The notes: generated by a model not told the origin, from the letters alone. A stretch of DNA of 64,000 bases from Candidatus Auribacterota bacterium (GCA_026392035.1 JAPLCX010000108.1:4634-68633), one strand, 5' to 3'; shown: positions 1 to 64,000, numbered from the stretch's first letter. Numbers and translations are program-made.

Positions 1-1
1 G

Positions 2-631
2 CCGCTGCGTCCCACAGAACCAGGGCCGGAACCCCCGCCTCCGCCACCGGATCTCTCAGGCTACACAAGTGTGATACCAGACCCGCTCAAAACTATCCGC
101 GAGACGCCTGTAGGCGCTCTTGGGATGAAGATTGACCGGAAGCTGTTTGAACGTTTTGAAGAAACCGTAAAGGCCGATCCGGTAGCCCGGGAGAGCTATG
201 AGCGAGGCGATATTAAAGAAGCGGAGGCCTATGTCGTAGCGAATCTGTTCGACAAACCGGAATGGTTCTTCAGCCTTGAAAAATTACGCAAATCAGTGCA
301 TCTGGATCGGCGGATTACTCTACGGGAAATTCTGGCCAAGGTATTCGGCGAGATTGACCGATTCAAAACCAAGGATGAACTCCTGGAGGAGGAACTGTCG
401 AAATTCGTTTCCATCCACAAGCCGGATGCGACACGCATGCCGGTAATACGGCAATTTTTCAAGGCATACCTGACCGATGGCGGTGTCCGGGGCATTGTGG
501 ATTCCCGCGAATTTCCCAGGCTGGCTGATAATCCCAAAGTATCGCTGGCTGACTTGCGATTCCTTGGGGAATGGCGGGATCGTATTCCTGAATATGTGAA
601 GGACTACGTATCTCTGAACCAGTTTGTGTGA
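2..631 (+). CDS. hsdR: Type I restriction enzyme R subunit (HsdR), C-terminal fragment; gene is open to the 5' edge of the window
   Basis: Reading frame is open from nt 2 (no in-frame stop before the listed M at 71). Pro-rich linker then a helical C-terminal domain typical of HsdR C-termini. Sits immediately upstream of an hsdM/hsdS gene. Assignment rests on family resemblance and context only. Confidence 0.5.
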   Translation, partial: PLRPTEPGPEPPPPPPDLSGYTSVIPDPLKTIRETPVGALGMKIDRKLFERFEETVKADPVARESYERGDIKEAEAYVVANLFDKPEWFFSLEKLRKSVHLDRRITLREILAKVFGEIDRFKTKDELLEEELSKFVSIHKPDATRMPVIRQFFKAYLTDGGVRGIVDSREFPRLADNPKVSLADLRFLGEWRDRIPEYVKDYVSLNQFV

Positions 632-743
632 TGTAAATGGATGTGCGGGAGTTTTAAAACTTGAGGTCACAGATTGTGACCTCAAGCGCAGGTCTCATGA
701 GGATGTCGCAATTTGTGATATCCTCTGACATTAGGTCATCGTT

Positions 744-1316
744 ATGAATAGCAATCGAGTGTCCATACCAGCGGAGCGAATCGAGGGATTGATTCTTCTG
801 ATACGGGGGCAGAGGGTTATGTTGGATTCCGATCTGGCAAAGTTGTATGAAGTCACGACATCAAACCTGAACAAGGCGGTCAGACGTAATCCCGAGCGTT
901 TTCCGTCCGATTTCATGTTCCAGCTTAATGCATCCGAGTACCGGTCTTTAAGATTCCAATTTGGAATCTTAAAGCGCGGCCAGCACTCAAAATACCTGCC
1001 ATTGGCCTTCACCGAGCAGGGCGTTGCGATGCTCTCCAGCGTATTGAACAGTCCTCGCGCTATACAGGTAAATGTAGCCATTATGCGCGCTTTTGTACGC
1101 TTGCGCCAATTACTTGCCACACATGCAGGCCTGGCCCGAAAGCTTGAGGAGATGGAGCGCCAGTACGACCGGCAATTTCAGGTTGTGTTTGAAGCTATCC
1201 GTGAACTAATGAAGCCTCCGGAACCAAAAAGACGGCAGATCGGGTTCCATGTCCGGGAACGGCGTGCCTCATATTCCGCTCGACGGAAAAAGGTTGTGAA
1301 ACATGCTCGACGCTGA
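744..1316 (+). CDS. ORF6N (KilA-N-like) DNA-binding domain protein
   Basis: N-terminus [42 protein letters not shown] matches the ORF6N domain signature. Basic C-terminal tail. Inserted between hsdR and hsdM. Confidence 0.75.
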
Positions 1317-1428
1317 AACCAAAGCGAGAATAGATTCCGCCCGCGACATCCTGGTGGGCGCTATATTACCCTCTCCCTCTGGAGGGAGAGGGCGGGGTGA
1401 GGGGGAATATTTTGCTCTTCGTGACTGA
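1303..1428 (+). pseudogene. Duplicated 5' fragment of hsdM ([19 protein letters not shown]...) followed by an unrelated 22-codon tail and a stop
   Basis: nt 1303-1360 are ~88% identical to the true hsdM start at 1452-1510 (MLDTDTKARIDSARDILVGK). The ORF6N stop codon lies inside this copy. Confidence 0.5.
1360..1395. other. GC-rich inverted repeat/hairpin (CCCTCTCCCTC-TGGA-GGGAGAGGG) in the spacer between the hsdM 5' duplicate and the real hsdM
   Basis: Perfect 9-11-bp arms seen directly in the sequence. No T-tract follows, so it is not a canonical terminator. Confidence 0.4.
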
Positions 1429-1451
1429 TTCTGCATGAAAGGAAGCAATGT

Positions 1452-3929
1452 ATGCTTGATACTGATACAAAAGCGAGAATAGACTCCGCCCGCGATATCC
1501 TGGTGGGCAAGGTGCCTGATCCAAAATCCCAGGTGGAGCAAATCACCATCGCCCTGATCTACAAGTTCATGGACGACATGGACCGCCAGTCGGAGGAACT
1601 GGGCGGCAAAGCGGCTTTCTTCTCCGGTGAGTTCAAGAGATACGCTTGGAATCACCTACTCGATAATCGCCACAGCGGCCATGAGCGGTTACTTCTCTAC
1701 GCCGAAGGCATAGAGAAGATGAATACCAATAAGAACATCCCGCAGCTTTTCCGCGATATCTTCAAGGGCGTCTTTCTTCCCTACCGCGATCCAGAAACGC
1801 TGAATCTTTTTCTTAAAGAGATTAATGGATTCACGTATGATCACAGCGAAAGGCTTGGGGATGCGTTTGAATATCTCCTCTCTGTTCTCGGAAGCCAGGG
1901 AGAAGCCGGACAGTTCCGAACACCGAGGCACATTATTGACTTCATTGTCTCAATCGTCAGCCCTCAGAAAAATGAAACTATCCTCGATCCCGCATGTGGC
2001 ACCGCGGGATTCCTGATCTCATCTTACAAGCATATCCTAATCCAGAACACCAAGGATCGCCCCGGAGATAAACTTACGGCCGACGAACGCGGCAGGTTAA
2101 TGACAAATTTCTGCGGCTATGACATATCGCCCGATATGGTGCGATTGTCCCGCGTAAATATGTACCTGCATAGTTTTGCAAATCCGCGCATCCACGAATA
2201 TGACACATTGACAAGTGAGGAGCGATGGGACGAGCGCTATGACGTGATCCTGGCTAATCCGCCTTTTATGTCACCCAAAGGTGGTATTCGGCCCCATAAT
2301 CGCTTCAGCATCAAAGCTACCCGAAGCGAGGTGCTGTTTGTTGACTATATCGCTGAGCATCTCAACGTCAATGGCCGCGCCGGCATCATCGTGCCGGAGG
2401 GAATTATTTTTCAGTCGCAGAATGCTTATAAGAAACTGCGGAAGATGCTCGTCGAGAATTATCTCTGGTGTGTGGTTTCGCTCCCCGGCGGTTGTTTTAA
2501 TCCTTATTCCGGAGTGAAGACGAGCATCCTCCTCCTCGACAAATCGCTGGCAAAGCGGATAGATGAAATCATGTTTGTGAAGATAGGGGATGATGGGTTT
2601 GATCTCGGCGCGCAGAGGAGGCCGATTGAGGAGAATGATTTGCCCGAGGCACTGGCGCTAATTAAGAAATGGAAGGAAGGTAACAAAGAAGTTCAAGAGG
2701 CGCAAAAGAAATTGGCTCATGCCGTCAGCTGCAAACAGCTCCTTGAATCCGGCGATTGCCACCTCTCCGGCGATCGCTACCGGGATAAGGGTATTCGAGT
2801 CAGCGGCAAGTGGCCGATGGTGCCCATTGGAAAACTGTGTGAGAACATTAAAAATGGCCTCACTCCAAAAGAACATAGAGGACGTGTTGTCTATATTGGG
2901 CTAGAAAATATTGTATCAAACTCCGGTGAGCTTGTCGGAGAATTTGAATCCGAAATTAAAGCAATAAAGAGCACAAAACTGCGTTTTCAGAAAAATAATA
3001 TCTTATATGGCAAACTGCGTCCCAATCTTAATAAGGTTTGGCTTGCGGACCGTGATGGAATTTGCTCCACCGATATAATGGTTTTGCGCTTCAATTCGAT
3101 CCTTGCAAACCCTTCTTTATTTGTACATATCCTTAGGCAAAAGATCTTCAATAACAAAGTGCTCCAGGGACTTGTTGGAGCACAATTGCCAAGAATCAAA
3201 TTCTCATACTTTGTATCTATAGATGTCCCCCTTCCCCCTCTGGAAGTACAGGAGCAGATTGTCGCGGAACTGAACGGCTATCGGAAGATCATCGAAGGCG
3301 CAAAGCAAATCATCGCCAATTACAAACCGACCATTAAGATTAATTCGGCCTGGCCGATAGGTGTTTTGAAAGAGGTGGCAGAGATTAATCGATTAACAAT
3401 TGACCCGGGTGAGAAATATGGCAGCCGAGAATTTTGCTATGTCGACATTTCCTCTGTAGAAAACGGTACCGGGAGAGTTATGTTCGGTAATCGCATAAAA
3501 GGTAGTGAAGCTCCCAGTAGGGCACGCCGTGTCGTCGCCAAAGGAGACGTTTTGCTTTCAACGGTTAGGCCAAACTTGAAAGCATTCGCCTGCCTCGATG
3601 AGGTCCCGGATGATGCTGTTGCTTCAACCGGGTTTGCTGTTTTGACACCTCGTGCAAACAGAGTATTAAGTCGGTTCCTCTGGCATCTACTTTTCGATGA
3701 TTGCGTCCTGGCGCAAATGCTAAGCAGGATGGGGCGAGGTGCATATCCGAGCATAAATCAATCAGATGTTGAATCCCTGAAAGTCCCCCTTCCGCCCCTC
3801 GACATCCAACACCAGATCGTTGACACGCTCGAATCGGAGCGGGCGATAGTAGACGCGAACCGGAAGCTGGTCGAAATGTTCGAGCAAAAGATTCAGGCCA
3901 AGCTCGCAGAAATATGGGGTGAAGAATAG
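1452..3929 (+). CDS. hsdM: Type I R-M methyltransferase-specificity fusion: N6-adenine MTase (HsdM) domain fused in frame to a two-TRD HsdS
   Basis: HsdM motifs: LDPACGTAGFLI (motif I) and LANPPFMSPKGG (NPPF, motif IV). The HsdS part begins near aa 440 (from ~nt 2770) with TRD1. The central conserved repeat is LPPLEVQEQIVAELNGYRKIIEGAKQII. TRD2 and the C-terminal conserved repeat LPPLDIQHQIVDTLESERAIVDANRKLVEMFEQKIQAKLAEIWGE follow. One uninterrupted 825-codon ORF. RBS AAGGAAG upstream. Confidence 0.85.
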   Translation: MLDTDTKARIDSARDILVGKVPDPKSQVEQITIALIYKFMDDMDRQSEELGGKAAFFSGEFKRYAWNHLLDNRHSGHERLLLYAEGIEKMNTNKNIPQLFRDIFKGVFLPYRDPETLNLFLKEINGFTYDHSERLGDAFEYLLSVLGSQGEAGQFRTPRHIIDFIVSIVSPQKNETILDPACGTAGFLISSYKHILIQNTKDRPGDKLTADERGRLMTNFCGYDISPDMVRLSRVNMYLHSFANPRIHEYDTLTSEERWDERYDVILANPPFMSPKGGIRPHNRFSIKATRSEVLFVDYIAEHLNVNGRAGIIVPEGIIFQSQNAYKKLRKMLVENYLWCVVSLPGGCFNPYSGVKTSILLLDKSLAKRIDEIMFVKIGDDGFDLGAQRRPIEENDLPEALALIKKWKEGNKEVQEAQKKLAHAVSCKQLLESGDCHLSGDRYRDKGIRVSGKWPMVPIGKLCENIKNGLTPKEHRGRVVYIGLENIVSNSGELVGEFESEIKAIKSTKLRFQKNNILYGKLRPNLNKVWLADRDGICSTDIMVLRFNSILANPSLFVHILRQKIFNNKVLQGLVGAQLPRIKFSYFVSIDVPLPPLEVQEQIVAELNGYRKIIEGAKQIIANYKPTIKINSAWPIGVLKEVAEINRLTIDPGEKYGSREFCYVDISSVENGTGRVMFGNRIKGSEAPSRARRVVAKGDVLLSTVRPNLKAFACLDEVPDDAVASTGFAVLTPRANRVLSRFLWHLLFDDCVLAQMLSRMGRGAYPSINQSDVESLKVPLPPLDIQHQIVDTLESERAIVDANRKLVEMFEQKIQAKLAEIWGEE

Positions 3930-4094
3930 CAACAGAGCCAAGAGGTGTAATCATTATTATGATGATGATCATTGGACTTAATGTGCTTCAGCCTTCTATG
4001 TGGGGTCTATGAATATAGCGGTTGCCCAGTCCTTAAACAATAGGTGTTATGAAGTTAGAGGCCCCGGCTAGGCAGGATAAAAGAGAATAAGAAT

Positions 4095-5336
4095 ATGTTT
4101 GGACAAAAGTATTTTGAACAACGTATTGGCGACATTTTCCATTTATCTCCAATCCCGTACTTGTGTGGCGATGGTGAGTTATCCAATTCACATGAATCAT
4201 GCAAAGTGCGGTGGGAACTGAATGTTCCTATCACCGGGGAACCACTTCTTGTCATTAGTACTGGCAAAGTGATCACGCCTGATAGTTGGATTACAGCAGA
4301 CCGACAGTTTGTTGAGTGGATATTGACAGGAGCCACAGATGATAAATTATTCTTGATCGCAGCGGAAGCAGTCATATTAAATAGAATGAAGCCTTCATCT
4401 GATGAGCAGCCGAATTATTATTTTAGCCAGTTTCGGCAGATGGATATTTTGCGAAGTTCATCAAAAGCAGTTACTAAATTAGAGGCAATAACGCTTAATT
4501 TTACATTTGAAGGTACAGATAAATTCCAAATAGCAGTCGCTGGAAGGCAAATCCACTTCCGACAAAGCAAGCAGTATAGCGAGTTAAGGGAGCTTATAAA
4601 GATCAAACGGATTGATCGCGCCTTAATTTCTGAGATCCATGTTCCACTACTTGAAGGAGAGACGCTAGAAATGGGGATAGAGATCCTATTCACGCTAGGA
4701 TGGTTAATTTCTTTTCTCACCTTAAACCGAGTTTCAACTCCATTGCTTCGCCTGCTAGACAATGAAACGTTGTGTGGTTGGAGAATTATGGAGCTCCGTT
4801 CTTATCCTTATCATCCTAGTGAAATCATTGATAATAAAATAATCCCAGAAGGCATCAAGAAATGCCTCGAATCAGTATATGATAATTTTGTGAGGTTTAG
4901 TAAATCGCTAGAGCTGGAACGACTCGTAGATATGATTTTGACAGCGTATCAGGAGGGGCTTGTGGAATTCAAAGTGGCTGGGCTTATTTTAGGATATGAA
5001 CTATTTTGTACGTCTTTTCTGAAATATAAAGGCAGACCGCTGACTCTAGAATCTAACATCGAGCAGAAGCTAAATGGTGTAAATAGTTATCTTCGCTTTA
5101 TACCCGCGCATTTGCTTAACGAAAGACTGCGGAAAGATATTCGCAACCCGCTTTTTCACGAAGGATTGATTATTGGGATTGATACAAGGAGTTTATTTCG
5201 ATGGTATAAAGAATATTTGGATCTATTGATAGAAATGCTTTTATTTATTTTAGGCTATAAAGGGAATTTTATTTCACGCGTAGATTATAAGCCCATTCCG
5301 GTCCCGATATCCGCAGGCAAATCCAATATCCCTTGA
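4095..5336 (+). CDS. Hypothetical protein (413 aa); first gene of the AT-rich two-gene island; no recognisable catalytic or NTP-binding motif
   Basis: Long ORF in a markedly AT-richer stretch than the flanks. Codirectional with the SIR2-like gene 70 nt downstream. No Walker A, TIR-like or HEPN-like motif seen. Confidence 0.6.
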   Translation: MFGQKYFEQRIGDIFHLSPIPYLCGDGELSNSHESCKVRWELNVPITGEPLLVISTGKVITPDSWITADRQFVEWILTGATDDKLFLIAAEAVILNRMKPSSDEQPNYYFSQFRQMDILRSSSKAVTKLEAITLNFTFEGTDKFQIAVAGRQIHFRQSKQYSELRELIKIKRIDRALISEIHVPLLEGETLEMGIEILFTLGWLISFLTLNRVSTPLLRLLDNETLCGWRIMELRSYPYHPSEIIDNKIIPEGIKKCLESVYDNFVRFSKSLELERLVDMILTAYQEGLVEFKVAGLILGYELFCTSFLKYKGRPLTLESNIEQKLNGVNSYLRFIPAHLLNERLRKDIRNPLFHEGLIIGIDTRSLFRWYKEYLDLLIEMLLFILGYKGNFISRVDYKPIPVPISAGKSNIP

Positions 5337-5405
5337 TGACAGAAGTGGAACACAGGCTATGATGAATTCATTGAGCGTATATATGTCAGGCAATAATCGC
5401 TTTGC

Positions 5406-6605
5406 ATGAATATGAAAATCATACTTTTTCTGGGATCAGGAGTATCATTTCCGACGGGATTGCCATGTGCGAAAAAGGTAACAGATTCTATTCTCAGCGA
5501 TGAATGGCATAGTTGTAGTGATGGGATATTTCGACCGGGGCCAGAACCGAATCAGTATTTTCGAGACGATAATCTCGCGCCTTGTCTTCAGCAGTTTCTA
5601 AAATTGCTTAAGGAATATGCTGACGCTTATTATTCAAATAAGCATAGGCCAGAGTCGAATTACGAAGATTTATATTACCTCGCGCAGCAGATAGAGGATG
5701 AGGAGTTGGGAGAGATATTTAATCCAGCCATACGGCCTTTTGTCGAAGAGATAAAAAACAAGACTGTAGCATTATGCAGTCGGGAACAGTTTGGTATCAA
5801 AGACTTAACTTTTAGAGAGCTAGGCTGGAAAGCTTGCATATTTATTGAATATGCTTTATGGCAACTTTTGGGTACTAACAATAATCCTGAAGGGATGAAT
5901 CTCATTAAAGAGCTTGCGCTATCGCCAGAAGTTGAAGCTTTAGATATTCTCACTTTGAATCATGACATTCTAGTAGAAAGATTCCTTAGTCGTAACGGAA
6001 TTCAATATGCTGATGGTTTTGGGCTACCTGATGGAGATGTTAGGTTTTTTAAGCCATCGACATATGATGAGGATATCAAGGTTCGCCTTTTCAAACTTCA
6101 TGGCTCAATCAACTGGTTTTGGCTTAGACGCCGTGAGGGTGATATTGCCATTGCTGAATATGGCATCCCAATAAATAATGACATTTGGCACTTTAAAGAT
6201 GCAAAAGGTGAGAACATTGATAACTTGATGGGCGGGCCCAGAATTTTGATAGGGACTTATAACAAGATACCGGATTATGGTCAGGGCATATTTTCAGGAG
6301 TACACCTCAAATTTCAGTCTATTCTCCCAGAACGTGATTTGATGGTTATGTCCGGCTATGGCTGGAATGATAGGGGGATATCTCTCCGCCTTCGAGAATG
6401 GCTTAATTCTTCAATGGATAAACGCCTTTATCTATTGCATCAAAATCCTGAATCAGAAATTCGCGATAAATCAAAAAGTGGAATGTGGCACTGGTATGAG
6501 CCATGGGTAAAAGAGGGAAGGCTTGTGCCAATTAAGCAATGGTTGTGTGATATTAAATTACCTGAACTAATCGGAATAATTAAAACCCATCGAAGTGTGC
6601 ATTAA
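5406..6605 (+). CDS. SIR2-like protein (SIR2_2 / DHS-like NAD-binding family), standalone, 399 aa
   Basis: Rossmann start ILFLGSGVSFPTGLP. Catalytic-pair region LTLNHDILVE (Asn) ... FKLHGSINWF (His), arranged as in ThsA/DSR-type SIR2 domains. Later LMVMSGYGWNDRGI motif. The whole protein is SIR2_2-like. Confidence 0.75.
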   Translation: MNMKIILFLGSGVSFPTGLPCAKKVTDSILSDEWHSCSDGIFRPGPEPNQYFRDDNLAPCLQQFLKLLKEYADAYYSNKHRPESNYEDLYYLAQQIEDEELGEIFNPAIRPFVEEIKNKTVALCSREQFGIKDLTFRELGWKACIFIEYALWQLLGTNNNPEGMNLIKELALSPEVEALDILTLNHDILVERFLSRNGIQYADGFGLPDGDVRFFKPSTYDEDIKVRLFKLHGSINWFWLRRREGDIAIAEYGIPINNDIWHFKDAKGENIDNLMGGPRILIGTYNKIPDYGQGIFSGVHLKFQSILPERDLMVMSGYGWNDRGISLRLREWLNSSMDKRLYLLHQNPESEIRDKSKSGMWHWYEPWVKEGRLVPIKQWLCDIKLPELIGIIKTHRSVH

Positions 6606-6663
6606 CTCCGTTCAACGACTATAAAGATCAAAGAGGCAGCCCCTCTTAAACAGCGTTTAGAAA

Positions 6664-6697
6664 CTTTTGGAGCGCGCAAAACCAAGAGCCTGCGGAG
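6664..6697. repeat. Repeat family R1, copy a (CTTTTGGAGCGCGCAAAACCAAGAGCCTGCGGAG)
   Basis: Near-identical copy at 7183-7217. Seen directly. Confidence 0.6.
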
Positions 6698-6821
6698 CCG
6701 AGGTCAGAGGTTTCTTTTCCTGCACCCGTGGAGCCCGTGGGGGAAATCGAAGGGGATCACTAAAAACAGCGGGAATTTTTTCTCTCATTCTAATCCCAAT
6801 TTTAGCATTGCTGCCCAACCC

Positions 6822-6875
6822 ATCCGCCTTGACTCACGCAAATGTTATTGACCTCATCCATGAACGCTCAACCCC
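6822..6875. repeat. Repeat family R2, copy a (ATCCGCCTTGACTCACGCAAATGTTATTGACCTCATCCATGAACGCTCAACCCC); contains two -35-like hexamers TTGACT/TTGACC
   Basis: Second copy 105 bp downstream (6927-6980). Partial third copy 6981-7006. Confidence 0.6.
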
Positions 6876-6926
6876 GCCGCCCTGCTGCCCATTCCCTCCC
6901 GCATCTATAATTGGAATGCTAAAAAG

Positions 6927-6980
6927 ATCCGCCTTGACTTACGCGAATGTAATTGACCTCACCCCTGAGCGCTCAACCCA
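6927..6980. repeat. Repeat family R2, copy b
   Basis: ATCCGCCTTGACTTACGCGAATGTAATTGACCTCACCCCTGAGCGCTCAACCCA, ~85% identical to copy a. Confidence 0.6.
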
Positions 6981-7182
6981 TCCTCCTTGACTCGCATGAA
7001 AGTTATCGGCATACGCATTTAAGCGTCCACGACACCTCAATAAAGCTTCCCCATCATAAGCGGAGTGGAAGCGGAGAGGGTACGGAGAGGGTGTCTCCCT
7101 GGGTGAGAAAAGAACCCCCCGCACCATCTCACGGTGATGCGGGGGCTTTCCAGAGCCACCGGGGATTATGCCTTTTAATGAG

Positions 7183-7217
7183 CTTTTAGAGCGCGCGAAA
7201 AACCTGGAGCCTGCGGA
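7183..7217. repeat. Repeat family R1, copy b
   Basis: CTTTTAGAGCGCGCGAAAAACCTGGAGCCTGCGGAG; pairs with 6664-6697. Confidence 0.6.
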
Positions 7218-7688
7218 GAGATTCCCGAGACTAAAGTCTCGGCTACGAGTCTCGGCTACCAAGCCCGGCCACGCCCCGGTCCCGGTGGGACTTCCCTTCG
7301 GCGGGGTCCCTACCGGGAGAGGAGCAAAGAAAAACAGCACAGGTCATGAGTCGGAGTCGCAAGGAGCGTGACAGCTATGCTAAGGCACCTCAACTAAGCT
7401 CGGTGACTTCGTCGCGCTCCTTGCTTCACATATGGAGCCAGCGCGGCCTGTCGAGTCGGGAGTGGTATGCTCCGAAGATCCTTCGCTGCGCTCAGGAGCT
7501 CCGCGGGGACGGGCGAGCAATCAATATGCCTTCAGGAACTTGAGATTCCGCTTCCGGGAGCGGTGGATTATGTTAGGCAAGATCACCGGGAACAAGGCCC
7601 CTCGGCTATGCTCGGACTCTCCGCTCGTTCGCAAAAGCTCACTCTCTCCGACTGGTAATGGGGCCTCGATTTGAGCCATTTTTTCATT

Positions 7689-7733
7689 TCGAACCAACTC
7701 CGACCGGGAAACTGGTCGGGGTTGGTTCGTTTT
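7689..7733 (+). terminator. Intrinsic terminator on + strand: long hairpin CGAACCAACTCCGACC-GGGAAACT-GGTCGGGGTTGGTTCG followed by TTTTG
   Basis: 15-bp interrupted stem plus T-run, read directly. Marks the 3' end of a + strand transcript from the gene-free region. Confidence 0.6.
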
Positions 7734-7863
7734 GCCTCCGGCTTCGCCTCCGGAACACACGCGCGCGTTGAAGAGATTTGAATAAATGAAAAGGGATAGG
7801 CTGCTCCCCGAATCTGATTACCACGAGCGTGTCGAAAAGATTCCTGCGGCGGAGGCAAAATAC

Positions 7864-7895
7864 AAAAGGCCCTTATAAAGGGCCCTTTGCATTTT
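7864..7895. terminator. Bidirectional intrinsic terminator (AAAAGGCCCTT-ATAA-AGGGCCCTTT flanked by T/A runs)
   Basis: Hairpin with T-runs on both strands, immediately downstream of the minus-strand lipoprotein gene ending at 7968. Confidence 0.6.
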
Positions 7896-7967
7896 AGCGC
7901 CATGACCGCCGATGTGATTTTCTCCGGCTCCAGCCGGCGGCGCGGTCACAGGAGAAAAGGCTGACGC

Positions 7968-8291
7968 TCAGATAACCGTGTCGAAAACCATCGCGATCAT
8001 CCGAAACGGCAGTGCCACGACATCCCCGATCAGGATGAAAAACCTCCCCACGATACTGTGGGATTCCTTCTCCTTTATGATCGTTGTCTCTTTGACTACC
8101 TTCCCGGGCTCTCCCGGCGTGGGCTCCGTTTTATAGACGGTTTCTTCCTTGGTGACAGACTTGGCAGATGAGCCGCACCCGGTCATGAGAAGCGACGCCA
8201 TGAAGATCACCACCACACCCAGGATTATCCCACGATGCCAGCCTGCCGTTGATCGCCATATATTCATTTCGCTCCTCTCTTTAGGCAACAA
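7968..8291 (-). CDS. Small lipoprotein (signal peptide with lipobox LLMTGC), unknown function
   Basis: Hydrophobic N-terminus ending in LMTGCGSS. Lys/Glu/Thr-rich mature part. Confidence 0.45.
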   Translation of the reverse strand: MLPKERSEMNIWRSTAGWHRGIILGVVVIFMASLLMTGCGSSAKSVTKEETVYKTEPTPGEPGKVVKETTIIKEKESHSIVGRFFILIGDVVALPFRMIAMVFDTVI

Positions 8292-8311
8292 CCCATAACG
8301 TGCAGCAATAG

Positions 8312-8728
8312 TTATTCCTCATGCCCTCCATGTTCTTCACGCTCTTCATGCCCTTTATGCTCGCCCTTGTGCCCCTTCGCGCATTTCTCGGACATCTTCT
8401 TATACATGGGGCATGCGGCCTGCATCTCCATCATCATTTTCTGCATACCTTCCATGTCCATTTTAATTTCCGCTTCCTTCTGCACATTCAGATCCTTGTC
8501 GTATTTAATGAGCTTATTGCCCGTCATCACCACGACGCCGCCGTCCGCGGTCGCGACGATCGACCGCTTCATCATCTTCTCAGCCATCTCGGCGTGCATG
8601 GGGCAGCAGTAGCCCATTCCCTCTTTCTCCATCGTGTGCAGCCATGCTTTTCCGTGACACTTCATTGGCCCGGCGCACCCCAGGCATACCATCGCCAATG
8701 CCACGCCTGCCGCGAGAACTCTTTTCAT
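8312..8728 (-). CDS. Secreted Met/His/Cys-rich protein, probable periplasmic metal (Cu/Ni/Co)-binding protein
   Basis: Start moved to internal Met (MKRVLAAGVALAMVCLGCAG signal peptide), which has a GGAGG RBS. The upstream 54 codons of the listed ORF are GC-rich read-through. Mature part has CHGK, CCPMH and a His-rich tail GHKGEHKGHEEREEHGGHEE. Confidence 0.55.
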   Translation of the reverse strand: MKRVLAAGVALAMVCLGCAGPMKCHGKAWLHTMEKEGMGYCCPMHAEMAEKMMKRSIVATADGGVVVMTGNKLIKYDKDLNVQKEAEIKMDMEGMQKMMMEMQAACPMYKKMSEKCAKGHKGEHKGHEEREEHGGHEE

Positions 8729-9023
8729 GCCTTCTTCCTCCCTCTTGACAGTTGCCTCCGCCCATCTCCTCACACACCCGGCGCCGGGCGTGTGCACCCT
8801 GCAATGATTCAAATGTTGTTGAATGTATGTGGCGCTGCGCGCGCACCTCCTTTCTCTTCTGCAGCACCTGAGCTTGAAAAGGTGTCCCAATATCTCTCGT
8901 GCTATATTTTAATACAGTTACCCCCGATTGGGGAAATCTTTTTGATGTGAATCATCGGGTGTGGTTCATGCGACGTACGCCGATAGCGCAATAATGACTC
9001 TTTCCTGCGCGAGGGGCCGTTGA

Positions 9024-10502
9024 TCACTGCACCCGCCCGAGGTAGTACTCCACCGGCGCGCGGTCGTCGGTGAGGACGGGCACGTCTGCCCCCACCTCGC
9101 TCTTCCAGAGGTGGGTCAGGTAGCGGTTCGTTTCCTCATCGGCGCTCTCCGGCGCGGGCTCGCGATTCGACTTCAGCGCCGCGAGAATGATGTTCTGTAC
9201 CTCGCGCCCGTCCTCCGGATCATCGACGGGAAAAAGCATGACGCGCGGGAAGACTTCCGCACAGGTGGCGTACTCCGCCCTGGTGAATCTCCCGTTCATT
9301 CCGTCGACGGCGCCGATGATATTCACGAGCAGCACGCCCCCCTCGGCCAGCATGCCGCTCATTCTCCGCGCTGCCTCAATTGTCGTGAGCTGATACGGCA
9401 GGCAGTTCGCGTCCCTGAACGCGTCGATAATGATCACGTCGTACCTGTTGCCGCTCCTGTTGAGGAAGGTTCTGCCGTCCTCGTGGTGGACGGTCAGGCG
9501 GGGGTTGTCCCGCAGATTGAAATATTTTCTGGAGATCTCTGTCAGCATCGGATCGATCTCCACCACGTCGATGCGCGCATCGGGATATCGCCTGAGAAAT
9601 TCTTTCGGGTAGGCGTAGGCCGCCCCGCCGATCATGAGTGTGCGTCTGAAACCGGTGGCGAAGTGCTCGGCGAGGCGGAAAAACTTCATGTAGTCGAACA
9701 CGAAATCCTCGCCGTCGAGGTACATGGCGGACTCCTGCCCGTAGGGATCCGTGGAGAGGGCGAGGATCGGCCTCCCCGTCACCTCGTCCGTGTCCCTATA
9801 TATCCAGACCCGGTTATAGGGAGTATCAATGTCGAGCATCACATCCCTCAGCCCTCCACCCAGCATGGAACCGCCGGCCGCCAGGAAGAGAAACAGTATG
9901 CCGGCCCTCGCCTTCCCGAGCCGGCCGCTGAACACCGCGAGGGAAAGAAGCCCAAGGACCGCCGAAGTCAGCAGGAGCAGACGCACGTTGCCAAGTAAGG
10001 GTATCAGGACAAATCCCGCGAGGAAGGTGCCGGTGATGCTTCCGATGGCGGAGAGGGCGTACAGCCTCCCGATGGCCGACCCCGAACTGGCGACATACCG
10101 TATTTTAAGTCTGGCCGCGTACGGGGAGACCATCCCCAGAAACACATTCGCCGGCGCAAAGAGCAGGAGGGCGCCGCACAGGGAGAGGGTTCCGTTGCCG
10201 CTGACCAAGGCATTCAGCGAGGAGAGGAGTTTATCTTTTAGGAGCGCAGTCAGCCCGACGCAGGAGGCCGCCAAGAATACCAGCAGAGAGAGGAGCCGCG
10301 CATCTGGCCGCCTGTCGGCGATTCTTCCACCCCACCAGTAGCCGATGCTCAGGCTCGCCAGGATCACGCCGACCAGATTAGTCCACACGTACAGCGACGT
10401 CCCCGCGTAGGGGGCGAGCACCCTGGAGCCCGTGAGCTCGAAGACCATGACCGCGGCACCGCAGACGAAAACCGCCAGTTCGCACGCCCACCTTCTCATC
10501 AT
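9024..10502 (-). CDS. Fused polytopic membrane domain / spermidine-synthase-like (PABS-type methyltransferase fold) protein
   Basis: ~7 predicted TM helices at the N-terminus, then TLMIGGAAYAYPKEF ... RIDVVEIDPMLTEISRKYF ... YDVIIIDAF, resembling the spermidine synthase core. Confidence 0.7.
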   Translation of the reverse strand: MMRRWACELAVFVCGAAVMVFELTGSRVLAPYAGTSLYVWTNLVGVILASLSIGYWWGGRIADRRPDARLLSLLVFLAASCVGLTALLKDKLLSSLNALVSGNGTLSLCGALLLFAPANVFLGMVSPYAARLKIRYVASSGSAIGRLYALSAIGSITGTFLAGFVLIPLLGNVRLLLLTSAVLGLLSLAVFSGRLGKARAGILFLFLAAGGSMLGGGLRDVMLDIDTPYNRVWIYRDTDEVTGRPILALSTDPYGQESAMYLDGEDFVFDYMKFFRLAEHFATGFRRTLMIGGAAYAYPKEFLRRYPDARIDVVEIDPMLTEISRKYFNLRDNPRLTVHHEDGRTFLNRSGNRYDVIIIDAFRDANCLPYQLTTIEAARRMSGMLAEGGVLLVNIIGAVDGMNGRFTRAEYATCAEVFPRVMLFPVDDPEDGREVQNIILAALKSNREPAPESADEETNRYLTHLWKSEVGADVPVLTDDRAPVEYYLGRVQ

Positions 10503-10703
10503 CTATCCCCGTAGACGTTTTTCATAACACTTTTGTCAGGAGTAAGATACAACCTAAATATTTCTGGCGCGCAGAAGGGATATTTAGTTTGCATCGATCT
10601 CTCCTGCAGCGAGATGCGTACAACGTCTACATAACCGTCCGGCAGCTCCTGAACATAGCGGCATCTTCGATTATGCCCAGGACTCGTGCTGCGTTAGCAA
10701 GGA

Positions 10704-11945
10704 TTATTGACTGATAGAACAGGTCCCCCCTCCTGTTTTTGTTGTATATGCTTTCTTGTTGTAGGGAAGCCTCATCAATAGCATGCCCATAAGGCAGTTG
10801 TTCGTTATGCCCGCGAAAATGAGCCCGCATGAGATCAGGATTGAAATCCAGATGAACGCGCCATGTACAAACCTCGCCAGTACTATGCCAAGCAATACCA
10901 CACTTCCTGCAATAATTCTGACCTGCCGCTCCAGCGATATGGCAGGCTCGCCTTTGATCACAGGCAGTTTCTCCTTTTGCCAACGCGCAATGCCTCCGTC
11001 CATTACCTTTACAGAATGAATGCCGGATTGCAGCAGCATATCGGCTGCCATGGGAGAGCGATTCCCGCTATGGCAGAAGACCACGTAGGTGTGCCCCGCC
11101 CGGCTCAGGTCTTCTACTTTTGAGGCAAGCGTATCGATGGGGATATTGAGCGAATGATCAATGTGGACCTCATTAAATTCCAGCGGAGAGCGAACATCCA
11201 GTAAGATAACCCGAGGGTCTCTGGATGCCAGCGCTCGCGCATCTTCAGGTGAAACCATTTCCAGAAGTGAGGCTTCACCCCTTTGGTTCACACGTATAAT
11301 GTTGTCGATGTTGAACGGTTTGGGGAGCTGTTTTGAACGGGCATTTTTAACAAATGATTCCTTGCTCGTTTCCTTGAGGAAGGGGTTGCTTTTCTTTTCC
11401 CTGGCGATAGTTGAAGATCTATTCCCGTGGTAATCGTGCGCGGGGAACAGCATGGTTTCATCGGGTAATGCTTTCAGCCTCTGCAGCGTATCAAACATAG
11501 CTTCAGGAGAGCCGTTCTGGAAATCCGTGCGCCCCACGCTGCCGATTAAAAGCACATCTCCGGTAAATAATCTGCCTTCTCCATAGATGCTCATGGCATC
11601 ATCGGTATGACCGGGCGTATATATCACCTTGCAGCGGCATGAACCGAAGGCTATTTCCTCATTGTCCTTCAGTCTCCTGTCCGCCACACTGGATATGGCC
11701 TTTTCATGCATTAAAACCGGGGCCCTGTACCTCTTCTTCAGCACCGCGGCCAGAGAGAAGTGGTCCGCGTGCGTGTGCGTATCCATTATATATTTGAGAC
11801 CCAGCCGCTTCTTTGTCAGATATCCGGCATATTCCTCCAGCAGACTTATGTGCGGATCAATGATGACCGCCTCGTTCCGGGAACTTAAGATATACGAGTA
11901 GCAGCTGCCGGCGCTGAATTGCTTTGACGCAAAATCCTTGCTCAT
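10704..11945 (-). CDS. MBL-fold metallo-hydrolase (persulfide dioxygenase-like) fused to a rhodanese domain and a C-terminal small membrane domain
   Basis: HTHADH zinc motif, downstream His/Asp ligands, rhodanese active-site loop CHSGNRS, and a terminal hydrophobic DUF2892-like segment. Confidence 0.8.
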   Translation of the reverse strand: MSKDFASKQFSAGSCYSYILSSRNEAVIIDPHISLLEEYAGYLTKKRLGLKYIMDTHTHADHFSLAAVLKKRYRAPVLMHEKAISSVADRRLKDNEEIAFGSCRCKVIYTPGHTDDAMSIYGEGRLFTGDVLLIGSVGRTDFQNGSPEAMFDTLQRLKALPDETMLFPAHDYHGNRSSTIAREKKSNPFLKETSKESFVKNARSKQLPKPFNIDNIIRVNQRGEASLLEMVSPEDARALASRDPRVILLDVRSPLEFNEVHIDHSLNIPIDTLASKVEDLSRAGHTYVVFCHSGNRSPMAADMLLQSGIHSVKVMDGGIARWQKEKLPVIKGEPAISLERQVRIIAGSVVLLGIVLARFVHGAFIWISILISCGLIFAGITNNCLMGMLLMRLPYNKKAYTTKTGGGTCSISQ

Positions 11946-12052
11946 ACGTCATCCTCCTTTCCGCAGTTGATTGTATCAAGATACGCGTGGCGGATGAATT
12001 GAGTAAGTATATTACAATTGCCGTCGTGATTTTATCGGATTATCATTGCATC

Positions 12053-12310
12053 ATGGCGGTAAGAAGATGGCACGTTTACATCATCAGATGCCGGGATGGG
12101 ACGCTCTACACGGGTGTCACCAACGACCTGGAGCGGCGCATCAACGATCACAATCGAGGCACGGGCTGCCGCTACACGAGAGGCAGGGGGCCGGTGAAAT
12201 TGCTCTACCGTGAATCATTCCGCAGCAGATCCTCGGCCCTGAGGCGCGAAGCCCGCATCAAGGCTTTGGGCAGGGAGGAAAAACTGATGTTGATCGGCAA
12301 AGCACTGTAG
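12053..12310 (+). CDS. GIY-YIG nuclease family protein (UPF0213/YhbQ-like), 85 aa from internal Met
   Basis: WHVYIIRCRDGTLYTGVTNDLERRINDHN matches GIY-YIG motifs. The upstream 43 codons of the listed ORF overlap the convergent gene and were trimmed. Confidence 0.65.
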   Translation: MAVRRWHVYIIRCRDGTLYTGVTNDLERRINDHNRGTGCRYTRGRGPVKLLYRESFRSRSSALRREARIKALGREEKLMLIGKAL

Positions 12311-12462
12311 TAAAATCAACCTGCGGGCAGGATACCGGTCTTCCTGAGATTGCGTGTCCTGGGGCGTGGGAAGTGGGATCGTGACAGAATGATGGAGAGG
12401 AAAAGCGCGAAAGTGGACAAGTCGATAATCAGGGACCCGAAGGAGGCAGATTCCAGGAATAT

Positions 12463-12690
12463 CCCCAGGGGCAAGCCGGGGATGACACCGGACGAGTGGA
12501 GCGATCTTCTGTACTCGGAGGTGACCCACAAGGAAATTGCAAAAATGGGAGAGGAGTATCAAAAGAGCCTGAATGACGAGAGGCAAAGGCAAGAGAAGAT
12601 ACGCGTGGCACCCCGAAGAGCATCGAAAGGCACGGATTCGGCCAAGAAATTGGGCGGTGAGGGGAGAATACCGGCCTCCCTGAGAACTCG
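12463..12690. repeat. ~225-bp dispersed repeat, copy 1; contains a conserved Lys/Glu-rich small ORF (MTPDEWSDLLYSEVTHKEIAKMGEEYQKSL...)
   Basis: ~90% identical to 14529-14752. The same small ORF and the same antisense ORF start (MWVTSEYRRSLHSSGVIPGLP) are present in both copies. Confidence 0.7.
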
Positions 12691-12819
12691 CGTTATAGGG
12701 GAAATGGCGAGGCCGGTTTTTGAGCGGGCCAGCTAGTCCTGACGGAAGGGGAAGACCTGAATGACGCCTTGTGGGATGTCATGAAAGAAGGAAGATAGTT
12801 GGAAGCAGGGAGATAAAAA

Positions 12820-13023
12820 ATGGCTACTGGAAACCTGAAGGTGTCATGTAGGCGCTGTAATGCTTGCGGAAAAGTGACCAAGTGTGAAAGGAATGGCATG
12901 ATCTGGGGGTGCGGTGATCTGATCATGGTCTTTATGACAGTGGGCCTCTGGTGCATCGCTCGTTTTATCGTTAATGAAGTAATAAATCCCTGGCGCTGTT
13001 CTGAATGCGGGAAGCGAGTCTGA
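12820..13023 (+). CDS. Small zinc-ribbon membrane protein (CxxC ... TM helix ... CxxC), 67 aa
   Basis: CRRCNACGK ... hydrophobic LIMVFMTVGLWCIARFIV ... CSECGK. AGGGAG RBS 6-8 nt upstream of the ATG. Sits directly upstream of the Sel1 gene. Confidence 0.4.
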   Translation: MATGNLKVSCRRCNACGKVTKCERNGMIWGCGDLIMVFMTVGLWCIARFIVNEVINPWRCSECGKRV

Positions 13024-13037
13024 AACATAGGCGATAT

Positions 13038-14345
13038 ATGACCCGAAAAAATATATCCATCTTTTGCGCCGTTTTTATTTTTGCGATATTCATGCTGCAC
13101 TTTTTACCATTCTCCAAAGATAAATCCTTGAATAATGCCGGACAAAAGATTGTCTCCACCACTAGAAGTCTTTTAGATTCAAATGAAATGCAGGTTGGTA
13201 AAGCTGCTTATGACCGCAAAGATTACGTAGCAGCCTTCCAAAACTTCTCCAAGGCCGCAAAAAAAGGTGATGCAGAAGCACAATATAAACTCGGGTTGAT
13301 GTATGACGAAGGCCACGGTGTGCCGAAAAATTATGTCGAGGGCGCCAAATGGTACCGCAAAGCCGCAGAACAGGGCTTTGCACCGGCGCAGTCTAATCTC
13401 GGGTTTATGTATGTCAACGGCCAAGGCGTGTCGCAGGATTATAGTGCAACGTATGTCCATGGCCAAAGCGTGTCTCCAGATTATGTTGAAGCAGTCAAAT
13501 GGTACCGCAAAGCCGCAGAACAGGGCTTTGCAGAGGCGCAAAATAATCTCGGGGCAATGTATTACAAAGGCCAAGGCGTGCCGCAGGATTACACAGTGGC
13601 CGCCGACTGGTACCGCGCAGCCGCAGAGCAGGGCAATGCAATTGCACAGTTGAATCTAGGGTCAATGTATTACCACCACTTGGGTGTGCCAAAAGATTAC
13701 ACAGAGGCATTCAAATGGTACCACAAAGCCGCGGAACAGGGTGTTGCACAGGCGAAGGCTATGCTCGGGTCAATGTATTACACAGGCCAAGGCGTGCCGC
13801 AGGATTACACAGAGGCCGCCAAATGGTACCACAAAGCCGCAGAACAGGGTGTTGCACAGGCGAAGGCTATGCTCGGGGCAATGTATTACACAGGCCAAGG
13901 CGTGCCGCAGGATTACACAGAGGCCGCCAAATGGTACCGCAAGGCAGCGGAACAGGGCGTTGCAGAGGCACAGGCTTGGGCCAGACGTAGAAAATGGACG
14001 ACAAATGATCTAGCAATTTTATGTGTGGGAAAAACGAAACAAGAAATTCGTGGAGCATTTGGAGAACCGGATAATACCCGATGGGCAACCATGCGGCGGC
14101 TGGATTTATCAAAATATGATCCTGAGTATCATGATCAAAGTAAAATGGCATTCAGATGGATTTATAAAAATATGGATATCAACAATCTGGATCTCGGGAC
14201 AAAAGAAAGTGTTCTCTGTATCTGGTTTTTCTATAGAGAGGGATACATTGCTACCAGTATAAAGACTATGAATTCATCAACGTATAGGGATTTGCTGCAT
14301 GTAGAATTTGAAAATGGTTATGGTTCCGGTCCCAGCATCTTCTGA
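13038..14345 (+). CDS. Sel1-repeat (TPR-like) protein with N-terminal signal/anchor
   Basis: At least eight tandem Sel1 units of the form [35 protein letters not shown]. Start placed at the internal Met before the hydrophobic segment. Confidence 0.8.
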
Positions 14346-14374
14346 CTATTGATTTCCGTAAGGACGATGACTTC

Positions 14375-14525
14375 ATGATCCTGGCCTTGATCAACAACAA
14401 GGGGGGGACGGGGAAGACCACGTCCGCCGTTTCGCTGGCCGCCGCGCTGGCCATGAAGGGAAACAAGGCGCTGCTGGTCGATCTGGACAGTTAGGCAAGC
14501 GCCAGCCTGTCCATGGGGATCGAGC
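14375..14525 (+). pseudogene. parA/soj-like ATPase gene remnant ([39 protein letters not shown]-stop-ASASLSMGIE), truncated by repeat copy 2
   Basis: Deviant Walker A KGGTGKTT and DLD(P)Q motif. In-frame TAG after codon 39. Homology ends where the 225-bp repeat begins. Confidence 0.55.
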
Positions 14526-14528
14526 GGG

Positions 14529-14752
14529 CGCGGGGGCAAGCCGGGGATGACACCGGACGAGTGGAGCGATCTTCTGTATTCGGAGGTGACCCACAAGGAA
14601 CTTGCGAAAATGGGAGAGGAGTATCAAAAGAGCCTGAAGGACGAGAAGCAAAAGCAAGGGAAGAGACGTGCGGCACCCCCAAGAGCACCGAAAGGCACGG
14701 ATTCGGCCAAGAAATTGGGCGGTGAGGGGAGGATACCGACCTCCAAGAGATC
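14529..14752. repeat. ~225-bp dispersed repeat, copy 2
   Basis: See copy 1. This copy interrupts the parA-like reading frame. Confidence 0.7.
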
Positions 14753-14826
14753 GCGCCCTAGAGTTTAGGGGTGGCTTATTGACGAGGGAGGGGAAGCAAT
14801 CTCACCTCGCATTAGCTGCGGAGCTA

Positions 14827-15474
14827 ATGAAAAGGGAGGGAACTAAATTGGATGCGCTGCAGAAACATTTTCATGATGAGGCTGCATCATTTAAAAAGGC
14901 GGGCTTCGCTTCAATTCAATGGTTGGCCTGTGGCGATGAGCGCACGTGTTCTACATGTAAGGCGATGGATAAAAAGGTATTACCGATAGAAGATATGCGC
15001 CTTGTTATTCAAAAACATCACTGCGAAAACAAAGAAGATGGATGCCGTTGCACGTTTGTACTCCCAGATGAAGAATCCAGCCCAATAGATAATGCACAAT
15101 CTAAAGGTGATAAATCTGTTCCCGACTTAAACAAAGCCCCCGTGATGGATTTTATGTCTGCCATCGAAGAGGCGAAGAAAAAAGTGGCCGATCCAAAATG
15201 GTGGAGAGAACAAGGCTGTAAATGGGGCGATCATGCAATGGAAAGCTTCGGGAAGCTAATGGATCCAAAATATTCTTTATCGAATGAGGAAGCAAAGAGG
15301 ATCATCATTGAATTCCCCGCTTTCCATTCCATAATAATGGAATCCAATATCGAAATTAACGATGAGACAGTGCCTAAGGTTATCCAATTGATAAGGGAAC
15401 AGCTTGACCCGCAGAAATGGGCAAATCACGCTCCGGGGAGTCTCCGGGACGCTGGGCAAGAGGGTAAAACATGA
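14827..15474 (+). CDS. Phage Mu F / SPP1 gp7-like head-morphogenesis domain protein (standalone)
   Basis: [31 protein letters not shown] matches the MuF-domain hallmark (D-E-R-T-C-x-x-C-x-x-x-D-G-K-V). Start set at the first Met after the repeat. The longer listed ORF begins inside repeat copy 2. Confidence 0.55.
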
Positions 15475-16517
15475 CTTATACGCCGAAGTACACTATAACA
15501 GACGCCACGGCGGTAGCATTGACCGCTATCGAGCGGGCGAGGGGCTTCCTGGAGGCCGCGAAGCTCTCCGAAGACTGGGTAGCCGGGATGCAGCGGCGGG
15601 CGCTTGTCCTGGAGGCCCATCATACTACCCATATAGAAGGGACGCACCTCACCCTGGAGCAGTCGGAGCGGATACTCGCCGGTAAATCCGTCCCGGAGGC
15701 AAACCCCGATGATGCCCGCGAGCTTCTGAACTATCGGGATGCCTTCGAGCTCGTGGCGGAATACCTCGGGAGTGGGGAGCCCGTCACCGAGGCGCTCATC
15801 CGGCAGGTACACAAGCGCCTTGTGATCGGCGTGCGCGGCGACTCGGGAGCTCCAGGGGAGTACCGGAGGGTGCAGAACTACGTCGTGAACAGCCGCACCA
15901 AAGAGGTTGTGTACACTCCTCCACCTCCCCAGGATGTGCCGCCCATGATGAAAGAGCTTATCGCGTGGCTCGGGGAGGCCAAGCAGATGAATCCCGTCCT
16001 TGAGGCCGGTGCCGCTCAGTTTCAGCTCGTCCATATCCACCCATTTGTGGACGGGAACGGCAGGAGTGCCCGGCTCCTCTCGACGCTCTGCCTTTACCGG
16101 AAAGGGTACGACTTCAAGCGCCTCTTTACCATCAGCGAATACTATGACCGGGACCGGGCGGCCTACTACCGGGCAATCCAGAGCGTCCGGGCCAGCGGCA
16201 TGGACCTCACCAAGTGGCTGGAGTATTTCGCGGAGGGACTCGCCGTGCAGATGCGGGAGGTACAGGAGAAGGGGGAGCGCGTCATTCGGGCGGACGTGCT
16301 TGCCCGAAAGCACCGCCTCTCCGACCGGCAACGGGCCGCCCTCGGGCACGCCCTGGAGCACGGCTTACTTGCCTTACAAGACTACGCCGCACTATGCCCG
16401 AAGGCTAACCGCAGGACACTACAGAGAGACCTCAAGGCTATGGTGGACAAAGGCCTTCTCATTCAGGAGGGCTCAGGCCCGGCAGCGCATTACCGCATGG
16501 GGAAGGTTAAGAAGTGA
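15471..16517 (+). CDS. Fic-family protein (AMPylase-type), class II with N-terminal inhibitory motif
   Basis: Active site [16 protein letters not shown] (HxFx[D/E]GNGRxxR). N-terminal TTHIEG fits the (S/T)xxxE(G/N) auto-inhibition helix. Start overlaps the upstream stop (ATGA). Confidence 0.85.
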
Positions 16518-16562
16518 AATCACGACATAATCACGACACGAATCACGACAGGATCGCGACAT
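16518..16562. repeat. Four tandem ~11-bp repeats (AATCACGACAN) immediately after the fic stop codon
   Basis: aatcacgacat aatcacgacac gaatcacgacag gatcgcgacatgg, read directly. Confidence 0.6.
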
Positions 16563-16805
16563 GGAAGATCACAGGCAATTAGCCGCGTACCGCCCTTGTG
16601 TTGAGCGGATCAATTCAAACTGGGCCGCTTTCTCTGGCAAGAGGAAGGAACGGCTGCAGCAGCACGCTCTGATCGGCCCTGTCACGGAGAAGGCGACCGA
16701 GAACCTGAGCAGCTCGGCAGAACGGGGGAGGTGATAGGAACCGAAGGAATATAAGAATATCGTAGATTGGAATTAACACGCCATGAACACATCAGGGAGG
16801 AATGC

Positions 16806-17168
16806 ATGACACTCACCGTATCAACGAGCGAAAAAGAGACCGGCATCGTGACGATATCCCCGGTCGGCGTCATTGACGCGAGCACGTACGCCGTTCTCGA
16901 GACGCAGGTGGATTCGGTGCTCCGCACGCCGCCGAGGGCCCTCATATTCGACATGGCGGGCGTCACCTACATCAGCAGCGCCGGTGTGCGCGTAGTCCTC
17001 AAAGCCAAGAAATACCTCGCGCGGGACAAGGGGAAGGTGATGATGGTGAACCTTCAGCCGAGAGTAAAAAGAGTGTTCGATATCATCAATGCGCTCCCTC
17101 CCCAGCAGCTATTCGCGAGCATCGAAGAGCTGGATGCCTACCTTGACCGGATGCAGAAAGGCATCTAG
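16806..17168 (+). CDS. STAS-domain anti-sigma-factor antagonist (SpoIIAA/RsbV-like)
   Basis: Length, conserved region YISSAGVRVVLKA and the phosphorylatable Ser context fit. GGGAGG RBS before the internal ATG. Precedes a PP2C/HATPase gene. Confidence 0.7.
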   Translation: MTLTVSTSEKETGIVTISPVGVIDASTYAVLETQVDSVLRTPPRALIFDMAGVTYISSAGVRVVLKAKKYLARDKGKVMMVNLQPRVKRVFDIINALPPQQLFASIEELDAYLDRMQKGI

Positions 17169-17201
17169 GGGGGAGGAGGGCTCCCGCTCCGTTCCAACTA
17201 T

Positions 17202-19562
17202 GTGATCCCCATGCTACGTAATAGAGGCATCGCATTCAAACTCAGCCTGTTCATCCTTGCCAGCTGTACGATTATTTTTGCCATTATCTTCAGCTACAAC
17301 TATCTACTCTCTCGCCGGATCATACAAAGGAAAATCGAAGAGAACGCAGGGAATCTCACCCTCCGCACCGTGAACAAAATTGAGTCGGTGCTCAACGCGG
17401 TGGAGAAGGTCCCGGAAAACGTCGCCTATGCGCTCGAGGAGTCGTCCTATACCAAAGAAGGGATACTGAACCTGCTTCGCACGGTGGTGGAGAACAACCC
17501 CGAGATCTATGGCTCGACGATATCGTATGAACCATATCTCTTCGATAAGAACGTGCGCCTCTTCGGTCCGTACTACTACAAACCCGGGGGGAAGCTGAGC
17601 TTCACCTACCTGCATGAGGGATACAACTATGTCGTCTGGGACTGGTATACGGTTCCCAAAAAGCTCGGCCGACCGGTGTGGACCGAGCCCTACTTCGACA
17701 AGGGCGGCGGTAATATCATCATGTCCACGTACAGCGTCCCCTTTTACCGGAACATCGGCGGCGCGAGGACATTCGCCGGCGTGGTGACCGCCGATGTCTA
17801 CCTCTCCCGGCTCCAGGACATCGTCTCCTCGGTGAAGATAGGGCAGACCGGCTACGCCTTCCTGATATCCAAGGGCGGGACGATCGTGACCCATCCCCGG
17901 AGAGAGCTGATCATGAAGGCGAAGCTGTCCCACCTCGCCGAGTCCCGGCACGACCCGCAGTTGAGCCGGCTCGCCGCCGAGATGGCCCAGGGGAAGAGCG
18001 GGTTTGAACCGTCAACCAGCATCATCACGGGAAAAAAATGCTGGATACGGTACGAGCCGATACCGTCCACGGGATGGTCGCTGGGGGTGGTCTTCCCCCA
18101 GGATGAGCTGATGGCCGACGTCACCAATCTGAGCAGGACAGTATTCATTCTCGGTCTGGCGGGGATCGCGGTGCTACTGGCGGTCATCGTCGCCATCTCG
18201 GGCTCCATCACCCGTCCTCTGAGAGCGCTGGCGGGCGCGACGAAGGATATCGCGCGGGGCACGCTGGATTTCACGCTTCCCTCCATGCCCTCCGGGGATG
18301 AGGTGGGGAGGCTCGCCGCGTCATTCATCTACATGAGGGATTCGCTGAAGAGGTACATACGCGAATTGACGGAGGCGACCGCCGCGAGGGAGCGGATGGA
18401 GAGCGAACTCAAGATCGCCCGCGATATCCAGATGGGGATGGTGCCCAAGGAGATCCCGCCGTTCCCGGGGAGGAACGAGCTGGACATCCGCGCCGTGCTG
18501 GAGCCGGCGCGCGAGGTGGGGGGAGATCTGTATGATTTCTTCTTTATCGATGCCGATCACCTCTGCTTCGTCATCGGGGACGTGTCGGGCAAGGGAGTCC
18601 CGGCGGCGCTGTTCATGGCGAGAACCATCACGCTGATCAAGGCCACGGCACGGGAGGTGATGAGCCCGGAAGAGATTTTGAGCAGGGTGAACAAAGAACT
18701 CGCGCACAACAATGATTCCTGCATGTTTGTCACGGTGTTCTGCGGCATCCTGAACGTCACGAACGGCGAACTCCGCTATGTCAACGCCGGCCACAACCCT
18801 CCGCTCATCGTGCGCGCGGGAGAGGGGGCTGAGTTTCTGAAGGGGGGGGAGAGCACCGTGCTGGGAGTCGAGGAGGATACGGAGTATGCAAAGGAGACGA
18901 TCTTCCTGCGCCCCGGCGACACGCTCTACCTCTATACCGATGGCGTCACGGAGGCATTTGATGGCACGGGGCAGATGTTTTCCGAAGAGCGGCTGCACGA
19001 CGAGGTGTCAGCCCACAGGAAGGAGTCAGTTGCCGAGCTGGCGGGGAACACGATGCGCATGGTCAAAGCTCATGCCAGAGGAGTACCCCAATCGGATGAT
19101 ATCACCATTGTGGTCCTCAGATACCTGGACGCCGTGGTGGTGGCGGCGAGTGGAGAGAATAAAACCATTGTCGTCAAAAATCGACTCGACGACATCCTGA
19201 CGCTCGCGCGGGAGATTGCCGCATTCGGCGAGAGGCACCGCCTGTCCGATGATGTGCTCCACGATGTGCGCCTCGCGCTGGAGGAGGTCGTGGTGAATAT
19301 CATCCACTATGCCTACGAGGATGCGCGCGAGCACGAGATCACCGTCCGCATGCTCATGGAAGAGGGAAATCTCGTTCTGGAGGTCAGGGACGACGGGAGA
19401 CCGTTTAATCCCCTGGACGTCCCGCCCCCCAATCTCGATGAGACGGCTGAAGAACGGCAGGTGGGAGGCCTGGGCATTTTTCTCTCGCGCAGGCTGATGG
19501 ACTCTGTGCAGTACAGGAGGGAAGGGGCGGAGAATATCCTGACCATGAGAAAGAAGCTGTAG
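17202..19562 (+). CDS. Sensor-HAMP-PP2C (SpoIIE/RsbU-type) phosphatase fused to a C-terminal HATPase_c (RsbW-like anti-sigma/serine kinase) domain
   Basis: N-terminal TM plus extracytoplasmic Cache-like region, second TM, and a HAMP-like segment. PP2C motifs GGDLYDFF ... FVIGDVSGKG ... YTDGVTEAFDG. C-terminal EEVVVNIIHYAY ... LEVRDDGRPFNP is a GHKL ATPase. Confidence 0.8.
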   Translation: MIPMLRNRGIAFKLSLFILASCTIIFAIIFSYNYLLSRRIIQRKIEENAGNLTLRTVNKIESVLNAVEKVPENVAYALEESSYTKEGILNLLRTVVENNPEIYGSTISYEPYLFDKNVRLFGPYYYKPGGKLSFTYLHEGYNYVVWDWYTVPKKLGRPVWTEPYFDKGGGNIIMSTYSVPFYRNIGGARTFAGVVTADVYLSRLQDIVSSVKIGQTGYAFLISKGGTIVTHPRRELIMKAKLSHLAESRHDPQLSRLAAEMAQGKSGFEPSTSIITGKKCWIRYEPIPSTGWSLGVVFPQDELMADVTNLSRTVFILGLAGIAVLLAVIVAISGSITRPLRALAGATKDIARGTLDFTLPSMPSGDEVGRLAASFIYMRDSLKRYIRELTEATAARERMESELKIARDIQMGMVPKEIPPFPGRNELDIRAVLEPAREVGGDLYDFFFIDADHLCFVIGDVSGKGVPAALFMARTITLIKATAREVMSPEEILSRVNKELAHNNDSCMFVTVFCGILNVTNGELRYVNAGHNPPLIVRAGEGAEFLKGGESTVLGVEEDTEYAKETIFLRPGDTLYLYTDGVTEAFDGTGQMFSEERLHDEVSAHRKESVAELAGNTMRMVKAHARGVPQSDDITIVVLRYLDAVVVAASGENKTIVVKNRLDDILTLAREIAAFGERHRLSDDVLHDVRLALEEVVVNIIHYAYEDAREHEITVRMLMEEGNLVLEVRDDGRPFNPLDVPPPNLDETAEERQVGGLGIFLSRRLMDSVQYRREGAENILTMRKKL

Positions 19563-19679
19563 ACCCTGTTCCCAACCTGCGTGCATCTCACCACCCCGGT
19601 CATCAACTCAGGGACCTGTGAGGCCCCGGCATGGAGTCGCCGGCGGGTAGCGTTCTCGGCCATGGCACGTCCACGGGAA

Positions 19680-22600
19680 TTATTCCCTTCCAGAGAACCT
19701 GCCGAAGCGGAGCGCGAGCGTGGGCATGACGAGGAGGTTGAGGGCTGTGGAGGTTATGAGACCTCCCAGAATCACGATCGCCATGGGCCCCTCGATCTCG
19801 TGCCCCGGCGCCCCGCTGTTGAGTGCGATAGGCAATATACCCATACCGGTAACCAATGCGGTCATGAGAATGGGGGTGAGCCGCTCAGAGGCGCCGCGGA
19901 GGGCCGCTTCCAGTCCCCAGTTCATCCCTTCGATAGAGACCAGGTGCTCGTAGTGCGAGATCATCATGATCGAGTTGCGCAGGGTGATTCCGAAGAGGCT
20001 CACAAAACCGACCAGCGAACCGATTGACAGGCCGTTTCCGGACAGCAGAAGCGCACACACTCCTCCCACTAACGAAAAGGGCAGATTCGCGAGGATGAGG
20101 GCGAGGTTGCGGTAGTTGGCGAACATGATGGAGAGCAGCAGGATAATCCCAAGGCCCACCAGCAGCGAATGCATTATCAGGTCGCGCCTCGAAGCCGCCT
20201 CCGCCTCCGCCGTACCCGTGAATTCGAGGTAAGTCCCTGCGGGCATGTGAACGGTTGCGGCGATCTTCTGTTTCGCCTCATCAACGAAGGAATGGACATC
20301 TCTCCCGGAGACGTTGCAGGTCACGGCCTGCACGCGCCGGGCGGCATCATGCTGGATCGCATAGCGCCCGGACGTCTCCCGGATGTCGGCAAGCCGGCTC
20401 AGGCGGACAAAGCTGCCGGTCGGGCTGTGGAGAGGCAGGTTACCCACCTCGGCGATGTTGTTCCTATCACGAGGGTCAAGGATTACCGTGACGTCGAATA
20501 CCCGGTTCCCGGCGTATACCTGGCCGACGGTCGCCCCCTGGTAAGCGGTCTGGATGACGTCCAGGACCTCAACGGGGTCGAACCCCCATTGTGCGAGGTC
20601 CTCGGATCGGAGCCGGATGAAGAGCTGCGGAGTTCCGGGCGGCGACTGCGCCTGGACATCCTCAGCCCCCCGGATGGCGCCCAATTCTTTCACCACTTCC
20701 TTTGCCTTCACGTCCAGCACCGAAAAATCATCCCCGAAGATATTGACCACCACCGCTGCCGTATATCCCGAAAGGGTCTCCTCAATGCGCTCGGTGAGGA
20801 ACGTGTTCACCACGAAGTTCACCCCGACAAATTCCGAGAGCGCCTTTCGTATTTCGTCCTGGGCGGATTCTGCCTGTTCACCGCTGAGCGGTTTCATGTC
20901 CACCTCGAGCTCGCTCGAGTGCGTCCCGAAAATATCGTCCGCCTCCGCTCTTCCCACGCGCTGGGCAACCGTCGCCACATAAGGGGTTTTCAAGAGAGCG
21001 AGGGTCGCCTGCCGGCCTATGTGAAGCGACTGTTCGATCGAAGTTCCCGGGGCGGCAGTCATGTGGACCAGGAAATGTCCCTCGCGGAGCTCGGGCAGGA
21101 ATTCCCCCCCGAGCAAAAACAGCCCCGCGGCGCCTATGATCGAACCGATCCCCACCGCGCCGATGACCGCACGGGGCGAGCGCTCGACCCGGAGAAGCAG
21201 TGCGCGGTACCTCTGCTTCGACCAGCGCACCATCAAAGGCTCTTTTTTCTCCAGCTCGTGGCTTCCCAGCAACAGGAAACACATGACAGGGGTTACGGTG
21301 AGGGCGACGATCAGGGAGGAGAGTATGGCGAAGATATATGCGATACCGAGCGGGGAAAACAGCCGTCCCGCCAGGCCGGACATGGTGAGCACGGGGACGA
21401 ATACCAGCGCCACCGCGAATGTCGCGTACACGACCGCCCCTTGCATCTCAAGGGACGCGTCATATATCACCTGAAAGACAGGCCGCGGGGTGGCCAGATA
21501 ACGGTTCTCCCGGAGCCTCCTCAACGTGTTCTCCAGGTTGATGACGGCATCGTCCACCACCACGCCGATGGAGATTGCCAGCCCTCCCAGCGTCATGATA
21601 TTGAGGCTGAAGCCGAAGTATTCAAGCACCGTCACCGCGGTCAAGAGCGACAAGGGGATGGCGACGACGGAGATAGATGCGGTGCGAAAGTTGGCCAGGA
21701 AGAGAAACAGTATCGCAATAACGAGGGCCGCGCCGATGAGGATCGAGATCTTCAACCGGTGCATCGCCGTCTCGATGAAATTCGCGGCGCGGAAGAGCTT
21801 CGGATAAATGGCGACGTCTTGCGCGCGGAGCATTGGGAGGAGCTCTTCCAACGAACGCTCAACCCCTTTTGTGACGTCGAGGGTGTTTGCGCCGTACTGT
21901 ACCCACAGATTGAGGATCACCCCTTCCTTCCCCATAATGGAAGCCGCGCTGATGGGCGGGGCCGGGGCTTCTGTGACGCGGGCGACATCCCCTACGGTGA
22001 GGTTCATCACCGTTCCGGAATCTCTCCCTGCCACCAGGGCGCTCCTGGCGAGCTGTTCGGCGTTGAGCGACTGCCCCTCGGTTTGAATGATGATATGCTG
22101 GTTCGGGGTATCGATGAAACCAGCCCCCCTGACGCCTGTGGCTTTGCGTGCCGCCGACAGCAGGTCGTCCATACCCAGGTTGTACAGCTTCAGTCGGTCG
22201 ATGCGCGGCTGGATCTGGAACTCTTTTATATCGCCGCCGAACACCGCGACCTTGGCAACGCCGGAGACTGCCAGGAGGCGTTGTTTGACCGTCCAGTCGG
22301 CCAGCGTCCTGAGATCCATCAGCGAGCGCGTATTCGAGGTCAACCCGATCGTGAGCAAATCTCCCGTGGACGAAGTGAGGGGAACCATTGCCGGGGCAGG
22401 GAACCCCTCGGGCAATTTTCCCACCAGGGTCGTCAAACGCTCGGCGATCACCTGTCGGTTCAGGTAAATGTTACTGCGAGGGGAAAAGTACATCGTGATC
22501 ACCGAGAGCCCCTGAATCGAGTCCGATCTGAGTGACTCGAGCCCCGGCACGCCGTTGAGGGCGTTTTCAATCGGCTGGGTCACCAGGGCCTCCACCTGTT

Positions 22601-22796
22601 CGGGGGCGAGTCCCGGGGCCATCGTCTGGACGGAGATCTGCGGCGTCGCGAATTCCGGGAAGACGTCGTACTTTGCTGTCGACAAAATATAGGCGCAATA
22701 ACCGAGCCAGGCGCATGCCAGCGCGATGATCACTCCCCGGAAACGGAGTGAAAATCGGACAACAGCGCCTAAAATCCCGCCCTGTGTGGCATTCAT
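19680..22796 (-). CDS. Heavy-metal efflux RND permease (CzcA/CusA family)
   Basis: 1038 aa with 12-TM RND architecture and large periplasmic loops. HME-type motifs in TM4 (AIPLSLL...GFSLNIMTLGGLAISIGVVVDDAVI). Co-operonic with MFP and OMF genes. Confidence 0.9.
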   Translation of the reverse strand: MNATQGGILGAVVRFSLRFRGVIIALACAWLGYCAYILSTAKYDVFPEFATPQISVQTMAPGLAPEQVEALVTQPIENALNGVPGLESLRSDSIQGLSVITMYFSPRSNIYLNRQVIAERLTTLVGKLPEGFPAPAMVPLTSSTGDLLTIGLTSNTRSLMDLRTLADWTVKQRLLAVSGVAKVAVFGGDIKEFQIQPRIDRLKLYNLGMDDLLSAARKATGVRGAGFIDTPNQHIIIQTEGQSLNAEQLARSALVAGRDSGTVMNLTVGDVARVTEAPAPPISAASIMGKEGVILNLWVQYGANTLDVTKGVERSLEELLPMLRAQDVAIYPKLFRAANFIETAMHRLKISILIGAALVIAILFLFLANFRTASISVVAIPLSLLTAVTVLEYFGFSLNIMTLGGLAISIGVVVDDAVINLENTLRRLRENRYLATPRPVFQVIYDASLEMQGAVVYATFAVALVFVPVLTMSGLAGRLFSPLGIAYIFAILSSLIVALTVTPVMCFLLLGSHELEKKEPLMVRWSKQRYRALLLRVERSPRAVIGAVGIGSIIGAAGLFLLGGEFLPELREGHFLVHMTAAPGTSIEQSLHIGRQATLALLKTPYVATVAQRVGRAEADDIFGTHSSELEVDMKPLSGEQAESAQDEIRKALSEFVGVNFVVNTFLTERIEETLSGYTAAVVVNIFGDDFSVLDVKAKEVVKELGAIRGAEDVQAQSPPGTPQLFIRLRSEDLAQWGFDPVEVLDVIQTAYQGATVGQVYAGNRVFDVTVILDPRDRNNIAEVGNLPLHSPTGSFVRLSRLADIRETSGRYAIQHDAARRVQAVTCNVSGRDVHSFVDEAKQKIAATVHMPAGTYLEFTGTAEAEAASRRDLIMHSLLVGLGIILLLSIMFANYRNLALILANLPFSLVGGVCALLLSGNGLSIGSLVGFVSLFGITLRNSIMMISHYEHLVSIEGMNWGLEAALRGASERLTPILMTALVTGMGILPIALNSGAPGHEIEGPMAIVILGGLITSTALNLLVMPTLALRFGRFSGRE

Positions 22797-23897
22797 CTAT
22801 TCGGCGACCTCGATAATTGTGTACTGGGAGAGGAACTCTTCCGATAAAAGCAATTGTGCGCCCTGCACCACGATGGAATCACCCGGCGCGGATTCGCCCG
22901 CGAGAAACCATCCGCCCGGCGAGGGCATTCCCGTGGAAATCTCACGGCGGATAAAATGAGTCTGATCTTTTTGGACGTATATCCATGCCTTCCCCTCCCA
23001 CCAGACAACTGCCGATTCGGGGATCAGCGCACCCTGATTTTCCGGGCCGGCCGGGAGATGCACGGTTATTGTCATGCCGGGGATGAGGCAACCGGGCGCC
23101 GCCGGGGAGAAATAAAAGAAATTCCTCGTGCCGGAAATGGGGTCAATGAGCGGGACGGAGGAGATAAGCTCTATCGGTACCGATATATCGCTCGCTGCGT
23201 TAACCCGGGCTGGCGTGAGCGGCGCTGACGAACGCTGGTCGGCAGGCGCTGCAATCTCGATGATCAAATCCTTTCCTTCGGCAACCCGGTCAAGTTCTTC
23301 ATGGTGATCACGTATCCAGCTCACCACGCCATTGCCCCACTGCGTACGGGCCTCAAGATCGAGGGCCTGGAGACGCGCCCTGGCGGCGCGCAGATTCTCC
23401 TCCTCCCCGCTCACTGTATTTTCTGCTCTGCGAAGATCTTTTCGAGCGGCGCCCTCTTCCCCCTGGTGCGGGCTTTTCATTCGTTCTAAGGTTTGTCGCG
23501 AAGAGGCAAGGGACAGGCGGGCCTTTTCCAACACGAGTGAGGACTTTGCATAGCGGTCCCGTAACTCGCGCAGCGGCTGGGGGTCCCTGACAATCCCATA
23601 GAGACTGCGGTCATTCCGGTACGCGGTAGGAGCTGGTGTTCCCGCGATGATCCCGCTGTTAGTTCTCGCATCTGTATCAATGGTGATGAGAGCGGCGCCA
23701 TTTTTAACTGATACCCTTTTGGCTCTTTTCTCGCCCTCATCAGATGCTTCTTCGGATGCGTGTCCCGGCTTGTGGCCGGCCCTGCTCCACATCAGAAGCG
23801 CGACGATGCATGCCGCTGCGGCATATGATGCAATTTTTTTCCGGCGCTTCGAGAGTTCCATAACCCGCCTTCTTTTCCTCCTGATCGCGCTGTTCAT
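22797..23897 (-). CDS. Efflux RND periplasmic adaptor (membrane fusion protein, CzcB/CusB-like)
   Basis: N-terminal anchor, coiled-coil hairpin region (LEKARLSLASSRQTLERM...LRAARARLQALDLEA), beta-barrel C-terminal part. Stop abuts the RND start. Confidence 0.8.
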   Translation of the reverse strand: MNSAIRRKRRRVMELSKRRKKIASYAAAACIVALLMWSRAGHKPGHASEEASDEGEKRAKRVSVKNGAALITIDTDARTNSGIIAGTPAPTAYRNDRSLYGIVRDPQPLRELRDRYAKSSLVLEKARLSLASSRQTLERMKSPHQGEEGAARKDLRRAENTVSGEEENLRAARARLQALDLEARTQWGNGVVSWIRDHHEELDRVAEGKDLIIEIAAPADQRSSAPLTPARVNAASDISVPIELISSVPLIDPISGTRNFFYFSPAAPGCLIPGMTITVHLPAGPENQGALIPESAVVWWEGKAWIYVQKDQTHFIRREISTGMPSPGGWFLAGESAPGDSIVVQGAQLLLSEEFLSQYTIIEVAE

Positions 23898-23979
23898 CGT
23901 GGAACAAGATAGACACCGAGTTGCGAGAAACGAGAAACTAGAAACGCGTGATTGTTTTCACGTCTGCGTTCATCCTGTT

Positions 23980-25389
23980 TCATTTTTTACTGAACTGTAT
24001 CTTTCGTGGATTTAACTCTGGCACAGGCGGAGGTGGGCCCGGCGTGCAAAATGACAGGCCGGTTGCCGCCTCAAGCTGCGCAACCGAACGCGGGAGCTTG
24101 CAGAAGGCGGCGATCCTCGAGAGCCTGGCCGAGTGTACCTGCTGGTGCGCAACAAAAATGGCAACACGTTGCACCTCTCCCGGTCGGGTCATCGCACAGA
24201 TGAAGTTATATTGCTGCTCCTGCTGGCGCAGGATTCCACCAGCGATCTCCAGCTCCCGTCGTGCGTTCTCATATCCCGTACAGGCCTGTTCGATCTCCCC
24301 AATCGCCTGAGACTGCAGGGAGGTGAATCGTGCCGAGGCCTCTTCGAGCCTGGCACGGGCTTCGGAAACCGGGCCCTGGTTGCGGTCGAAGACGGGCAGC
24401 GGCACGGAGGCTGAAATACCCCATTTATCCAGACCCTGGTCCCATTCAAAACCGGGCCCGAGCTGGATATCCGGATATCTGGCGGCCAGTTCCGCTTTGA
24501 GCGCTGATTGGCTCGCGCTGTATTCCGCGAGTGACGCCAGGACATCCGGCCGGCTGCGGAGGGACTGGTATTGAAGAGTGCGGCGATTCAGGTGGAGCTC
24601 GATATCTTCCGGAAGATCGAAAGAGATGGTGATGCCTTCGAGCGCGGTGTGGGATACACCGACAGCGTTCGCGAGTTGGACACGGGCATCGGCCCGTTGC
24701 TTTTGCCCCTGCGCGAGCGCGAGACGTGCTTCGCTGAGTAAGAGGCGCGCCCTTGTCACCTCGAGGGGAGAGAGCTCTCCCTCGCGAAGCCGTTGTTGGA
24801 GAAGCCTGTCGTTCTCTTCATAAAATGCGACATTCTGTTTCAGCAGCGCTTCTGTGTGCATTGCCTCATAGAGATTGATCATATTCACGCAGACGCGCGT
24901 CTGCACATCACTCGCGGTGTGCCGGATGTTCAGGCGCGCGGCTTCGGAGAGGCACTCGGCTTGCGCGATACGGTTGCGGCGCTTGCCGATGGCCTCAATG
25001 GGGAAAAACAAGGTAGATTCCGAGACCGAAACAGGTGTATCAGGTTCCGGGTTCGAGACATACTGATAGCGGGTATCCGCGGTGGGGTTCGGTCGTCTGG
25101 ATGCCGTCGTCACTCCCCCCTTGGCTTGAGCCCATCGGGCGCGTGCGATATCGAGATCGGGATGGTAATAATACGCGACCAGGGTGAGGGTTGTCAGATC
25201 CCAACTCTCCGGGGGCCATGGGGAGATTTGACGGTGCAGGCTCGCCTCGATGAATTCTCCGAGACGGGGATTATCCAGCGTGCGGGTTTCAAAGTCCGCA
25301 TACATCAAAGAGGAGGGAGTGGGACCTTGCTCGATCATTGAGCAGCCGGTGACCAGTGTAAGGACAAATAAAAGCAAAATCTTTCTCAT
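23980..25389 (-). CDS. Outer-membrane efflux protein (TolC/CzcC family), lipoprotein signal LVTGCSM
   Basis: Two-repeat TolC-like helical/beta architecture. Lipobox present. First gene of the czcCBA-like operon. Confidence 0.8.
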   Translation of the reverse strand: MRKILLLFVLTLVTGCSMIEQGPTPSSLMYADFETRTLDNPRLGEFIEASLHRQISPWPPESWDLTTLTLVAYYYHPDLDIARARWAQAKGGVTTASRRPNPTADTRYQYVSNPEPDTPVSVSESTLFFPIEAIGKRRNRIAQAECLSEAARLNIRHTASDVQTRVCVNMINLYEAMHTEALLKQNVAFYEENDRLLQQRLREGELSPLEVTRARLLLSEARLALAQGQKQRADARVQLANAVGVSHTALEGITISFDLPEDIELHLNRRTLQYQSLRSRPDVLASLAEYSASQSALKAELAARYPDIQLGPGFEWDQGLDKWGISASVPLPVFDRNQGPVSEARARLEEASARFTSLQSQAIGEIEQACTGYENARRELEIAGGILRQQEQQYNFICAMTRPGEVQRVAIFVAHQQVHSARLSRIAAFCKLPRSVAQLEAATGLSFCTPGPPPPVPELNPRKIQFSKK

Positions 25390-25420
25390 AGAGCGGAGTA
25401 TCCGGGATGCCTGAATGACA

Positions 25421-27115
25421 TTATCGGTTGAATATGAGCAACCTGTCCCCTTCTTGGCCCAGGAATCTTATGGGCGTTCTGACCTTTTCCCTGACTCCTT
25501 CGATATCATCCTCGTCAATTAATGTGAAGAGGCGGCCCTCTGAATCCCAGAGCCTGTAAAAGTCTGAATAGCCGAGGAACCACGAGGATTGATCACCCTG
25601 CATGCTCCCAAACTCAAGGTCACCCCCCACATCAACGCAGATAACCCGTCTCTCCGTATAAAAAGGCAAATCCTGCGCATAGAAGCCGTAGGTGCATACC
25701 TTGTCCTCCGGCCGCGCTCTTTCCTTCACGATCAGCGCGAGCTCTTTAACGGATCTTTCGCGGATCATTGCATGGAGGATATGGTTCGGGCCGACCACTC
25801 CCTCCATGTGCGTCATCAGGCACAGGCCGAGCAAAAGGCACACCATACTAGAATTTCTAATAGAGGAAGTTACAAATAAGGCCTCCACGAGGAGCAGGAG
25901 CGCGTATACCGCGCCGCCGACAGCGCTGAGGTACCGCGTATGCCCGAGGAGGGGATACGAGAAGACCGCGGCGGCGCCGCTCAGGAGAATAACTTGAAGA
26001 AAGCGCGCTTCCTTCTTGAATGATCGACAGCCCTCATCCATGAGGGCGGACAGGGTTTTCCCCGTGAGGATCGCCATCGCCGGGAAGGCGGGGAGGATAT
26101 AGGTGACCAGCTTTGAGGCTGAGAGTGAATAAAATAGAATGATGGCGCCGGCCCACACCGCGAGGAACAGATCGGAGTCATGCTCCGTATTTTGAGTTTT
26201 ACGGATTACCCTGGAGGCGGCTGCGGGGAAGAAACACGACCATGGGAACATGCAACCGAACAGGACAGGGATAAAAAACCAGAAAGGTTCGTAACGATTG
26301 TGGGAGGTGGTGAGGAAACGCACCAGATGCTCTCGAACAAAGAAGAACCGCACAAACTCTGGATTCCTGACGGAGACCAGGATAAACCAGGGTGCGCATA
26401 TCAATAAGAAGAGCGCCGTGCCGGTGGCGAGCCGCAGCTCCTTTAACAGTTTCCACCGCCGTGAGAAGAATAGATAAATAATAAATATACCGGCGGGCAG
26501 CACGACCCCGATGGGCCCTTTCGCCAATACCGCGAGAGCCATGCATGCGTAGGAGAGGTGGTAGTAAAAAATTGCGCGCGGCTCGCCCTCGCGCGACGCC
26601 AGGAGCAAGAAGCCGAGGCCCGAGGTCATGAGGCAGGTGAGGGTCATATCAATAATATTGAGTCTCCCCTGGACGAGATAACCAACGGAGGTTCCCAGGA
26701 TCAGTGCGCTCAGCAGCCCGGCCCTCCGGCCGTAGAGCTTCCGCGCTATGAACCAGGTGAGAAGAATTCCCGCAAGGCCGGCGAGCGAGCTGAAAAAACG
26801 AACCGCGAATTCGGTGTGTCCGAACACATGCAACGACAGAACGTTCAGCCAGTAGTACAGGGGGGGTTTGTCAAAATATTTTACATAGTTAAGGTGGGGA
26901 GTGACAAAATCACTGAGCTCGATCATTTCCCTTGGGATCTCGGCGTATCTGGCCTCATCGGGCTCTACGAGCGGATTTTGCCCAAGGCCGTAAAAAAAGG
27001 AAAATCCGAATAACAGCAGGAGGATCAGGATATCCACACTGCGCGGCATCTCCCTCGCGCGAAGGAAGGAATAAGCGATATTCAGGGGAGTTCTGATCAC
27101 ATTCGCTATCGACAT
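25421..27115 (-). CDS. GT39/GT83-family membrane glycosyltransferase (ArnT/PMT-like, undecaprenyl-phosphate-sugar dependent)
   Basis: N-terminal loop motif EPDEARYAEIPREM...KPPLYYWL is typical of ArnT/PMT family GT-C enzymes. Has ~12 TM helices and a C-terminal periplasmic domain. Confidence 0.75.
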   Translation of the reverse strand: MSIANVIRTPLNIAYSFLRAREMPRSVDILILLLLFGFSFFYGLGQNPLVEPDEARYAEIPREMIELSDFVTPHLNYVKYFDKPPLYYWLNVLSLHVFGHTEFAVRFFSSLAGLAGILLTWFIARKLYGRRAGLLSALILGTSVGYLVQGRLNIIDMTLTCLMTSGLGFLLLASREGEPRAIFYYHLSYACMALAVLAKGPIGVVLPAGIFIIYLFFSRRWKLLKELRLATGTALFLLICAPWFILVSVRNPEFVRFFFVREHLVRFLTTSHNRYEPFWFFIPVLFGCMFPWSCFFPAAASRVIRKTQNTEHDSDLFLAVWAGAIILFYSLSASKLVTYILPAFPAMAILTGKTLSALMDEGCRSFKKEARFLQVILLSGAAAVFSYPLLGHTRYLSAVGGAVYALLLLVEALFVTSSIRNSSMVCLLLGLCLMTHMEGVVGPNHILHAMIRERSVKELALIVKERARPEDKVCTYGFYAQDLPFYTERRVICVDVGGDLEFGSMQGDQSSWFLGYSDFYRLWDSEGRLFTLIDEDDIEGVREKVRTPIRFLGQEGDRLLIFNR

Positions 27116-27222
27116 ACCCTTGCCTCATGATCTGGCGGATGCTTCGACGATGGGGATGATACTACACAAACATTACCACGAAATGACGGGAAAATTATCT
27201 TTTGGTAATGTGCGAACAACGA

Positions 27223-28614
27223 TCAGCTTACTGGGGATACACGCGCGATGGTTATGGTGAAAGAACTCCCGGTGCCGTGGCTGCTCGTTGCGGTGATTTC
27301 TCCGCCATGTGCCCGTACGATCGCCTGGGCGAGGCTGAGCCCAAGCCCATTCCCCGGCGTGGAGCGGCTTTTGTCTCCACGGTAGAAGCGCTCGAAGACA
27401 TGGGGCAGGTCCCGTTGATTTATTCCGATGCCCGAGTCGGCGACAGAGATGTGCACATTCGTGCGATTAGCTTTGGCGGAAATTGCCAATCGCCCCCCCT
27501 CGGGGGTATATTTTATGGCATTGTCTACCAGGTGTGCTAATGCCCGTTGGAGACGTGATAAATCACCCAGGGTGAAAAGCGTTTCCGGTGGGACATCAAT
27601 GTCAAAAAGGATACCCTTATCTTCCGCAAGGGGGCGGAATAATTCATGAGCGGTCTTGACAAGGGTGGTCAAATCGACGAGGGTTTTCGGTAATGTGGCA
27701 GATCCCGATTCAGTTTCTGCAATTTCCAGTGTGGTATTGATCATTCCCATGAGACGGTCGCATTCTTCAATAATTATTCCCGTCATTTCCTGATATGCAT
27801 CAATGTGCGGTGGGGCGGTCAATGTCGTCTCAGCGATGCCGCGAATCCGCGTGAGCGGGCTGCGGATATCGTGCGCGATGCCGTTGGTCACTTCTTGTAG
27901 CTCTGTGACAAGCGACTGAATCCGCTCCAACATGTTGTTAAACGCCGTGGCAAGATCGGCAATCTCCCTGCCTTCGTCGCCGAGTGCGACGCGCAGGGCA
28001 AAATCCCCTTTCCCAATGCGCGTCGCGAACCGTGTAACGCGTTCAACGCCGCGCATGGCCTTCTTGGCCATATACAATCCCACGACGCCACCGAGGAGCA
28101 GCATCGCGGAGATGCCGGTCTCGAAGATTATTCGATAATGCGCAATCAGTTCATCATCGTCCTTGCGCGTATAACCAATTTGGATGACGGTGCCGCGAGC
28201 CGCTTTCTTGTATATGACTCTGGTGTCGTGAGGGTGGCCGGGCAGAGAGATGGTTTTGAACAGCGCGGTATCCGAACGCAGGTTCGCCCATTCGGGGGGC
28301 ATGGGATCGAGCCCCGTCCATCCGCTCAGATCAGAGGAAATGCATTCCGCGGACCGGGGGGAGAGAAGCCTGAAGAACACCCTCTTCGTGCCCTCCGACT
28401 CCGCTTCCCTGCGGAATTCATCCCCCAATGCCGCAGCCCCTTGGGTCTGATAGATGATTTCGAATTCTCTTGCTTCATTGAGGAGGGACTCATCCATCCG
28501 CTGGCTGAGATTTGTTTTCAGCATGGCATAAATGATGGTGAAGGCGGTGAGTGATAATACGGCGAAGAGAGCCGTATACCATAGCGTGAGACGAGAGGAA
28601 ACACTAGAGAGCAT
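27223..28614 (-). CDS. Two-component sensor histidine kinase (HAMP-HisKA-HATPase)
   Basis: H-box HDIRSPLTRIRG, N/G1/G2 boxes (LVDNAIKYT, DSGIGI, GNGLGLSLA), two TM helices flanking a periplasmic domain. Confidence 0.85.
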   Translation of the reverse strand: MLSSVSSRLTLWYTALFAVLSLTAFTIIYAMLKTNLSQRMDESLLNEAREFEIIYQTQGAAALGDEFRREAESEGTKRVFFRLLSPRSAECISSDLSGWTGLDPMPPEWANLRSDTALFKTISLPGHPHDTRVIYKKAARGTVIQIGYTRKDDDELIAHYRIIFETGISAMLLLGGVVGLYMAKKAMRGVERVTRFATRIGKGDFALRVALGDEGREIADLATAFNNMLERIQSLVTELQEVTNGIAHDIRSPLTRIRGIAETTLTAPPHIDAYQEMTGIIIEECDRLMGMINTTLEIAETESGSATLPKTLVDLTTLVKTAHELFRPLAEDKGILFDIDVPPETLFTLGDLSRLQRALAHLVDNAIKYTPEGGRLAISAKANRTNVHISVADSGIGINQRDLPHVFERFYRGDKSRSTPGNGLGLSLAQAIVRAHGGEITATSSHGTGSSFTITIARVSPVS

Positions 28615-29293
28615 GATGCGCTTTCTCCTCGATCACATAACCGACACCGCGAATGGTATGGATGAGCGTGGGCTCGAACGATCGGTCGATCTTATCTCGG
28701 AGGCGGCAGATTCGCGCCTCAATGATGTTCGTGTGGGGGTCGAACTGATAATCCCACACGTGCTCCATGATCATTGTTTTTGAAACGACCCGTCCTGTAT
28801 TGCGCATGAGATACTCAAGCAGCGCGAATTCCCGTGGCTGAAGCTCGATTTCTTTCTCCGAGCGGAAGACTTTCCGCTTGAGGAGATCGATCGTCAGGTT
28901 GCCCACCGTGAGGCTCGTTGGTTCGGCGACGGACGTGGCCCTGCGAATGAGGGATTGAATACGCGCCAGCAACTCGGAGAATGCAAAAGGCTTGACGAGA
29001 TAGTCATCCCCTCCGGCGTGGAGGCCTGTGATACGATCATCGACAGAACTTTTTGCACTGAGGACGATGACGGGAGTCTTGTTCTTTCTTTTTCGCAGTT
29101 CATTCACCAATGCCAGCCCGTCCATTTTGGGGAGCATGATATCGACCACGGCGGCATCATAGGATTGTGTGAGCGCCTGATGCAGGCCCGATTCGCCATC
29201 AGTGGCGTGATTCACAATAAAGCAGGCCTGTTTCAGACCCTTGATTATGAAAGATGCCGTCCGCGTATCATCCTCAACGAGGAGAATTCTCAT
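28604..29293 (-). CDS. OmpR-family response regulator
   Basis: Receiver motifs (LLVEDD ... D ... K) and C-terminal winged-helix (trans_reg_C). Start set at MRILLVEDD. Overlaps the kinase start. Confidence 0.85.
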   Translation of the reverse strand: MRILLVEDDTRTASFIIKGLKQACFIVNHATDGESGLHQALTQSYDAAVVDIMLPKMDGLALVNELRKRKNKTPVIVLSAKSSVDDRITGLHAGGDDYLVKPFAFSELLARIQSLIRRATSVAEPTSLTVGNLTIDLLKRKVFRSEKEIELQPREFALLEYLMRNTGRVVSKTMIMEHVWDYQFDPHTNIIEARICRLRDKIDRSFEPTLIHTIRGVGYVIEEKAHHAL

Positions 29294-29592
29294 GCGCATC
29301 CTCAACTGTGTGGCTATACGTTGGCAGGTTTTGTTCTAGGATAGCACAATGCGGCACGCCTGTCGATTTATCGCATGCCCGGGAGTGCGGAGGAATGGAG
29401 CAGATCGTTATGAGCGACAGAAATGGTTCCATGTTGACTCCGACCTTCAATTTTCGTTCCTGCTTTTGATAGAATGTCGGTAATTTACAAGACGCGAACC
29501 CTGAAACATGTTCGGCGAGCAATGAGAGTTGGCCGCGGGAACAACGGTACGATAGGCGGTTATAGATAGTGGATCGGCACGGAGGAACGCAA

Positions 29593-31779
29593 ATGCGCAA
29601 GACGGTGCAAATTCTCGCGGGGCTCGCCGCTGGCGTCCTCTGCGGGCTGTTTTTTGGAGACATGTGCCGGGTCCTCGAGCCCGTCGGGACCGCCTTTATC
29701 AAGCTCATGCAGATGGCGGTGATCCCCTACGTGGTGGTGTCGCTGATCGGCAGCATCGGCGATCTGAACAAGTCGGAAGCCAAAAAGGTCGCGCGGAAGG
29801 GCGGGTTGCTCCTGGTATCCCTCTGGATTCTGGGAATCGTCATTTTCTTTTCCATGCAGTTCGCCTTCCCGCCGCGGATGAGCGCCTCATTCTACAGCGC
29901 AGGCGAGGTCACCCGTCCGGAGCCGGTCAACCTGGTTGACACCTTCATCCCCGCCAACCCGTTCAGGGCCCTCGCCGACGGGATACTGCCGGCGATCGTC
30001 CTCTTTTCAGTCTTCCTCGGCGTCGCGCTCATCGGGGCGAAAGAAAAAAAACCGCTCCTCGATATACTTGGCATCCTTACGGCGTCCCTGTCCCGCATCA
30101 TGGGATTCATCATGGCGATCGTGCCGTACGGCGTCTTCGCCGTCACCGCCCACGCCGTGGGTACGCTCTCGTTTGAGACGCTCTACCTGCTCCAATTTTT
30201 CTGCGAGTCCTACCTCGTGCTCAATCTGGTTTTGATATTTGCCGTTCTCCCCCTGTTCCTCTCCCTCTTCACGGGCTTCCGCTACAGGGATATTATCTAC
30301 GCATGCGGCGGCGCGCTGGTCCTCTCGTTCTCGGCGCAGAAGACGTTTATCGCCCTCCCCCTGATCGAACGGGGCGTGCGGGAGCTCTTTGCGAAAGATC
30401 AGGCCGGGGAGGCGAAGGCGGGCACCTATGCCGAGGTGCTGCTCCCCATCGCCTACAACTTCCCCACCTATGGCGACTTCGCGCCATTCCTGTTTGTCAT
30501 TTTCGTGGGCTGGCTCTATGATGCACCGCTGAGCATCGCCCGACAGCTCCACTGCGCCCTCGCCGGCGTTTTCAGTTTCTTCGGGTCCTCAAAAGCGGCC
30601 GTCCCTTTCTTGCTGACGCTCGCGCGCCTGCCGGAGGACGCGTATGAGCTGTACATCAGTTCCTCCGCGCTCAACAGCCATTTCGGCGCCGCGCTTTCGT
30701 GCATGTTCCTCTTCTCATTCACCGCAGCCTGCGTCGCCCTTCTTTCGGGCGCCTTCAGGGTGCGGCTGCGGAGGGTTGTATCCACCGCCGCTGTCCTCAT
30801 CGTCGTGCTCGCAACAGCCATCGCGGGCCTTCGACTCGGCTTCTCGCACCTGTTGAGGGGCGCCTACCGCGGCGATGAGGCCGTGGCGGGGAAGGAAATG
30901 CCCACGCTGGCAGACGGTACGAGGATCTCCGATACGGTATCAGCGAAGGTGTATCGCACCATCGAGGAGTTCAGATCGCAGCATCCGCATGGGGATGATG
31001 ACTCTCATGACGTCCTCGAACGCATCAAGGATCGCGGCGCGCTGCGCGTCGGCTACAACGAGGACGCCCTCCCCTTTGCCTTCTTCAACAAGAAGAGGGA
31101 GCTCGTCGGCTACGACGCGCAGATGGCATATGAGCTGGCATCTTTCATGGGCGTCCAGCGGGTGGAGTTCATCCCCATCATCTATGGGGAACTTGACGAA
31201 GCCCTCAACAGCGGACGATGCGATATCATCATGGCCGGTGCCGTCATCACTCCGGAGCGGCTCAAGAAGATGAAATTTTCTTCGTCCCACATGACGTCGC
31301 ACCTCGCATTTGTGGTTCCTGATTATCGGAAGGATGAATTTTCTTCGCTGGAAGATGTCCGCGAGAGGAATGATGTGACAATTGCGGTGATGAAGGGGAC
31401 AGCCAGCGAGGAGATTCTGCCTCACCTGTTCCCGCGGGCGCGCGTCGTCCGGCTTGATGCCGACAGGGATTTTTTCTCAGGCAAGAAAGGGGACGCGCTC
31501 CTCACGACAGAGGAGGAGGGAGCGCCCTGGACACTCCTGTACCCGTTCTATCGCGTCGCCGCGTTCGGACCGCACGAGGGCGCAAAGTATCTGCACGCAT
31601 ACCCGGTCGCGATGGATAGCGATGAATCATTCCTGCGCTTCGTGAACGCCTTCCTTGACATGCAGCGGGCGCACGGAGCGCTCCAGCAGAAGTACGAATA
31701 CTGGGTCCTGGGGAAGAACCCGTACAGGAAGCGCCAGCGCTGGTCGGTGATAAGGGATGTGCTGCACTGGGTGAAGTAG
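29593..31779 (+). CDS. Fusion of a DAACS-like (dicarboxylate/amino-acid:cation symporter family) membrane domain with a C-terminal family-3 periplasmic solute-binding domain
   Basis: Membrane half resembles GltP-type symporters. C-terminal half ALRVGYNEDALPFAFFNKKRELVGYDAQMAYELASFMG is an SBP_bac_3 fold. GGAGG RBS before the internal ATG. Confidence 0.7.
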   Translation: MRKTVQILAGLAAGVLCGLFFGDMCRVLEPVGTAFIKLMQMAVIPYVVVSLIGSIGDLNKSEAKKVARKGGLLLVSLWILGIVIFFSMQFAFPPRMSASFYSAGEVTRPEPVNLVDTFIPANPFRALADGILPAIVLFSVFLGVALIGAKEKKPLLDILGILTASLSRIMGFIMAIVPYGVFAVTAHAVGTLSFETLYLLQFFCESYLVLNLVLIFAVLPLFLSLFTGFRYRDIIYACGGALVLSFSAQKTFIALPLIERGVRELFAKDQAGEAKAGTYAEVLLPIAYNFPTYGDFAPFLFVIFVGWLYDAPLSIARQLHCALAGVFSFFGSSKAAVPFLLTLARLPEDAYELYISSSALNSHFGAALSCMFLFSFTAACVALLSGAFRVRLRRVVSTAAVLIVVLATAIAGLRLGFSHLLRGAYRGDEAVAGKEMPTLADGTRISDTVSAKVYRTIEEFRSQHPHGDDDSHDVLERIKDRGALRVGYNEDALPFAFFNKKRELVGYDAQMAYELASFMGVQRVEFIPIIYGELDEALNSGRCDIIMAGAVITPERLKKMKFSSSHMTSHLAFVVPDYRKDEFSSLEDVRERNDVTIAVMKGTASEEILPHLFPRARVVRLDADRDFFSGKKGDALLTTEEEGAPWTLLYPFYRVAAFGPHEGAKYLHAYPVAMDSDESFLRFVNAFLDMQRAHGALQQKYEYWVLGKNPYRKRQRWSVIRDVLHWVK

Positions 31780-31883
31780 GTGATGAGCGGCAAAAAGGGA
31801 GATGTGCCCCCATCATCTGCATGGGAAGAGTTCCCAGAGACGTATGTAGCAAGATATTCTGTGACGCCCCTGTACGAGGCTAA

Positions 31884-32129
31884 TTACTTTGCGGTAGCTT
31901 CTGTTCTCAGCGGTACCACTTCTCCATTTATGACAAAGTTCTCCCCCGTAAGTCTGCTTACGACATAAACAAGATCTTTGACGGCCATGTCCCCCATGTT
32001 AAGCGAAGCCATCAATTGTCTCTGATCAGTGTCGTAAAAAACCACAGCCTTCTCTTCACCGCGGACCGGCTGAATAGAGCACATTGTGGTGATTGTTATT
32101 GCGGCAGCGATGAGCACGGTGCTTTTCAT
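31884..32129 (-). CDS. Small secreted protein with STN-like (secretin/TonB N-terminal) motif
   Basis: Signal peptide MKSTVLIAAAITITTMCS. AVKDLVYVVSRLTGENFVI resembles the STN motif. The upstream 83 codons of the listed ORF are trimmed. Confidence 0.35.
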   Translation of the reverse strand: MKSTVLIAAAITITTMCSIQPVRGEEKAVVFYDTDQRQLMASLNMGDMAVKDLVYVVSRLTGENFVINGEVVPLRTEATAK

Positions 32130-32269
32130 GAGACAACCTCTTTTCGCAACTTCCGCAATATTGCCCGCCATGTTGTCTAAGCGGGGGGCATGTTGTATTT
32201 CCCATAGCAGATATACGCGGCAAAAATCTTTTTGTTTGCTGAAAACTGCAATAAAAGCTGTTCTGGCAT

Positions 32270-33290
32270 CGTGGTCTCTAGACGCTTTATGTAATATACA
32301 GCCGATCAACTGGTTATGATGCAAATTTGCACCTTGCAAGATATACGCCATAACTCTTTCTTTTGAAGCTGGTTGCATAAAGCGTCTACAATATCTATAG
32401 ACGTTTTACGTAACTGCCTGCTGGTGAACGAATTGCAGTGCAAATCGATCACACCGTAAAAATGCAGGAATAAATTTCTCCTCTGCTTCGTCTAATGATA
32501 TGGAGAGTGTAAAATGCCCTCATATGCCAGGAGATATCAATTGGAGAGGTCGCTGATTTACCACGCGTTCAACAGGAGCAATATGCGCGTTCCCATTTTC
32601 CACACGGATGATGATTACCTCCATTTTATGAAGCTATTGAAAAAATATAGCGAGAGGTTCTTTTTAAAAATATACCACTGGGTAATTCTCTCAAACCATT
32701 TTCACATTTTATTTCAACTTAAGGATGCGCTGATGGTTCCAAAAGTTATGGCGGGGCTGGATCGCTCGTACACGCACTATCACCACAGAAATTATGGAAG
32801 CTCCGGCTTCCTCTGGCAGGGCAGGTTCAAACTTCAGGCGGTGCAGAAAGAACGTTACTTGATTGCATGTGGCAGGTACATCGAGAGGAATCCGGTGCGC
32901 GCGGGATGCGTTCAAAATGCGTGGGAATATCCATACAGCAGCGCGCGCTTTTACTGCATGGGGCTATCGGACAACATCACAAGCGAGGATCCCGCATATG
33001 AGGGATCCGGACTCGACCGTGCTCAGAGATCGCAGGGTTATCGCAATTTTCTGCAAGACGATGATGCAGCTGAGGAATCGCTGTTTCGCAATAATGAAGC
33101 ACCTCTGGGTGATGAATGGTTTGTGGCACGCTTGCAGAAAATAGCCGGCCGCTATTATCCTCAGCGAAAAGGAAGATTGCGGAGGGAAGATTGTCGCATG
33201 GCGAGATGATCGCATGGTGATACAGTTGAAGAGCGTTATGGAATGAGAGGTGATACCATGACACTGCAACTGGTTTTGCAATATGTCTAG
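32270..33290 (+). mobile_element. IS200/IS605-family-like single-ORF element: hairpin-rich left end, HUH Y1 transposase, hairpin-containing right end
   Basis: Perfect 14-bp inverted repeat CTAGACGCTTTATG / CATAAAGCGTCTAC (32279-32292 / 32376-32389). Further palindromes at 32321-32332, 32385-32403 and 32432-32442. A hairpin at 33264-33280 follows the gene. Confidence 0.55.
32514..33209 (+). CDS. HUH-superfamily Y1 tyrosine transposase (IS200-like / REP-associated RAYT-like), 231 aa
   Basis: HUH motif NHFHILFQL. Catalytic-Tyr region YTHYHHRNYGSSGFLWQGRFKLQAVQ. Conserved ERNPVRAG and WEYPYSS segments are typical of this family. Confidence 0.65.
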   Translation: MPSYARRYQLERSLIYHAFNRSNMRVPIFHTDDDYLHFMKLLKKYSERFFLKIYHWVILSNHFHILFQLKDALMVPKVMAGLDRSYTHYHHRNYGSSGFLWQGRFKLQAVQKERYLIACGRYIERNPVRAGCVQNAWEYPYSSARFYCMGLSDNITSEDPAYEGSGLDRAQRSQGYRNFLQDDDAAEESLFRNNEAPLGDEWFVARLQKIAGRYYPQRKGRLRREDCRMAR

Positions 33291-33784
33291 TCTGCTTCAA
33301 CCCTGGTGGCGGTGAGCTCGCGTGGGCCTGTCCATGTCCCCTCGCAATCTATGCGAGATCCGGGCGTCAGCCCTTCGAGCGTGATCGGCCTGTCGTGCGT
33401 ATCTTCAACAAGCGCAGTTGCGGGAACCTTGACCGTGACGCCGCTGACCGTCAGCGTCCGCGCGGCGTTGTCGCGAGATGCCAGCCGTCCTTCGATCTGA
33501 TCGACGACGGCGTGTTCCTGGTCGATCTCCCTCGCGGTCATTTCTCCGGCGCCGGTGAGGGTGCCGTCGACATCCACGCTGTCTCCCACCTTGAGGTCCG
33601 CGAGCGTGCATTTCATGTCGGCCAGGTTTTCGATCACCGCTCTTTTCGCGATGACCTTCACTCCGGAGACTTCAATCGTGCCGCCCGTGGCATCGATCGC
33701 GGTTATCTTCCCCTGGATACCGTCGTCCGCGTATGCCAGTGAAATCAACACCAGCACGAGGACGCAACACGCACATCCTTTCAT
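33287..33784 (-). CDS. Secreted protein with tandem DUF5666-like beta domains
   Basis: Signal peptide MKGCACCVLVLVLISLAYA after a GGAGG RBS. Repeated GxITAIDATGGTIEVSGVKV / GRLASRDNAARTLTVSGVTV units. Confidence 0.5.
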   Translation of the reverse strand: MKGCACCVLVLVLISLAYADDGIQGKITAIDATGGTIEVSGVKVIAKRAVIENLADMKCTLADLKVGDSVDVDGTLTGAGEMTAREIDQEHAVVDQIEGRLASRDNAARTLTVSGVTVKVPATALVEDTHDRPITLEGLTPGSRIDCEGTWTGPRELTATRVEAD

Positions 33785-33968
33785 GGTGCCCCTCCTTTTG
33801 TTGTTGTAAATTCGCTTATGATTATAGCACGCCCATCGCTGCGTCGATGGAATCTTTTTAGATGTGGCGCACTCTCCGCTCGGCAGAGGACGGGATTGAT
33901 AGCGACATGATAGAATAACGGGCGCCGGGATGGTTATTTGAATAGCAGCTAGACGGGATCCAGGAGAA

Positions 33969-35531
33969 GTGCACGTGACGCACCGGTTGCCGGCTGTTGA
34001 TATCGCAGTGTTGACCATCTACATGGTGGGCGTGGTCGCCTACGGCTGCTACTTTGTGCGGCGGAGCCGCGCCACGGACGCGTTCATGAGGGCGGGAGGA
34101 ACGCTCCCCGGCTGGATCGTCGGCCTCTCCATCTTCGGCACCTATGTCAGCAGCATCAGTTTTTTGGCGCTGCCCGGAAAAGCGTTCTCCGGCAACTGGA
34201 ACGCGTTCGCATTCAGCCTGGCCCTTCCGCTCGCGGCATGGGTCAGCGCCCGCTATTTCGTCCCGTTCTATCGAAACCGCGGCCACATCTCCGCGTACTA
34301 CCACCTCGAAAACAGGTTCGGCCTCTGGGCCCGCAGCTACGCCGTGTTCTGTTACCTGCTGACACAGATGGCGCGGGTGGGATCGATCATGTACCTGCTC
34401 GCGCTTCCCCTGAACGTGCTGCTCGGCTGGGAGATGCGGCTGATCATCCTTCTGACGGGAGGGCTCGTCACGCTCTACACGCTGCTGGGCGGCATCGAGG
34501 GGGTGATCTACACGGACGCGGTGCAGAGCATCGTGCTGATCGCGGGGGCGCTGGCGTGCGTGGTGCTGATCCCGCTCACCATGCCGGAGGGACCGTCACA
34601 GCTATTTCGCATCGCGATCCAGCATTACAAGTTCAGTCTCGGCAGCTTCGGGCCGAGCCTTGTCGAGTCCACCTTCTGGGTCGTGCTGCTCTACGGCATC
34701 TTCATGAACCTCCAGAATTTTGCGATCGACCAGAGCTACGTCCAGCGCTATCTGACGGCGAAATCAGAGCGCGAGGCGAAGAAGTCGGTCTGGCTCAGCG
34801 CGCTGCTCTATATTCCTGTGTCCGCATTCTTCTTTTTCATCGGCACGGCGCTCTTCGCCTACTACACCGCGCAGCCGGCGTTACTACCGGCGGCAATCCA
34901 GGCTGAGGCAGCCTCGGGCAAGGGGGACACGGTGTTCCCCTTTTTCATGGTGCACGCGCTGCCGCCCGGGATGGCGGGTCTCCTCATCGCCGCGGTCTTC
35001 GCAGCGGCGATGAGCACCATCAGCAGCAGCCTCAACTGCTCGGCCACGCTGACGCTCTGCGATGTGTACAGGCGCTTTATCAGGCCCGAGGCCGGGGAGC
35101 GGGAGTCGATGGGGGTCTTGTACGCGAGCACCTTCCTCTGGGGGCTCGTCGGGACGGGCGTCGCCCTCGCGATGATCCATATCAGGAGCGCCCTCGATAC
35201 GTGGTGGACGCTCTCGGGCATCTTCGGGGGGGGCATACTGGGGCTGTTTCTCCTCGGCTATATCGGACGCGGGGTGAAGGGCGCCGCGGCGATGGCGGCG
35301 GTGGCCGTCGGCGTCCTCGCCATCACCTGGATGACGCTCTCTCCCCATGCCGCGCGCCTGCCGGGATCATTGCGCAATCCGCTGAACCAGTTTATGATCC
35401 CGGTAGTGGGGACCGTGACCATCATGTTGGTCGGGTTTCTGCTCACGGCAATACTGAGCCGCAGACGCGGAACACAAATTACTCCCTCCGGGACTCCTCC
35501 CCTCAACAAAGGTTCCCGGTCCGACTCCTGA
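33969..35531 (+). CDS. Sodium:solute symporter (SSS family) transporter
   Basis: 13-TM SSF architecture with conserved GG..LPGWIVGLSIFGTYVSS and downstream motifs. Confidence 0.85.
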   Translation: MHVTHRLPAVDIAVLTIYMVGVVAYGCYFVRRSRATDAFMRAGGTLPGWIVGLSIFGTYVSSISFLALPGKAFSGNWNAFAFSLALPLAAWVSARYFVPFYRNRGHISAYYHLENRFGLWARSYAVFCYLLTQMARVGSIMYLLALPLNVLLGWEMRLIILLTGGLVTLYTLLGGIEGVIYTDAVQSIVLIAGALACVVLIPLTMPEGPSQLFRIAIQHYKFSLGSFGPSLVESTFWVVLLYGIFMNLQNFAIDQSYVQRYLTAKSEREAKKSVWLSALLYIPVSAFFFFIGTALFAYYTAQPALLPAAIQAEAASGKGDTVFPFFMVHALPPGMAGLLIAAVFAAAMSTISSSLNCSATLTLCDVYRRFIRPEAGERESMGVLYASTFLWGLVGTGVALAMIHIRSALDTWWTLSGIFGGGILGLFLLGYIGRGVKGAAAMAAVAVGVLAITWMTLSPHAARLPGSLRNPLNQFMIPVVGTVTIMLVGFLLTAILSRRRGTQITPSGTPPLNKGSRSDS

Positions 35532-35559
35532 GGCGGAATCGGGCGTCACGGCATGCATC

Positions 35560-35768
35560 AGCCTGAGGTCGCTTTTCACCGATACGACTCGCACCGGGGA
35601 CCTCGGCACGCCGAGGCCGATCCCCATTTCAGCGCAGACGGGCGTGAACTCAGCGAACGGTTTGAGCAGCTTCACCACGTCGCTCGATATCATCAGCCCG
35701 TTCCAGCGGCAGCTTTCAAACTCGATACATTTGCTGATGACCAGCTTCGGCTTTGCAAATGCTCCCAT
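35560..35768 (-). pseudogene. DUF523-family gene fragment (N-terminal ~70 aa only)
   Basis: MGAFAKPKLVISKCIEFESCRWNG...LLKPFAEFTPVCAEMGIGLGVPRSP matches the DUF523 N-terminus (K.K..VSACLLG..CRYDG...PVCPE..GGLP.PR). Similarity is lost where the ORF runs into the convergent SSS gene. Confidence 0.4.
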
Positions 35769-35872
35769 GGATACCCCCCGGTCTGACTTTCCCCCCGCCG
35801 ATTATGATTATACCATGCTCCCTGCCGGACTCTGGAGGGGTGACGGGGGATGAGACGGCGGCCCGCTCCTTT

Positions 35873-36733
35873 TCACTCAGGCTCGAGCCAGGCATCATCC
35901 TCTGAGGAGGAGGGCGCGTCCTCCTCGTCTGGCTCCTCCGCCTGCCTAGACATGCCGGGAGCCCGATTGGGAGTCGACGTCGGGGTCCGAAAGGGGAAGG
36001 TCTTGACCAACTCGTATTCCCGGGGCATCACGTTCTGATCGGAGCGGAGGAGCAGGACGTCATGGACGATGAACTCGGTGCTCTTCGGCGGACTGACGGG
36101 TGAGCTGAACACCCCCCGCAGCTTCTTCGGGTCGACTCGCGTGGTGTCCCAGGTGCCGACGCTCATGTGCCCTTTCCAGTCGTCGCCATAGTCGTAACGA
36201 TCGGAGTCGTACGCCACACCCTCGGCGTCGAGCGTATCGCGTACGAAGTCGGCCAGCGCCGTCAGCTTCGTCGCCGCATCCTCCTTGAGGCGGTAGACGA
36301 AGTAGCCGTTGTGCCACACCTCGAACTTCGACTGCCGCACGCTGTCAGCCAGGTTGAACGGCGTTACCTTCTTGTTGCCCACCACCTTCCACATTGATCC
36401 GATGACGGCGTCCACGGTCGCCTTGTCCCTCTTGCCGATCTGCTGGAGGGTAATGTGGAGCTTCTCCGGGGGCTGGGGTGTGATGGAATGGAGGGCAGCC
36501 GTATACTTCTTTTTGATCTGTTCCCCGATGTACTCCTGACGGTGCGTGACGCTTTCGACGATCGCCGTGTTGTCCACCCTGATGGCGAGGAAGTAGAGGT
36601 AGTCAGGCGCCTGCGTGAGCTTTGGCGACAACCGTTCACCGCGCACGATGTTTCCCGCGCTGAATGAGAAGCATGCAAGGATGGCTGCGGCGAGGACGAT
36701 GCAATATCTACCTGCACCCATAGAAGTTCTCAT
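35873..36733 (-). CDS. Secreted 2H-phosphoesterase-superfamily (LigT/CPDase-like) protein with acidic C-terminal tail
   Basis: Signal peptide. Two H-x-T/S-x motifs (LHITLQ and GHMSVGT) with the spacing expected for the 2H fold. Confidence 0.5.
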   Translation of the reverse strand: MRTSMGAGRYCIVLAAAILACFSFSAGNIVRGERLSPKLTQAPDYLYFLAIRVDNTAIVESVTHRQEYIGEQIKKKYTAALHSITPQPPEKLHITLQQIGKRDKATVDAVIGSMWKVVGNKKVTPFNLADSVRQSKFEVWHNGYFVYRLKEDAATKLTALADFVRDTLDAEGVAYDSDRYDYGDDWKGHMSVGTWDTTRVDPKKLRGVFSSPVSPPKSTEFIVHDVLLLRSDQNVMPREYELVKTFPFRTPTSTPNRAPGMSRQAEEPDEEDAPSSSEDDAWLEPE

Positions 36734-36810
36734 GACTATATCCTCCCCGGTGTGAGCTCACCGGTTTCTCGTCACAAGCAGATCTGCGCCTCTGGCGCGC
36801 CGCCAGTCCG

Positions 36811-37968
36811 CTACTCTATCATCACGGTCGCTCTGTCCTGCGTCCGTACGTGGGCCGGGATGGGAGGAGCATCGGCGGGGAGCACCGCGACCGTCGCCGC
36901 CCAGACACCCGTGGGGAGATTCTCGCTCACGGTGTAATCGAGGAGGGTCTGGCAGACGCGTTCTCCCGAATTCTTGATGCCGCGCACGTAGGGATGGATG
37001 CCGCGCACGATGGCGCCGTTTCTCAGCAGGCTCATCTGCTTTCCCCATGGCGCGGTCAACATAACGTAGACGTCGTATCGGGATTCGCCCGGAGGAACCG
37101 GATGCGCCGCTCCGTCGGCCTGGGAGGGCTGAGGGATGGTCACGCAGGCGGAGATGACGATGTGGTCTCCCGCCGAGGCGCCATCAGTCCCGAGATCAAT
37201 CACGGTTGGTGAAATGGTGACGTAGTTCGCGGTCTCGGTGACCGCGTTGATCTCCACCTGCGCCCCATCCCAGATTGTGAATTCGCTGATGCCGACGTGA
37301 TCGTACTCGTTCCCCCAGTCATAGGTGTAGCCGAGCCTCGTCCAGGGATGAGCGGTGTCGGACGTATAAGAGATGCTTATCAGGTTATTGAACCAGTTCT
37401 TGTAGATATCGCTGATGACGATAACGGGCGAGACCGGAAAATCGAGCGACGCTTCATGGTCATTGATCTCGGGATCGGGGCTCGGGCGGACCAGGTCGGC
37501 CGGCTTCACCCAGAAGTCGACGAATTGCGTCTTGTCCGCGTCGGGGGGCATGCCGAGCATCTGTTTGAGCCGGAGGGTCAGGTCGGCCTCTGCGAAGGCG
37601 CGCGCGGCGACCCACTGCTTCAGTTCGGGCGGCGATGAAACCCAGATCAGATGTGCCATGCTCACGGTGACGGTGTCCCCCGGTTTTTTGACGGGGCCGT
37701 AGTATTTGTTATCCGCCCATGTCTCCATGAGCACACGGGTATTGTCCGCATTCCATGTCAGGTTTGGCTCTCCGGGAAGAACGGCGATGAGATTCTTGGA
37801 GATCTGTGCCTGGGTCGTATCCTTGGACGTCGCCGCGAGCGAGTCCAGATACTCCTGCGGCCAGCTCGCCGGGAATGCGGCGAGGAGAGTGGCGCCGCTC
37901 GTGAGGACGATGCCTGAGAAGAGGAGAGTGAGAAGCGGTAACGAATATTGTGGAAGCCGACGTTTCAT
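36811..37968 (-). CDS. Secreted hypothetical protein (385 aa)
   Basis: Clear signal peptide. No recognisable motifs. Confidence 0.5.
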   Translation of the reverse strand: MKRRLPQYSLPLLTLLFSGIVLTSGATLLAAFPASWPQEYLDSLAATSKDTTQAQISKNLIAVLPGEPNLTWNADNTRVLMETWADNKYYGPVKKPGDTVTVSMAHLIWVSSPPELKQWVAARAFAEADLTLRLKQMLGMPPDADKTQFVDFWVKPADLVRPSPDPEINDHEASLDFPVSPVIVISDIYKNWFNNLISISYTSDTAHPWTRLGYTYDWGNEYDHVGISEFTIWDGAQVEINAVTETANYVTISPTVIDLGTDGASAGDHIVISACVTIPQPSQADGAAHPVPPGESRYDVYVMLTAPWGKQMSLLRNGAIVRGIHPYVRGIKNSGERVCQTLLDYTVSENLPTGVWAATVAVLPADAPPIPAHVRTQDRATVMIE

Positions 37969-38263
37969 AACTTCCCTCCCTGTGCGGGTTAAGGTAATGT
38001 CAAAAGATATTGTAAAGCAACCACAGATTTCTCTGATTATTTATGCCTTTTCTGAGTAAATCAGTGGTGATTCATCTGTGGTAACATCCGTATAATTAAG
38101 CCGCTGTATAGAAATTCTTTCCTTTCTCCATTTACTACGTATAATTTACACTATTGCATATCGAAAGGCAAGGGTTGGGGGATTAATACTGACAGGCTTT
38201 GGTGAAGACCACCCCTCATGCCATGGGCATGCGTCCCGCTGTGGTGACGTACTCCGCCCCTCT

Positions 38264-40597
38264 TCAGTCCGCCCCGCGCGCCAGTGAGCCGCACGTGAGA
38301 AGCGCGATCCCATAGGCCCCCGCGGCCAGGAGATAGACCGCGCTGAATCCGTAAAACATGGCGAGCACCACGCTGAGCACGCTCCCCACCACGGTGGCGT
38401 AGGCATTCATAGCCCACCCCCAGGGGATGATCTGCTGAAGATTGCGCGCCATGAGCCTTACCGCGAGGGGAAACGGCATCCCCATGATGAAGCCATGGAC
38501 TCCGGTTATGGCAATGGCGAGAGAAATCCTGCCTGCGGTCGTCAGAGTCAAACCGCGATTCACCAGCCACGGCAGGCAGAGCGCCGCAGTGAGGATAAGG
38601 CAGATGTTCACTCCCAGCATTGCCTTGAGCGGGCCGGGCGTGGAAACGCCCATTCTCCCGCTGCACAGCGATCCGAGGCCCGCGAAGATGAGGAGCGAGC
38701 AGAGGACGACGGCAAGCGAGAGCGAGGGGTGGCCGAGCAGGAGCGTCAGTCGCTGCATGAGGCAGATCTCCACAAAGATGAACCCCATGCCGAGGCACGC
38801 AAAGTAGGTAATGGGGAGGAGGGCCGCGCGCGACAGCTCCTGCCTCCGCGATCTCCAGAGTGGCAGGAACAGAAAGACGAAGCTGAGCACCGCCGCCTCG
38901 GCGAGTATGCTCAGCATTACGAAATCGCCGTGGGGAATCCTTTTAAAAAATTTATATCTGTTATACCAGGCAAGGGTCTTCGGGAGAGTGGGATCCTTTG
39001 AGCGCCCCCACTGCACATAGTGATTGAAGAACGGCCAGTCGTCCGTTGAAGGGGCGAGGTTGGCCACATCGCGGTAGTACCATTCCCGCGGGTTGGCCGA
39101 CCGGAGAAATCCGTCGTACCACGAATCTCTGTCCGAGAGCCGATCGGGGATAAATCGTATTTCCCGTTTGAGTTTCTCCGCGAGTTCGCGTATGCGGTCA
39201 AGCTCCGGCGTGCTCCAGGGCGATTTTTTTATGAGCGTCTCATCGTCGAGAATGACGATATGTTTCCACGGCTCGCGCACTCCCTGCCTGCGGAAGGCTT
39301 CCATCGCGACGGACGCGAGCCGGATGTCGCCGTGGCGCCTTATGTCGATGATCCCCTCCGGTGAGAGGCGGTTCAGATAGAGCTGGAACGCCTCAACGGT
39401 GACCAGGTAGGTTTCTGATACATTCAACGCGCCGGACGCGAGCGCCACCGGCGTGAAGTTGTTCACCTGCTGGATGATGTCAAAGGTGCGCGGGGTCTGT
39501 TCGAGGTAGCTCCGCCCCTCGGCGCCGACCATCCGGACATTCGGCAGGTCATACGGCCGCCCGATGAAATCGGCGTATGCCTTTGTCGCCACCTGCACGA
39601 CGAGGGGATCCATTTCAATGCCGGTCACCTCGGGAGCGCCGAAGCCCACCGCGGCGATAACCTCGTGGCTGCCCGCCGGGCCGATGATGGCGACGGGGCC
39701 TGGTTTCCTGATCTGGTACACGAACGACGAGCGCCTCTTCCCCCACGCTTCCCTGTCAAAGTCGCGGGCATAGTCTCCCGAGAAGCGGATGAGGGGTGAT
39801 TCGTTCGTGCCGCCATCGATCCAGAGGACGGCGAGTTTGGGGGAGTAGAGTGCGACATCCACGCGCGAGAGGACGCCCCATCGCGTCCACCGAATCCGAC
39901 CTCGCGTGTAATCTGTTTTGAAGGCGCGTTTGTGGTCCCTCGGGATAAGGGGCACCACGGCCCCCGCGTACCAGGAGCCGAGGATGCTGAGCAGCAGCGC
40001 TGCGGCGAGCGCGGCGCGCCTGCCCCTGGCGGATCCCTCGCACAGCACGAGCGCCGCGAGGAATCCCATCGCGGCCACCGCGAACGATGTGCCCATCGGC
40101 CTGAGGAGGGGGAGCGCGAGAAAGAGCGCGAGGCACCCGATGCCGGCGCCGAGCAGGTCGCCGAAGTAGAGTTTATCGGCTTCATCGCTCCACACCGACA
40201 TGCCGATGCTCACCACCACGCCTACGAAATAAAACGGCGCGCCGAGAATTATGTAAAAAACAATAAGATAGATGAGCTGCGTGATCTGGCCGCTCAGCGC
40301 CGCAGAAACTTTTAAGGGAAAGATGTGGGCAACAAGCGTCGCGAGAATCGCGGTGCAGGAAAAGAGCACCGCCGCTTTTCGCATGGCCGGTCTCGCCTCG
40401 CTGGGGAGGGGTATCCCGCGAAGCTGCAGCACCACGCCCGCCAGGCCGAGCCCGAAGAGGGCGGTGCTGATGATGAGGAACGCGTAGTGGGAGAAGAAGA
40501 GCACGGAGAATATTCGCACAAAGGTCAGCTCCAGGAGGAGTGACCCTCCCGAGACGAGGCCTATCGCCATGACGACGCCGGGGGTGGAGCGCTTCAT
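38264..40597 (-). CDS. Fused polytopic membrane / spermidine-synthase-like protein (paralogue of the 9024-10502 gene), 777 aa
   Basis: N-terminal multi-TM domain, central PABS-like core (VAIIGPAGSHEVIAAVGFGAPEVTGIEMDPLVV), and additional C-terminal TM helices. Confidence 0.7.
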   Translation of the reverse strand: MKRSTPGVVMAIGLVSGGSLLLELTFVRIFSVLFFSHYAFLIISTALFGLGLAGVVLQLRGIPLPSEARPAMRKAAVLFSCTAILATLVAHIFPLKVSAALSGQITQLIYLIVFYIILGAPFYFVGVVVSIGMSVWSDEADKLYFGDLLGAGIGCLALFLALPLLRPMGTSFAVAAMGFLAALVLCEGSARGRRAALAAALLLSILGSWYAGAVVPLIPRDHKRAFKTDYTRGRIRWTRWGVLSRVDVALYSPKLAVLWIDGGTNESPLIRFSGDYARDFDREAWGKRRSSFVYQIRKPGPVAIIGPAGSHEVIAAVGFGAPEVTGIEMDPLVVQVATKAYADFIGRPYDLPNVRMVGAEGRSYLEQTPRTFDIIQQVNNFTPVALASGALNVSETYLVTVEAFQLYLNRLSPEGIIDIRRHGDIRLASVAMEAFRRQGVREPWKHIVILDDETLIKKSPWSTPELDRIRELAEKLKREIRFIPDRLSDRDSWYDGFLRSANPREWYYRDVANLAPSTDDWPFFNHYVQWGRSKDPTLPKTLAWYNRYKFFKRIPHGDFVMLSILAEAAVLSFVFLFLPLWRSRRQELSRAALLPITYFACLGMGFIFVEICLMQRLTLLLGHPSLSLAVVLCSLLIFAGLGSLCSGRMGVSTPGPLKAMLGVNICLILTAALCLPWLVNRGLTLTTAGRISLAIAITGVHGFIMGMPFPLAVRLMARNLQQIIPWGWAMNAYATVVGSVLSVVLAMFYGFSAVYLLAAGAYGIALLTCGSLARGAD

Positions 40598-40736
40598 TAT
40601 CTCATGCGCCTCAATGTTGGCCGCAAGGATAGTACGGGTGTCGGCACGGTGTCAACGGAAAAGCCCGGCGCCTTGTAATGCCTCAGAAGGTGTGAAATAA
40701 TTGGAAATCACCGCCTGAATATGAATGAGAAAGAAA

Positions 40737-40850
40737 ATGTCATTGCGATCCCGCAAAGCGGGAGAAGCAATCTCATGTTCTGCAATGAGTTGGGATTGCC
40801 GCGTCCGCCTCGTCCCGCTTAGCGGGACTCGGCGTCCTCGCAATGACAAC
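40737..40850. repeat. MITE-like ~114-bp palindromic element with terminal inverted repeats TGTCATTGCGA / TCGCAATGACA and internal GC hairpins; copy 1
   Basis: Second copy at 62108-62216 with the same termini (TGTCATTGCGAG/CTCGCAATGACA) and the same internal GCAATC...GATTGC palindrome. Confidence 0.6.
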
Positions 40851-41146
40851 CATACTGCCGATTTTTTCACACCTTCTGAGGGATTACGGCGCCTTTCCCA
40901 ATTTTGCCAAAACATCTTCACTGTTTCACCACGGAGCCTGCCTGGCGGCGGGCAGGGACACGGAGACACAACAGCCCAAGGTTGAAAGTGTGAGGTTTAA
41001 AGAACGGAACCGGATAATCCGCCATTCTTGGAACCTTATGCCTTACACTTTGAACTGCAGTTACTCTCCGTAGTGAAGACATTATTGCCGCGCTCTGACT
41101 ATTCTCGTCTTGTCAGGGGAGCATCTATTGTCTATCATGAGGCTCG

Positions 41147-43237
41147 ATGAAAATTGCCGGCAACAGATGGCTCACTGTCGCGCTGGATCTCCTCATTGCG
41201 CTCACCGCCGGCATCATCCTCTATGTGTTCCTGGTGGGTGGCATCACGATTCAGGTCGGCGGGGCGGTCCCCGGGCTCGGAAGGGCGAAACTCACCTGCA
41301 ATAAGCTCGTCAATCCGTCCCTCTTCTTGCTCTTCCTGCTCCTCCTCAGAGCGATTACATCCAGGCCCGCGCCGATCTCGCGCCTCAGGCGCTGGTGCAC
41401 GACCAACACGCGCACGATCCTTCTCACTCTCCTCGTCGCGCTCACCGCCTCGATCCCACGTCTCTGGAACCTCAATGGTCACAGCCTCGCGCCAGACGAG
41501 CTTGAGTGGAGAGACGGCGGTACGCGGCTGATTACCGGGCTGCGCGCGCGTGAGTTTAAGATGGCAACCGAGCACCTGTATTATCCAGGGGTCATACCGT
41601 CGGCGCTCATCGGCGCGTCGTATGTCTATTTGGGGAAGGAGACCTCGCCGCTCTCAGCCGATCTCATCCACCCGATTGTCGCGTTGCGGCTCCCTATTGC
41701 CCTCCTCGGCATCGCGACCTGTATCGCCGTCTACCTGATCGGGCGAATTGCCTTCGGGGGAGCGGTATCGTTCTGGGCCGCCGTTTTTCTCGCGCTTCTC
41801 CCGGAGCACATTGCCATTTCCCGCATTGCGCACGTTGACTGCGCCCTCACGCTCTTCTTCACGCTCGCCGTGCTGTGTTACCTGGTCTACGCTCATTCCC
41901 TGCGCCTCAAATGGAAGGTTGCGTCAGCGGTCTTTTTCGGGTGCGCCCTGCTCACCAAAAGCACTGCCATGCTGATCCCATTAATCTTGCTTGCGTGGAA
42001 GACATGCGTCTGCGTCTATGATCGGCGGGGGAGGCTGCGTTTCTGGGAGGCGAGCGATCTCGGCTGGCTCGGCGTCGGACTGGTGATCTATTTCTCGCTC
42101 TACACGAGGCTGTGGCATGAGCCGCACGAGCTCATATGGATCAAGTTTGTGCGCCGTCTCCCGCCGGCGGGGGTTCTGATCGCAGTGGTCAACTGGGTTT
42201 CCCGTTTCCCCTGGGCGCAGGGAGGGGGCGCGCTCCTGTGCGTGTACATACTTATCACCGCCGCCGGGAGGGCGATGCGCGGCGGGCCACCATCGCCCCG
42301 GAAGGCGGCCCATCCCGTGTGCGTGGGCATACTCCTGACCATCGTCTGTCTGGGATTCGTTCAGGTATTCCGGAAACCCATGGTGAATGCCCTCCTGTTC
42401 ATCTCCACCACGTATCACTTCGGGGATGCGGGACATCTGAAATACTGGATGGGCAACGTGGTGCTCAGTCCTCCCCGCTGGTTCTACCTCTTCATGCTCC
42501 TCATCTGCACGCCGCCGCTCGTGCTCGTCCTTCTGATCTGCGGGATTGTCAGGGGATGCGCCGTGCTGTGGAAAAGGGGAGACGGCTGGAGCGCCCACCT
42601 CCTGAGCCTCCTGGTGTCTCTCCTTTTCATTGCGGCGATGAGCTCGAGCCACAAGATGGCGATCCGGTATAGCGCCCCGACGTACCCGTTCATCTGCCTG
42701 CTCTCGGCGCTCGGGCTCACCGGGATAATCAATGCAATCGCGGGCAGCCGTCGCGCGTGGCGTCCGACGCTGCACGCGCTCGCGGGGGTCATCATTGTCA
42801 CTTCCTGCGGGATACCCCTTGCCAGAGTTGCGCCGTACTATGACATATACTGCAACATTTGCATCGGCGGGCTGGCGGGTGCCTCCCGTTGCATCTCAAT
42901 CGGGCACGGTCTGGGAACGAGAGAAGCGGTCGAGTACCTTAAATCCCGTGTGAAGAGCGGGGATTCTATCTATGTCGTCGGGCTTCATGGAGAGTTCCGC
43001 TACTACTGGGATCATGAGGGTCCGGGGCCGGCGTGCGGGGTCCGCATCAACCAGACGAGTCCTCCCCATGTCGATTGGCTGGTCATTCCCCTCGGGCACA
43101 GGATGAGAGGCCTGGCGGATGAAGAGCTCCGTCTCACGCCTCGTCGAACAAAGGTTCATGCAGTGACGAAGTGCGGCATCGATTTTCTTGACATTTATCG
43201 TGTGGAGGGCATGCCCGCGGGGGAATCAAATCTGTGA
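41147..43237 (+). CDS. GT39/GT83-family membrane glycosyltransferase (ArnT/PMT-like), 696 aa
   Basis: ArnT/PMT-like first-loop and TM pattern (DELEWRDGG ... YPPGVIPSALIGASYVYLG ... LPEHIAISRIAHVDCALTLFFTLAV). Confidence 0.7.
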   Translation: MKIAGNRWLTVALDLLIALTAGIILYVFLVGGITIQVGGAVPGLGRAKLTCNKLVNPSLFLLFLLLLRAITSRPAPISRLRRWCTTNTRTILLTLLVALTASIPRLWNLNGHSLAPDELEWRDGGTRLITGLRAREFKMATEHLYYPGVIPSALIGASYVYLGKETSPLSADLIHPIVALRLPIALLGIATCIAVYLIGRIAFGGAVSFWAAVFLALLPEHIAISRIAHVDCALTLFFTLAVLCYLVYAHSLRLKWKVASAVFFGCALLTKSTAMLIPLILLAWKTCVCVYDRRGRLRFWEASDLGWLGVGLVIYFSLYTRLWHEPHELIWIKFVRRLPPAGVLIAVVNWVSRFPWAQGGGALLCVYILITAAGRAMRGGPPSPRKAAHPVCVGILLTIVCLGFVQVFRKPMVNALLFISTTYHFGDAGHLKYWMGNVVLSPPRWFYLFMLLICTPPLVLVLLICGIVRGCAVLWKRGDGWSAHLLSLLVSLLFIAAMSSSHKMAIRYSAPTYPFICLLSALGLTGIINAIAGSRRAWRPTLHALAGVIIVTSCGIPLARVAPYYDIYCNICIGGLAGASRCISIGHGLGTREAVEYLKSRVKSGDSIYVVGLHGEFRYYWDHEGPGPACGVRINQTSPPHVDWLVIPLGHRMRGLADEELRLTPRRTKVHAVTKCGIDFLDIYRVEGMPAGESNL

Positions 43238-44913
43238 TCAGCGGTGGGACACTCTTCCCGCCGCAGGTATGATCCGCGCTGCGCCACATCCGCGGGCAGG
43301 AGGGATGAGAACGACTTGAGGTTTTCTCGCAGGGGCCCCTCGGCAGACGGCTGCACCGCGTAGAATGAGACGGCATCGTTGCCGCACACCACGTTGTGCG
43401 CGATCTTCCATTGCCCGACCTCCATCCATTCCGGTGGTATCAGGCTGTTTCCCCGCTGCGCAGCCCGGAGGTCATAGAGCGCCGCGATCATGACCCCCTC
43501 TGAGCGCGCCAGGTCCCGCACCCGAGCGCTGGTGTAGCTCCCCCCACGCATTTCCCTCGCGACGGTCATGTTGCCAAGCCCGGCCATGTCAATGCAGCGG
43601 ATGTCGGCCAGGTAATTGATCGCCCCCACGTCGTTTGCGGCGACGGTCGCCCCCTGATAGAAGCGTTGCAGGAACAACCCCATCTGGTACTGCTGCTCAT
43701 AGATATTTGTGGTGGCACGCGGGATTTTCTTCACGGCCTGTGCGCCCCGAGTGCCGAGAGAGAGAGCCGATAAGAGGATGAGAATGGACAGTGCGGTGCG
43801 TGCGGGCGTTGAGAGCTCAGGCGCGACGGGTATCCTCCGCGGGAAGTACTCTGAGAGCGCCCAGGTGATCGCACAGGTGCCGAGAGCAACGAGGTATGCC
43901 TCATACCGGTAGAACCAGCCGGTCCTCGCGAATTGCATATGGAGAAGGGTGGTGCCGATGAAGATGAGGAGCATGATCTGAGACCGTTCCCATATCCCCT
44001 TGTGTGTCCGGATGAGGTATGCCGCCAGCGCCGTTGCGGTCAGGATCAACATGTGGGGCGCCTGGATAAATTGCATCGCGGCTGAGTAGCCGAGAAAATT
44101 GATAACGCCCCGCGCGGAGGCGAGGTGGGGTGATTTCCCTTTTATGAGCGCCGAGTTGGGCAGGAAGAACCAGCCATGATTGATCGATATAATCCCGTAG
44201 ATCGTGACGGGGACGAGCGCTGCCACCCCCATTGCAAGTGCGAGGAGATACCGTCTTCGCAGGATAAAGAGGATGCACACGACGAGCACCAGAAAGAGGC
44301 CCTCGTACCGGATAAGGGGCAGGAACGCGGCTGAGAGAATCAGGTAAAAAACCGAGGGCGAACAGCGGGCATGATCGCTGGAGAGGACCTGTGCCGCAAT
44401 GAATACGAAGATAATGGTGACGAGGATGTGGAGGACATGTTCCTGGCCGCTGAATACCAGCGGAGGAAGCGGCGTCAGAAAAATGATCGCGATCAGGACC
44501 ATGAGTGTGTATGCCGGATGGGGGGACGGCCGCCGCGCGCGCGTGAGCCCGTACACCGCGAGCACCAGAACGGTTGCGGACAGGATATTCAAAATAAAAG
44601 GAATGGCTTCATTGACCCCGGCTATCAGGTAGAGGAACGACAGGATGAGCGTCCAGAACAGCGAAGAAGATGATGAGGTGAATCCATATCTGGTGATCCC
44701 CCAGATCCCGTACCGGGCGAAGTTCTTTGCCATCGCCATGTGGATGTAGGGATCGTCGAGGGCATACACGAGATGCCCCTGGTTCTGCCTGAGGGATAAG
44801 AATGCGAGCACCCCTATGGCGAGCCATAGGATGAGGAGTGCGATGCCCGGCAGCCAGTGTGCGCGCAGAGAAAATCTCATAGGATTCAACCCGTCACTCG
44901 ACCTCAAGCGCAC
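43195..44913 (-). CDS. Polytopic membrane protein, GT-C-like (putative glycosyltransferase), 572 aa
   Basis: ~12 TM helices with an early LDDPYIHMAMAKNF loop, then a C-terminal soluble domain. The last 43 nt overlap the convergent GT39 gene. Confidence 0.45.
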   Translation of the reverse strand: MRLRSSDGLNPMRFSLRAHWLPGIALLILWLAIGVLAFLSLRQNQGHLVYALDDPYIHMAMAKNFARYGIWGITRYGFTSSSSSLFWTLILSFLYLIAGVNEAIPFILNILSATVLVLAVYGLTRARRPSPHPAYTLMVLIAIIFLTPLPPLVFSGQEHVLHILVTIIFVFIAAQVLSSDHARCSPSVFYLILSAAFLPLIRYEGLFLVLVVCILFILRRRYLLALAMGVAALVPVTIYGIISINHGWFFLPNSALIKGKSPHLASARGVINFLGYSAAMQFIQAPHMLILTATALAAYLIRTHKGIWERSQIMLLIFIGTTLLHMQFARTGWFYRYEAYLVALGTCAITWALSEYFPRRIPVAPELSTPARTALSILILLSALSLGTRGAQAVKKIPRATTNIYEQQYQMGLFLQRFYQGATVAANDVGAINYLADIRCIDMAGLGNMTVAREMRGGSYTSARVRDLARSEGVMIAALYDLRAAQRGNSLIPPEWMEVGQWKIAHNVVCGNDAVSFYAVQPSAEGPLRENLKSFSSLLPADVAQRGSYLRREECPTADHRFDSPAGMPSTR

Positions 44914-45238
44914 GGATGTAGATCGCCTGATCGATCGCGCTCACTGCGTCGGCCGAGTTGCACGAGGAGCACCTCAGATCCTCCTCGTGCTCGCTTTCGA
45001 ACTCGGTGCCGCAGTCCGCGCATCGGTAGCGGGCGGGCGATCGGATGAGTTTCAGTTTCGCGCCCTCCATGCAGGACGATTTCGCGGCGATGTCAAAGCA
45101 GGACTGGATGTGATCTTCCGTGAGGCAGCTGTACCTCCCGCACACGACCTCGATCGCCTTCACCTTTGAGAAATGATCTCTCGCGCGCTGGAGGTCTATT
45201 CGCCGGATAATTTCTTGGACGATCGACAGCTCGTGCAT
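44894..45238 (-). CDS. hypA: Hydrogenase nickel-incorporation protein HypA
   Basis: MHELSIVQEII N-terminus. Zinc site CADCG...CSSC. Confidence 0.85.
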   Translation of the reverse strand: MHELSIVQEIIRRIDLQRARDHFSKVKAIEVVCGRYSCLTEDHIQSCFDIAAKSSCMEGAKLKLIRSPARYRCADCGTEFESEHEEDLRCSSCNSADAVSAIDQAIYIRALEVE

Positions 45239-45277
45239 GTGTGACGTGACCCTCCCACGCGATGGTTCGCCGCGACG

Positions 45278-46294
45278 TCAGCAAATCCTCGGGAGCAGCT
45301 CTCCCTCGAGGAGCGGGACAAACCGTTTTGTGCCGATGTTCGTCCGGAGGCTGACGGGGGGGATCTGATCGGCATAGGGCGTCGCATCCACCCTTCCGAT
45401 CACCGCCGCGTCCCTGCCGAGAGGCATCGTTCTCATGGCCTTGAGAATATCGGCGGTTGCGCCCGGGTCGGCGACAATGACCAGTTTCCCCTCACTCGCG
45501 ATATACAGCGGATCCATCCCCAGGAGATCGCAGCAGCTGCGGACCTCCCGTCGTATGGGGAGCTTGTCTTCAAACAGTGTCGCGGTGACCCGCGAAGCCC
45601 GCGCGATCTCGTTGAGCGCGCTGGCGACGCCGCCTCTCGTCGGATCCCTCATCACGTGGAGAAAACCGCTCCAGGCGGATATGCCCTCCACGATCTCACA
45701 GAGGGGAGCGACGTCACTCCGTATCTCCGGCGTGAACCCCAGCCCTTCCCGCGCGTTCAGTATCGCCATGCCATGATCGGCGATCGTACCCGAGATGAGG
45801 ATGTCGTCGCCCGGCCGCGCCCGCGATGAGGAGATGTCCATCCCCTCCATGATCGCCCCGATCCCCGAGGTCGTGATGAAAATGCCATCCGCGTCACCCC
45901 GGCGCACGACCTTGGTATCGCCGGTGACCAGGTTGATGCCGAGGGCGCCAGTCGCCTTCCGCATGGAGCGGGCGATCTTTTTGAGATCCTCTATCAGGAA
46001 TCCCTCTTCAATGATAAATGCCGCGGCAATGGCCAGCGGCCGCGCGCCCTTGGCGGCGAGATCGTTGACGGTCCCGCATATGGACAGTGTGCCGATATCT
46101 CCACCCGGGAAGAAAATCGGTTGTATCGTGTACGAGTCGGTGGTGAATGCGAGGTGCGCGGTGTCAACGGTGAGCGCGGCGGAATCATCGAGGGTGTTCA
46201 GTATCTCATTCCCGTATATCGGGAGGAACACCTCCGACAGCAGTTGTGACGAGTGTGCACCGCCGCCGCCCATGGAGAGTGTGACGGTATCCAT
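45278..46294 (-). CDS. hypE: Hydrogenase maturation carbamoyl dehydratase HypE
   Basis: AIR-synthase-like fold motifs (GGGAHSSQLL, DDSAAL, TTDSY) and C-terminal PRIC with terminal Cys. The ATG lies 1 nt after the hypD TGA, with GGAGG upstream. Confidence 0.85.
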   Translation of the reverse strand: MDTVTLSMGGGGAHSSQLLSEVFLPIYGNEILNTLDDSAALTVDTAHLAFTTDSYTIQPIFFPGGDIGTLSICGTVNDLAAKGARPLAIAAAFIIEEGFLIEDLKKIARSMRKATGALGINLVTGDTKVVRRGDADGIFITTSGIGAIMEGMDISSSRARPGDDILISGTIADHGMAILNAREGLGFTPEIRSDVAPLCEIVEGISAWSGFLHVMRDPTRGGVASALNEIARASRVTATLFEDKLPIRREVRSCCDLLGMDPLYIASEGKLVIVADPGATADILKAMRTMPLGRDAAVIGRVDATPYADQIPPVSLRTNIGTKRFVPLLEGELLPRIC

Positions 46295-46295
46295 C

Positions 46296-47411
46296 TCACC
46301 GCCCTCCATAATAATAGTGCGCAGCGCAGGCGCCCTCGCGTGACACCATGCACGGTCCGACCGGATGCGCGGGCGTGCACGCCGATCTAAAGAGCGCGCA
46401 CTCGGTCGGTGTGCGCTTCCCTGCGAGGACCTCGCCGCAGCTGCAGCCCGCCGGTTCGGATACGGCACCGATCTCGAAATCAATCAGCGCGTCTGCGTCG
46501 AAACGGCTAAATTCGCCCGTGAGCCTTACCCCGCTGTTTCTGATCTCCCCCAGACCCCTCCATGTCGAGTCGCATTCGGTGAATACCGAAGCGATGAGAT
46601 CCTGTGCCCGCTGATTGCCGCGGGGTGATACAAACCGCGCGTACTGGTTTTTAATCGCCGGTTCCCGCCGGCTGATCATGTCCAGCAGGAGCAGGATCCC
46701 CTCCAGCAGGTCAACTGCCTCAAAGCCGGCGATCACGCCGGGGACATGATACCGCTCCGCTATGAAACTGTACGCGCCCTCTCCTATGATGGAGCTCACA
46801 TGGCCGGGCAGAATAAAGCCATCTATGCGGATATCGCCAGAAGACAACAGGGCGTCAACGGCGGGGGGAATCAACTTGAACGCCGTGAGGAGATAGAGGT
46901 TTGTTATCCGGTGTGCCGCGGCCCGTTGCACGACGGAGGCGAACAAGGGGATCGTCGTCTCAAAACCAACCCCAAAGAGGACCACATCCGTGCGTGGCTC
47001 ATTTCTGGCGAACTCCAGGGCATCAAGGGGGCTGTACATGATCCTCACGCGCGCCCCCCGATTCGCTCGCGCCGACTCCAGGGTGTCAGATACCCCGGGA
47101 ACTTTGAGCATATCGCCAAAACAGAATAGGACGGTGTCCTTCCTGCAGGCTAGTCCGATGGCGCTCTCCATCGATTTCAGAGGGGTGACGCACACGGGGC
47201 AGCCCGGCCCCGACGCGAGATGAATGTGCTCCGGCAGCCCCTGCCGTACGCCGGTGGCGAAGAGTGCCATCGTGTGGGTTCCGCAGACTTCCATGAGGGT
47301 CGCTTGGGTTTCGCGGGAGCGGATTTCCCCCAGGAGCCTGCGCGCGATCTCAGGATTTCTAAAATTGTCCAGGAGGCTCGCTGAGCTGTTTGAAATACTC
47401 GATGGTTTCAA
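46296..47411 (-). CDS. hypD: Hydrogenase maturation factor HypD
   Basis: MEVCGTHTMA (CGxH) and GPGCPVC motifs. FeS-cluster Cys motifs near the C-terminus. Confidence 0.85.
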   Translation of the reverse strand: MKPSSISNSSASLLDNFRNPEIARRLLGEIRSRETQATLMEVCGTHTMALFATGVRQGLPEHIHLASGPGCPVCVTPLKSMESAIGLACRKDTVLFCFGDMLKVPGVSDTLESARANRGARVRIMYSPLDALEFARNEPRTDVVLFGVGFETTIPLFASVVQRAAAHRITNLYLLTAFKLIPPAVDALLSSGDIRIDGFILPGHVSSIIGEGAYSFIAERYHVPGVIAGFEAVDLLEGILLLLDMISRREPAIKNQYARFVSPRGNQRAQDLIASVFTECDSTWRGLGEIRNSGVRLTGEFSRFDADALIDFEIGAVSEPAGCSCGEVLAGKRTPTECALFRSACTPAHPVGPCMVSREGACAAHYYYGGR

Positions 47412-47589
47412 GGGCTTCTTCCCTGTTGAGCGTGTTAATCGCGAACCCCGCGTGCACGATCACAAAATCCCCGACCATGGCGTGTTCGATCAGGTCAAGG
47501 GCCACTCGTTTTCTAACCCCACCGAAGTCAACGAGCGCGTGTCCGTCAGCAATCAGTTCTATGATCTCACCGGGGACCGCCACGCACAT
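47359..47589 (-). CDS. hypC: Hydrogenase maturation factor HypC
   Basis: Starts MCVAVPGEI (conserved Cys2). The C-terminal overlap with hypD (~50 nt) suggests hypD may start at a later codon. Confidence 0.8.
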   Translation of the reverse strand: MCVAVPGEIIELIADGHALVDFGGVRKRVALDLIEHAMVGDFVIVHAGFAINTLNREEALETIEYFKQLSEPPGQF

Positions 47590-48243
47590 TTCCATCTCCC
47601 GCTGTAAAAGAAGTACTCTCAACTTCACCATATCACACTCGGGTTTGGCAAGAGAATTGTTGAGGAGGGATCAACAGGATCATGCAGCAGGACGCGCGGG
47701 CGTTGTGGTGTCATTGCGATTCCGGCTCAGCGGGACGAAGCAGTCCGACACCGAGGGCGTCACCCCAAACAGGGTGAGGGATCGCACATAGGTCGCCACT
47801 GCTGCCTGCGGCAGCCTCGCGACGCTTCGCGGGTCGCCTTCGGCCCGCCACACACAGCCGCTGCCGCTTCGGGGGAGGAAGCTCGTTCCACTCCATCGCA
47901 GCTACTGTGTCTTTGGAAACACCACTGCTGTATGCATCACTTCACTCACTACGCAGGTAATGTAGAGGCAATACTTGACATTCTATGAGAATAGGAATTG
48001 CCAATAAACCTTTTTTAATTAGATATGTCAATATTCTTATTTCAGTAGATATATCCTTTCTCATATATAACCACTTAATAGCTATATCTTACTCCTAAAG
48101 AACAAGTAGCGTAATACATCTACCTGTTCCCATCCATGCGCCTTTGCCCGGAGCCTTGACAACTGCCCAAAATTAAGCTAAAATTCGAGTGAGCGAGAGG
48201 GCAGGGATGGAAGGAAGCTCGCTCTCAAAGGAGCGGCAGGACG

Positions 48244-50769
48244 GTGAAGGCGCACAGGTGGTTCCTCCTGATTCATGCGATGAGCGCGGCGGCGCTCTCG
48301 TCGTTCCTTTTTATCTCACCTCTGTCTGCCGCGCCGGACGCTCCTTACGTCGAGGGTGAGATTCTCGTCAAATACAAAAGCTCGACTTCCCATTTGCGCA
48401 TGAGCAGCATCGAGAAGACGGCCGGCCTGGTTACAAAAGAAGAAATCCCCGCGCTGCGCATCAAGCGGGTAAAAATTGAGTCCGGGATGTCCGTCGAGGA
48501 GTGCATTGAAGAATACCACAGGCTCGCCGGCGGCTCGATAGAGTACGCTGAACCCAACTATATCCTGAACGCTGATCTTCTCCCCAACGACCCTGACTTC
48601 AATCAATTGTACGGTTTGCGCAATACCGGACAGAACGGCGGTGTGCAGGGGGCCGATGTTGCCGCCGCCGAAGCGTGGGATACCGCCACGGGCGGCCCCA
48701 TTGTGGTCGCGGTCATCGACACGGGAGTTGACTACACGCATCCAGACCTCGCGGCCAATATGTGGAAAAATGAGGGCGAGATACCGGATAACGGCATTGA
48801 CGACGACGGGAACGGCTATGTTGATGATTACCGCGGCTGGGACTTCTGCAACCATGACAATGACCCCTACGATGATCACTCGCACGGCACGCACTGCGCG
48901 GGCATCATCGCGGCCGTGGGCGACAACGGCATCGGGGGCGTCGGCGTGTGCTGGAAGGCGAAGATCATGCCGTTGAAGTTTATGGGGGCGGGGGGCTCGG
49001 GATCGACGGCCGAAGCCGTGAATGCGATCCTCTACGCGACCAAGATGGGCGCGCGGGTAATGAGCAACTCGTGGGGCGGCGGCGGTTGCTCTCAGGCGCT
49101 CAGGGACGCCATCCAGGTTGCCAACGATGCGGGGGTGATATTCGTGGCGGCGGCGGGAAACTCCGCGAGCGACAACGATCTCACCGCGCACTACCCCTCG
49201 AGCTACGATTGCAAAAATGTCATCGCCGTGGCGGCCACTGATAATTATGATCTCCTCGCGTCATTCTCATGCTACGGGCTCACATCGGTGGACATCGCGG
49301 CGCCGGGGGTCGCGATCCTGAGCACCACCCCCGGCGGGGGCTACGCGTCATACAGCGGGACATCGATGGCCGCTCCTCATGTCGCAGGCGCCGCCGCGCT
49401 CGAGTGGTCGCACACGCCCGCAAAAAGTCACACCCAGATTATTTCAGATATTCTCAGTGGGGCGACGCCACTCTCGGCGCTGGATGGCAAGGTGGTCACC
49501 GGAGGCCGTCTCAATCTTCAGCAGATGCTCAACCCCGAGAACGACACGGTGGCGCCGGCCCCGGTCACAGACCTGAGCGCGGTGGGGACGAGGATGGCGC
49601 GGGTGACACTGAGCTGGACGGCGACCGGAGATGACGGCAACACGGGGAAGGCCAGCGCTTATGACCTGCGTTACTCCCTCGATACGATCACGGACGCGCG
49701 CTGGGACGCGGCCCGCCGCGCCTCCATTGCGGTCAATCCACAGAGCGCGGGTTGCACGGAAGAGGCAACGGTGACCGGACTATCGCCGGGCACCTGTTAC
49801 TATTTTGCCCTCAAGGTGAAGGACAACCGCAGGAACAGCTCGGCCATTTCAAATGTGGCGGCGGCGACAACCTCCTCAGGAACGGTGGTCCTCGATGACA
49901 GCGTCGAGGGCGGCGACAACGGCTGGTCGCCGACGGGCCTCTGGCACCGTACCACGCATAGCGCGTCCAGCGCTGTCAGCTCCTGGTACTATGGGCAGGA
50001 GGGGCTCTGGAGCTATGACACGGGGGTCGCAAACAGTGGCACGCTCACGTCGCGGAAGATAGATCTGAGCGCCTATAACGACGCCCTCCTCACCTTTAAT
50101 CATTTCAGAACTGTGGAGGCGTACCAGGGTTCGTACGATATCTGTGCGGTAGAGGCATCGCGTGACGGAGGGGCCAACTGGGAGCGGCTGATGGAGCGTA
50201 ATTCATCGAGCCCGGCGGTGTCCGGGTGGACGAGCTCCGGCGCGGTGATGCTCACGGGCTATGCCGGAGGGAGCGTGCTCCTCCGTTTCTCGTTTGACAC
50301 GGTGGACGCCACCTCGAACGGTTATGAGGGTTGGTATGTTGACGACATCCGCATCATGGCGGAGGATTACAAAGTAGAGCAACCGGATCTGTACAATCAC
50401 CACGTGGAGCTCACTCTGAACGGAGAGAGCTTCCGGTGCGGCGACAAGCTCTATCTCTCCGCAGTCGTGAAGCGCGGCTGGCTCTCTCCCCATACCGTGT
50501 GCGATGCATACCTCGCCGTATCGCTGCCGAACGGACGCGAGCTCTTCCTCACGCGCACTCACGCGCTGTCCGGAAAAGCGCTCCCCCTTATGAGCAACTT
50601 CGAGGTGAGGGACATGAGGGTTACCATGGGCCCCTTCGTCATCGCCTCCGGTCTCGCGAGCGGCAGCTACTCCGTGCGCGGCGTGCTCACCCCTTCCCAG
50701 AAGCGGGCGGTAAAGGGGACGAGCCTGATGAGCAACCTCTCCCAGGTGAGCTTTACGATCACTCCGTGA
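48244..50769 (+). CDS. Secreted S8-family (subtilisin-like) serine peptidase with I9 propeptide and C-terminal beta-sandwich/FN3-like domains
   Basis: Catalytic triad motifs VAVIDTGVD, HGTHCAGIIAA and GTSMAAPHVAGAAAL. Signal peptide. GTG start preceded by an AAGGAG RBS. Confidence 0.9.
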   Translation: MKAHRWFLLIHAMSAAALSSFLFISPLSAAPDAPYVEGEILVKYKSSTSHLRMSSIEKTAGLVTKEEIPALRIKRVKIESGMSVEECIEEYHRLAGGSIEYAEPNYILNADLLPNDPDFNQLYGLRNTGQNGGVQGADVAAAEAWDTATGGPIVVAVIDTGVDYTHPDLAANMWKNEGEIPDNGIDDDGNGYVDDYRGWDFCNHDNDPYDDHSHGTHCAGIIAAVGDNGIGGVGVCWKAKIMPLKFMGAGGSGSTAEAVNAILYATKMGARVMSNSWGGGGCSQALRDAIQVANDAGVIFVAAAGNSASDNDLTAHYPSSYDCKNVIAVAATDNYDLLASFSCYGLTSVDIAAPGVAILSTTPGGGYASYSGTSMAAPHVAGAAALEWSHTPAKSHTQIISDILSGATPLSALDGKVVTGGRLNLQQMLNPENDTVAPAPVTDLSAVGTRMARVTLSWTATGDDGNTGKASAYDLRYSLDTITDARWDAARRASIAVNPQSAGCTEEATVTGLSPGTCYYFALKVKDNRRNSSAISNVAAATTSSGTVVLDDSVEGGDNGWSPTGLWHRTTHSASSAVSSWYYGQEGLWSYDTGVANSGTLTSRKIDLSAYNDALLTFNHFRTVEAYQGSYDICAVEASRDGGANWERLMERNSSSPAVSGWTSSGAVMLTGYAGGSVLLRFSFDTVDATSNGYEGWYVDDIRIMAEDYKVEQPDLYNHHVELTLNGESFRCGDKLYLSAVVKRGWLSPHTVCDAYLAVSLPNGRELFLTRTHALSGKALPLMSNFEVRDMRVTMGPFVIASGLASGSYSVRGVLTPSQKRAVKGTSLMSNLSQVSFTITP

Positions 50770-50889
50770 CGTGTTCGATCAGGTCAATGGCCGCTCGTTT
50801 TTTAACCCCCTCGAAATCAACGATCGCGTGCGCGTCAGCCGGCAGTTCTATTATCTCACCGGGGATCGCCACGCACATTTCCCTCTCCC
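50770..50889 (-). pseudogene. hypC-like 5' remnant (MCVAIPGEIIELPADAHAIVDFEGVKKRAAIDLIEHVT...) with its upstream leader
   Basis: 50770-50945 is ~85% identical to 47472-47650, which is the hypC start plus leader. The frame runs straight into the antisense of the S8 gene. Confidence 0.6.
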
Positions 50890-51670
50890 GCTGTAAAAAT
50901 ATTTCTCTCAACTTCACCATATCACGCGCAAGTTTTGCAAGAGAATTGTTGACTGTACCGTCCCCGTTTTTGTGAAAGGGACTATTGCTTCATCTCCCAA
51001 TTCAGAAACAGGTCATTCCCGCGGAAGCCTGCCTATGCCGGAGCGGCTTCGCGCAGGCAGGCGGGAATCCAGTCCTGTACAGTAAATTGTGTATTTCAAC
51101 GCTGGATGCCTGCTGGAGTTTACCCCTGCGAGAGCAGGGGCAGACATGACACGATCACGTCTCTGGAACAAAAAGTATATATTCAGTTGACGATATCAGT
51201 ATCGTACTTGATGCCAGCACATTGGGTATTTCAAGCCTGAAATTTCGGGGAAAGTCCTGGGATGGGTTTAGCTTACGGCGTGGAAGGATCAGATTTGCTG
51301 ACGAAGCAGCTTCACACGAAGATCGGAGTGGATGAGAGGCTGACAGGTCGACCGGAGTTGATCAGTCGGAGCGAACGAGCGTTAGCGAGTGAGCGGAGAT
51401 CCCGAGTGGAGCGAGAGATCATTCCCAGATTAACAGAGCGTAGCGTACGACTTATTGTCTGGGGGGTGACCCTGATTATTTCAGAGACTGATGGGAAAAG
51501 GCATCACCGCCGTATCAACTGTCAAGGATAAAGACTTGACCCCAAATGTCTCACGCTCTACTCGATGGTGAGGAAGGTTTCTGCGATCGGCCCGAGCGGA
51601 GCGACCCGCCGCGGAAGTCAAGCAGGCTCGTGTACCCGGAGGCTCCCGCCGTGCTCCTCTCGGGAATCCC

Positions 51671-54600
51671 TCACACCGGCTCCGCGTGCGCCTTTTCCCG
51701 GCGGCCGGAGAGACGGGCCGTGAGCGAGCCGAGCCACCATTCCAGGCGCACCAGGTACCAGAAGACGACCGGCACGAGGATAAACGTGAACACGATCGAC
51801 GCCAGCATCCCCCCGATCATCACCGCGCCCATGGACTTTTTCGCATCCATCACCGAGCCGAGCTGGGGCGCGACGCCGAGGATGATTGCGATCGACGTCA
51901 TGAGGATCGCCCTGAACTTGTCCGAGGCCCCGAGCCAGAGCGCCTCCTTCACCGGCACGCCCTCCCGCATCTTGATGAGCGTGTGGTCCAGGAGGAGGAT
52001 CGCATTGTTCACGACCATGCCGACGAGCATAACGCCGCCCATCAGCGACGCGACGTTGATGGACTGCCCGAAAAAGAACAGGCCCAGGAGCATCCCGGTG
52101 ATCGAGGTGACCACCGTGGTCATGACGGCCAGGGGATACGCAACGAGCGAGTTCATGAGGGCGCAGAGCAGCATGAAGGTCAGGATCACCGCGAGCAGGA
52201 ACGCCTTGCCGAGCTCCTGGTAGGACTCACCCATGTTCTCCGCGTTCCCGACGTACCGGTAGCCGTACCCCTCGGGGAACTGCATCGCCTTGAATCCCCT
52301 GTCCAGGACCCCCCTGACATACCCGAACGCGCTCTTGCCCAGGTATCCGTCGAGGTGGATCACCCGCTTCCTGTCCCTGTGCCAGATGGTCGGGACCGCC
52401 TTGTCGATCTTCAGCGCGCCGAGCTCGTCGATGGGGATGAGTCCCTTCTTCGAAAGGACCGACATGACTTTTATGTCGTCGAAGTCCCGGGCGTATGTGT
52501 CGTTCAGCTCTATGTTGACCTTGTATTCCTCGCCCTTCTCCTTGTACACGTTCGAATCCTCACCGTAGATGGACGCGCGGAGCATGGAACCCGCGTACGC
52601 CGCGGTCACCCCGTATTCGACGAGCTTCTCCTGCCGGGGCTTGAACTGTATCTCGTCCGGGGGCGTCTTGTACGAAAGGAGCACGCTCCTGAAGTACCCG
52701 CTTTCTTCCATGATCTCCCTCATCCTGCCCGAGAGGCGGATCATGGTGTCGTAGTCGGTGCCATACAAATCGATGGCGACATCCCCTATCCCCGCCTCGA
52801 GGCTTACCCCGCGTTCGAAACTGGCCTCCACGTCGGGGATCCGCGCCATGAACCCGGTGAGGTCGCTCATGATGTCGACGTCTTTCCTCCTGCGCTCCTT
52901 CAGGGGCACCAGGTCCAGCGTGATCTGCACGTTCTCGACGCCGTTGGCGCCTATGGTGCTCAAGTACGATTTCTTCTCGGGCAGCGTCTCGAGATGTCCC
53001 TCCACCAACTTTGCGGCTTCCGTGGTCCGCTCGATGGTCGACCCCTGCGGGAGGGACATGCTGATCCTGATCTGGTTCTCATCCCCCTTCGGGACGAAAT
53101 CGCTCTCGAGGTAGGGGACGAGCAGCAGCGAGGCGAAGAAGAGCGCCGTGATCGCGGCAACGGCGGACTTGGGATAGCGGAACGTGATGTCGAACAGATA
53201 CTTGCACTCCCGCTTCAGGAGTTCCATGCCGTCGTCGATCCGCTCCCTGAGCCAGTGCAGCGGGGCGACGATCCGGTGGACGATACCGGCGCCGGCGCCC
53301 GCGCGGCGGCCCGCCCCCGGCCTGAGTATCGCGGCGCACATCATGGGCGTCAGGGCGAATGAGGCGAGCACCGAGAACAAGGTGGCGTAGACCACGGTCA
53401 GGCCGAACGACTTCATGAACAGGCCGACGATCCCGCCCATCATGGCGATCGGCAGGAAGACCACCAGGTTGGTCCCGGTGGCCGCGATGATGGGGACGAC
53501 CACCTCCTTCGTCCCGTCGATCGCCGCCCGGACGGGGTCGCGCGTCCGCTCCAGATGGACCAGCACGTTCTCGATGATGACGATGGCGTTGGAGATCAGG
53601 GTCCCCAGCACGGACGCGATTGCGAGCAGCGTCATGGTGTTGATCGAGAATCCCGAGGCCCACATGGGGAAGACCGTGGAGACGATCGAGGTCGGGATGA
53701 TGACGCAGGCGATGAAGGCGATGTCCCACCTCCCCATGAAGAAAAAGAGGATCGCGGCGGTAAGGATGAGGCCCAGGATGATGCTCGACTGCGCGTCGGT
53801 GGCCTCGTTGATGATGAACGAGGTAGTGTCCGTCGCGATGTCGAGCGTCATCCCGCGGGGCAGCGCCGCCCTGAATTCGCCCATGCGCCGCCTCATCTCA
53901 GTGGCGATCGACACGGCGTTTCCGTCGGACGCCTTGTTGAGGGAGAGCCCCACCACCTCCTTTCCGTTGTACCGCGCCATCGTCTCGATCTTCTTGTAGC
54001 CGTCCTCTATAACCGCGATGTCCTTCAGGCGGAAGCTCGATCCGTCCGAGGAGACGACCTTCATCTCCGCAATTTCGTCCACACTACCGAACTCCCCCGT
54101 GAACCGGACCCCCAGGGAGGTAAAGCCCTTCTCGAGGGCGCCGGCGGGTACGTTCCTGTTCTTCGCCATCATCGCGCTGATCACCTCGCCGATGCTGATG
54201 TAGCGCCGCTTCATCAGCATCGGGTCGAGCCACACGTTGATCTGCCGCTTCCTGCCGCCGTAGACGTCGACCTTCGCGACCCCGGCGATGGAGGAGAACC
54301 TTGTTTTCAGGGTCTTGTCGGCATACTCGTAAAGGGCGCGCACGTCAATCGTGGGGCTCGAGAGCACCAGGTCCATCACCGGCACGACCATCGGGTCGAA
54401 TTTCTCGATCACGGGCTTGTCGACGGCGTCGGGCAGGTCGTTGAGGATCGCGTCGACCTTGTCCTTCACCTCGATGGACTTCACGTTGACGTCCGCCGAC
54501 AGCAGGAACTCGACGGAGACGAACCCGAGGCTCTCGTACGACTTGCTCTTGATCTTCTTGATCTCGGATATCTCGGAGACCGCGTCCTCGATCTTCTTGA

Positions 54601-54784
54601 CGACGAGTGTCTCCACCTCCAGCGGCGTGGCGCCGGGATAGGTCACCGAGACCGTGACGATCGGGTAGTCAACCTTGGGGAACTTCTCCACGAGCATGTT
54701 CGAGTAGCTGTAGACCCCCAGCACGACGAACACCAGCACGAACATCACCGTGGTCACGCGGTGCGTGACGAAGAACTCTATCAT
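51671..54784 (-). CDS. Multidrug-type RND efflux permease (HAE1/AcrB family)
   Basis: Start set at the internal ATG (MIEFFVTHRV) that overlaps the upstream MFP stop as ATGA. 12-TM AcrB-like architecture. Confidence 0.9.
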   Translation of the reverse strand: MIEFFVTHRVTTVMFVLVFVVLGVYSYSNMLVEKFPKVDYPIVTVSVTYPGATPLEVETLVVKKIEDAVSEISEIKKIKSKSYESLGFVSVEFLLSADVNVKSIEVKDKVDAILNDLPDAVDKPVIEKFDPMVVPVMDLVLSSPTIDVRALYEYADKTLKTRFSSIAGVAKVDVYGGRKRQINVWLDPMLMKRRYISIGEVISAMMAKNRNVPAGALEKGFTSLGVRFTGEFGSVDEIAEMKVVSSDGSSFRLKDIAVIEDGYKKIETMARYNGKEVVGLSLNKASDGNAVSIATEMRRRMGEFRAALPRGMTLDIATDTTSFIINEATDAQSSIILGLILTAAILFFFMGRWDIAFIACVIIPTSIVSTVFPMWASGFSINTMTLLAIASVLGTLISNAIVIIENVLVHLERTRDPVRAAIDGTKEVVVPIIAATGTNLVVFLPIAMMGGIVGLFMKSFGLTVVYATLFSVLASFALTPMMCAAILRPGAGRRAGAGAGIVHRIVAPLHWLRERIDDGMELLKRECKYLFDITFRYPKSAVAAITALFFASLLLVPYLESDFVPKGDENQIRISMSLPQGSTIERTTEAAKLVEGHLETLPEKKSYLSTIGANGVENVQITLDLVPLKERRRKDVDIMSDLTGFMARIPDVEASFERGVSLEAGIGDVAIDLYGTDYDTMIRLSGRMREIMEESGYFRSVLLSYKTPPDEIQFKPRQEKLVEYGVTAAYAGSMLRASIYGEDSNVYKEKGEEYKVNIELNDTYARDFDDIKVMSVLSKKGLIPIDELGALKIDKAVPTIWHRDRKRVIHLDGYLGKSAFGYVRGVLDRGFKAMQFPEGYGYRYVGNAENMGESYQELGKAFLLAVILTFMLLCALMNSLVAYPLAVMTTVVTSITGMLLGLFFFGQSINVASLMGGVMLVGMVVNNAILLLDHTLIKMREGVPVKEALWLGASDKFRAILMTSIAIILGVAPQLGSVMDAKKSMGAVMIGGMLASIVFTFILVPVVFWYLVRLEWWLGSLTARLSGRREKAHAEPV

Positions 54785-55500
54785 TGCGCCCCCGCCCCGC
54801 GGTCCGCCTGCGGCGTGGCCGACGTCCCCGTGCGGTTCACCGTATCTCTCTCTTCCAGCACACTCCGGCCCGTGAGCACCAGCGAATCCCCGGACCGCAT
54901 GCCGCCGGAAAGGACCGCACCGTATCCGTTGCGCGACTCGAGCCTGACGCCGGCCTTCATTGCCCTTCCGTCGCATATCTTCCAGACGCTGTACCCGCCG
55001 CCTGAAACATCGAGCACTTCGTTCGGCACCACCAGCGCGCCGGGGAGCGTCCGGGTGCGCGCGTAGACCACGAGCGGCGATTCCGCCGAGGCGGGCGGGT
55101 CGTTGAATTCCACCCCCACCGGGAACATCCCCGTGATGACGTCCAATTCCCGGCCGACCGATACGACCCTCCCGCAGGGGGTTCCGCCGTCCGCGAAGCG
55201 GATCTCCTGCCCCTCCGCGAGTTTTTCCTTGATATCCGCGGTGACGAAACCGTCCGCCGCCCTGCCCGATGCGCAGGTCACCGTGAACTTCGTGTACACC
55301 GGAATATCCTTCGCCCTGACCTCCTCGACCGTCACCGGCTTGCCGCGCCTGTCCCACTCGGAATGGAAACTGACGATCGGGCGGCCGCGGCTGGTGTTCA
55401 CTGCGCCAATCTTCATGCACACGGCGATGATGCCGACGGTGATCATTGCCGCGTAGAATCGCGCCTTACGACTAATTCTTCGTGCCGTTTTTCTTTTCAT
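54781..55500 (-). CDS. Short efflux RND periplasmic adaptor (MFP)
   Basis: Basic N-terminus plus TM anchor (KARFYAAMITVGIIAV). Beta-barrel/lipoyl-like regions. Lies between the OMF and RND genes. Confidence 0.65.
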   Translation of the reverse strand: MKRKTARRISRKARFYAAMITVGIIAVCMKIGAVNTSRGRPIVSFHSEWDRRGKPVTVEEVRAKDIPVYTKFTVTCASGRAADGFVTADIKEKLAEGQEIRFADGGTPCGRVVSVGRELDVITGMFPVGVEFNDPPASAESPLVVYARTRTLPGALVVPNEVLDVSGGGYSVWKICDGRAMKAGVRLESRNGYGAVLSGGMRSGDSLVLTGRSVLEERDTVNRTGTSATPQADRGAGAQ

Positions 55501-56815
55501 CGTAGTGCCCCGCAATCAGCTTCTCCATCCTCGCCAAAGTGGTATTGATGCTGAACAGCGTCATCTCCTTGTTGATCCTCTGGTTCGTGAGGAGGAGTTC
55601 CGCGTCGTTCAGATCGGTCAGCGACGCCTGGCCCGACGCGAACATATCCTGGGTCTGCCTGAACGACTCCTCGGCAAGACCAACCGCCTTGACGTTCGCG
55701 CCGAGGTTCTCGTTGTACTGTCGGTACTCCAAAGAGGCCTTCTTGAGCTCCAACAGGAACTTCTTCTCGAACTGCTTTGTCCTGAGACCCGCGATCTCCC
55801 TGTCGGCGCGCGCCTGCCTGAGTTGCGCTTCCTTCTTGCCCCCCTCCCAGATCGGCACGTCGATCTTGAACCCCGCGAAGGCGTACCGGTCCAGGCCATG
55901 GCCGATCCCGAAGGCGTGGTCGTCCCGGCCGCCGAAATAATCCAAGGTGGTAAAGGCGGATATGGTGGGTAGGAAGGCCGCGTATTTGCTTCTGACCTTC
56001 GCGTCGGCCGCCTCCGCGGTCTTGGCTAAGCCCTTCAAAAACGGCTCGTATTTGTGCATCGCGTCGACAAGCGTGTCGTAGTCATACGCGTCGTACTTCT
56101 CACTGAAATTCTCGACAATCTCTATCGTGCAGGAATAGTCCACGTCGATGAGCTTCTTCAACGTCTCCAGGGCCGCGTCGTACTGGGTCCGCGCCGCGTT
56201 GACCGTGGGCACGCGCACGGCGACCTCCGTGTCCATCTTGAGTATCTCGTAGGTGGAGCTGCGGCCGCCGAACGAGCGCCGATCGAGTAGTTTCTTATTC
56301 TGGATGGCGTTTGCGTACGACTCCTCGGTGATATACAGGGTTTTCCTGGCGAGCAGCCCGCCATAATACGCAAGCTTGGCCGCATAGATGATCTCCTGCC
56401 TGCCCGCCTCGCGGTTGTAGCTGCTGGCCTCGACCGCCTTCCTCGCCGCCTCGACCGCGTACATGACCCTGCCGAACGACCAGATGAGCTGGGAGGCGGT
56501 TACCCCGTACAGGTCGTAGTAGTCGTTCAAGCCCGTCGCGCTCGGGGAGTCGATGGTATAAGCCCAGCCGGTCTGCCCGCTCAAATTGGGAAGCAGGCCT
56601 GCGCGCTCTTCCCTGGAAAAGCCTTTCGCCTTGGCGACTTCGCTGTCTCTGATCTTCAGCTCCTCGCTGGTCTCCACGGCGCGCGCGATGGTCTCGGCGA
56701 GGCCCAGGCGCAGCACGGCGTGCTCCTCCGCGGAGACCGGGGTCACACCGTGAATGGCGTATGCGAGCGCGCCGGCCAGGATCGCGGCGGGGAGCAGCGG
56801 CCCTTTCATTTTCAT
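55472..56815 (-). CDS. TolC-family outer-membrane efflux protein
   Basis: Signal peptide. Duplicated TolC repeat architecture. Confidence 0.8.
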   Translation of the reverse strand: MKMKGPLLPAAILAGALAYAIHGVTPVSAEEHAVLRLGLAETIARAVETSEELKIRDSEVAKAKGFSREERAGLLPNLSGQTGWAYTIDSPSATGLNDYYDLYGVTASQLIWSFGRVMYAVEAARKAVEASSYNREAGRQEIIYAAKLAYYGGLLARKTLYITEESYANAIQNKKLLDRRSFGGRSSTYEILKMDTEVAVRVPTVNAARTQYDAALETLKKLIDVDYSCTIEIVENFSEKYDAYDYDTLVDAMHKYEPFLKGLAKTAEAADAKVRSKYAAFLPTISAFTTLDYFGGRDDHAFGIGHGLDRYAFAGFKIDVPIWEGGKKEAQLRQARADREIAGLRTKQFEKKFLLELKKASLEYRQYNENLGANVKAVGLAEESFRQTQDMFASGQASLTDLNDAELLLTNQRINKEMTLFSINTTLARMEKLIAGHYDEKKNGTKN

Positions 56816-57477
56816 CTCCTCCGGCTCCTCACTCCCAGCCCTTTCCAGAGGAGGCGCAGCTGACGCGTGTAGTGGTAGGCCTTGTCCCGGATATTCTCGA
56901 GCTTGGCCGCCAGGAGGGTCCCCCCCATTATCGCGAGCAGCGATATCACTATGTCGTCGATAGCGACATCCGCGGGGAGTTCGCCATGCGCGCGCGCGTC
57001 CTTCAGGCAGCCCTTGAAGAACACCCCGATAGGCATTGTGGGGATCTCCTCGATGCCTGCGCAGCGTGGGAAGGCGAGCTGCTTTTCAATGGGGGTGATA
57101 TCGACTGGTTTCGGCCTCTCCTGCTGGTTGACCATGATGGAGATCAGCTGGTAGCCGAGGTTGGCGCTGTGCAGATCCCCGGCCAGCGTTACGAACACCT
57201 CGTCGATCAAGGCGAGGGATCTTCCCGGGGGGGCCTCCCGCCGCGCCTTCCAGATGATCTTCAGCAGGAGGAGAGTTATGTAGTAGTTGATGATGTCGAT
57301 CTTTTCGGGGAAGTAGTTGAAGAACGTCCCCTCGGAGATTTCGACACTCCTGCACAGTTCCCGGATGGAGATGCCGTCATACCGGCTGGCGCGCAATCGC
57401 TGCACGAAGGCGTTGACGATGGCGAGCTTTGTGCGCGCGTGCTTCTTTTCGCGCAGCGAGTATTCTTTCCCTGGCAT
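56812..57477 (-). CDS. TetR/AcrR-family transcriptional regulator
   Basis: N-terminal HTH (GISIRELCRSVEISEGTFFNYF). First gene of the efflux operon. Confidence 0.8.
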   Translation of the reverse strand: MPGKEYSLREKKHARTKLAIVNAFVQRLRASRYDGISIRELCRSVEISEGTFFNYFPEKIDIINYYITLLLLKIIWKARREAPPGRSLALIDEVFVTLAGDLHSANLGYQLISIMVNQQERPKPVDITPIEKQLAFPRCAGIEEIPTMPIGVFFKGCLKDARAHGELPADVAIDDIVISLLAIMGGTLLAAKLENIRDKAYHYTRQLRLLWKGLGVRSRRR

Positions 57478-57620
57478 GGCATGTATCCTTATTTAGTGTT
57501 TGCTACATAAATATAGCATACTATAAATTATCGTCAAGCGCTATTTTTTCGCCGCACCGGAAAAATCAGGGTCAAACCTTTACTATACACTAAGAGGAGC
57601 ATAGTTGATCTAGTGCGAGC

Positions 57621-57740
57621 ATGGCAAGACCACTGAGGATTGAATATCCGAGGCATGGCACCATGTCACAAGCCGCGGGAACGAGCGGTGGGAGATATCC
57701 CGGGACGACAAGGACAGGAAGCGGAGCCGCGGTGACGAAT
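57621..57740 (+). pseudogene. Decayed N-terminal fragment of a RAYT/IS200-like HUH transposase gene (MARPLRIEYP, then frameshift, then GAWHHVTSRGNER)
   Basis: MARPLRIEYPGAxYHVTSRGNER is the characteristic N-terminus of this transposase family. Here a 1-nt frameshift and a stop follow after ~38 codons. Preceded by AAAAATCAGGGTCAAACCT at 57561-57580. Confidence 0.5.
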
Positions 57741-57834
57741 AATCACATGCGTCTTCAGAAGCAGATGTTAAAAGACCGAAGATTGGCGAAACGGGTGAAA
57801 CAGATTCACGACAAACTTGTCAGTGTACAGTAGA
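57723..57834. repeat. ~110-bp repeat, left copy; inverted partner at 61797-61908
   Basis: GGAGCCGCGGTGACGAATAATCACATGCGTCTTCAGAAGCAGATGTTAAAAGACCGAAGATTGGCGAAACGGGTGAAACAGATT... is ~90% identical to the reverse complement of 61797-61908. Confidence 0.7.
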
Positions 57835-57974
57835 GGTCTAACCCTAATGCTGCACTTCGCACACTTCCTCGCTCCTGCTCCGCCCTAGGTTCAGGGACGA
57901 CTCTTTCAATTAATTACGCTTCGTGGGAAGCTTAAAGAATGGTATGATTCAACTCACGAGAACAGATCAACACT

Positions 57975-58721
57975 TTGACTTTGATAGACGTTATGGATAA
58001 TGTACTTGCTAATCTGAACAGAAAGATTGGAGAAGCGATTAGAACCTATTGGCTCACGCGGGAGGGCCAGACTAAAAGGCAGAAAGAAGCAGGACGAGTG
58101 GATCAGGGGGCTCGAAGCGCCGTAACGGACGGCGCCCAAATGGATGGTTTTATCTCCCTGATTACTGAAATACTTTGCAACGCTGGAATTGATTCTCGGC
58201 ACATATTCAGGAAAACATGCATAGAATTACCCGGCTTTTTCAGGCCCACAAAGGAGTGGGATCTCCTTGTAGTAAGGGATGGGCAATTGATATTGGCTCT
58301 CGAAGCGAAATCTCAAGTAGTCCCCTCGTTTGGGAATAACTTCAACAATCGAACCGAGAAAGCTATGGGGAGCGCTCTGGACTTGTGGACTGCCTTTAGA
58401 GAAGGCGCCTTCAATAAAACGGTTAAGCCATGGTTAGGGTATCTTTTTCTCCTAGAGGATTGTCCTCAATCTAGGCATGCCGTAAAAGTGCGCGAACCAC
58501 ATTTTGAAGTATTCCCCGAATTCAAAAATGCCTCTTATGGCAAGAGATATGAGCTATTCTGCCGCAAGCTGGTACGAGAAAGGCATTATTCTGCTACTGC
58601 CTTCTTAATGGCATCAAGAGCTGGTGGACTCAAAGGAAACTACGAAGAACCGTCAAAAGATTTAACCTTTGAGCTATTTGCCCGTTCGCTGATCGGCCAA
58701 GTAACTGCTTTTGGGAAATAG
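57975..58721 (+). CDS. Putative type II restriction endonuclease (PD-(D/E)xK fold), 248 aa
   Basis: Candidate catalytic core ...EWDLLVV...LILALEAKSQVV (D ... E-A-K, EcoRI-like spacing). Gene sits 8 nt upstream of a DNA MTase in a low-GC island. No family-level match could be made by eye. Confidence 0.45.
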   Translation: MTLIDVMDNVLANLNRKIGEAIRTYWLTREGQTKRQKEAGRVDQGARSAVTDGAQMDGFISLITEILCNAGIDSRHIFRKTCIELPGFFRPTKEWDLLVVRDGQLILALEAKSQVVPSFGNNFNNRTEKAMGSALDLWTAFREGAFNKTVKPWLGYLFLLEDCPQSRHAVKVREPHFEVFPEFKNASYGKRYELFCRKLVRERHYSATAFLMASRAGGLKGNYEEPSKDLTFELFARSLIGQVTAFGK

Positions 58722-58729
58722 GCTTAATC

Positions 58730-59677
58730 ATGATACAAGCCACAAGTCTAGAGAATATAGTTACAACACATCGCCTTATCCAAGGTGATGCCAGAGAAAT
58801 GTCATATATCCCGAACGAATCAATCCATCTTGTGATTACATCACCACCTTACTGGACATTAAAGAGATACAATGAAAATCCAAGACAGTTAGGGCATGTT
58901 TCCGGATACGAACAATTTCTTAATGAGCTACAAAAGGTATGGACCGAGGTTTATAGAGTGCTTGTTCCCGGAAGCAGGCTAGTTTGCGTGATCGGGGACG
59001 TATGCCTTTCCAGAAAGAAGTTTGGGAGGCATGTAGTTGTTCCTCTGCATGCTGATGTTTGCGTGATGTGCAGGAAGATTGGCTTTGACAATCTTAATCC
59101 TATCATCTGGCATAAAATTTCGAACGCTGCTTTTGAAGCGAACGACGGATCAAAATTTTTAGGCAAACCATATGAGCCTAATGCGATTATTAAAAACGAT
59201 ATCGAGTTTATTCTGATGCAAAGGAAGCCGGGGGGCTATAGGAAGCCCACGGAAGAGCAACGCCGGCTAAGCAAAATAGGCAAGAACGAATTCAACGAAT
59301 GGTTCCGTCAGTTCTGCACCTTAACGGGAGCTTCTACAAAAAATCATCCAGCACCTTTCCCTTTAGAGTTAGCTAATCGTTTGGTGCGGATGTTTTCATT
59401 TTGGGGGGATACGGTCCTAGATCCTTTCTGTGGGAGCGGTACTACAATGCTGGCTGCCATGAGGTGTCACCGCAATAGCATAGGGGTTGAAATAGATAGA
59501 GAGTATTGCCGTATGGCCGCGCAGCGATTGATTAAGGAAAATCAGGATTTTTTCTCTAAAACCCGTTTGGAGTTCAAAAAGCAGATTAATAGTAAAGACC
59601 AGGGCTTGATTCTCCATGAGGATAAAGCTTTATATGTGGCGCACAAGAAAAAACAAAAAATGAAAGCCGCATCATAA
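58730..59677 (+). CDS. Beta-class amino-DNA methyltransferase (motif IV SPPY before motif I DPFCGSGTT); likely N4-cytosine (or N6-adenine)
   Basis: VITSPPYW (motif IV) at aa ~38 and VLDPFCGSGTT (motif I) at aa ~263. This is the ParB/beta-group order typical of type II N4C/N6A MTases. Confidence 0.85.
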   Translation: MIQATSLENIVTTHRLIQGDAREMSYIPNESIHLVITSPPYWTLKRYNENPRQLGHVSGYEQFLNELQKVWTEVYRVLVPGSRLVCVIGDVCLSRKKFGRHVVVPLHADVCVMCRKIGFDNLNPIIWHKISNAAFEANDGSKFLGKPYEPNAIIKNDIEFILMQRKPGGYRKPTEEQRRLSKIGKNEFNEWFRQFCTLTGASTKNHPAPFPLELANRLVRMFSFWGDTVLDPFCGSGTTMLAAMRCHRNSIGVEIDREYCRMAAQRLIKENQDFFSKTRLEFKKQINSKDQGLILHEDKALYVAHKKKQKMKAAS

Positions 59678-59777
59678 TTACTCGCATGAGCCCCACACAG
59701 GATAGGAAATGTAGTGGGGTTCTATTGCCTCTACCGCCATCGCTGCTACCCAGTTATCTTCCAGCTTGTTGCCTACA

Positions 59778-60066
59778 GCAAAAATCAGGGTCAAACCTCG
59801 TCTATTGACTGCGAGACAACCGGATGATCGGTGACAATGGCGCGAGGCCCGGCAGGTGGTACTCGAGTTGATCTGCCGGGTGGAATGGTGAGGCGAGGTT
59901 ACTGCATTTCCTCGGAGCGGAGCTGGGTGAGGTAGGAGGGATGCCGTGGAAGATGATCGCGAGCGGTTCCGGGAGAATATCCAGACGGATAAACAGTTGT
60001 TCAAACGTCGATAGGATGTATCGAACTTTTCTTAGTCAATAAACGAGGTTTGACCCTGATTTTTTT
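59778..60066. repeat. ~290-bp MITE-like insertion bounded by a perfect ~24-bp terminal inverted repeat (AAAAATCAGGGTCAAACCTCGT)
   Basis: Left arm 59778-59801, right arm 60041-60066 (reverse complement). Interior is GC-richer than the flanking R-M genes. The same 19-mer occurs at 57561-57580. Confidence 0.6.
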
Positions 60067-60186
60067 CTGGGAATTAATCTTCGGGAGCTCGTGTTAAATG
60101 ATAAAATATGAGTTGCGGCAGGGATCAGCATATTGTATTATTTAGTACAAATACTTGTACAATAACGTACAAATACTTGTACTCCT

Positions 60187-60789
60187 ATGGAATACAAAAT
60201 AAATAGAGACGGGCTTTTAACGGAGATGGGGATCTGGAACGGGTTTCTTGGCCGTTCGGTGAGATTGATTGCCTGCGGCGGCACAGGGCTTACTCTTCTG
60301 GGAGTGAAAGATTCAACAAAAGACATAGATTTGATGGTGCCAGACGAATGGGAGCATAGTTATCTCCTGAGCATTTTGAAGCAGTTCGGTTACAAGCAGG
60401 TAACCGGTTATGGATGGGCTAGAGGCGGGGGATTCGTGTTCGATCTCTTCCGTGGAAACAGAATACACACCACGGAATTGCTGGAATCCCCTCTGGAAAA
60501 GGGCAATCATCTCATGTTCAAGGAATACAGCCGGATCTATCTTGGAATTCTCAATTACTATGACCTGATTATAAGCAAACTGTTCCGTGGCACATCCGTT
60601 GACTTTGATGACTGCGTGGCCTTAGTGCGTGTCAAACATCGCGAGGTTGATTTTGGCAGGCTATGTAATCGCTATCGAGATACTGCCGCATATGATGTGT
60701 CCGAGATAAATGTGTTGAAGAACTTGGACACTTTCATTCACCTGATTAGAAAAGAGGGGCTCTACAATGACAACACGCTCACTTCGTGA
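60187..60789 (+). CDS. Nucleotidyltransferase-fold protein (Pol-beta superfamily minimal NTase), 200 aa
   Basis: IACGGTGLTLLGVKDSTKDIDLMV fits the hG[GS]x9-13[DE]hDL NTase signature. Confidence 0.55.
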   Translation: MEYKINRDGLLTEMGIWNGFLGRSVRLIACGGTGLTLLGVKDSTKDIDLMVPDEWEHSYLLSILKQFGYKQVTGYGWARGGGFVFDLFRGNRIHTTELLESPLEKGNHLMFKEYSRIYLGILNYYDLIISKLFRGTSVDFDDCVALVRVKHREVDFGRLCNRYRDTAAYDVSEINVLKNLDTFIHLIRKEGLYNDNTLTS

Positions 60790-61423
60790 AAGGGTTGCAC
60801 AAATGGGGTTCCCTCTTCTTGGGGTTGAAGAGGACTTGAACGTCAACGAGACGCTGGCCGAGGTCGTCAAAAGCAAGGAACTCAGATTGTGGGAGGCATT
60901 CCCTGTTTTGCTTGCGCGAAGCGTTGAGAAAGGGCTTTTCGATTATTCCGAGGTCAGTTCCGGTTTGACCACTACGGAGAGGGATGATCTGGATTCCCTT
61001 GTCCGTGTATCATGTGCACTCTATCGTGCCCTTGGTCTCAAGTTTGATTGGTGCCGGCGGCTGGAATCTCTTCCTCCCCTTCAGGAATGGCAAGGCCGGA
61101 CTGAGTTAAAGAGCTTCAAGGCCAGGAAAGATGTAAAGGCGGGATCCCTGGTGCTCTCAACCGACAGAATGATGGCTCATTTTCAGAGCTACTTTAATGC
61201 GGAAGAGCGCAATCTTAGAGATCTCCTTGCCCACAAGGAAGAGTATTCTCTTGAGGTCGCATTGTCGCAGATCTTCTCGCCGAAACAAAAAGAGCTTTTC
61301 CTTAAGAAACTGAAGGGCGATAAATTGTCAAAGACAGAGATGGAGTATTATTCGCGCCGGGTGAAGAAGAAGGCCCTTGCCCTTGCAAACGAAGAGTTGC
61401 ATAAATTGGCCAGAAGCTTGTAA
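60767..61423 (+). CDS. Hypothetical protein (218 aa), possibly HEPN-like partner of the NTase
   Basis: Start overlaps the NTase gene by 23 nt. An R-x4-H motif (RDLLAH) in a helical region is the only hint. Weak. Confidence 0.4.
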   Translation: MTTRSLRERVAQMGFPLLGVEEDLNVNETLAEVVKSKELRLWEAFPVLLARSVEKGLFDYSEVSSGLTTTERDDLDSLVRVSCALYRALGLKFDWCRRLESLPPLQEWQGRTELKSFKARKDVKAGSLVLSTDRMMAHFQSYFNAEERNLRDLLAHKEEYSLEVALSQIFSPKQKELFLKKLKGDKLSKTEMEYYSRRVKKKALALANEELHKLARSL

Positions 61424-61432
61424 ATCCTGAGT

Positions 61433-61747
61433 TTGATCATGGATACAGATTATCTGACAGAGATGGCCTATAACTGCATTCGCCTGGCAAATGAAGCCTC
61501 CGATGTATTGAAATCGGAACTCGGCGCCATGTGCAGCAGGTTTAAGACTGAAGATGCGTATCTGAAAGGGATTCTGAGATATGTGAAGGAGATCGAAAGA
61601 GATCCGGAGGACTATCTGGACTGTTGGAATCTACTGGACGATATCGACCTCGGGATTTTCGCGCAGAGAGTAAAGATACTGCGAGAATATATTGATACTA
61701 CCATAGCCACGCCAATCAAGGATCGCGGGAAACCGGCGTTCCCTTGA
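61433..61747 (+). CDS. Hypothetical small protein (104 aa)
   Basis: ORF in the same low-GC block, codirectional, 10-nt spacing. No motifs. Confidence 0.35.
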   Translation: MIMDTDYLTEMAYNCIRLANEASDVLKSELGAMCSRFKTEDAYLKGILRYVKEIERDPEDYLDCWNLLDDIDLGIFAQRVKILREYIDTTIATPIKDRGKPAFP

Positions 61748-61796
61748 GATCATGTGTCGGGACGCGAGAGGATACTCAAAACATCAGGGTCATCTC

Positions 61797-61908
61797 TACA
61801 CTAACAAGTTAGTTGTAAATCTGTTTCACCCGTTTCGCCAATTTTCGGTCTTTCAACATCTGCTTCTGAAGACGCATATGATTATTCGTCACCGGAGCTC
61901 CGCCAATC
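61797..61908. repeat. ~110-bp repeat, right copy (inverted relative to 57723-57834); itself flanked by a 14-bp inverted repeat ACATCAGGGTCATC / GATGACCCTGATGT (61781-61794 / 61970-61983)
   Basis: Read directly on both strands. Confidence 0.7.
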
Positions 61909-62107
61909 CCACTCAATTCAGCTCCCAATTTCTCGAGAGGCCTATAGCTCATAGGCCATGCCCTGAATTGATGACCCTGATGTGACTTCCATAAACCCAT
62001 TTCCGATGAGCAGATGTAAAAGCTTCAGGGCCAGACCATGATTATTGACTAAGTACACCTTGTCATAAATACGGTTACGCGATGCAACCCGTGCGCAACA
62101 CGTTGCA

Positions 62108-62216
62108 CCATGTCATTGCGAGGAGTCCCGCTTGGGGGGACGATGAAGCAATCCGCTCCAAAGGTTTATAGAGATGAGATTGCCGCGCCCCACTTCGTGG
62201 GGCTCGCAATGACATG
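62108..62216. repeat. MITE-like palindromic element, copy 2 (termini TGTCATTGCGAG / CTCGCAATGACA)
   Basis: Same termini and internal palindromes as 40737-40850. Confidence 0.6.
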
Positions 62217-62300
62217 ATAGGGCTGATAGCGATTGTTGTCGCACAGTTGAAATACGTCACCTAACTTTATGACCCCGAGCACTAAGGGTCCTATTGCCAC

Positions 62301-62675
62301 ATGGCAAGATCGCCGAGGATTGAATATCCGGCACGGTATCCTGGCCCGAGTCGCGGGAGAGAGCGTGATGAGATATCCAGATACGGCAAGGGCAGGCAGC
62401 GGTTTCTCGAGGAAGAATTATCAGAGCGCAAACATAAAATGGAAACCCGAGGAATCCTGTTGGCCTTGCCTGCGCCTGGTACTATAATTGATCCAAGAGA
62501 ACCGAGGGGACATGTGAGGGCAGGCGGGATAGGCAAGGATAAGCCGCACTCTTACGTAATGGGACAGTTATGGGGTGGGAGATACACCCTCAGCCCTGCC
62601 CTTCCTTCGGCAGGCTCAGGACAGGCTCCCCTTTGGAGGGGGAGGGGATATGATCCTAGACCCCGCCGAAACTGA
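62301..62675 (+). pseudogene. Second decayed copy of the RAYT/IS200-like transposase 5' region (MARSPRIEYPARYPGPSRGRERDEISRYGKGRQRFLEEEL...)
   Basis: The first ~45 codons track the transposase N-terminus consensus (EYPGAxYHVxSRGNERxDIFRDxxDRxRFLEEL) with many substitutions, then diverge. ~80% nt identity to 57621-57700. Confidence 0.45.
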
Positions 62676-62760
62676 TCCATCGCACTCTTGCGCGCATTTG
62701 GCAAAGACAGAGGGCACATGGAAGAGTTTCCCCGCAGAGATCGGGGGATTGTAAAGGGAG

Positions 62761-64000
62761 GCTGATTCTCATGGAAAACAGGGAGATTGCCGATATCTTC
62801 GAGGAGATTGCGGATATCCTCGATATCCGGGGTGAGAACCCGTTCCGGATACGGTCGTACAGGAACGCCGCGCGTGCGATCGGGGATATGTCCGAGAGCG
62901 TTGCCGCGATGGTGCGTGAGGGGAAAGATATCGAGACTATCCCCGGGATCGGGAAATCCATCGATGAGAAGATAAGGGAGATTGTCACTACAGGAAAGCT
63001 CAAATTCCTCAACGAGTTGCGCGCGAGCCTTCCGAAGGGGCTCACGGAGCTTCTCCGGATCGAGGGGCTCGGTCCCAAAAAGGTGAAACTGTTCTATGAA
63101 AAAATGAAGATTGATTCCGTCGACAAGCTCGAGGCGGCCGCGAAGGGAGGCACGCTGCGCGAGCTTGAGGGGATGGGGGACAAGAGCGAAGAAAATCTAT
63201 TGAAGGCGATTGCGCGCTACCGGGCGGGGCAGGGGCGGTTCAAACTCTCCGTAGGTCTGGAGTACGCGGAGTCTATCGCCCGCTACCTCAAGAAGTCCAA
63301 GGGTGTGAAGGCGATCGAAGCGGCGGGAAGCGTCAGGCGGAGGAGGGAGACAGTGGGGGATCTGGATATCCTGGCGATCTGCGCCCCCGGCTCGGATATT
63401 ATGGATCGATTCATCAAATATGACGGCATCGAGCAGGTCACTGCGAAGGGGACGACGAAGTCGAGCGCCCGCCTCTCCTGCGGCCTCCAGGTGGATGTGC
63501 GGATGCTCCCCGTGGAGAGTTTCGGGGCTGCACTCCTGTACTTTACCGGTTCAAAAGAGCACAACATCGCGATCCGGACACGCGCAGTGGAGCGGAAATT
63601 GAAGGTGAGCGAGTACGGCGTGTTCCGGGGAGAGAAGCGCATCGCCGGCAAATCGGAAGAAGATGCGTACAAGGCATTGGGGCTACCGTTTATTCCCCCT
63701 GAGATCCGTGAAAACCACGGTGAGATCGAGGCGGCGGAGAAGGGGATGCTCCCCAGTCTCATTGAGCTCAGAGACATACGGGGTGATCTTCAGATGCACA
63801 CCACCGCAACGGACGGCAAGGCGTCGATCCTCGACATGGCACAGAAGGCAAAGGATCTCGGTTATGAGTATATCGCCATTACAGATCATTCGAAGGCGGT
63901 GAAGGTTGCGGGGGGACTCGACGAGAAAGAACTCGCCCGGCATCTGAAAGCTATCGAGAAGGCGCAGGATCAGATCAAGGGACTGCGCATCCTCAAGGGG
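62761..64000 (+). CDS. polX: DNA polymerase/3'-5' exonuclease PolX (Pol-beta-like domain + PHP domain), 5' part; runs off the 3' end of the window
   Basis: Open frame from the ATG at 62761 to the window end. HhH/8-kDa and fingers motifs (GIGKSIDEKIRE, GLGPKKV), NTase core GSVRRRRETVGDLDIL, then PHP-domain start GDLQMHTTATDG...ITDHS. Confidence 0.85.

What the first reader, a model, noticed from the sequence alone, without database searches (positions are those of the whole stretch)
57540..62000. Low-GC mosaic island bounded by ~110-bp inverted repeats and decayed RAYT-like transposase stubs, carrying a putative type II R-M system
A ~4-kb block of visibly lower GC content lies between an inverted pair of ~110-bp repeats (57723-57834 and 61797-61908). 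The left repeat is fused to a frameshifted transposase N-terminus (MARPLRIEYP ... GAWHHVTSRGNER). That stub is preceded by AAAAATCAGGGTCAAACCT, the same sequence that forms the TIR of a MITE inside the island.

The cargo is a PD-ExK-type 248-aa putative endonuclease followed 8 nt later by a beta-class SPPY...DPFCGSGTT DNA methyltransferase, plus three more small genes.

This looks like an R-M system mobilised or captured by RAYT/REP-type repeats. It would be a second, independent R-M locus in 64 kb, and a further defence island.
Basis: partly seen in the sequence, partly recalled or inferred. Interest (0 to 1): 0.6.

Follow-up and report, generated by a model that had tools for sequence, protein, structure and literature searches.

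The report
XhoI-type restriction cassette among decayed transposon relics
A bacterium from the candidate phylum Auribacterota carries an ordinary, already annotated XhoI/PaeR7I-type restriction-modification gene pair, recently acquired in a variable gap between two housekeeping loci that is also littered with four dead miniature copies of a little-studied tyrosine-transposase element (TIRYT).

Summary
GC falls from about 0.60 to 0.45. The 110-nt inverted repeat is 91% complementary. The 19-mer AAAAATCAGGGTCAAACCT occurs three times. An intact REase gene and MTase gene lie 8 nt apart.

The REase belongs to the XhoI/PaeR7I family (PF04555, E 7.5e-90). The MTase is beta-class with an SPPY motif and is about 68% identical to Thermus TTHA0409.

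The "RAYT-like stubs" are four decayed, non-autonomous derivatives (A-D) of TIRYT/"TIRtron" elements. Their parent gene encodes a 336-aa Y1_Tnp + DnaA_C-like protein flanked by GGGGWSAS-type terminal inverted repeats. The 110-nt inverted repeat is the shared 3' gene end of copies A and C, which lie in opposite orientation.

The block is not one mobilised unit:
- A 1,841-bp R-M cassette (57864-59704) is 99.3% identical in a different genomic context.
- That cassette has no room in a contig whose identical TetR protein occurs on DNA 99.6% identical to the window's flank.
- The three-gene DUF6036 module (98% identical elsewhere) has its own boundaries.

Host: a Candidatus Aureabacteria MAG whose GenBank record already names both R-M genes.

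Verdict: a real, ordinary variable defence hot-spot and a new member of known kinds. No role for the TIRYT ends in moving the cassettes is shown.

The parts
57561..57848 (+). Element A. A 288-bp non-autonomous TIRYT derivative: left TIR, about 35 N-terminal codons, an internal deletion, about 35 C-terminal codons, right TIR.
   Evidence: The TIR pair is 57564-57591 and 57822-57849, each 3 mismatches from the family consensus. The same deletion junction occurs in six JGI loci with different flanks.
57621..57725 (+). N-terminal stub of the TIRYT gene. It reads MARPLRIEYP, then a 1-nt frameshift, then AWHHVTSRGNERWEISRDDKDRKR.
   Evidence: Homologues are PF01797 / 'REP element-mobilizing transposase RayT'.
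57726..57833 (+). C-terminal stub of the TIRYT gene (..GAAVTNNHMRLQKQMLKDRRLAKRVKQIHDKLVSVQ*). It forms the left arm of the 110-nt inverted repeat (57721-57830).
   Evidence: It matches the C-terminus of full-length P0124..GGIGGAAVANNHMRLQKQMLKDRRLAKRVKQIQNKLISE. Inverted repeat: I1.
57864..59704 (+). R-M cassette, an 1,841-bp unit with GC 0.445.
   Evidence: It is 99.3% identical over exactly this span in JGI contigs L024 and L025, downstream of an Aminotran_3 gene and a CbiA/AAA_26 gene (bioA/bioD-like, my reading). Homology stops at both ends.
57975..58721 (+). Type II restriction endonuclease of the XhoI/PaeR7I family. It is 248 aa from the TTG start. The GenBank protein is 242 aa, which implies a start at ATG 57993.
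   Evidence: PF04555: E 7.5e-90, 300 bits against a 25-bit cut-off, profile positions 1-190 of 191. PADLOC REase_II: 1.7e-91. 46% identity to plasmid 'PaeR7I family' REases. D96...E110-A-K112. NCBI name.
58730..59677 (+). Beta-class amino DNA methyltransferase, 315 aa. SPPY (motif IV) lies N-terminal and DPFCGSGTT (motif I) lies C-terminal.
   Evidence: PF01555: 3.1e-42. PDB 2zie (T. thermophilus TTHA0409): E 3.7e-112, about 68% identity over 262 residues. PADLOC MTase_II: 9e-65.
59780..60064 (.). MITE B, 285 bp, with 31-nt terminal inverted repeats that are 97% complementary. The outer 19 nt are identical to the left end of A.
   Evidence: (I2).
60145..60182 (+). Two identical 16-bp palindromes, GTACAAATACTTGTAC, 22 bp apart. 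The second ends 4 nt before the ATG of the next gene. They look like operators.
   Evidence: Read directly from the sequence. Direct repeat D12.
60187..60789 (+). DUF6036-family nucleotidyltransferase-fold protein, 200 aa.
   Evidence: PF19502: 5e-06, 26.9 bits against a 23.6-bit cut-off.
60767..61423 (+). 218-aa all-helical protein of an uncharacterised family. It overlaps the preceding gene by 23 nt. The conserved C-terminal block FSPKQKEL..LTKTE.EYYSR.VKKK looks like a helix-turn-helix (my reading).
   Evidence: 369 cluster representatives with E<=1e-3, nearly all about 220 aa. Conservation. No consistent Pfam match (0 hits for the window protein; six unrelated families hit by 1 of 42 members each), and no PDB or fold match.
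61433..61747 (+). Small ORF with no family match. It is 104 aa from TTG, or 102 aa from ATG 61439.
61778..61985 (-). Element C. A 208-bp TIRYT derivative that keeps about 50 C-terminal codons (MSYRPLEKLGAELSGIGGAPVTNNHMRLQKQ..) and its own 14-nt ends, ACATCAGGGTCATC. It forms the right arm of the 110-nt inverted repeat (61794-61903).
   Evidence: (I1, I11).
62018..62665 (+). Element D, a degenerate TIRYT relic. It has a B-type left end at 62018-62053. An unrelated palindromic repeat is inserted at 62109-62216. About 60 frameshifted N-terminal codons start at 62301. The right boundary is uncertain.
   Evidence: (I4, I14, D1, D4).

Best explanation
The 5.3-kb gap between a tetR-efflux operon (tetR starts at 57477, minus strand) and polX (62771) is a hypervariable hot-spot. 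The host is a Candidatus Aureabacteria (Auribacterota) MAG. The gap holds two kinds of sequence.

1. Four decayed, non-autonomous relics (A-D) of TIRYT/'TIRtron' elements. Their autonomous form encodes a 336-aa Y1 (HUH) tyrosine transposase with a DnaA_C-like helix-turn-helix tail, flanked by inverted GGGGWSAS-type ends.

2. Two independently acquired low-GC cassettes.
- A 1.84-kb Type II R-M cassette. Inferred mechanism, standard for the families: the beta-class SPPY methyltransferase methylates an exocyclic amino group, N4-C or N6-A, in a short palindrome. That palindrome is probably CTCGAG, the site of the XhoI/PaeR7I family. The 242-248-aa PD-(D/E)XK endonuclease cuts unmethylated copies. 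This protects against incoming DNA and makes the cassette addictive.
- A three-gene DUF6036 nucleotidyltransferase module with tandem palindromic operators. It is probably an autoregulated toxin-antitoxin-like or defence module, but this is inference only.

What is shown and what is not. Shown: the anatomy, the family assignments, the independence and polymorphism of the cassettes, and the origin of the repeats. Inferred: recognition site, methylated base and enzymatic activity. Not shown: any role of the TIRYT ends in moving the cassettes.
For: R-M family assignment. Both ORFs are full length against their profiles.

TIRYT origin of the repeats:
- The N-terminal stub hits PF01797/RayT.
- Full-length homologues are about 336 aa with PF01797 + PF08299.
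- Their C-termini match the stubs in A and C.
- A full-length gene is flanked by inverted GGGGTCAGACCTCTACTATACAC motifs, and its stop codon lies inside the right repeat.
- The literature defines TIRYT/TIRtrons with the TIR consensus GGGGWSAS (PMC3733652). It also defines subclass 2.1.2 with a Bac_DnaA_C tail (PMC6006769).
- Element A has the same deletion junction as six JGI copies in different flanks, so it belongs to an amplified MITE family.

Independence of the cassettes:
- The R-M span 57864-59704 is 99.3% identical in L024/L025 in another context.
- The module span from at or before 59846 to 61774 is 98% identical in L010-L012 and diverges 3 nt before element C.
- ENA contig ERZ1426817 has tetR, then 1,065 bp, then the DUF6036 gene. 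The R and M ORFs alone span 1,703 bp and cannot fit.
- That contig's TetR protein (P0529) is also encoded on L046/L047. Those contigs are 99.6% identical to the window over 5.9 kb and include the left part of element A.
- A third contig with the same TetR protein has two other small genes next to tetR.

Host and prior annotation.
Against: - No REBASE comparison, methylome or biochemistry was available. At 46% identity to PaeR7I-family enzymes, CTCGAG is likely but not assured.
- CTCGAG is not depleted in the window: 24 observed against 28.8 expected.
- The methyltransferase is of a different class from the Eco57I-like partner annotated next to PaeR7I-family REases on plasmids.
- Several cassette boundaries lie close to TIRYT ends. 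The R-M left boundary is 15 nt from the right end of A. The module's right boundary is 3 nt from C. In L024 an 18-nt exact TIRYT left-end fragment lies within about 11 nt of the R-M right boundary. Pure coincidence does not explain this comfortably.
- Short-read contigs break inside A and B. The physical order tetR-A-RM-B-module therefore rests on the MAG assembler's path through repeats.
Confidence: 0.72

Rival explanations
1. MITE-flanked composite transposon. A and C (or A and B) supply outward-facing TIRYT ends. A TIRYT protein encoded elsewhere in the genome mobilises everything between them, R-M included, as one unit.
For: - A and C are in inverted orientation, with their left ends facing outward.
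- Cargo boundaries lie 3-15 nt from MITE ends.
- TIRYT-derived MITEs with an identical deletion junction occur at many sites, so something moves them in trans.
Against: - The block was not found as a unit in any other context.
- The R-M cassette alone recurs without A, B or C.
- The module recurs without C.
- A contig with TetR variant P0529 has the module but no room for R-M. Contigs with the same TetR carry element A at the same site.
- The arms are 9% diverged, whereas the R-M cassette is 99.3% identical to its other copy.
- The outer end of C is degenerate and was not detected at up to 8 of 28 mismatches.
- No intact gene of this TIRYT subfamily is in the window.
- No target-site duplication was seen.
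Confidence: 0.08
2. Passive role of the repeats. Dispersed MITE copies act as portable homology, and homologous recombination between them, after DNA uptake or within the genome, shuffles cassettes into and out of this gap.
For: - The gap holds a cluster of repeats from several families. Some are shared with the other R-M context: 6697-7208, 51436-51544 and 62113-62216 against L024.
- At least three different states of the site occur in near-identical strains.
Against: - Homology between the window and L024 stops 15 nt short of A and 75 nt short of B, not inside a shared repeat.
- The flanks immediately outside the cassette differ between the two contexts.
Confidence: 0.1
3. Assembly artefact. 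The MAG assembler threaded an R-M cassette from another locus, flanked by similar A-like and B-like repeats, into this gap. The true arrangement would be the shorter one seen in ERZ1426817.
For: - Independent short-read contigs end inside A (57640, 57809) and start or end inside A and B (57780, 59807). L007 and L001 overlap by only 30 nt inside the repeat.
- A contig without room for R-M exists.
Against: - L001 matches the A copy at 100% over 57780-57830, and the C copy at only about 90%.
- The R-M contig and the tetR contig co-occur in the same sample, SRR20698649.
- The GenBank contig numbers the four proteins consecutively.
Confidence: 0.08

Closest known systems
PaeR7I / XhoI Type II restriction-modification systems (recognition site CTCGAG)
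   Same: The endonuclease is a full-length PF04555 member of 242-248 aa with a D...EAK core. It is 46% identical to plasmid-borne 'PaeR7I family' enzymes. It sits next to, and in the same direction as, a methyltransferase gene.
   Different: The partner methyltransferase is a beta-class SPPY enzyme of the TTHA0409 clade. The PaeR7I-family REases on D. vulgaris pDV1 have an Eco57I-like (N6-adenine type) methylase annotated beside them. The gene order here is R then M. The recognition site and the methylated base are untested. CTCGAG methylation is reported as m6A, m5C and m4C in different organisms (PMC11033074).
TTHA0409, putative beta-class DNA methyltransferase of Thermus thermophilus HB8 (PDB 2zie/2zif/2zig)
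   Same: About 68% identity over 262 residues, including SPPYWTLKRY and DPF.G.GTT. A Thermus phage homologue is 60% identical.
   Different: The papers I could read do not state the specificity of TTHA0409. The protein here has a 40-residue lysine-rich C-terminal tail.
TIRYT / TIRtrons (Di Nocera et al. 2013, PMC3733652), equal to TnpA_REP-like subclass 2.1.2 (Quentin et al. 2018, PMC6006769)
   Same: The parent protein has Y1_Tnp with an HUH motif (NHFHF), plus a Bac_DnaA_C-like tail. The gene is flanked by terminal inverted repeats that contain GGGGTCAG, which fits GGGGWSAS. The ends occur in tandem or clustered copies.
   Different: The window holds only dead relics. The motif in the window copies has drifted to AGGGTCAA. 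Element A belongs to a MITE family that keeps the first and last 35 codons or so of the gene. I did not see that form described in the TIRYT passages I read of those two papers.
REPIN/RAYT systems (Bertels & Rainey 2011, PMC3116915)
   Same: Short non-autonomous inverted-repeat elements, dependent on a Y1 transposase gene that is itself flanked by the same repeats.
   Different: The ends are not palindromic REPs. Folding of the ends is no better than shuffled sequence at five of six ends tested. The elements are 208-288 bp, not about 70-100 bp. The protein carries an extra helix-turn-helix domain.
Mobile R-M units and defence islands in variable genome regions (from my own knowledge: Kobayashi 2001; Furuta, Abe & Kobayashi 2010; Makarova et al. 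2011)
   Same: A compact R-M pair with deviant GC. It is present or absent among close strains, recurs in a different context, and sits next to another small putative defence or TA module and mobile-element debris.
   Different: Nothing essential. No integrase, target duplication or terminal repeat of its own was found for the cassette.

Membership tests
XhoI/PaeR7I restriction endonuclease family (PF04555) | Sequence match to the family profile above the curated cut-off, over the full length | tested here: met
   300.4 bits against a 25-bit cut-off, profile positions 1-190 of 191. PADLOC REase_II positions 5-240 of 247. NCBI names the same protein 'PaeR7I family type II restriction endonuclease'.
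XhoI/PaeR7I restriction endonuclease family (PF04555) | PD-(D/E)XK-type catalytic residues present | tested here: inconclusive
   D96...E110-A-K112 is present in the sequence. I did not align it to an experimentally mapped active site, and no solved structure of the family was found.
XhoI/PaeR7I restriction endonuclease family (PF04555) | Recognition and cleavage of C^TCGAG | not testable with these tools
   This needs REBASE, biochemistry or a methylome. CTCGAG frequency in the window is uninformative: 24 observed against 28.8 expected.
Beta-class N4-cytosine/N6-adenine DNA methyltransferase | Circularly permuted motif order: motif IV ((S/D/N)PP(Y/F)) before motif I (FxGxG) | tested here: met
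   SPPY lies near residue 38 and DPFCGSGTT near residue 230. PF01555: 145 bits. Homology to the beta-class structures 2zie, 1boo, 6pbd and 1eg2.
Beta-class N4-cytosine/N6-adenine DNA methyltransferase | Identity of the methylated base (m4C or m6A) | not testable with these tools
   From my own knowledge, SPPY is typical of N4-cytosine enzymes. The closest solved homologue has no stated specificity in the papers I read.
Type II R-M system | Separate, adjacent, intact REase and MTase genes | tested here: met
   8-nt gap, same strand, both full length.
TIRYT / TIRtron | Encodes a Y1 transposase with an HUH motif and a catalytic tyrosine | tested here: not met
   The window copies keep only about 35-60 N-terminal and about 35-50 C-terminal codons, so the HUH region is deleted. 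Full-length relatives do have it: P0121-P0128, NHFHF, PF01797. The window elements are therefore derivatives, not autonomous members.
TIRYT / TIRtron | Gene flanked by terminal inverted repeats carrying GGGGWSAS | tested here: met
   The full-length relative in L036-L040 has GGGGTCAG in inverted copies on both sides. JGI MITE copies mostly have AGGGTCAG. The window copies have AGGGTCAA, 6 of 8.
Composite transposon | The whole unit (both arms plus cargo) recurs at other sites or is bounded by a target duplication | tested here: not met
   Only sub-parts recur. No target duplication was found.
REPIN | Two palindromic REP sequences in inverted orientation that form a long hairpin of about 70-100 nt | tested here: not met
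   The ends are not self-complementary. Five of the six DNA folds of the ends were not significant (z from +0.4 to -1.5). One end of the full-length relative reached z -2.2. The elements are 208-288 bp.
DUF6036 nucleotidyltransferase | Pfam match above the gathering score | tested here: met
   26.9 bits against 23.6. The match is marginal and the function of the family is unknown.

The most novel reading that the evidence does not exclude
TIRYT ends may be active junctions at which foreign cassettes are captured or carried along. This could work by read-through or one-ended HUH transposition, as in IS91/ISCR elements, or by end-directed insertion. Clusters of TIRYT relics would then act as a cassette-collecting platform for defence genes. 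The hint is positional. The R-M cassette starts 15 nt from the right end of A. In L024 it ends within about 11 nt of an exact 18-nt TIRYT left-end fragment. The module ends 3 nt from C.
Probability: 0.1. Interest if true: 0.6.

Novelty: new member of a known kind. Interest (0 to 1): 0.3.

Why it matters
The immediate value is tidy annotation. A probably functional XhoI/PaeR7I-family R-M system, paired with an unusual beta-class methyltransferase, is polymorphic in an Auribacterota population. The "inverted repeats" around it are transposon relics, not boundaries.

The secondary value lies in the relics. TIRYT elements have barely been studied, and only three texts in the library use the term. 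One internally deleted derivative, with an identical junction, sits in at least seven different contexts. The parent protein is 73-89% identical between MAGs labelled as different phyla. Together these are indirect evidence that these elements do transpose, act in trans and move horizontally. If the closeness of cassette junctions to TIRYT ends proved causal, it would add a new route for moving defence genes.

Tried and rejected
- Rfam scan of 57400-62800 at E<=1: nothing.
- Promoter and terminator scans: nothing beyond chance that changes the picture.
- DNA folding of six element ends, to look for IS200/REP-like hairpins: five not significant, one at z -2.2.
- CTCGAG avoidance: none.
- Scan of 185,579 species genomes for the 19-mer: 11 hits. 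Most lie inside unrelated coding regions. Only L016 (Brocadiaceae), L021 (Chlamydiota) and perhaps L018 look homologous. The source genome is not among the representatives.
- Viral-contig scans for the 19-mer and for a 23-mer from the C-terminal stub: two 19-mer hits that I did not examine, and no 23-mer hit.
- Empty-site test through PolX orthologues. The 83%-identical relative has fructose-bisphosphate aldolase directly upstream of polX and no tetR-efflux operon. Synteny is broken, so no clean empty site exists. Closer relatives had no DNA on file.
- 218-aa protein. Single-sequence AlphaFold gave pLDDT 61 and Foldseek against the PDB gave nothing below E 0.6. A 42-sequence profile found no PDB match and no consistent Pfam family.
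- Exact look-ups of the 218-aa and 102-aa products: not on record.
- Terminal or flanking repeats belonging to the R-M cassette itself: none. A TIR-like TTCAGGGACGACTCT just inside its left end is too weak to count.
- Cassette DNA against plasmids: only distant matches of 69-75% over 5-10% of the cassette. The methyltransferase protein against phages: best match 60% identity, in a Thermus phage.

Full report
**1. Observation**

- GC falls from 0.58-0.68 upstream to 0.41-0.52 between about 57.2 and 62.2 kb. By part it is 0.445 for the R-M cassette and 0.469 for the three-gene module, against 0.605 for the preceding 9.5 kb.
- The inverted repeat has arms 57721-57830 and 61794-61903, 110 nt, 100/110 complementary.
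- AAAAATCAGGGTCAAACCT occurs exactly three times in the 64 kb, at 57561+, 59780+ and 60046-, against 0.01 expected. The last two are the ends of a 285-bp MITE with 31-nt, 97% terminal inverted repeats.
- ORFs 57975-58721 and 58730-59677 are 8 nt apart. Three more ORFs follow.

**2. The R-M pair**

The first ORF is a full-length member of Pfam XhoI (PF04555): E 7.5e-90, 300 bits against a 25-bit cut-off, profile positions 1-190 of 191. It also matches a PADLOC Type II REase model at 1.7e-91. It is 46% identical to plasmid genes annotated 'PaeR7I family type II restriction endonuclease'. It carries D96...E110-A-K112.

The second ORF is a PF01555 amino-methyltransferase with SPPY ahead of DPFCGSGTT, the beta-class motif order. 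It is about 68% identical over 262 residues to the solved Thermus thermophilus protein TTHA0409 (PDB 2zie, E 3.7e-112). It is 60% identical to a Thermus phage methyltransferase. The papers I could read do not state the specificity of TTHA0409.

PaeR7I-family REases on D. vulgaris plasmids sit beside an Eco57I-like methylase, so the pairing here differs. CTCGAG methylation is reported as m6A, m5C and m4C in different organisms (PMC11033074). An SPPY enzyme protecting CTCGAG is therefore plausible but untested. CTCGAG is not avoided in the window: 24 observed against 28.8 expected.

Both genes are already named in GenBank. They are MCX6340555.1 'PaeR7I family type II restriction endonuclease' and MCX6340556.1 'site-specific DNA-methyltransferase', on a 72,710-bp contig of a Candidatus Aureabacteria MAG. 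The host assignment agrees with a 100% PolX match.

**3. What the repeats are**

The stub at 57621 reads MARPLRIEYP, then after a 1-nt slip AWHHVTSRGNERWEISRDDKDRKR. It jumps straight to ..GAAVTNNHMRLQKQMLKDRRLAKRVKQIHDKLVSVQ*.

The N-terminus matches only PF01797 / 'REP element-mobilizing transposase RayT' proteins. A metagenome scan with the DNA of the stub gave seven loci.
- Six carry the same element of about 270-290 bp, with the same deletion junction, in different flanks.
- One (L034) carries the start of a full-length gene.

Full-length homologues are about 336 aa with PF01797 plus, in many, PF08299 (Bac_DnaA_C). They occur in MAGs labelled Auribacterota, Chlamydiota, Elusimicrobia and Spirochaetota at 55-89% identity. 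The C-terminus of P0124 (..MSYRPLEQLGDELGGIGGAAVANNHMRLQKQMLKDRRLAKRVKQIQNKLISE) matches the C-terminal stubs of elements A and C.

In L036-L040 a full-length gene is flanked by inverted GGGGTCAGACCTCTACTATACAC motifs. There are two tandem copies upstream and three downstream, and the stop codon lies inside the right repeat.

This is the published TIRYT/'TIRtron' arrangement: a RAYT-like Y1 transposase flanked by terminal inverted repeats with the consensus GGGGWSAS (Di Nocera et al. 2013, PMC3733652). It corresponds to subclass 2.1.2, which has a Bac_DnaA_C-like tail (Quentin et al. 2018, PMC6006769). The ends do not fold better than shuffled sequence at five of six ends tested, which also fits TIRYT rather than REP.

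**4. Anatomy of the gap**

Between tetR (starts at 57477, minus strand) and polX (62771) I find, in order:
- Element A, 57561-57848, plus strand.
- R-M cassette, 57864-59704.
- MITE B, 59780-60064.
- Three-gene module, up to 61774.
- Element C, 61778-61985, minus strand. It keeps only the C-terminal 50 codons or so and has its own 14-nt ends.
- Element D, 62018 to about 62665, plus strand. It has a B-type left end, an unrelated palindromic repeat inserted at 62109-62216, and about 60 frameshifted N-terminal codons from 62301.

Sources. All five detectable TIRYT-type ends in the 64 kb lie in this gap. Shuffles give 0-1.

**5. Is the block one mobile unit? No.**

(a) The identical methyltransferase protein is encoded on JGI contigs L024 and L025. 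There, exactly 57864-59704 (1,841 bp) is 99.3% identical. It lies downstream of an Aminotran_3 gene and a CbiA/AAA_26 gene (bioA/bioD-like, my reading). Homology stops at both ends, and A, B and C are absent.

(b) The module, from inside MITE B to 61774, is 98% identical on L010-L012. It then diverges 3 nt before element C.

(c) ENA contig ERZ1426817 has the same tetR-efflux genes. Only 1,065 bp separate tetR from the DUF6036 gene, and no genes are called there. The window has 2,709 bp in that interval. The R and M ORFs alone span 1,703 bp and cannot fit.

(d) The TetR protein of that contig (P0529) is also encoded on L046 and L047. These are 99.6% identical to the window over 5.9 kb and include the left 127 bp of element A. 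R-M is therefore a presence/absence polymorphism among very close strains that share A.

(e) A third contig with the same TetR protein has two different small genes beside tetR.

(f) A and C are 9% diverged, far more than the 0.7% between the two R-M copies.

An 83%-PolX relative has an unrelated gene directly upstream of polX, so the gap is also a synteny breakpoint.

**6. The three-gene module**
- The first gene is a marginal DUF6036 nucleotidyltransferase: 26.9 bits against a 23.6-bit cut-off.
- The second gene (218 aa) overlaps it by 23 nt. It belongs to an uncharacterised family of about 220-aa proteins with 369 cluster representatives. It has a conserved C-terminal block, FSPKQKEL..LTKTE.EYYSR.VKKK.
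- No consistent Pfam match and no PDB or fold match was obtained for the second gene, and the structure model was poor.
- Two identical palindromes, GTACAAATACTTGTAC, lie just upstream of the first gene.

I read this as an autoregulated TA-like or defence module. That is inference only.

**7. Caveats**

Short-read contigs break inside A and B. The order across these repeats therefore depends on the MAG assembly. L001 does match A rather than C in the shared repeat.

Three cassette junctions lie very close to TIRYT ends:
- The R-M left boundary is 15 nt from the right end of A.
- The module's right boundary is 3 nt from C.
- In L024 an 18-nt exact left-end fragment lies within about 11 nt of the R-M right boundary.

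I cannot explain this. It is the basis of the low-probability novel reading.

**8. Verdict**

The R-M system is an ordinary, already annotated member of known families, with a somewhat unusual methyltransferase partner. The 'island bounded by inverted repeats' is better described as a variable hot-spot. In it, two independent cassettes are interleaved with relics of TIRYT elements.

Novelty: new member of a known kind. Interest: 0.3.

Noticed in passing
window 744-6605: Another low-GC block (0.39-0.50) that looks like a defence island. It holds an ORF6N-domain protein (744-1316), an 825-aa fusion of N6_Mtase with two Methylase_S specificity domains (1452-3929), a 413-aa protein with no family (4095-5336), and a SIR2_2-domain protein (5406-6605).
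   Followed up: partly
window 32514-33209: An intact 231-aa Y1_Tnp (PF01797, 2e-12) gene in a local GC dip. It has the HUH motif (NHFHIL). It belongs to a different subfamily from the MARPLRIEYP TIRYT stubs and has no DnaA_C tail. It could be a RAYT serving one of the other repeat families in the window.
   Followed up: partly
window 62109-62216; also 40737-40846 and L024:6293-6402: A palindromic repeat family (catgtcattgcgag ... ctcgcaatgacatg, with 14-nt perfect arms). One copy is inserted inside TIRYT relic D. Related copies lie elsewhere in the window and beside the R-M cassette in its other context.
   Followed up: no
window 6697-7208 and 51436-51544; L024:3679-4283: Further repeat families, 86-92% identical, shared between this window and the left flank of the R-M cassette in L024. 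The copy at 51455-51548 contains GGTGACCCTGATTATTT and GACTTGACCCC, which resemble TIRYT-type ends.
   Followed up: no
window 60145-60182: Two identical 16-bp palindromes, GTACAAATACTTGTAC, 22 bp apart. The second ends 4 nt before the ATG of the DUF6036 gene. This looks like an operator for an autoregulated module, and it leaves no room for a Shine-Dalgarno sequence.
   Followed up: no
L029-L035 (JGI Ga0315275/81/88/91): The A-type TIRYT MITE, with the same internal deletion junction, occurs in six further contexts. L030 has a duplicated right end and L035 a duplicated left inner segment. Flanks tend to read GGAAA...TTTCC, so the inverted repeat may extend a few bases further out. No target duplication was seen.
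   Followed up: partly
L016:1279-1389 (Brocadiaceae) and L021:5020-5140, 6874-6904 (Chlamydiota MAG): Tandem or inverted copies of the same end motif, AAAAATCAGGGTCAAACCT followed by a similar inner part, in MAGs of other phyla with no TIRYT gene within the fetched 8 kb. Together with 73% protein identity between Auribacterota-like and Chlamydiota-labelled TIRYTs, this suggests cross-phylum spread.
   Followed up: partly
cluster of window:57975-58721: A partial REase (126 aa, MCX5726851.1) from a MAG labelled Candidatus Saganbacteria shares the endonuclease's 90%-identity cluster. This indicates either recent cross-phylum transfer of the cassette or a binning error.
   Followed up: no
window 59846-61774 vs L010-L012; 51794-57687 vs L046: In samples ERZ18623327 and ERZ27313048 the chromosomal flank is 99.6% identical to the window, but the three-gene module is only 98.0% identical. 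The module seems to evolve faster or to have been exchanged independently of its flank.
   Followed up: no
window 14668-16517: A Phage_Mu_F-like protein (268 aa) is followed by a Fic/DOC-family protein (348 aa). The pair overlaps on the plus strand in a region of intermediate GC.
   Followed up: no
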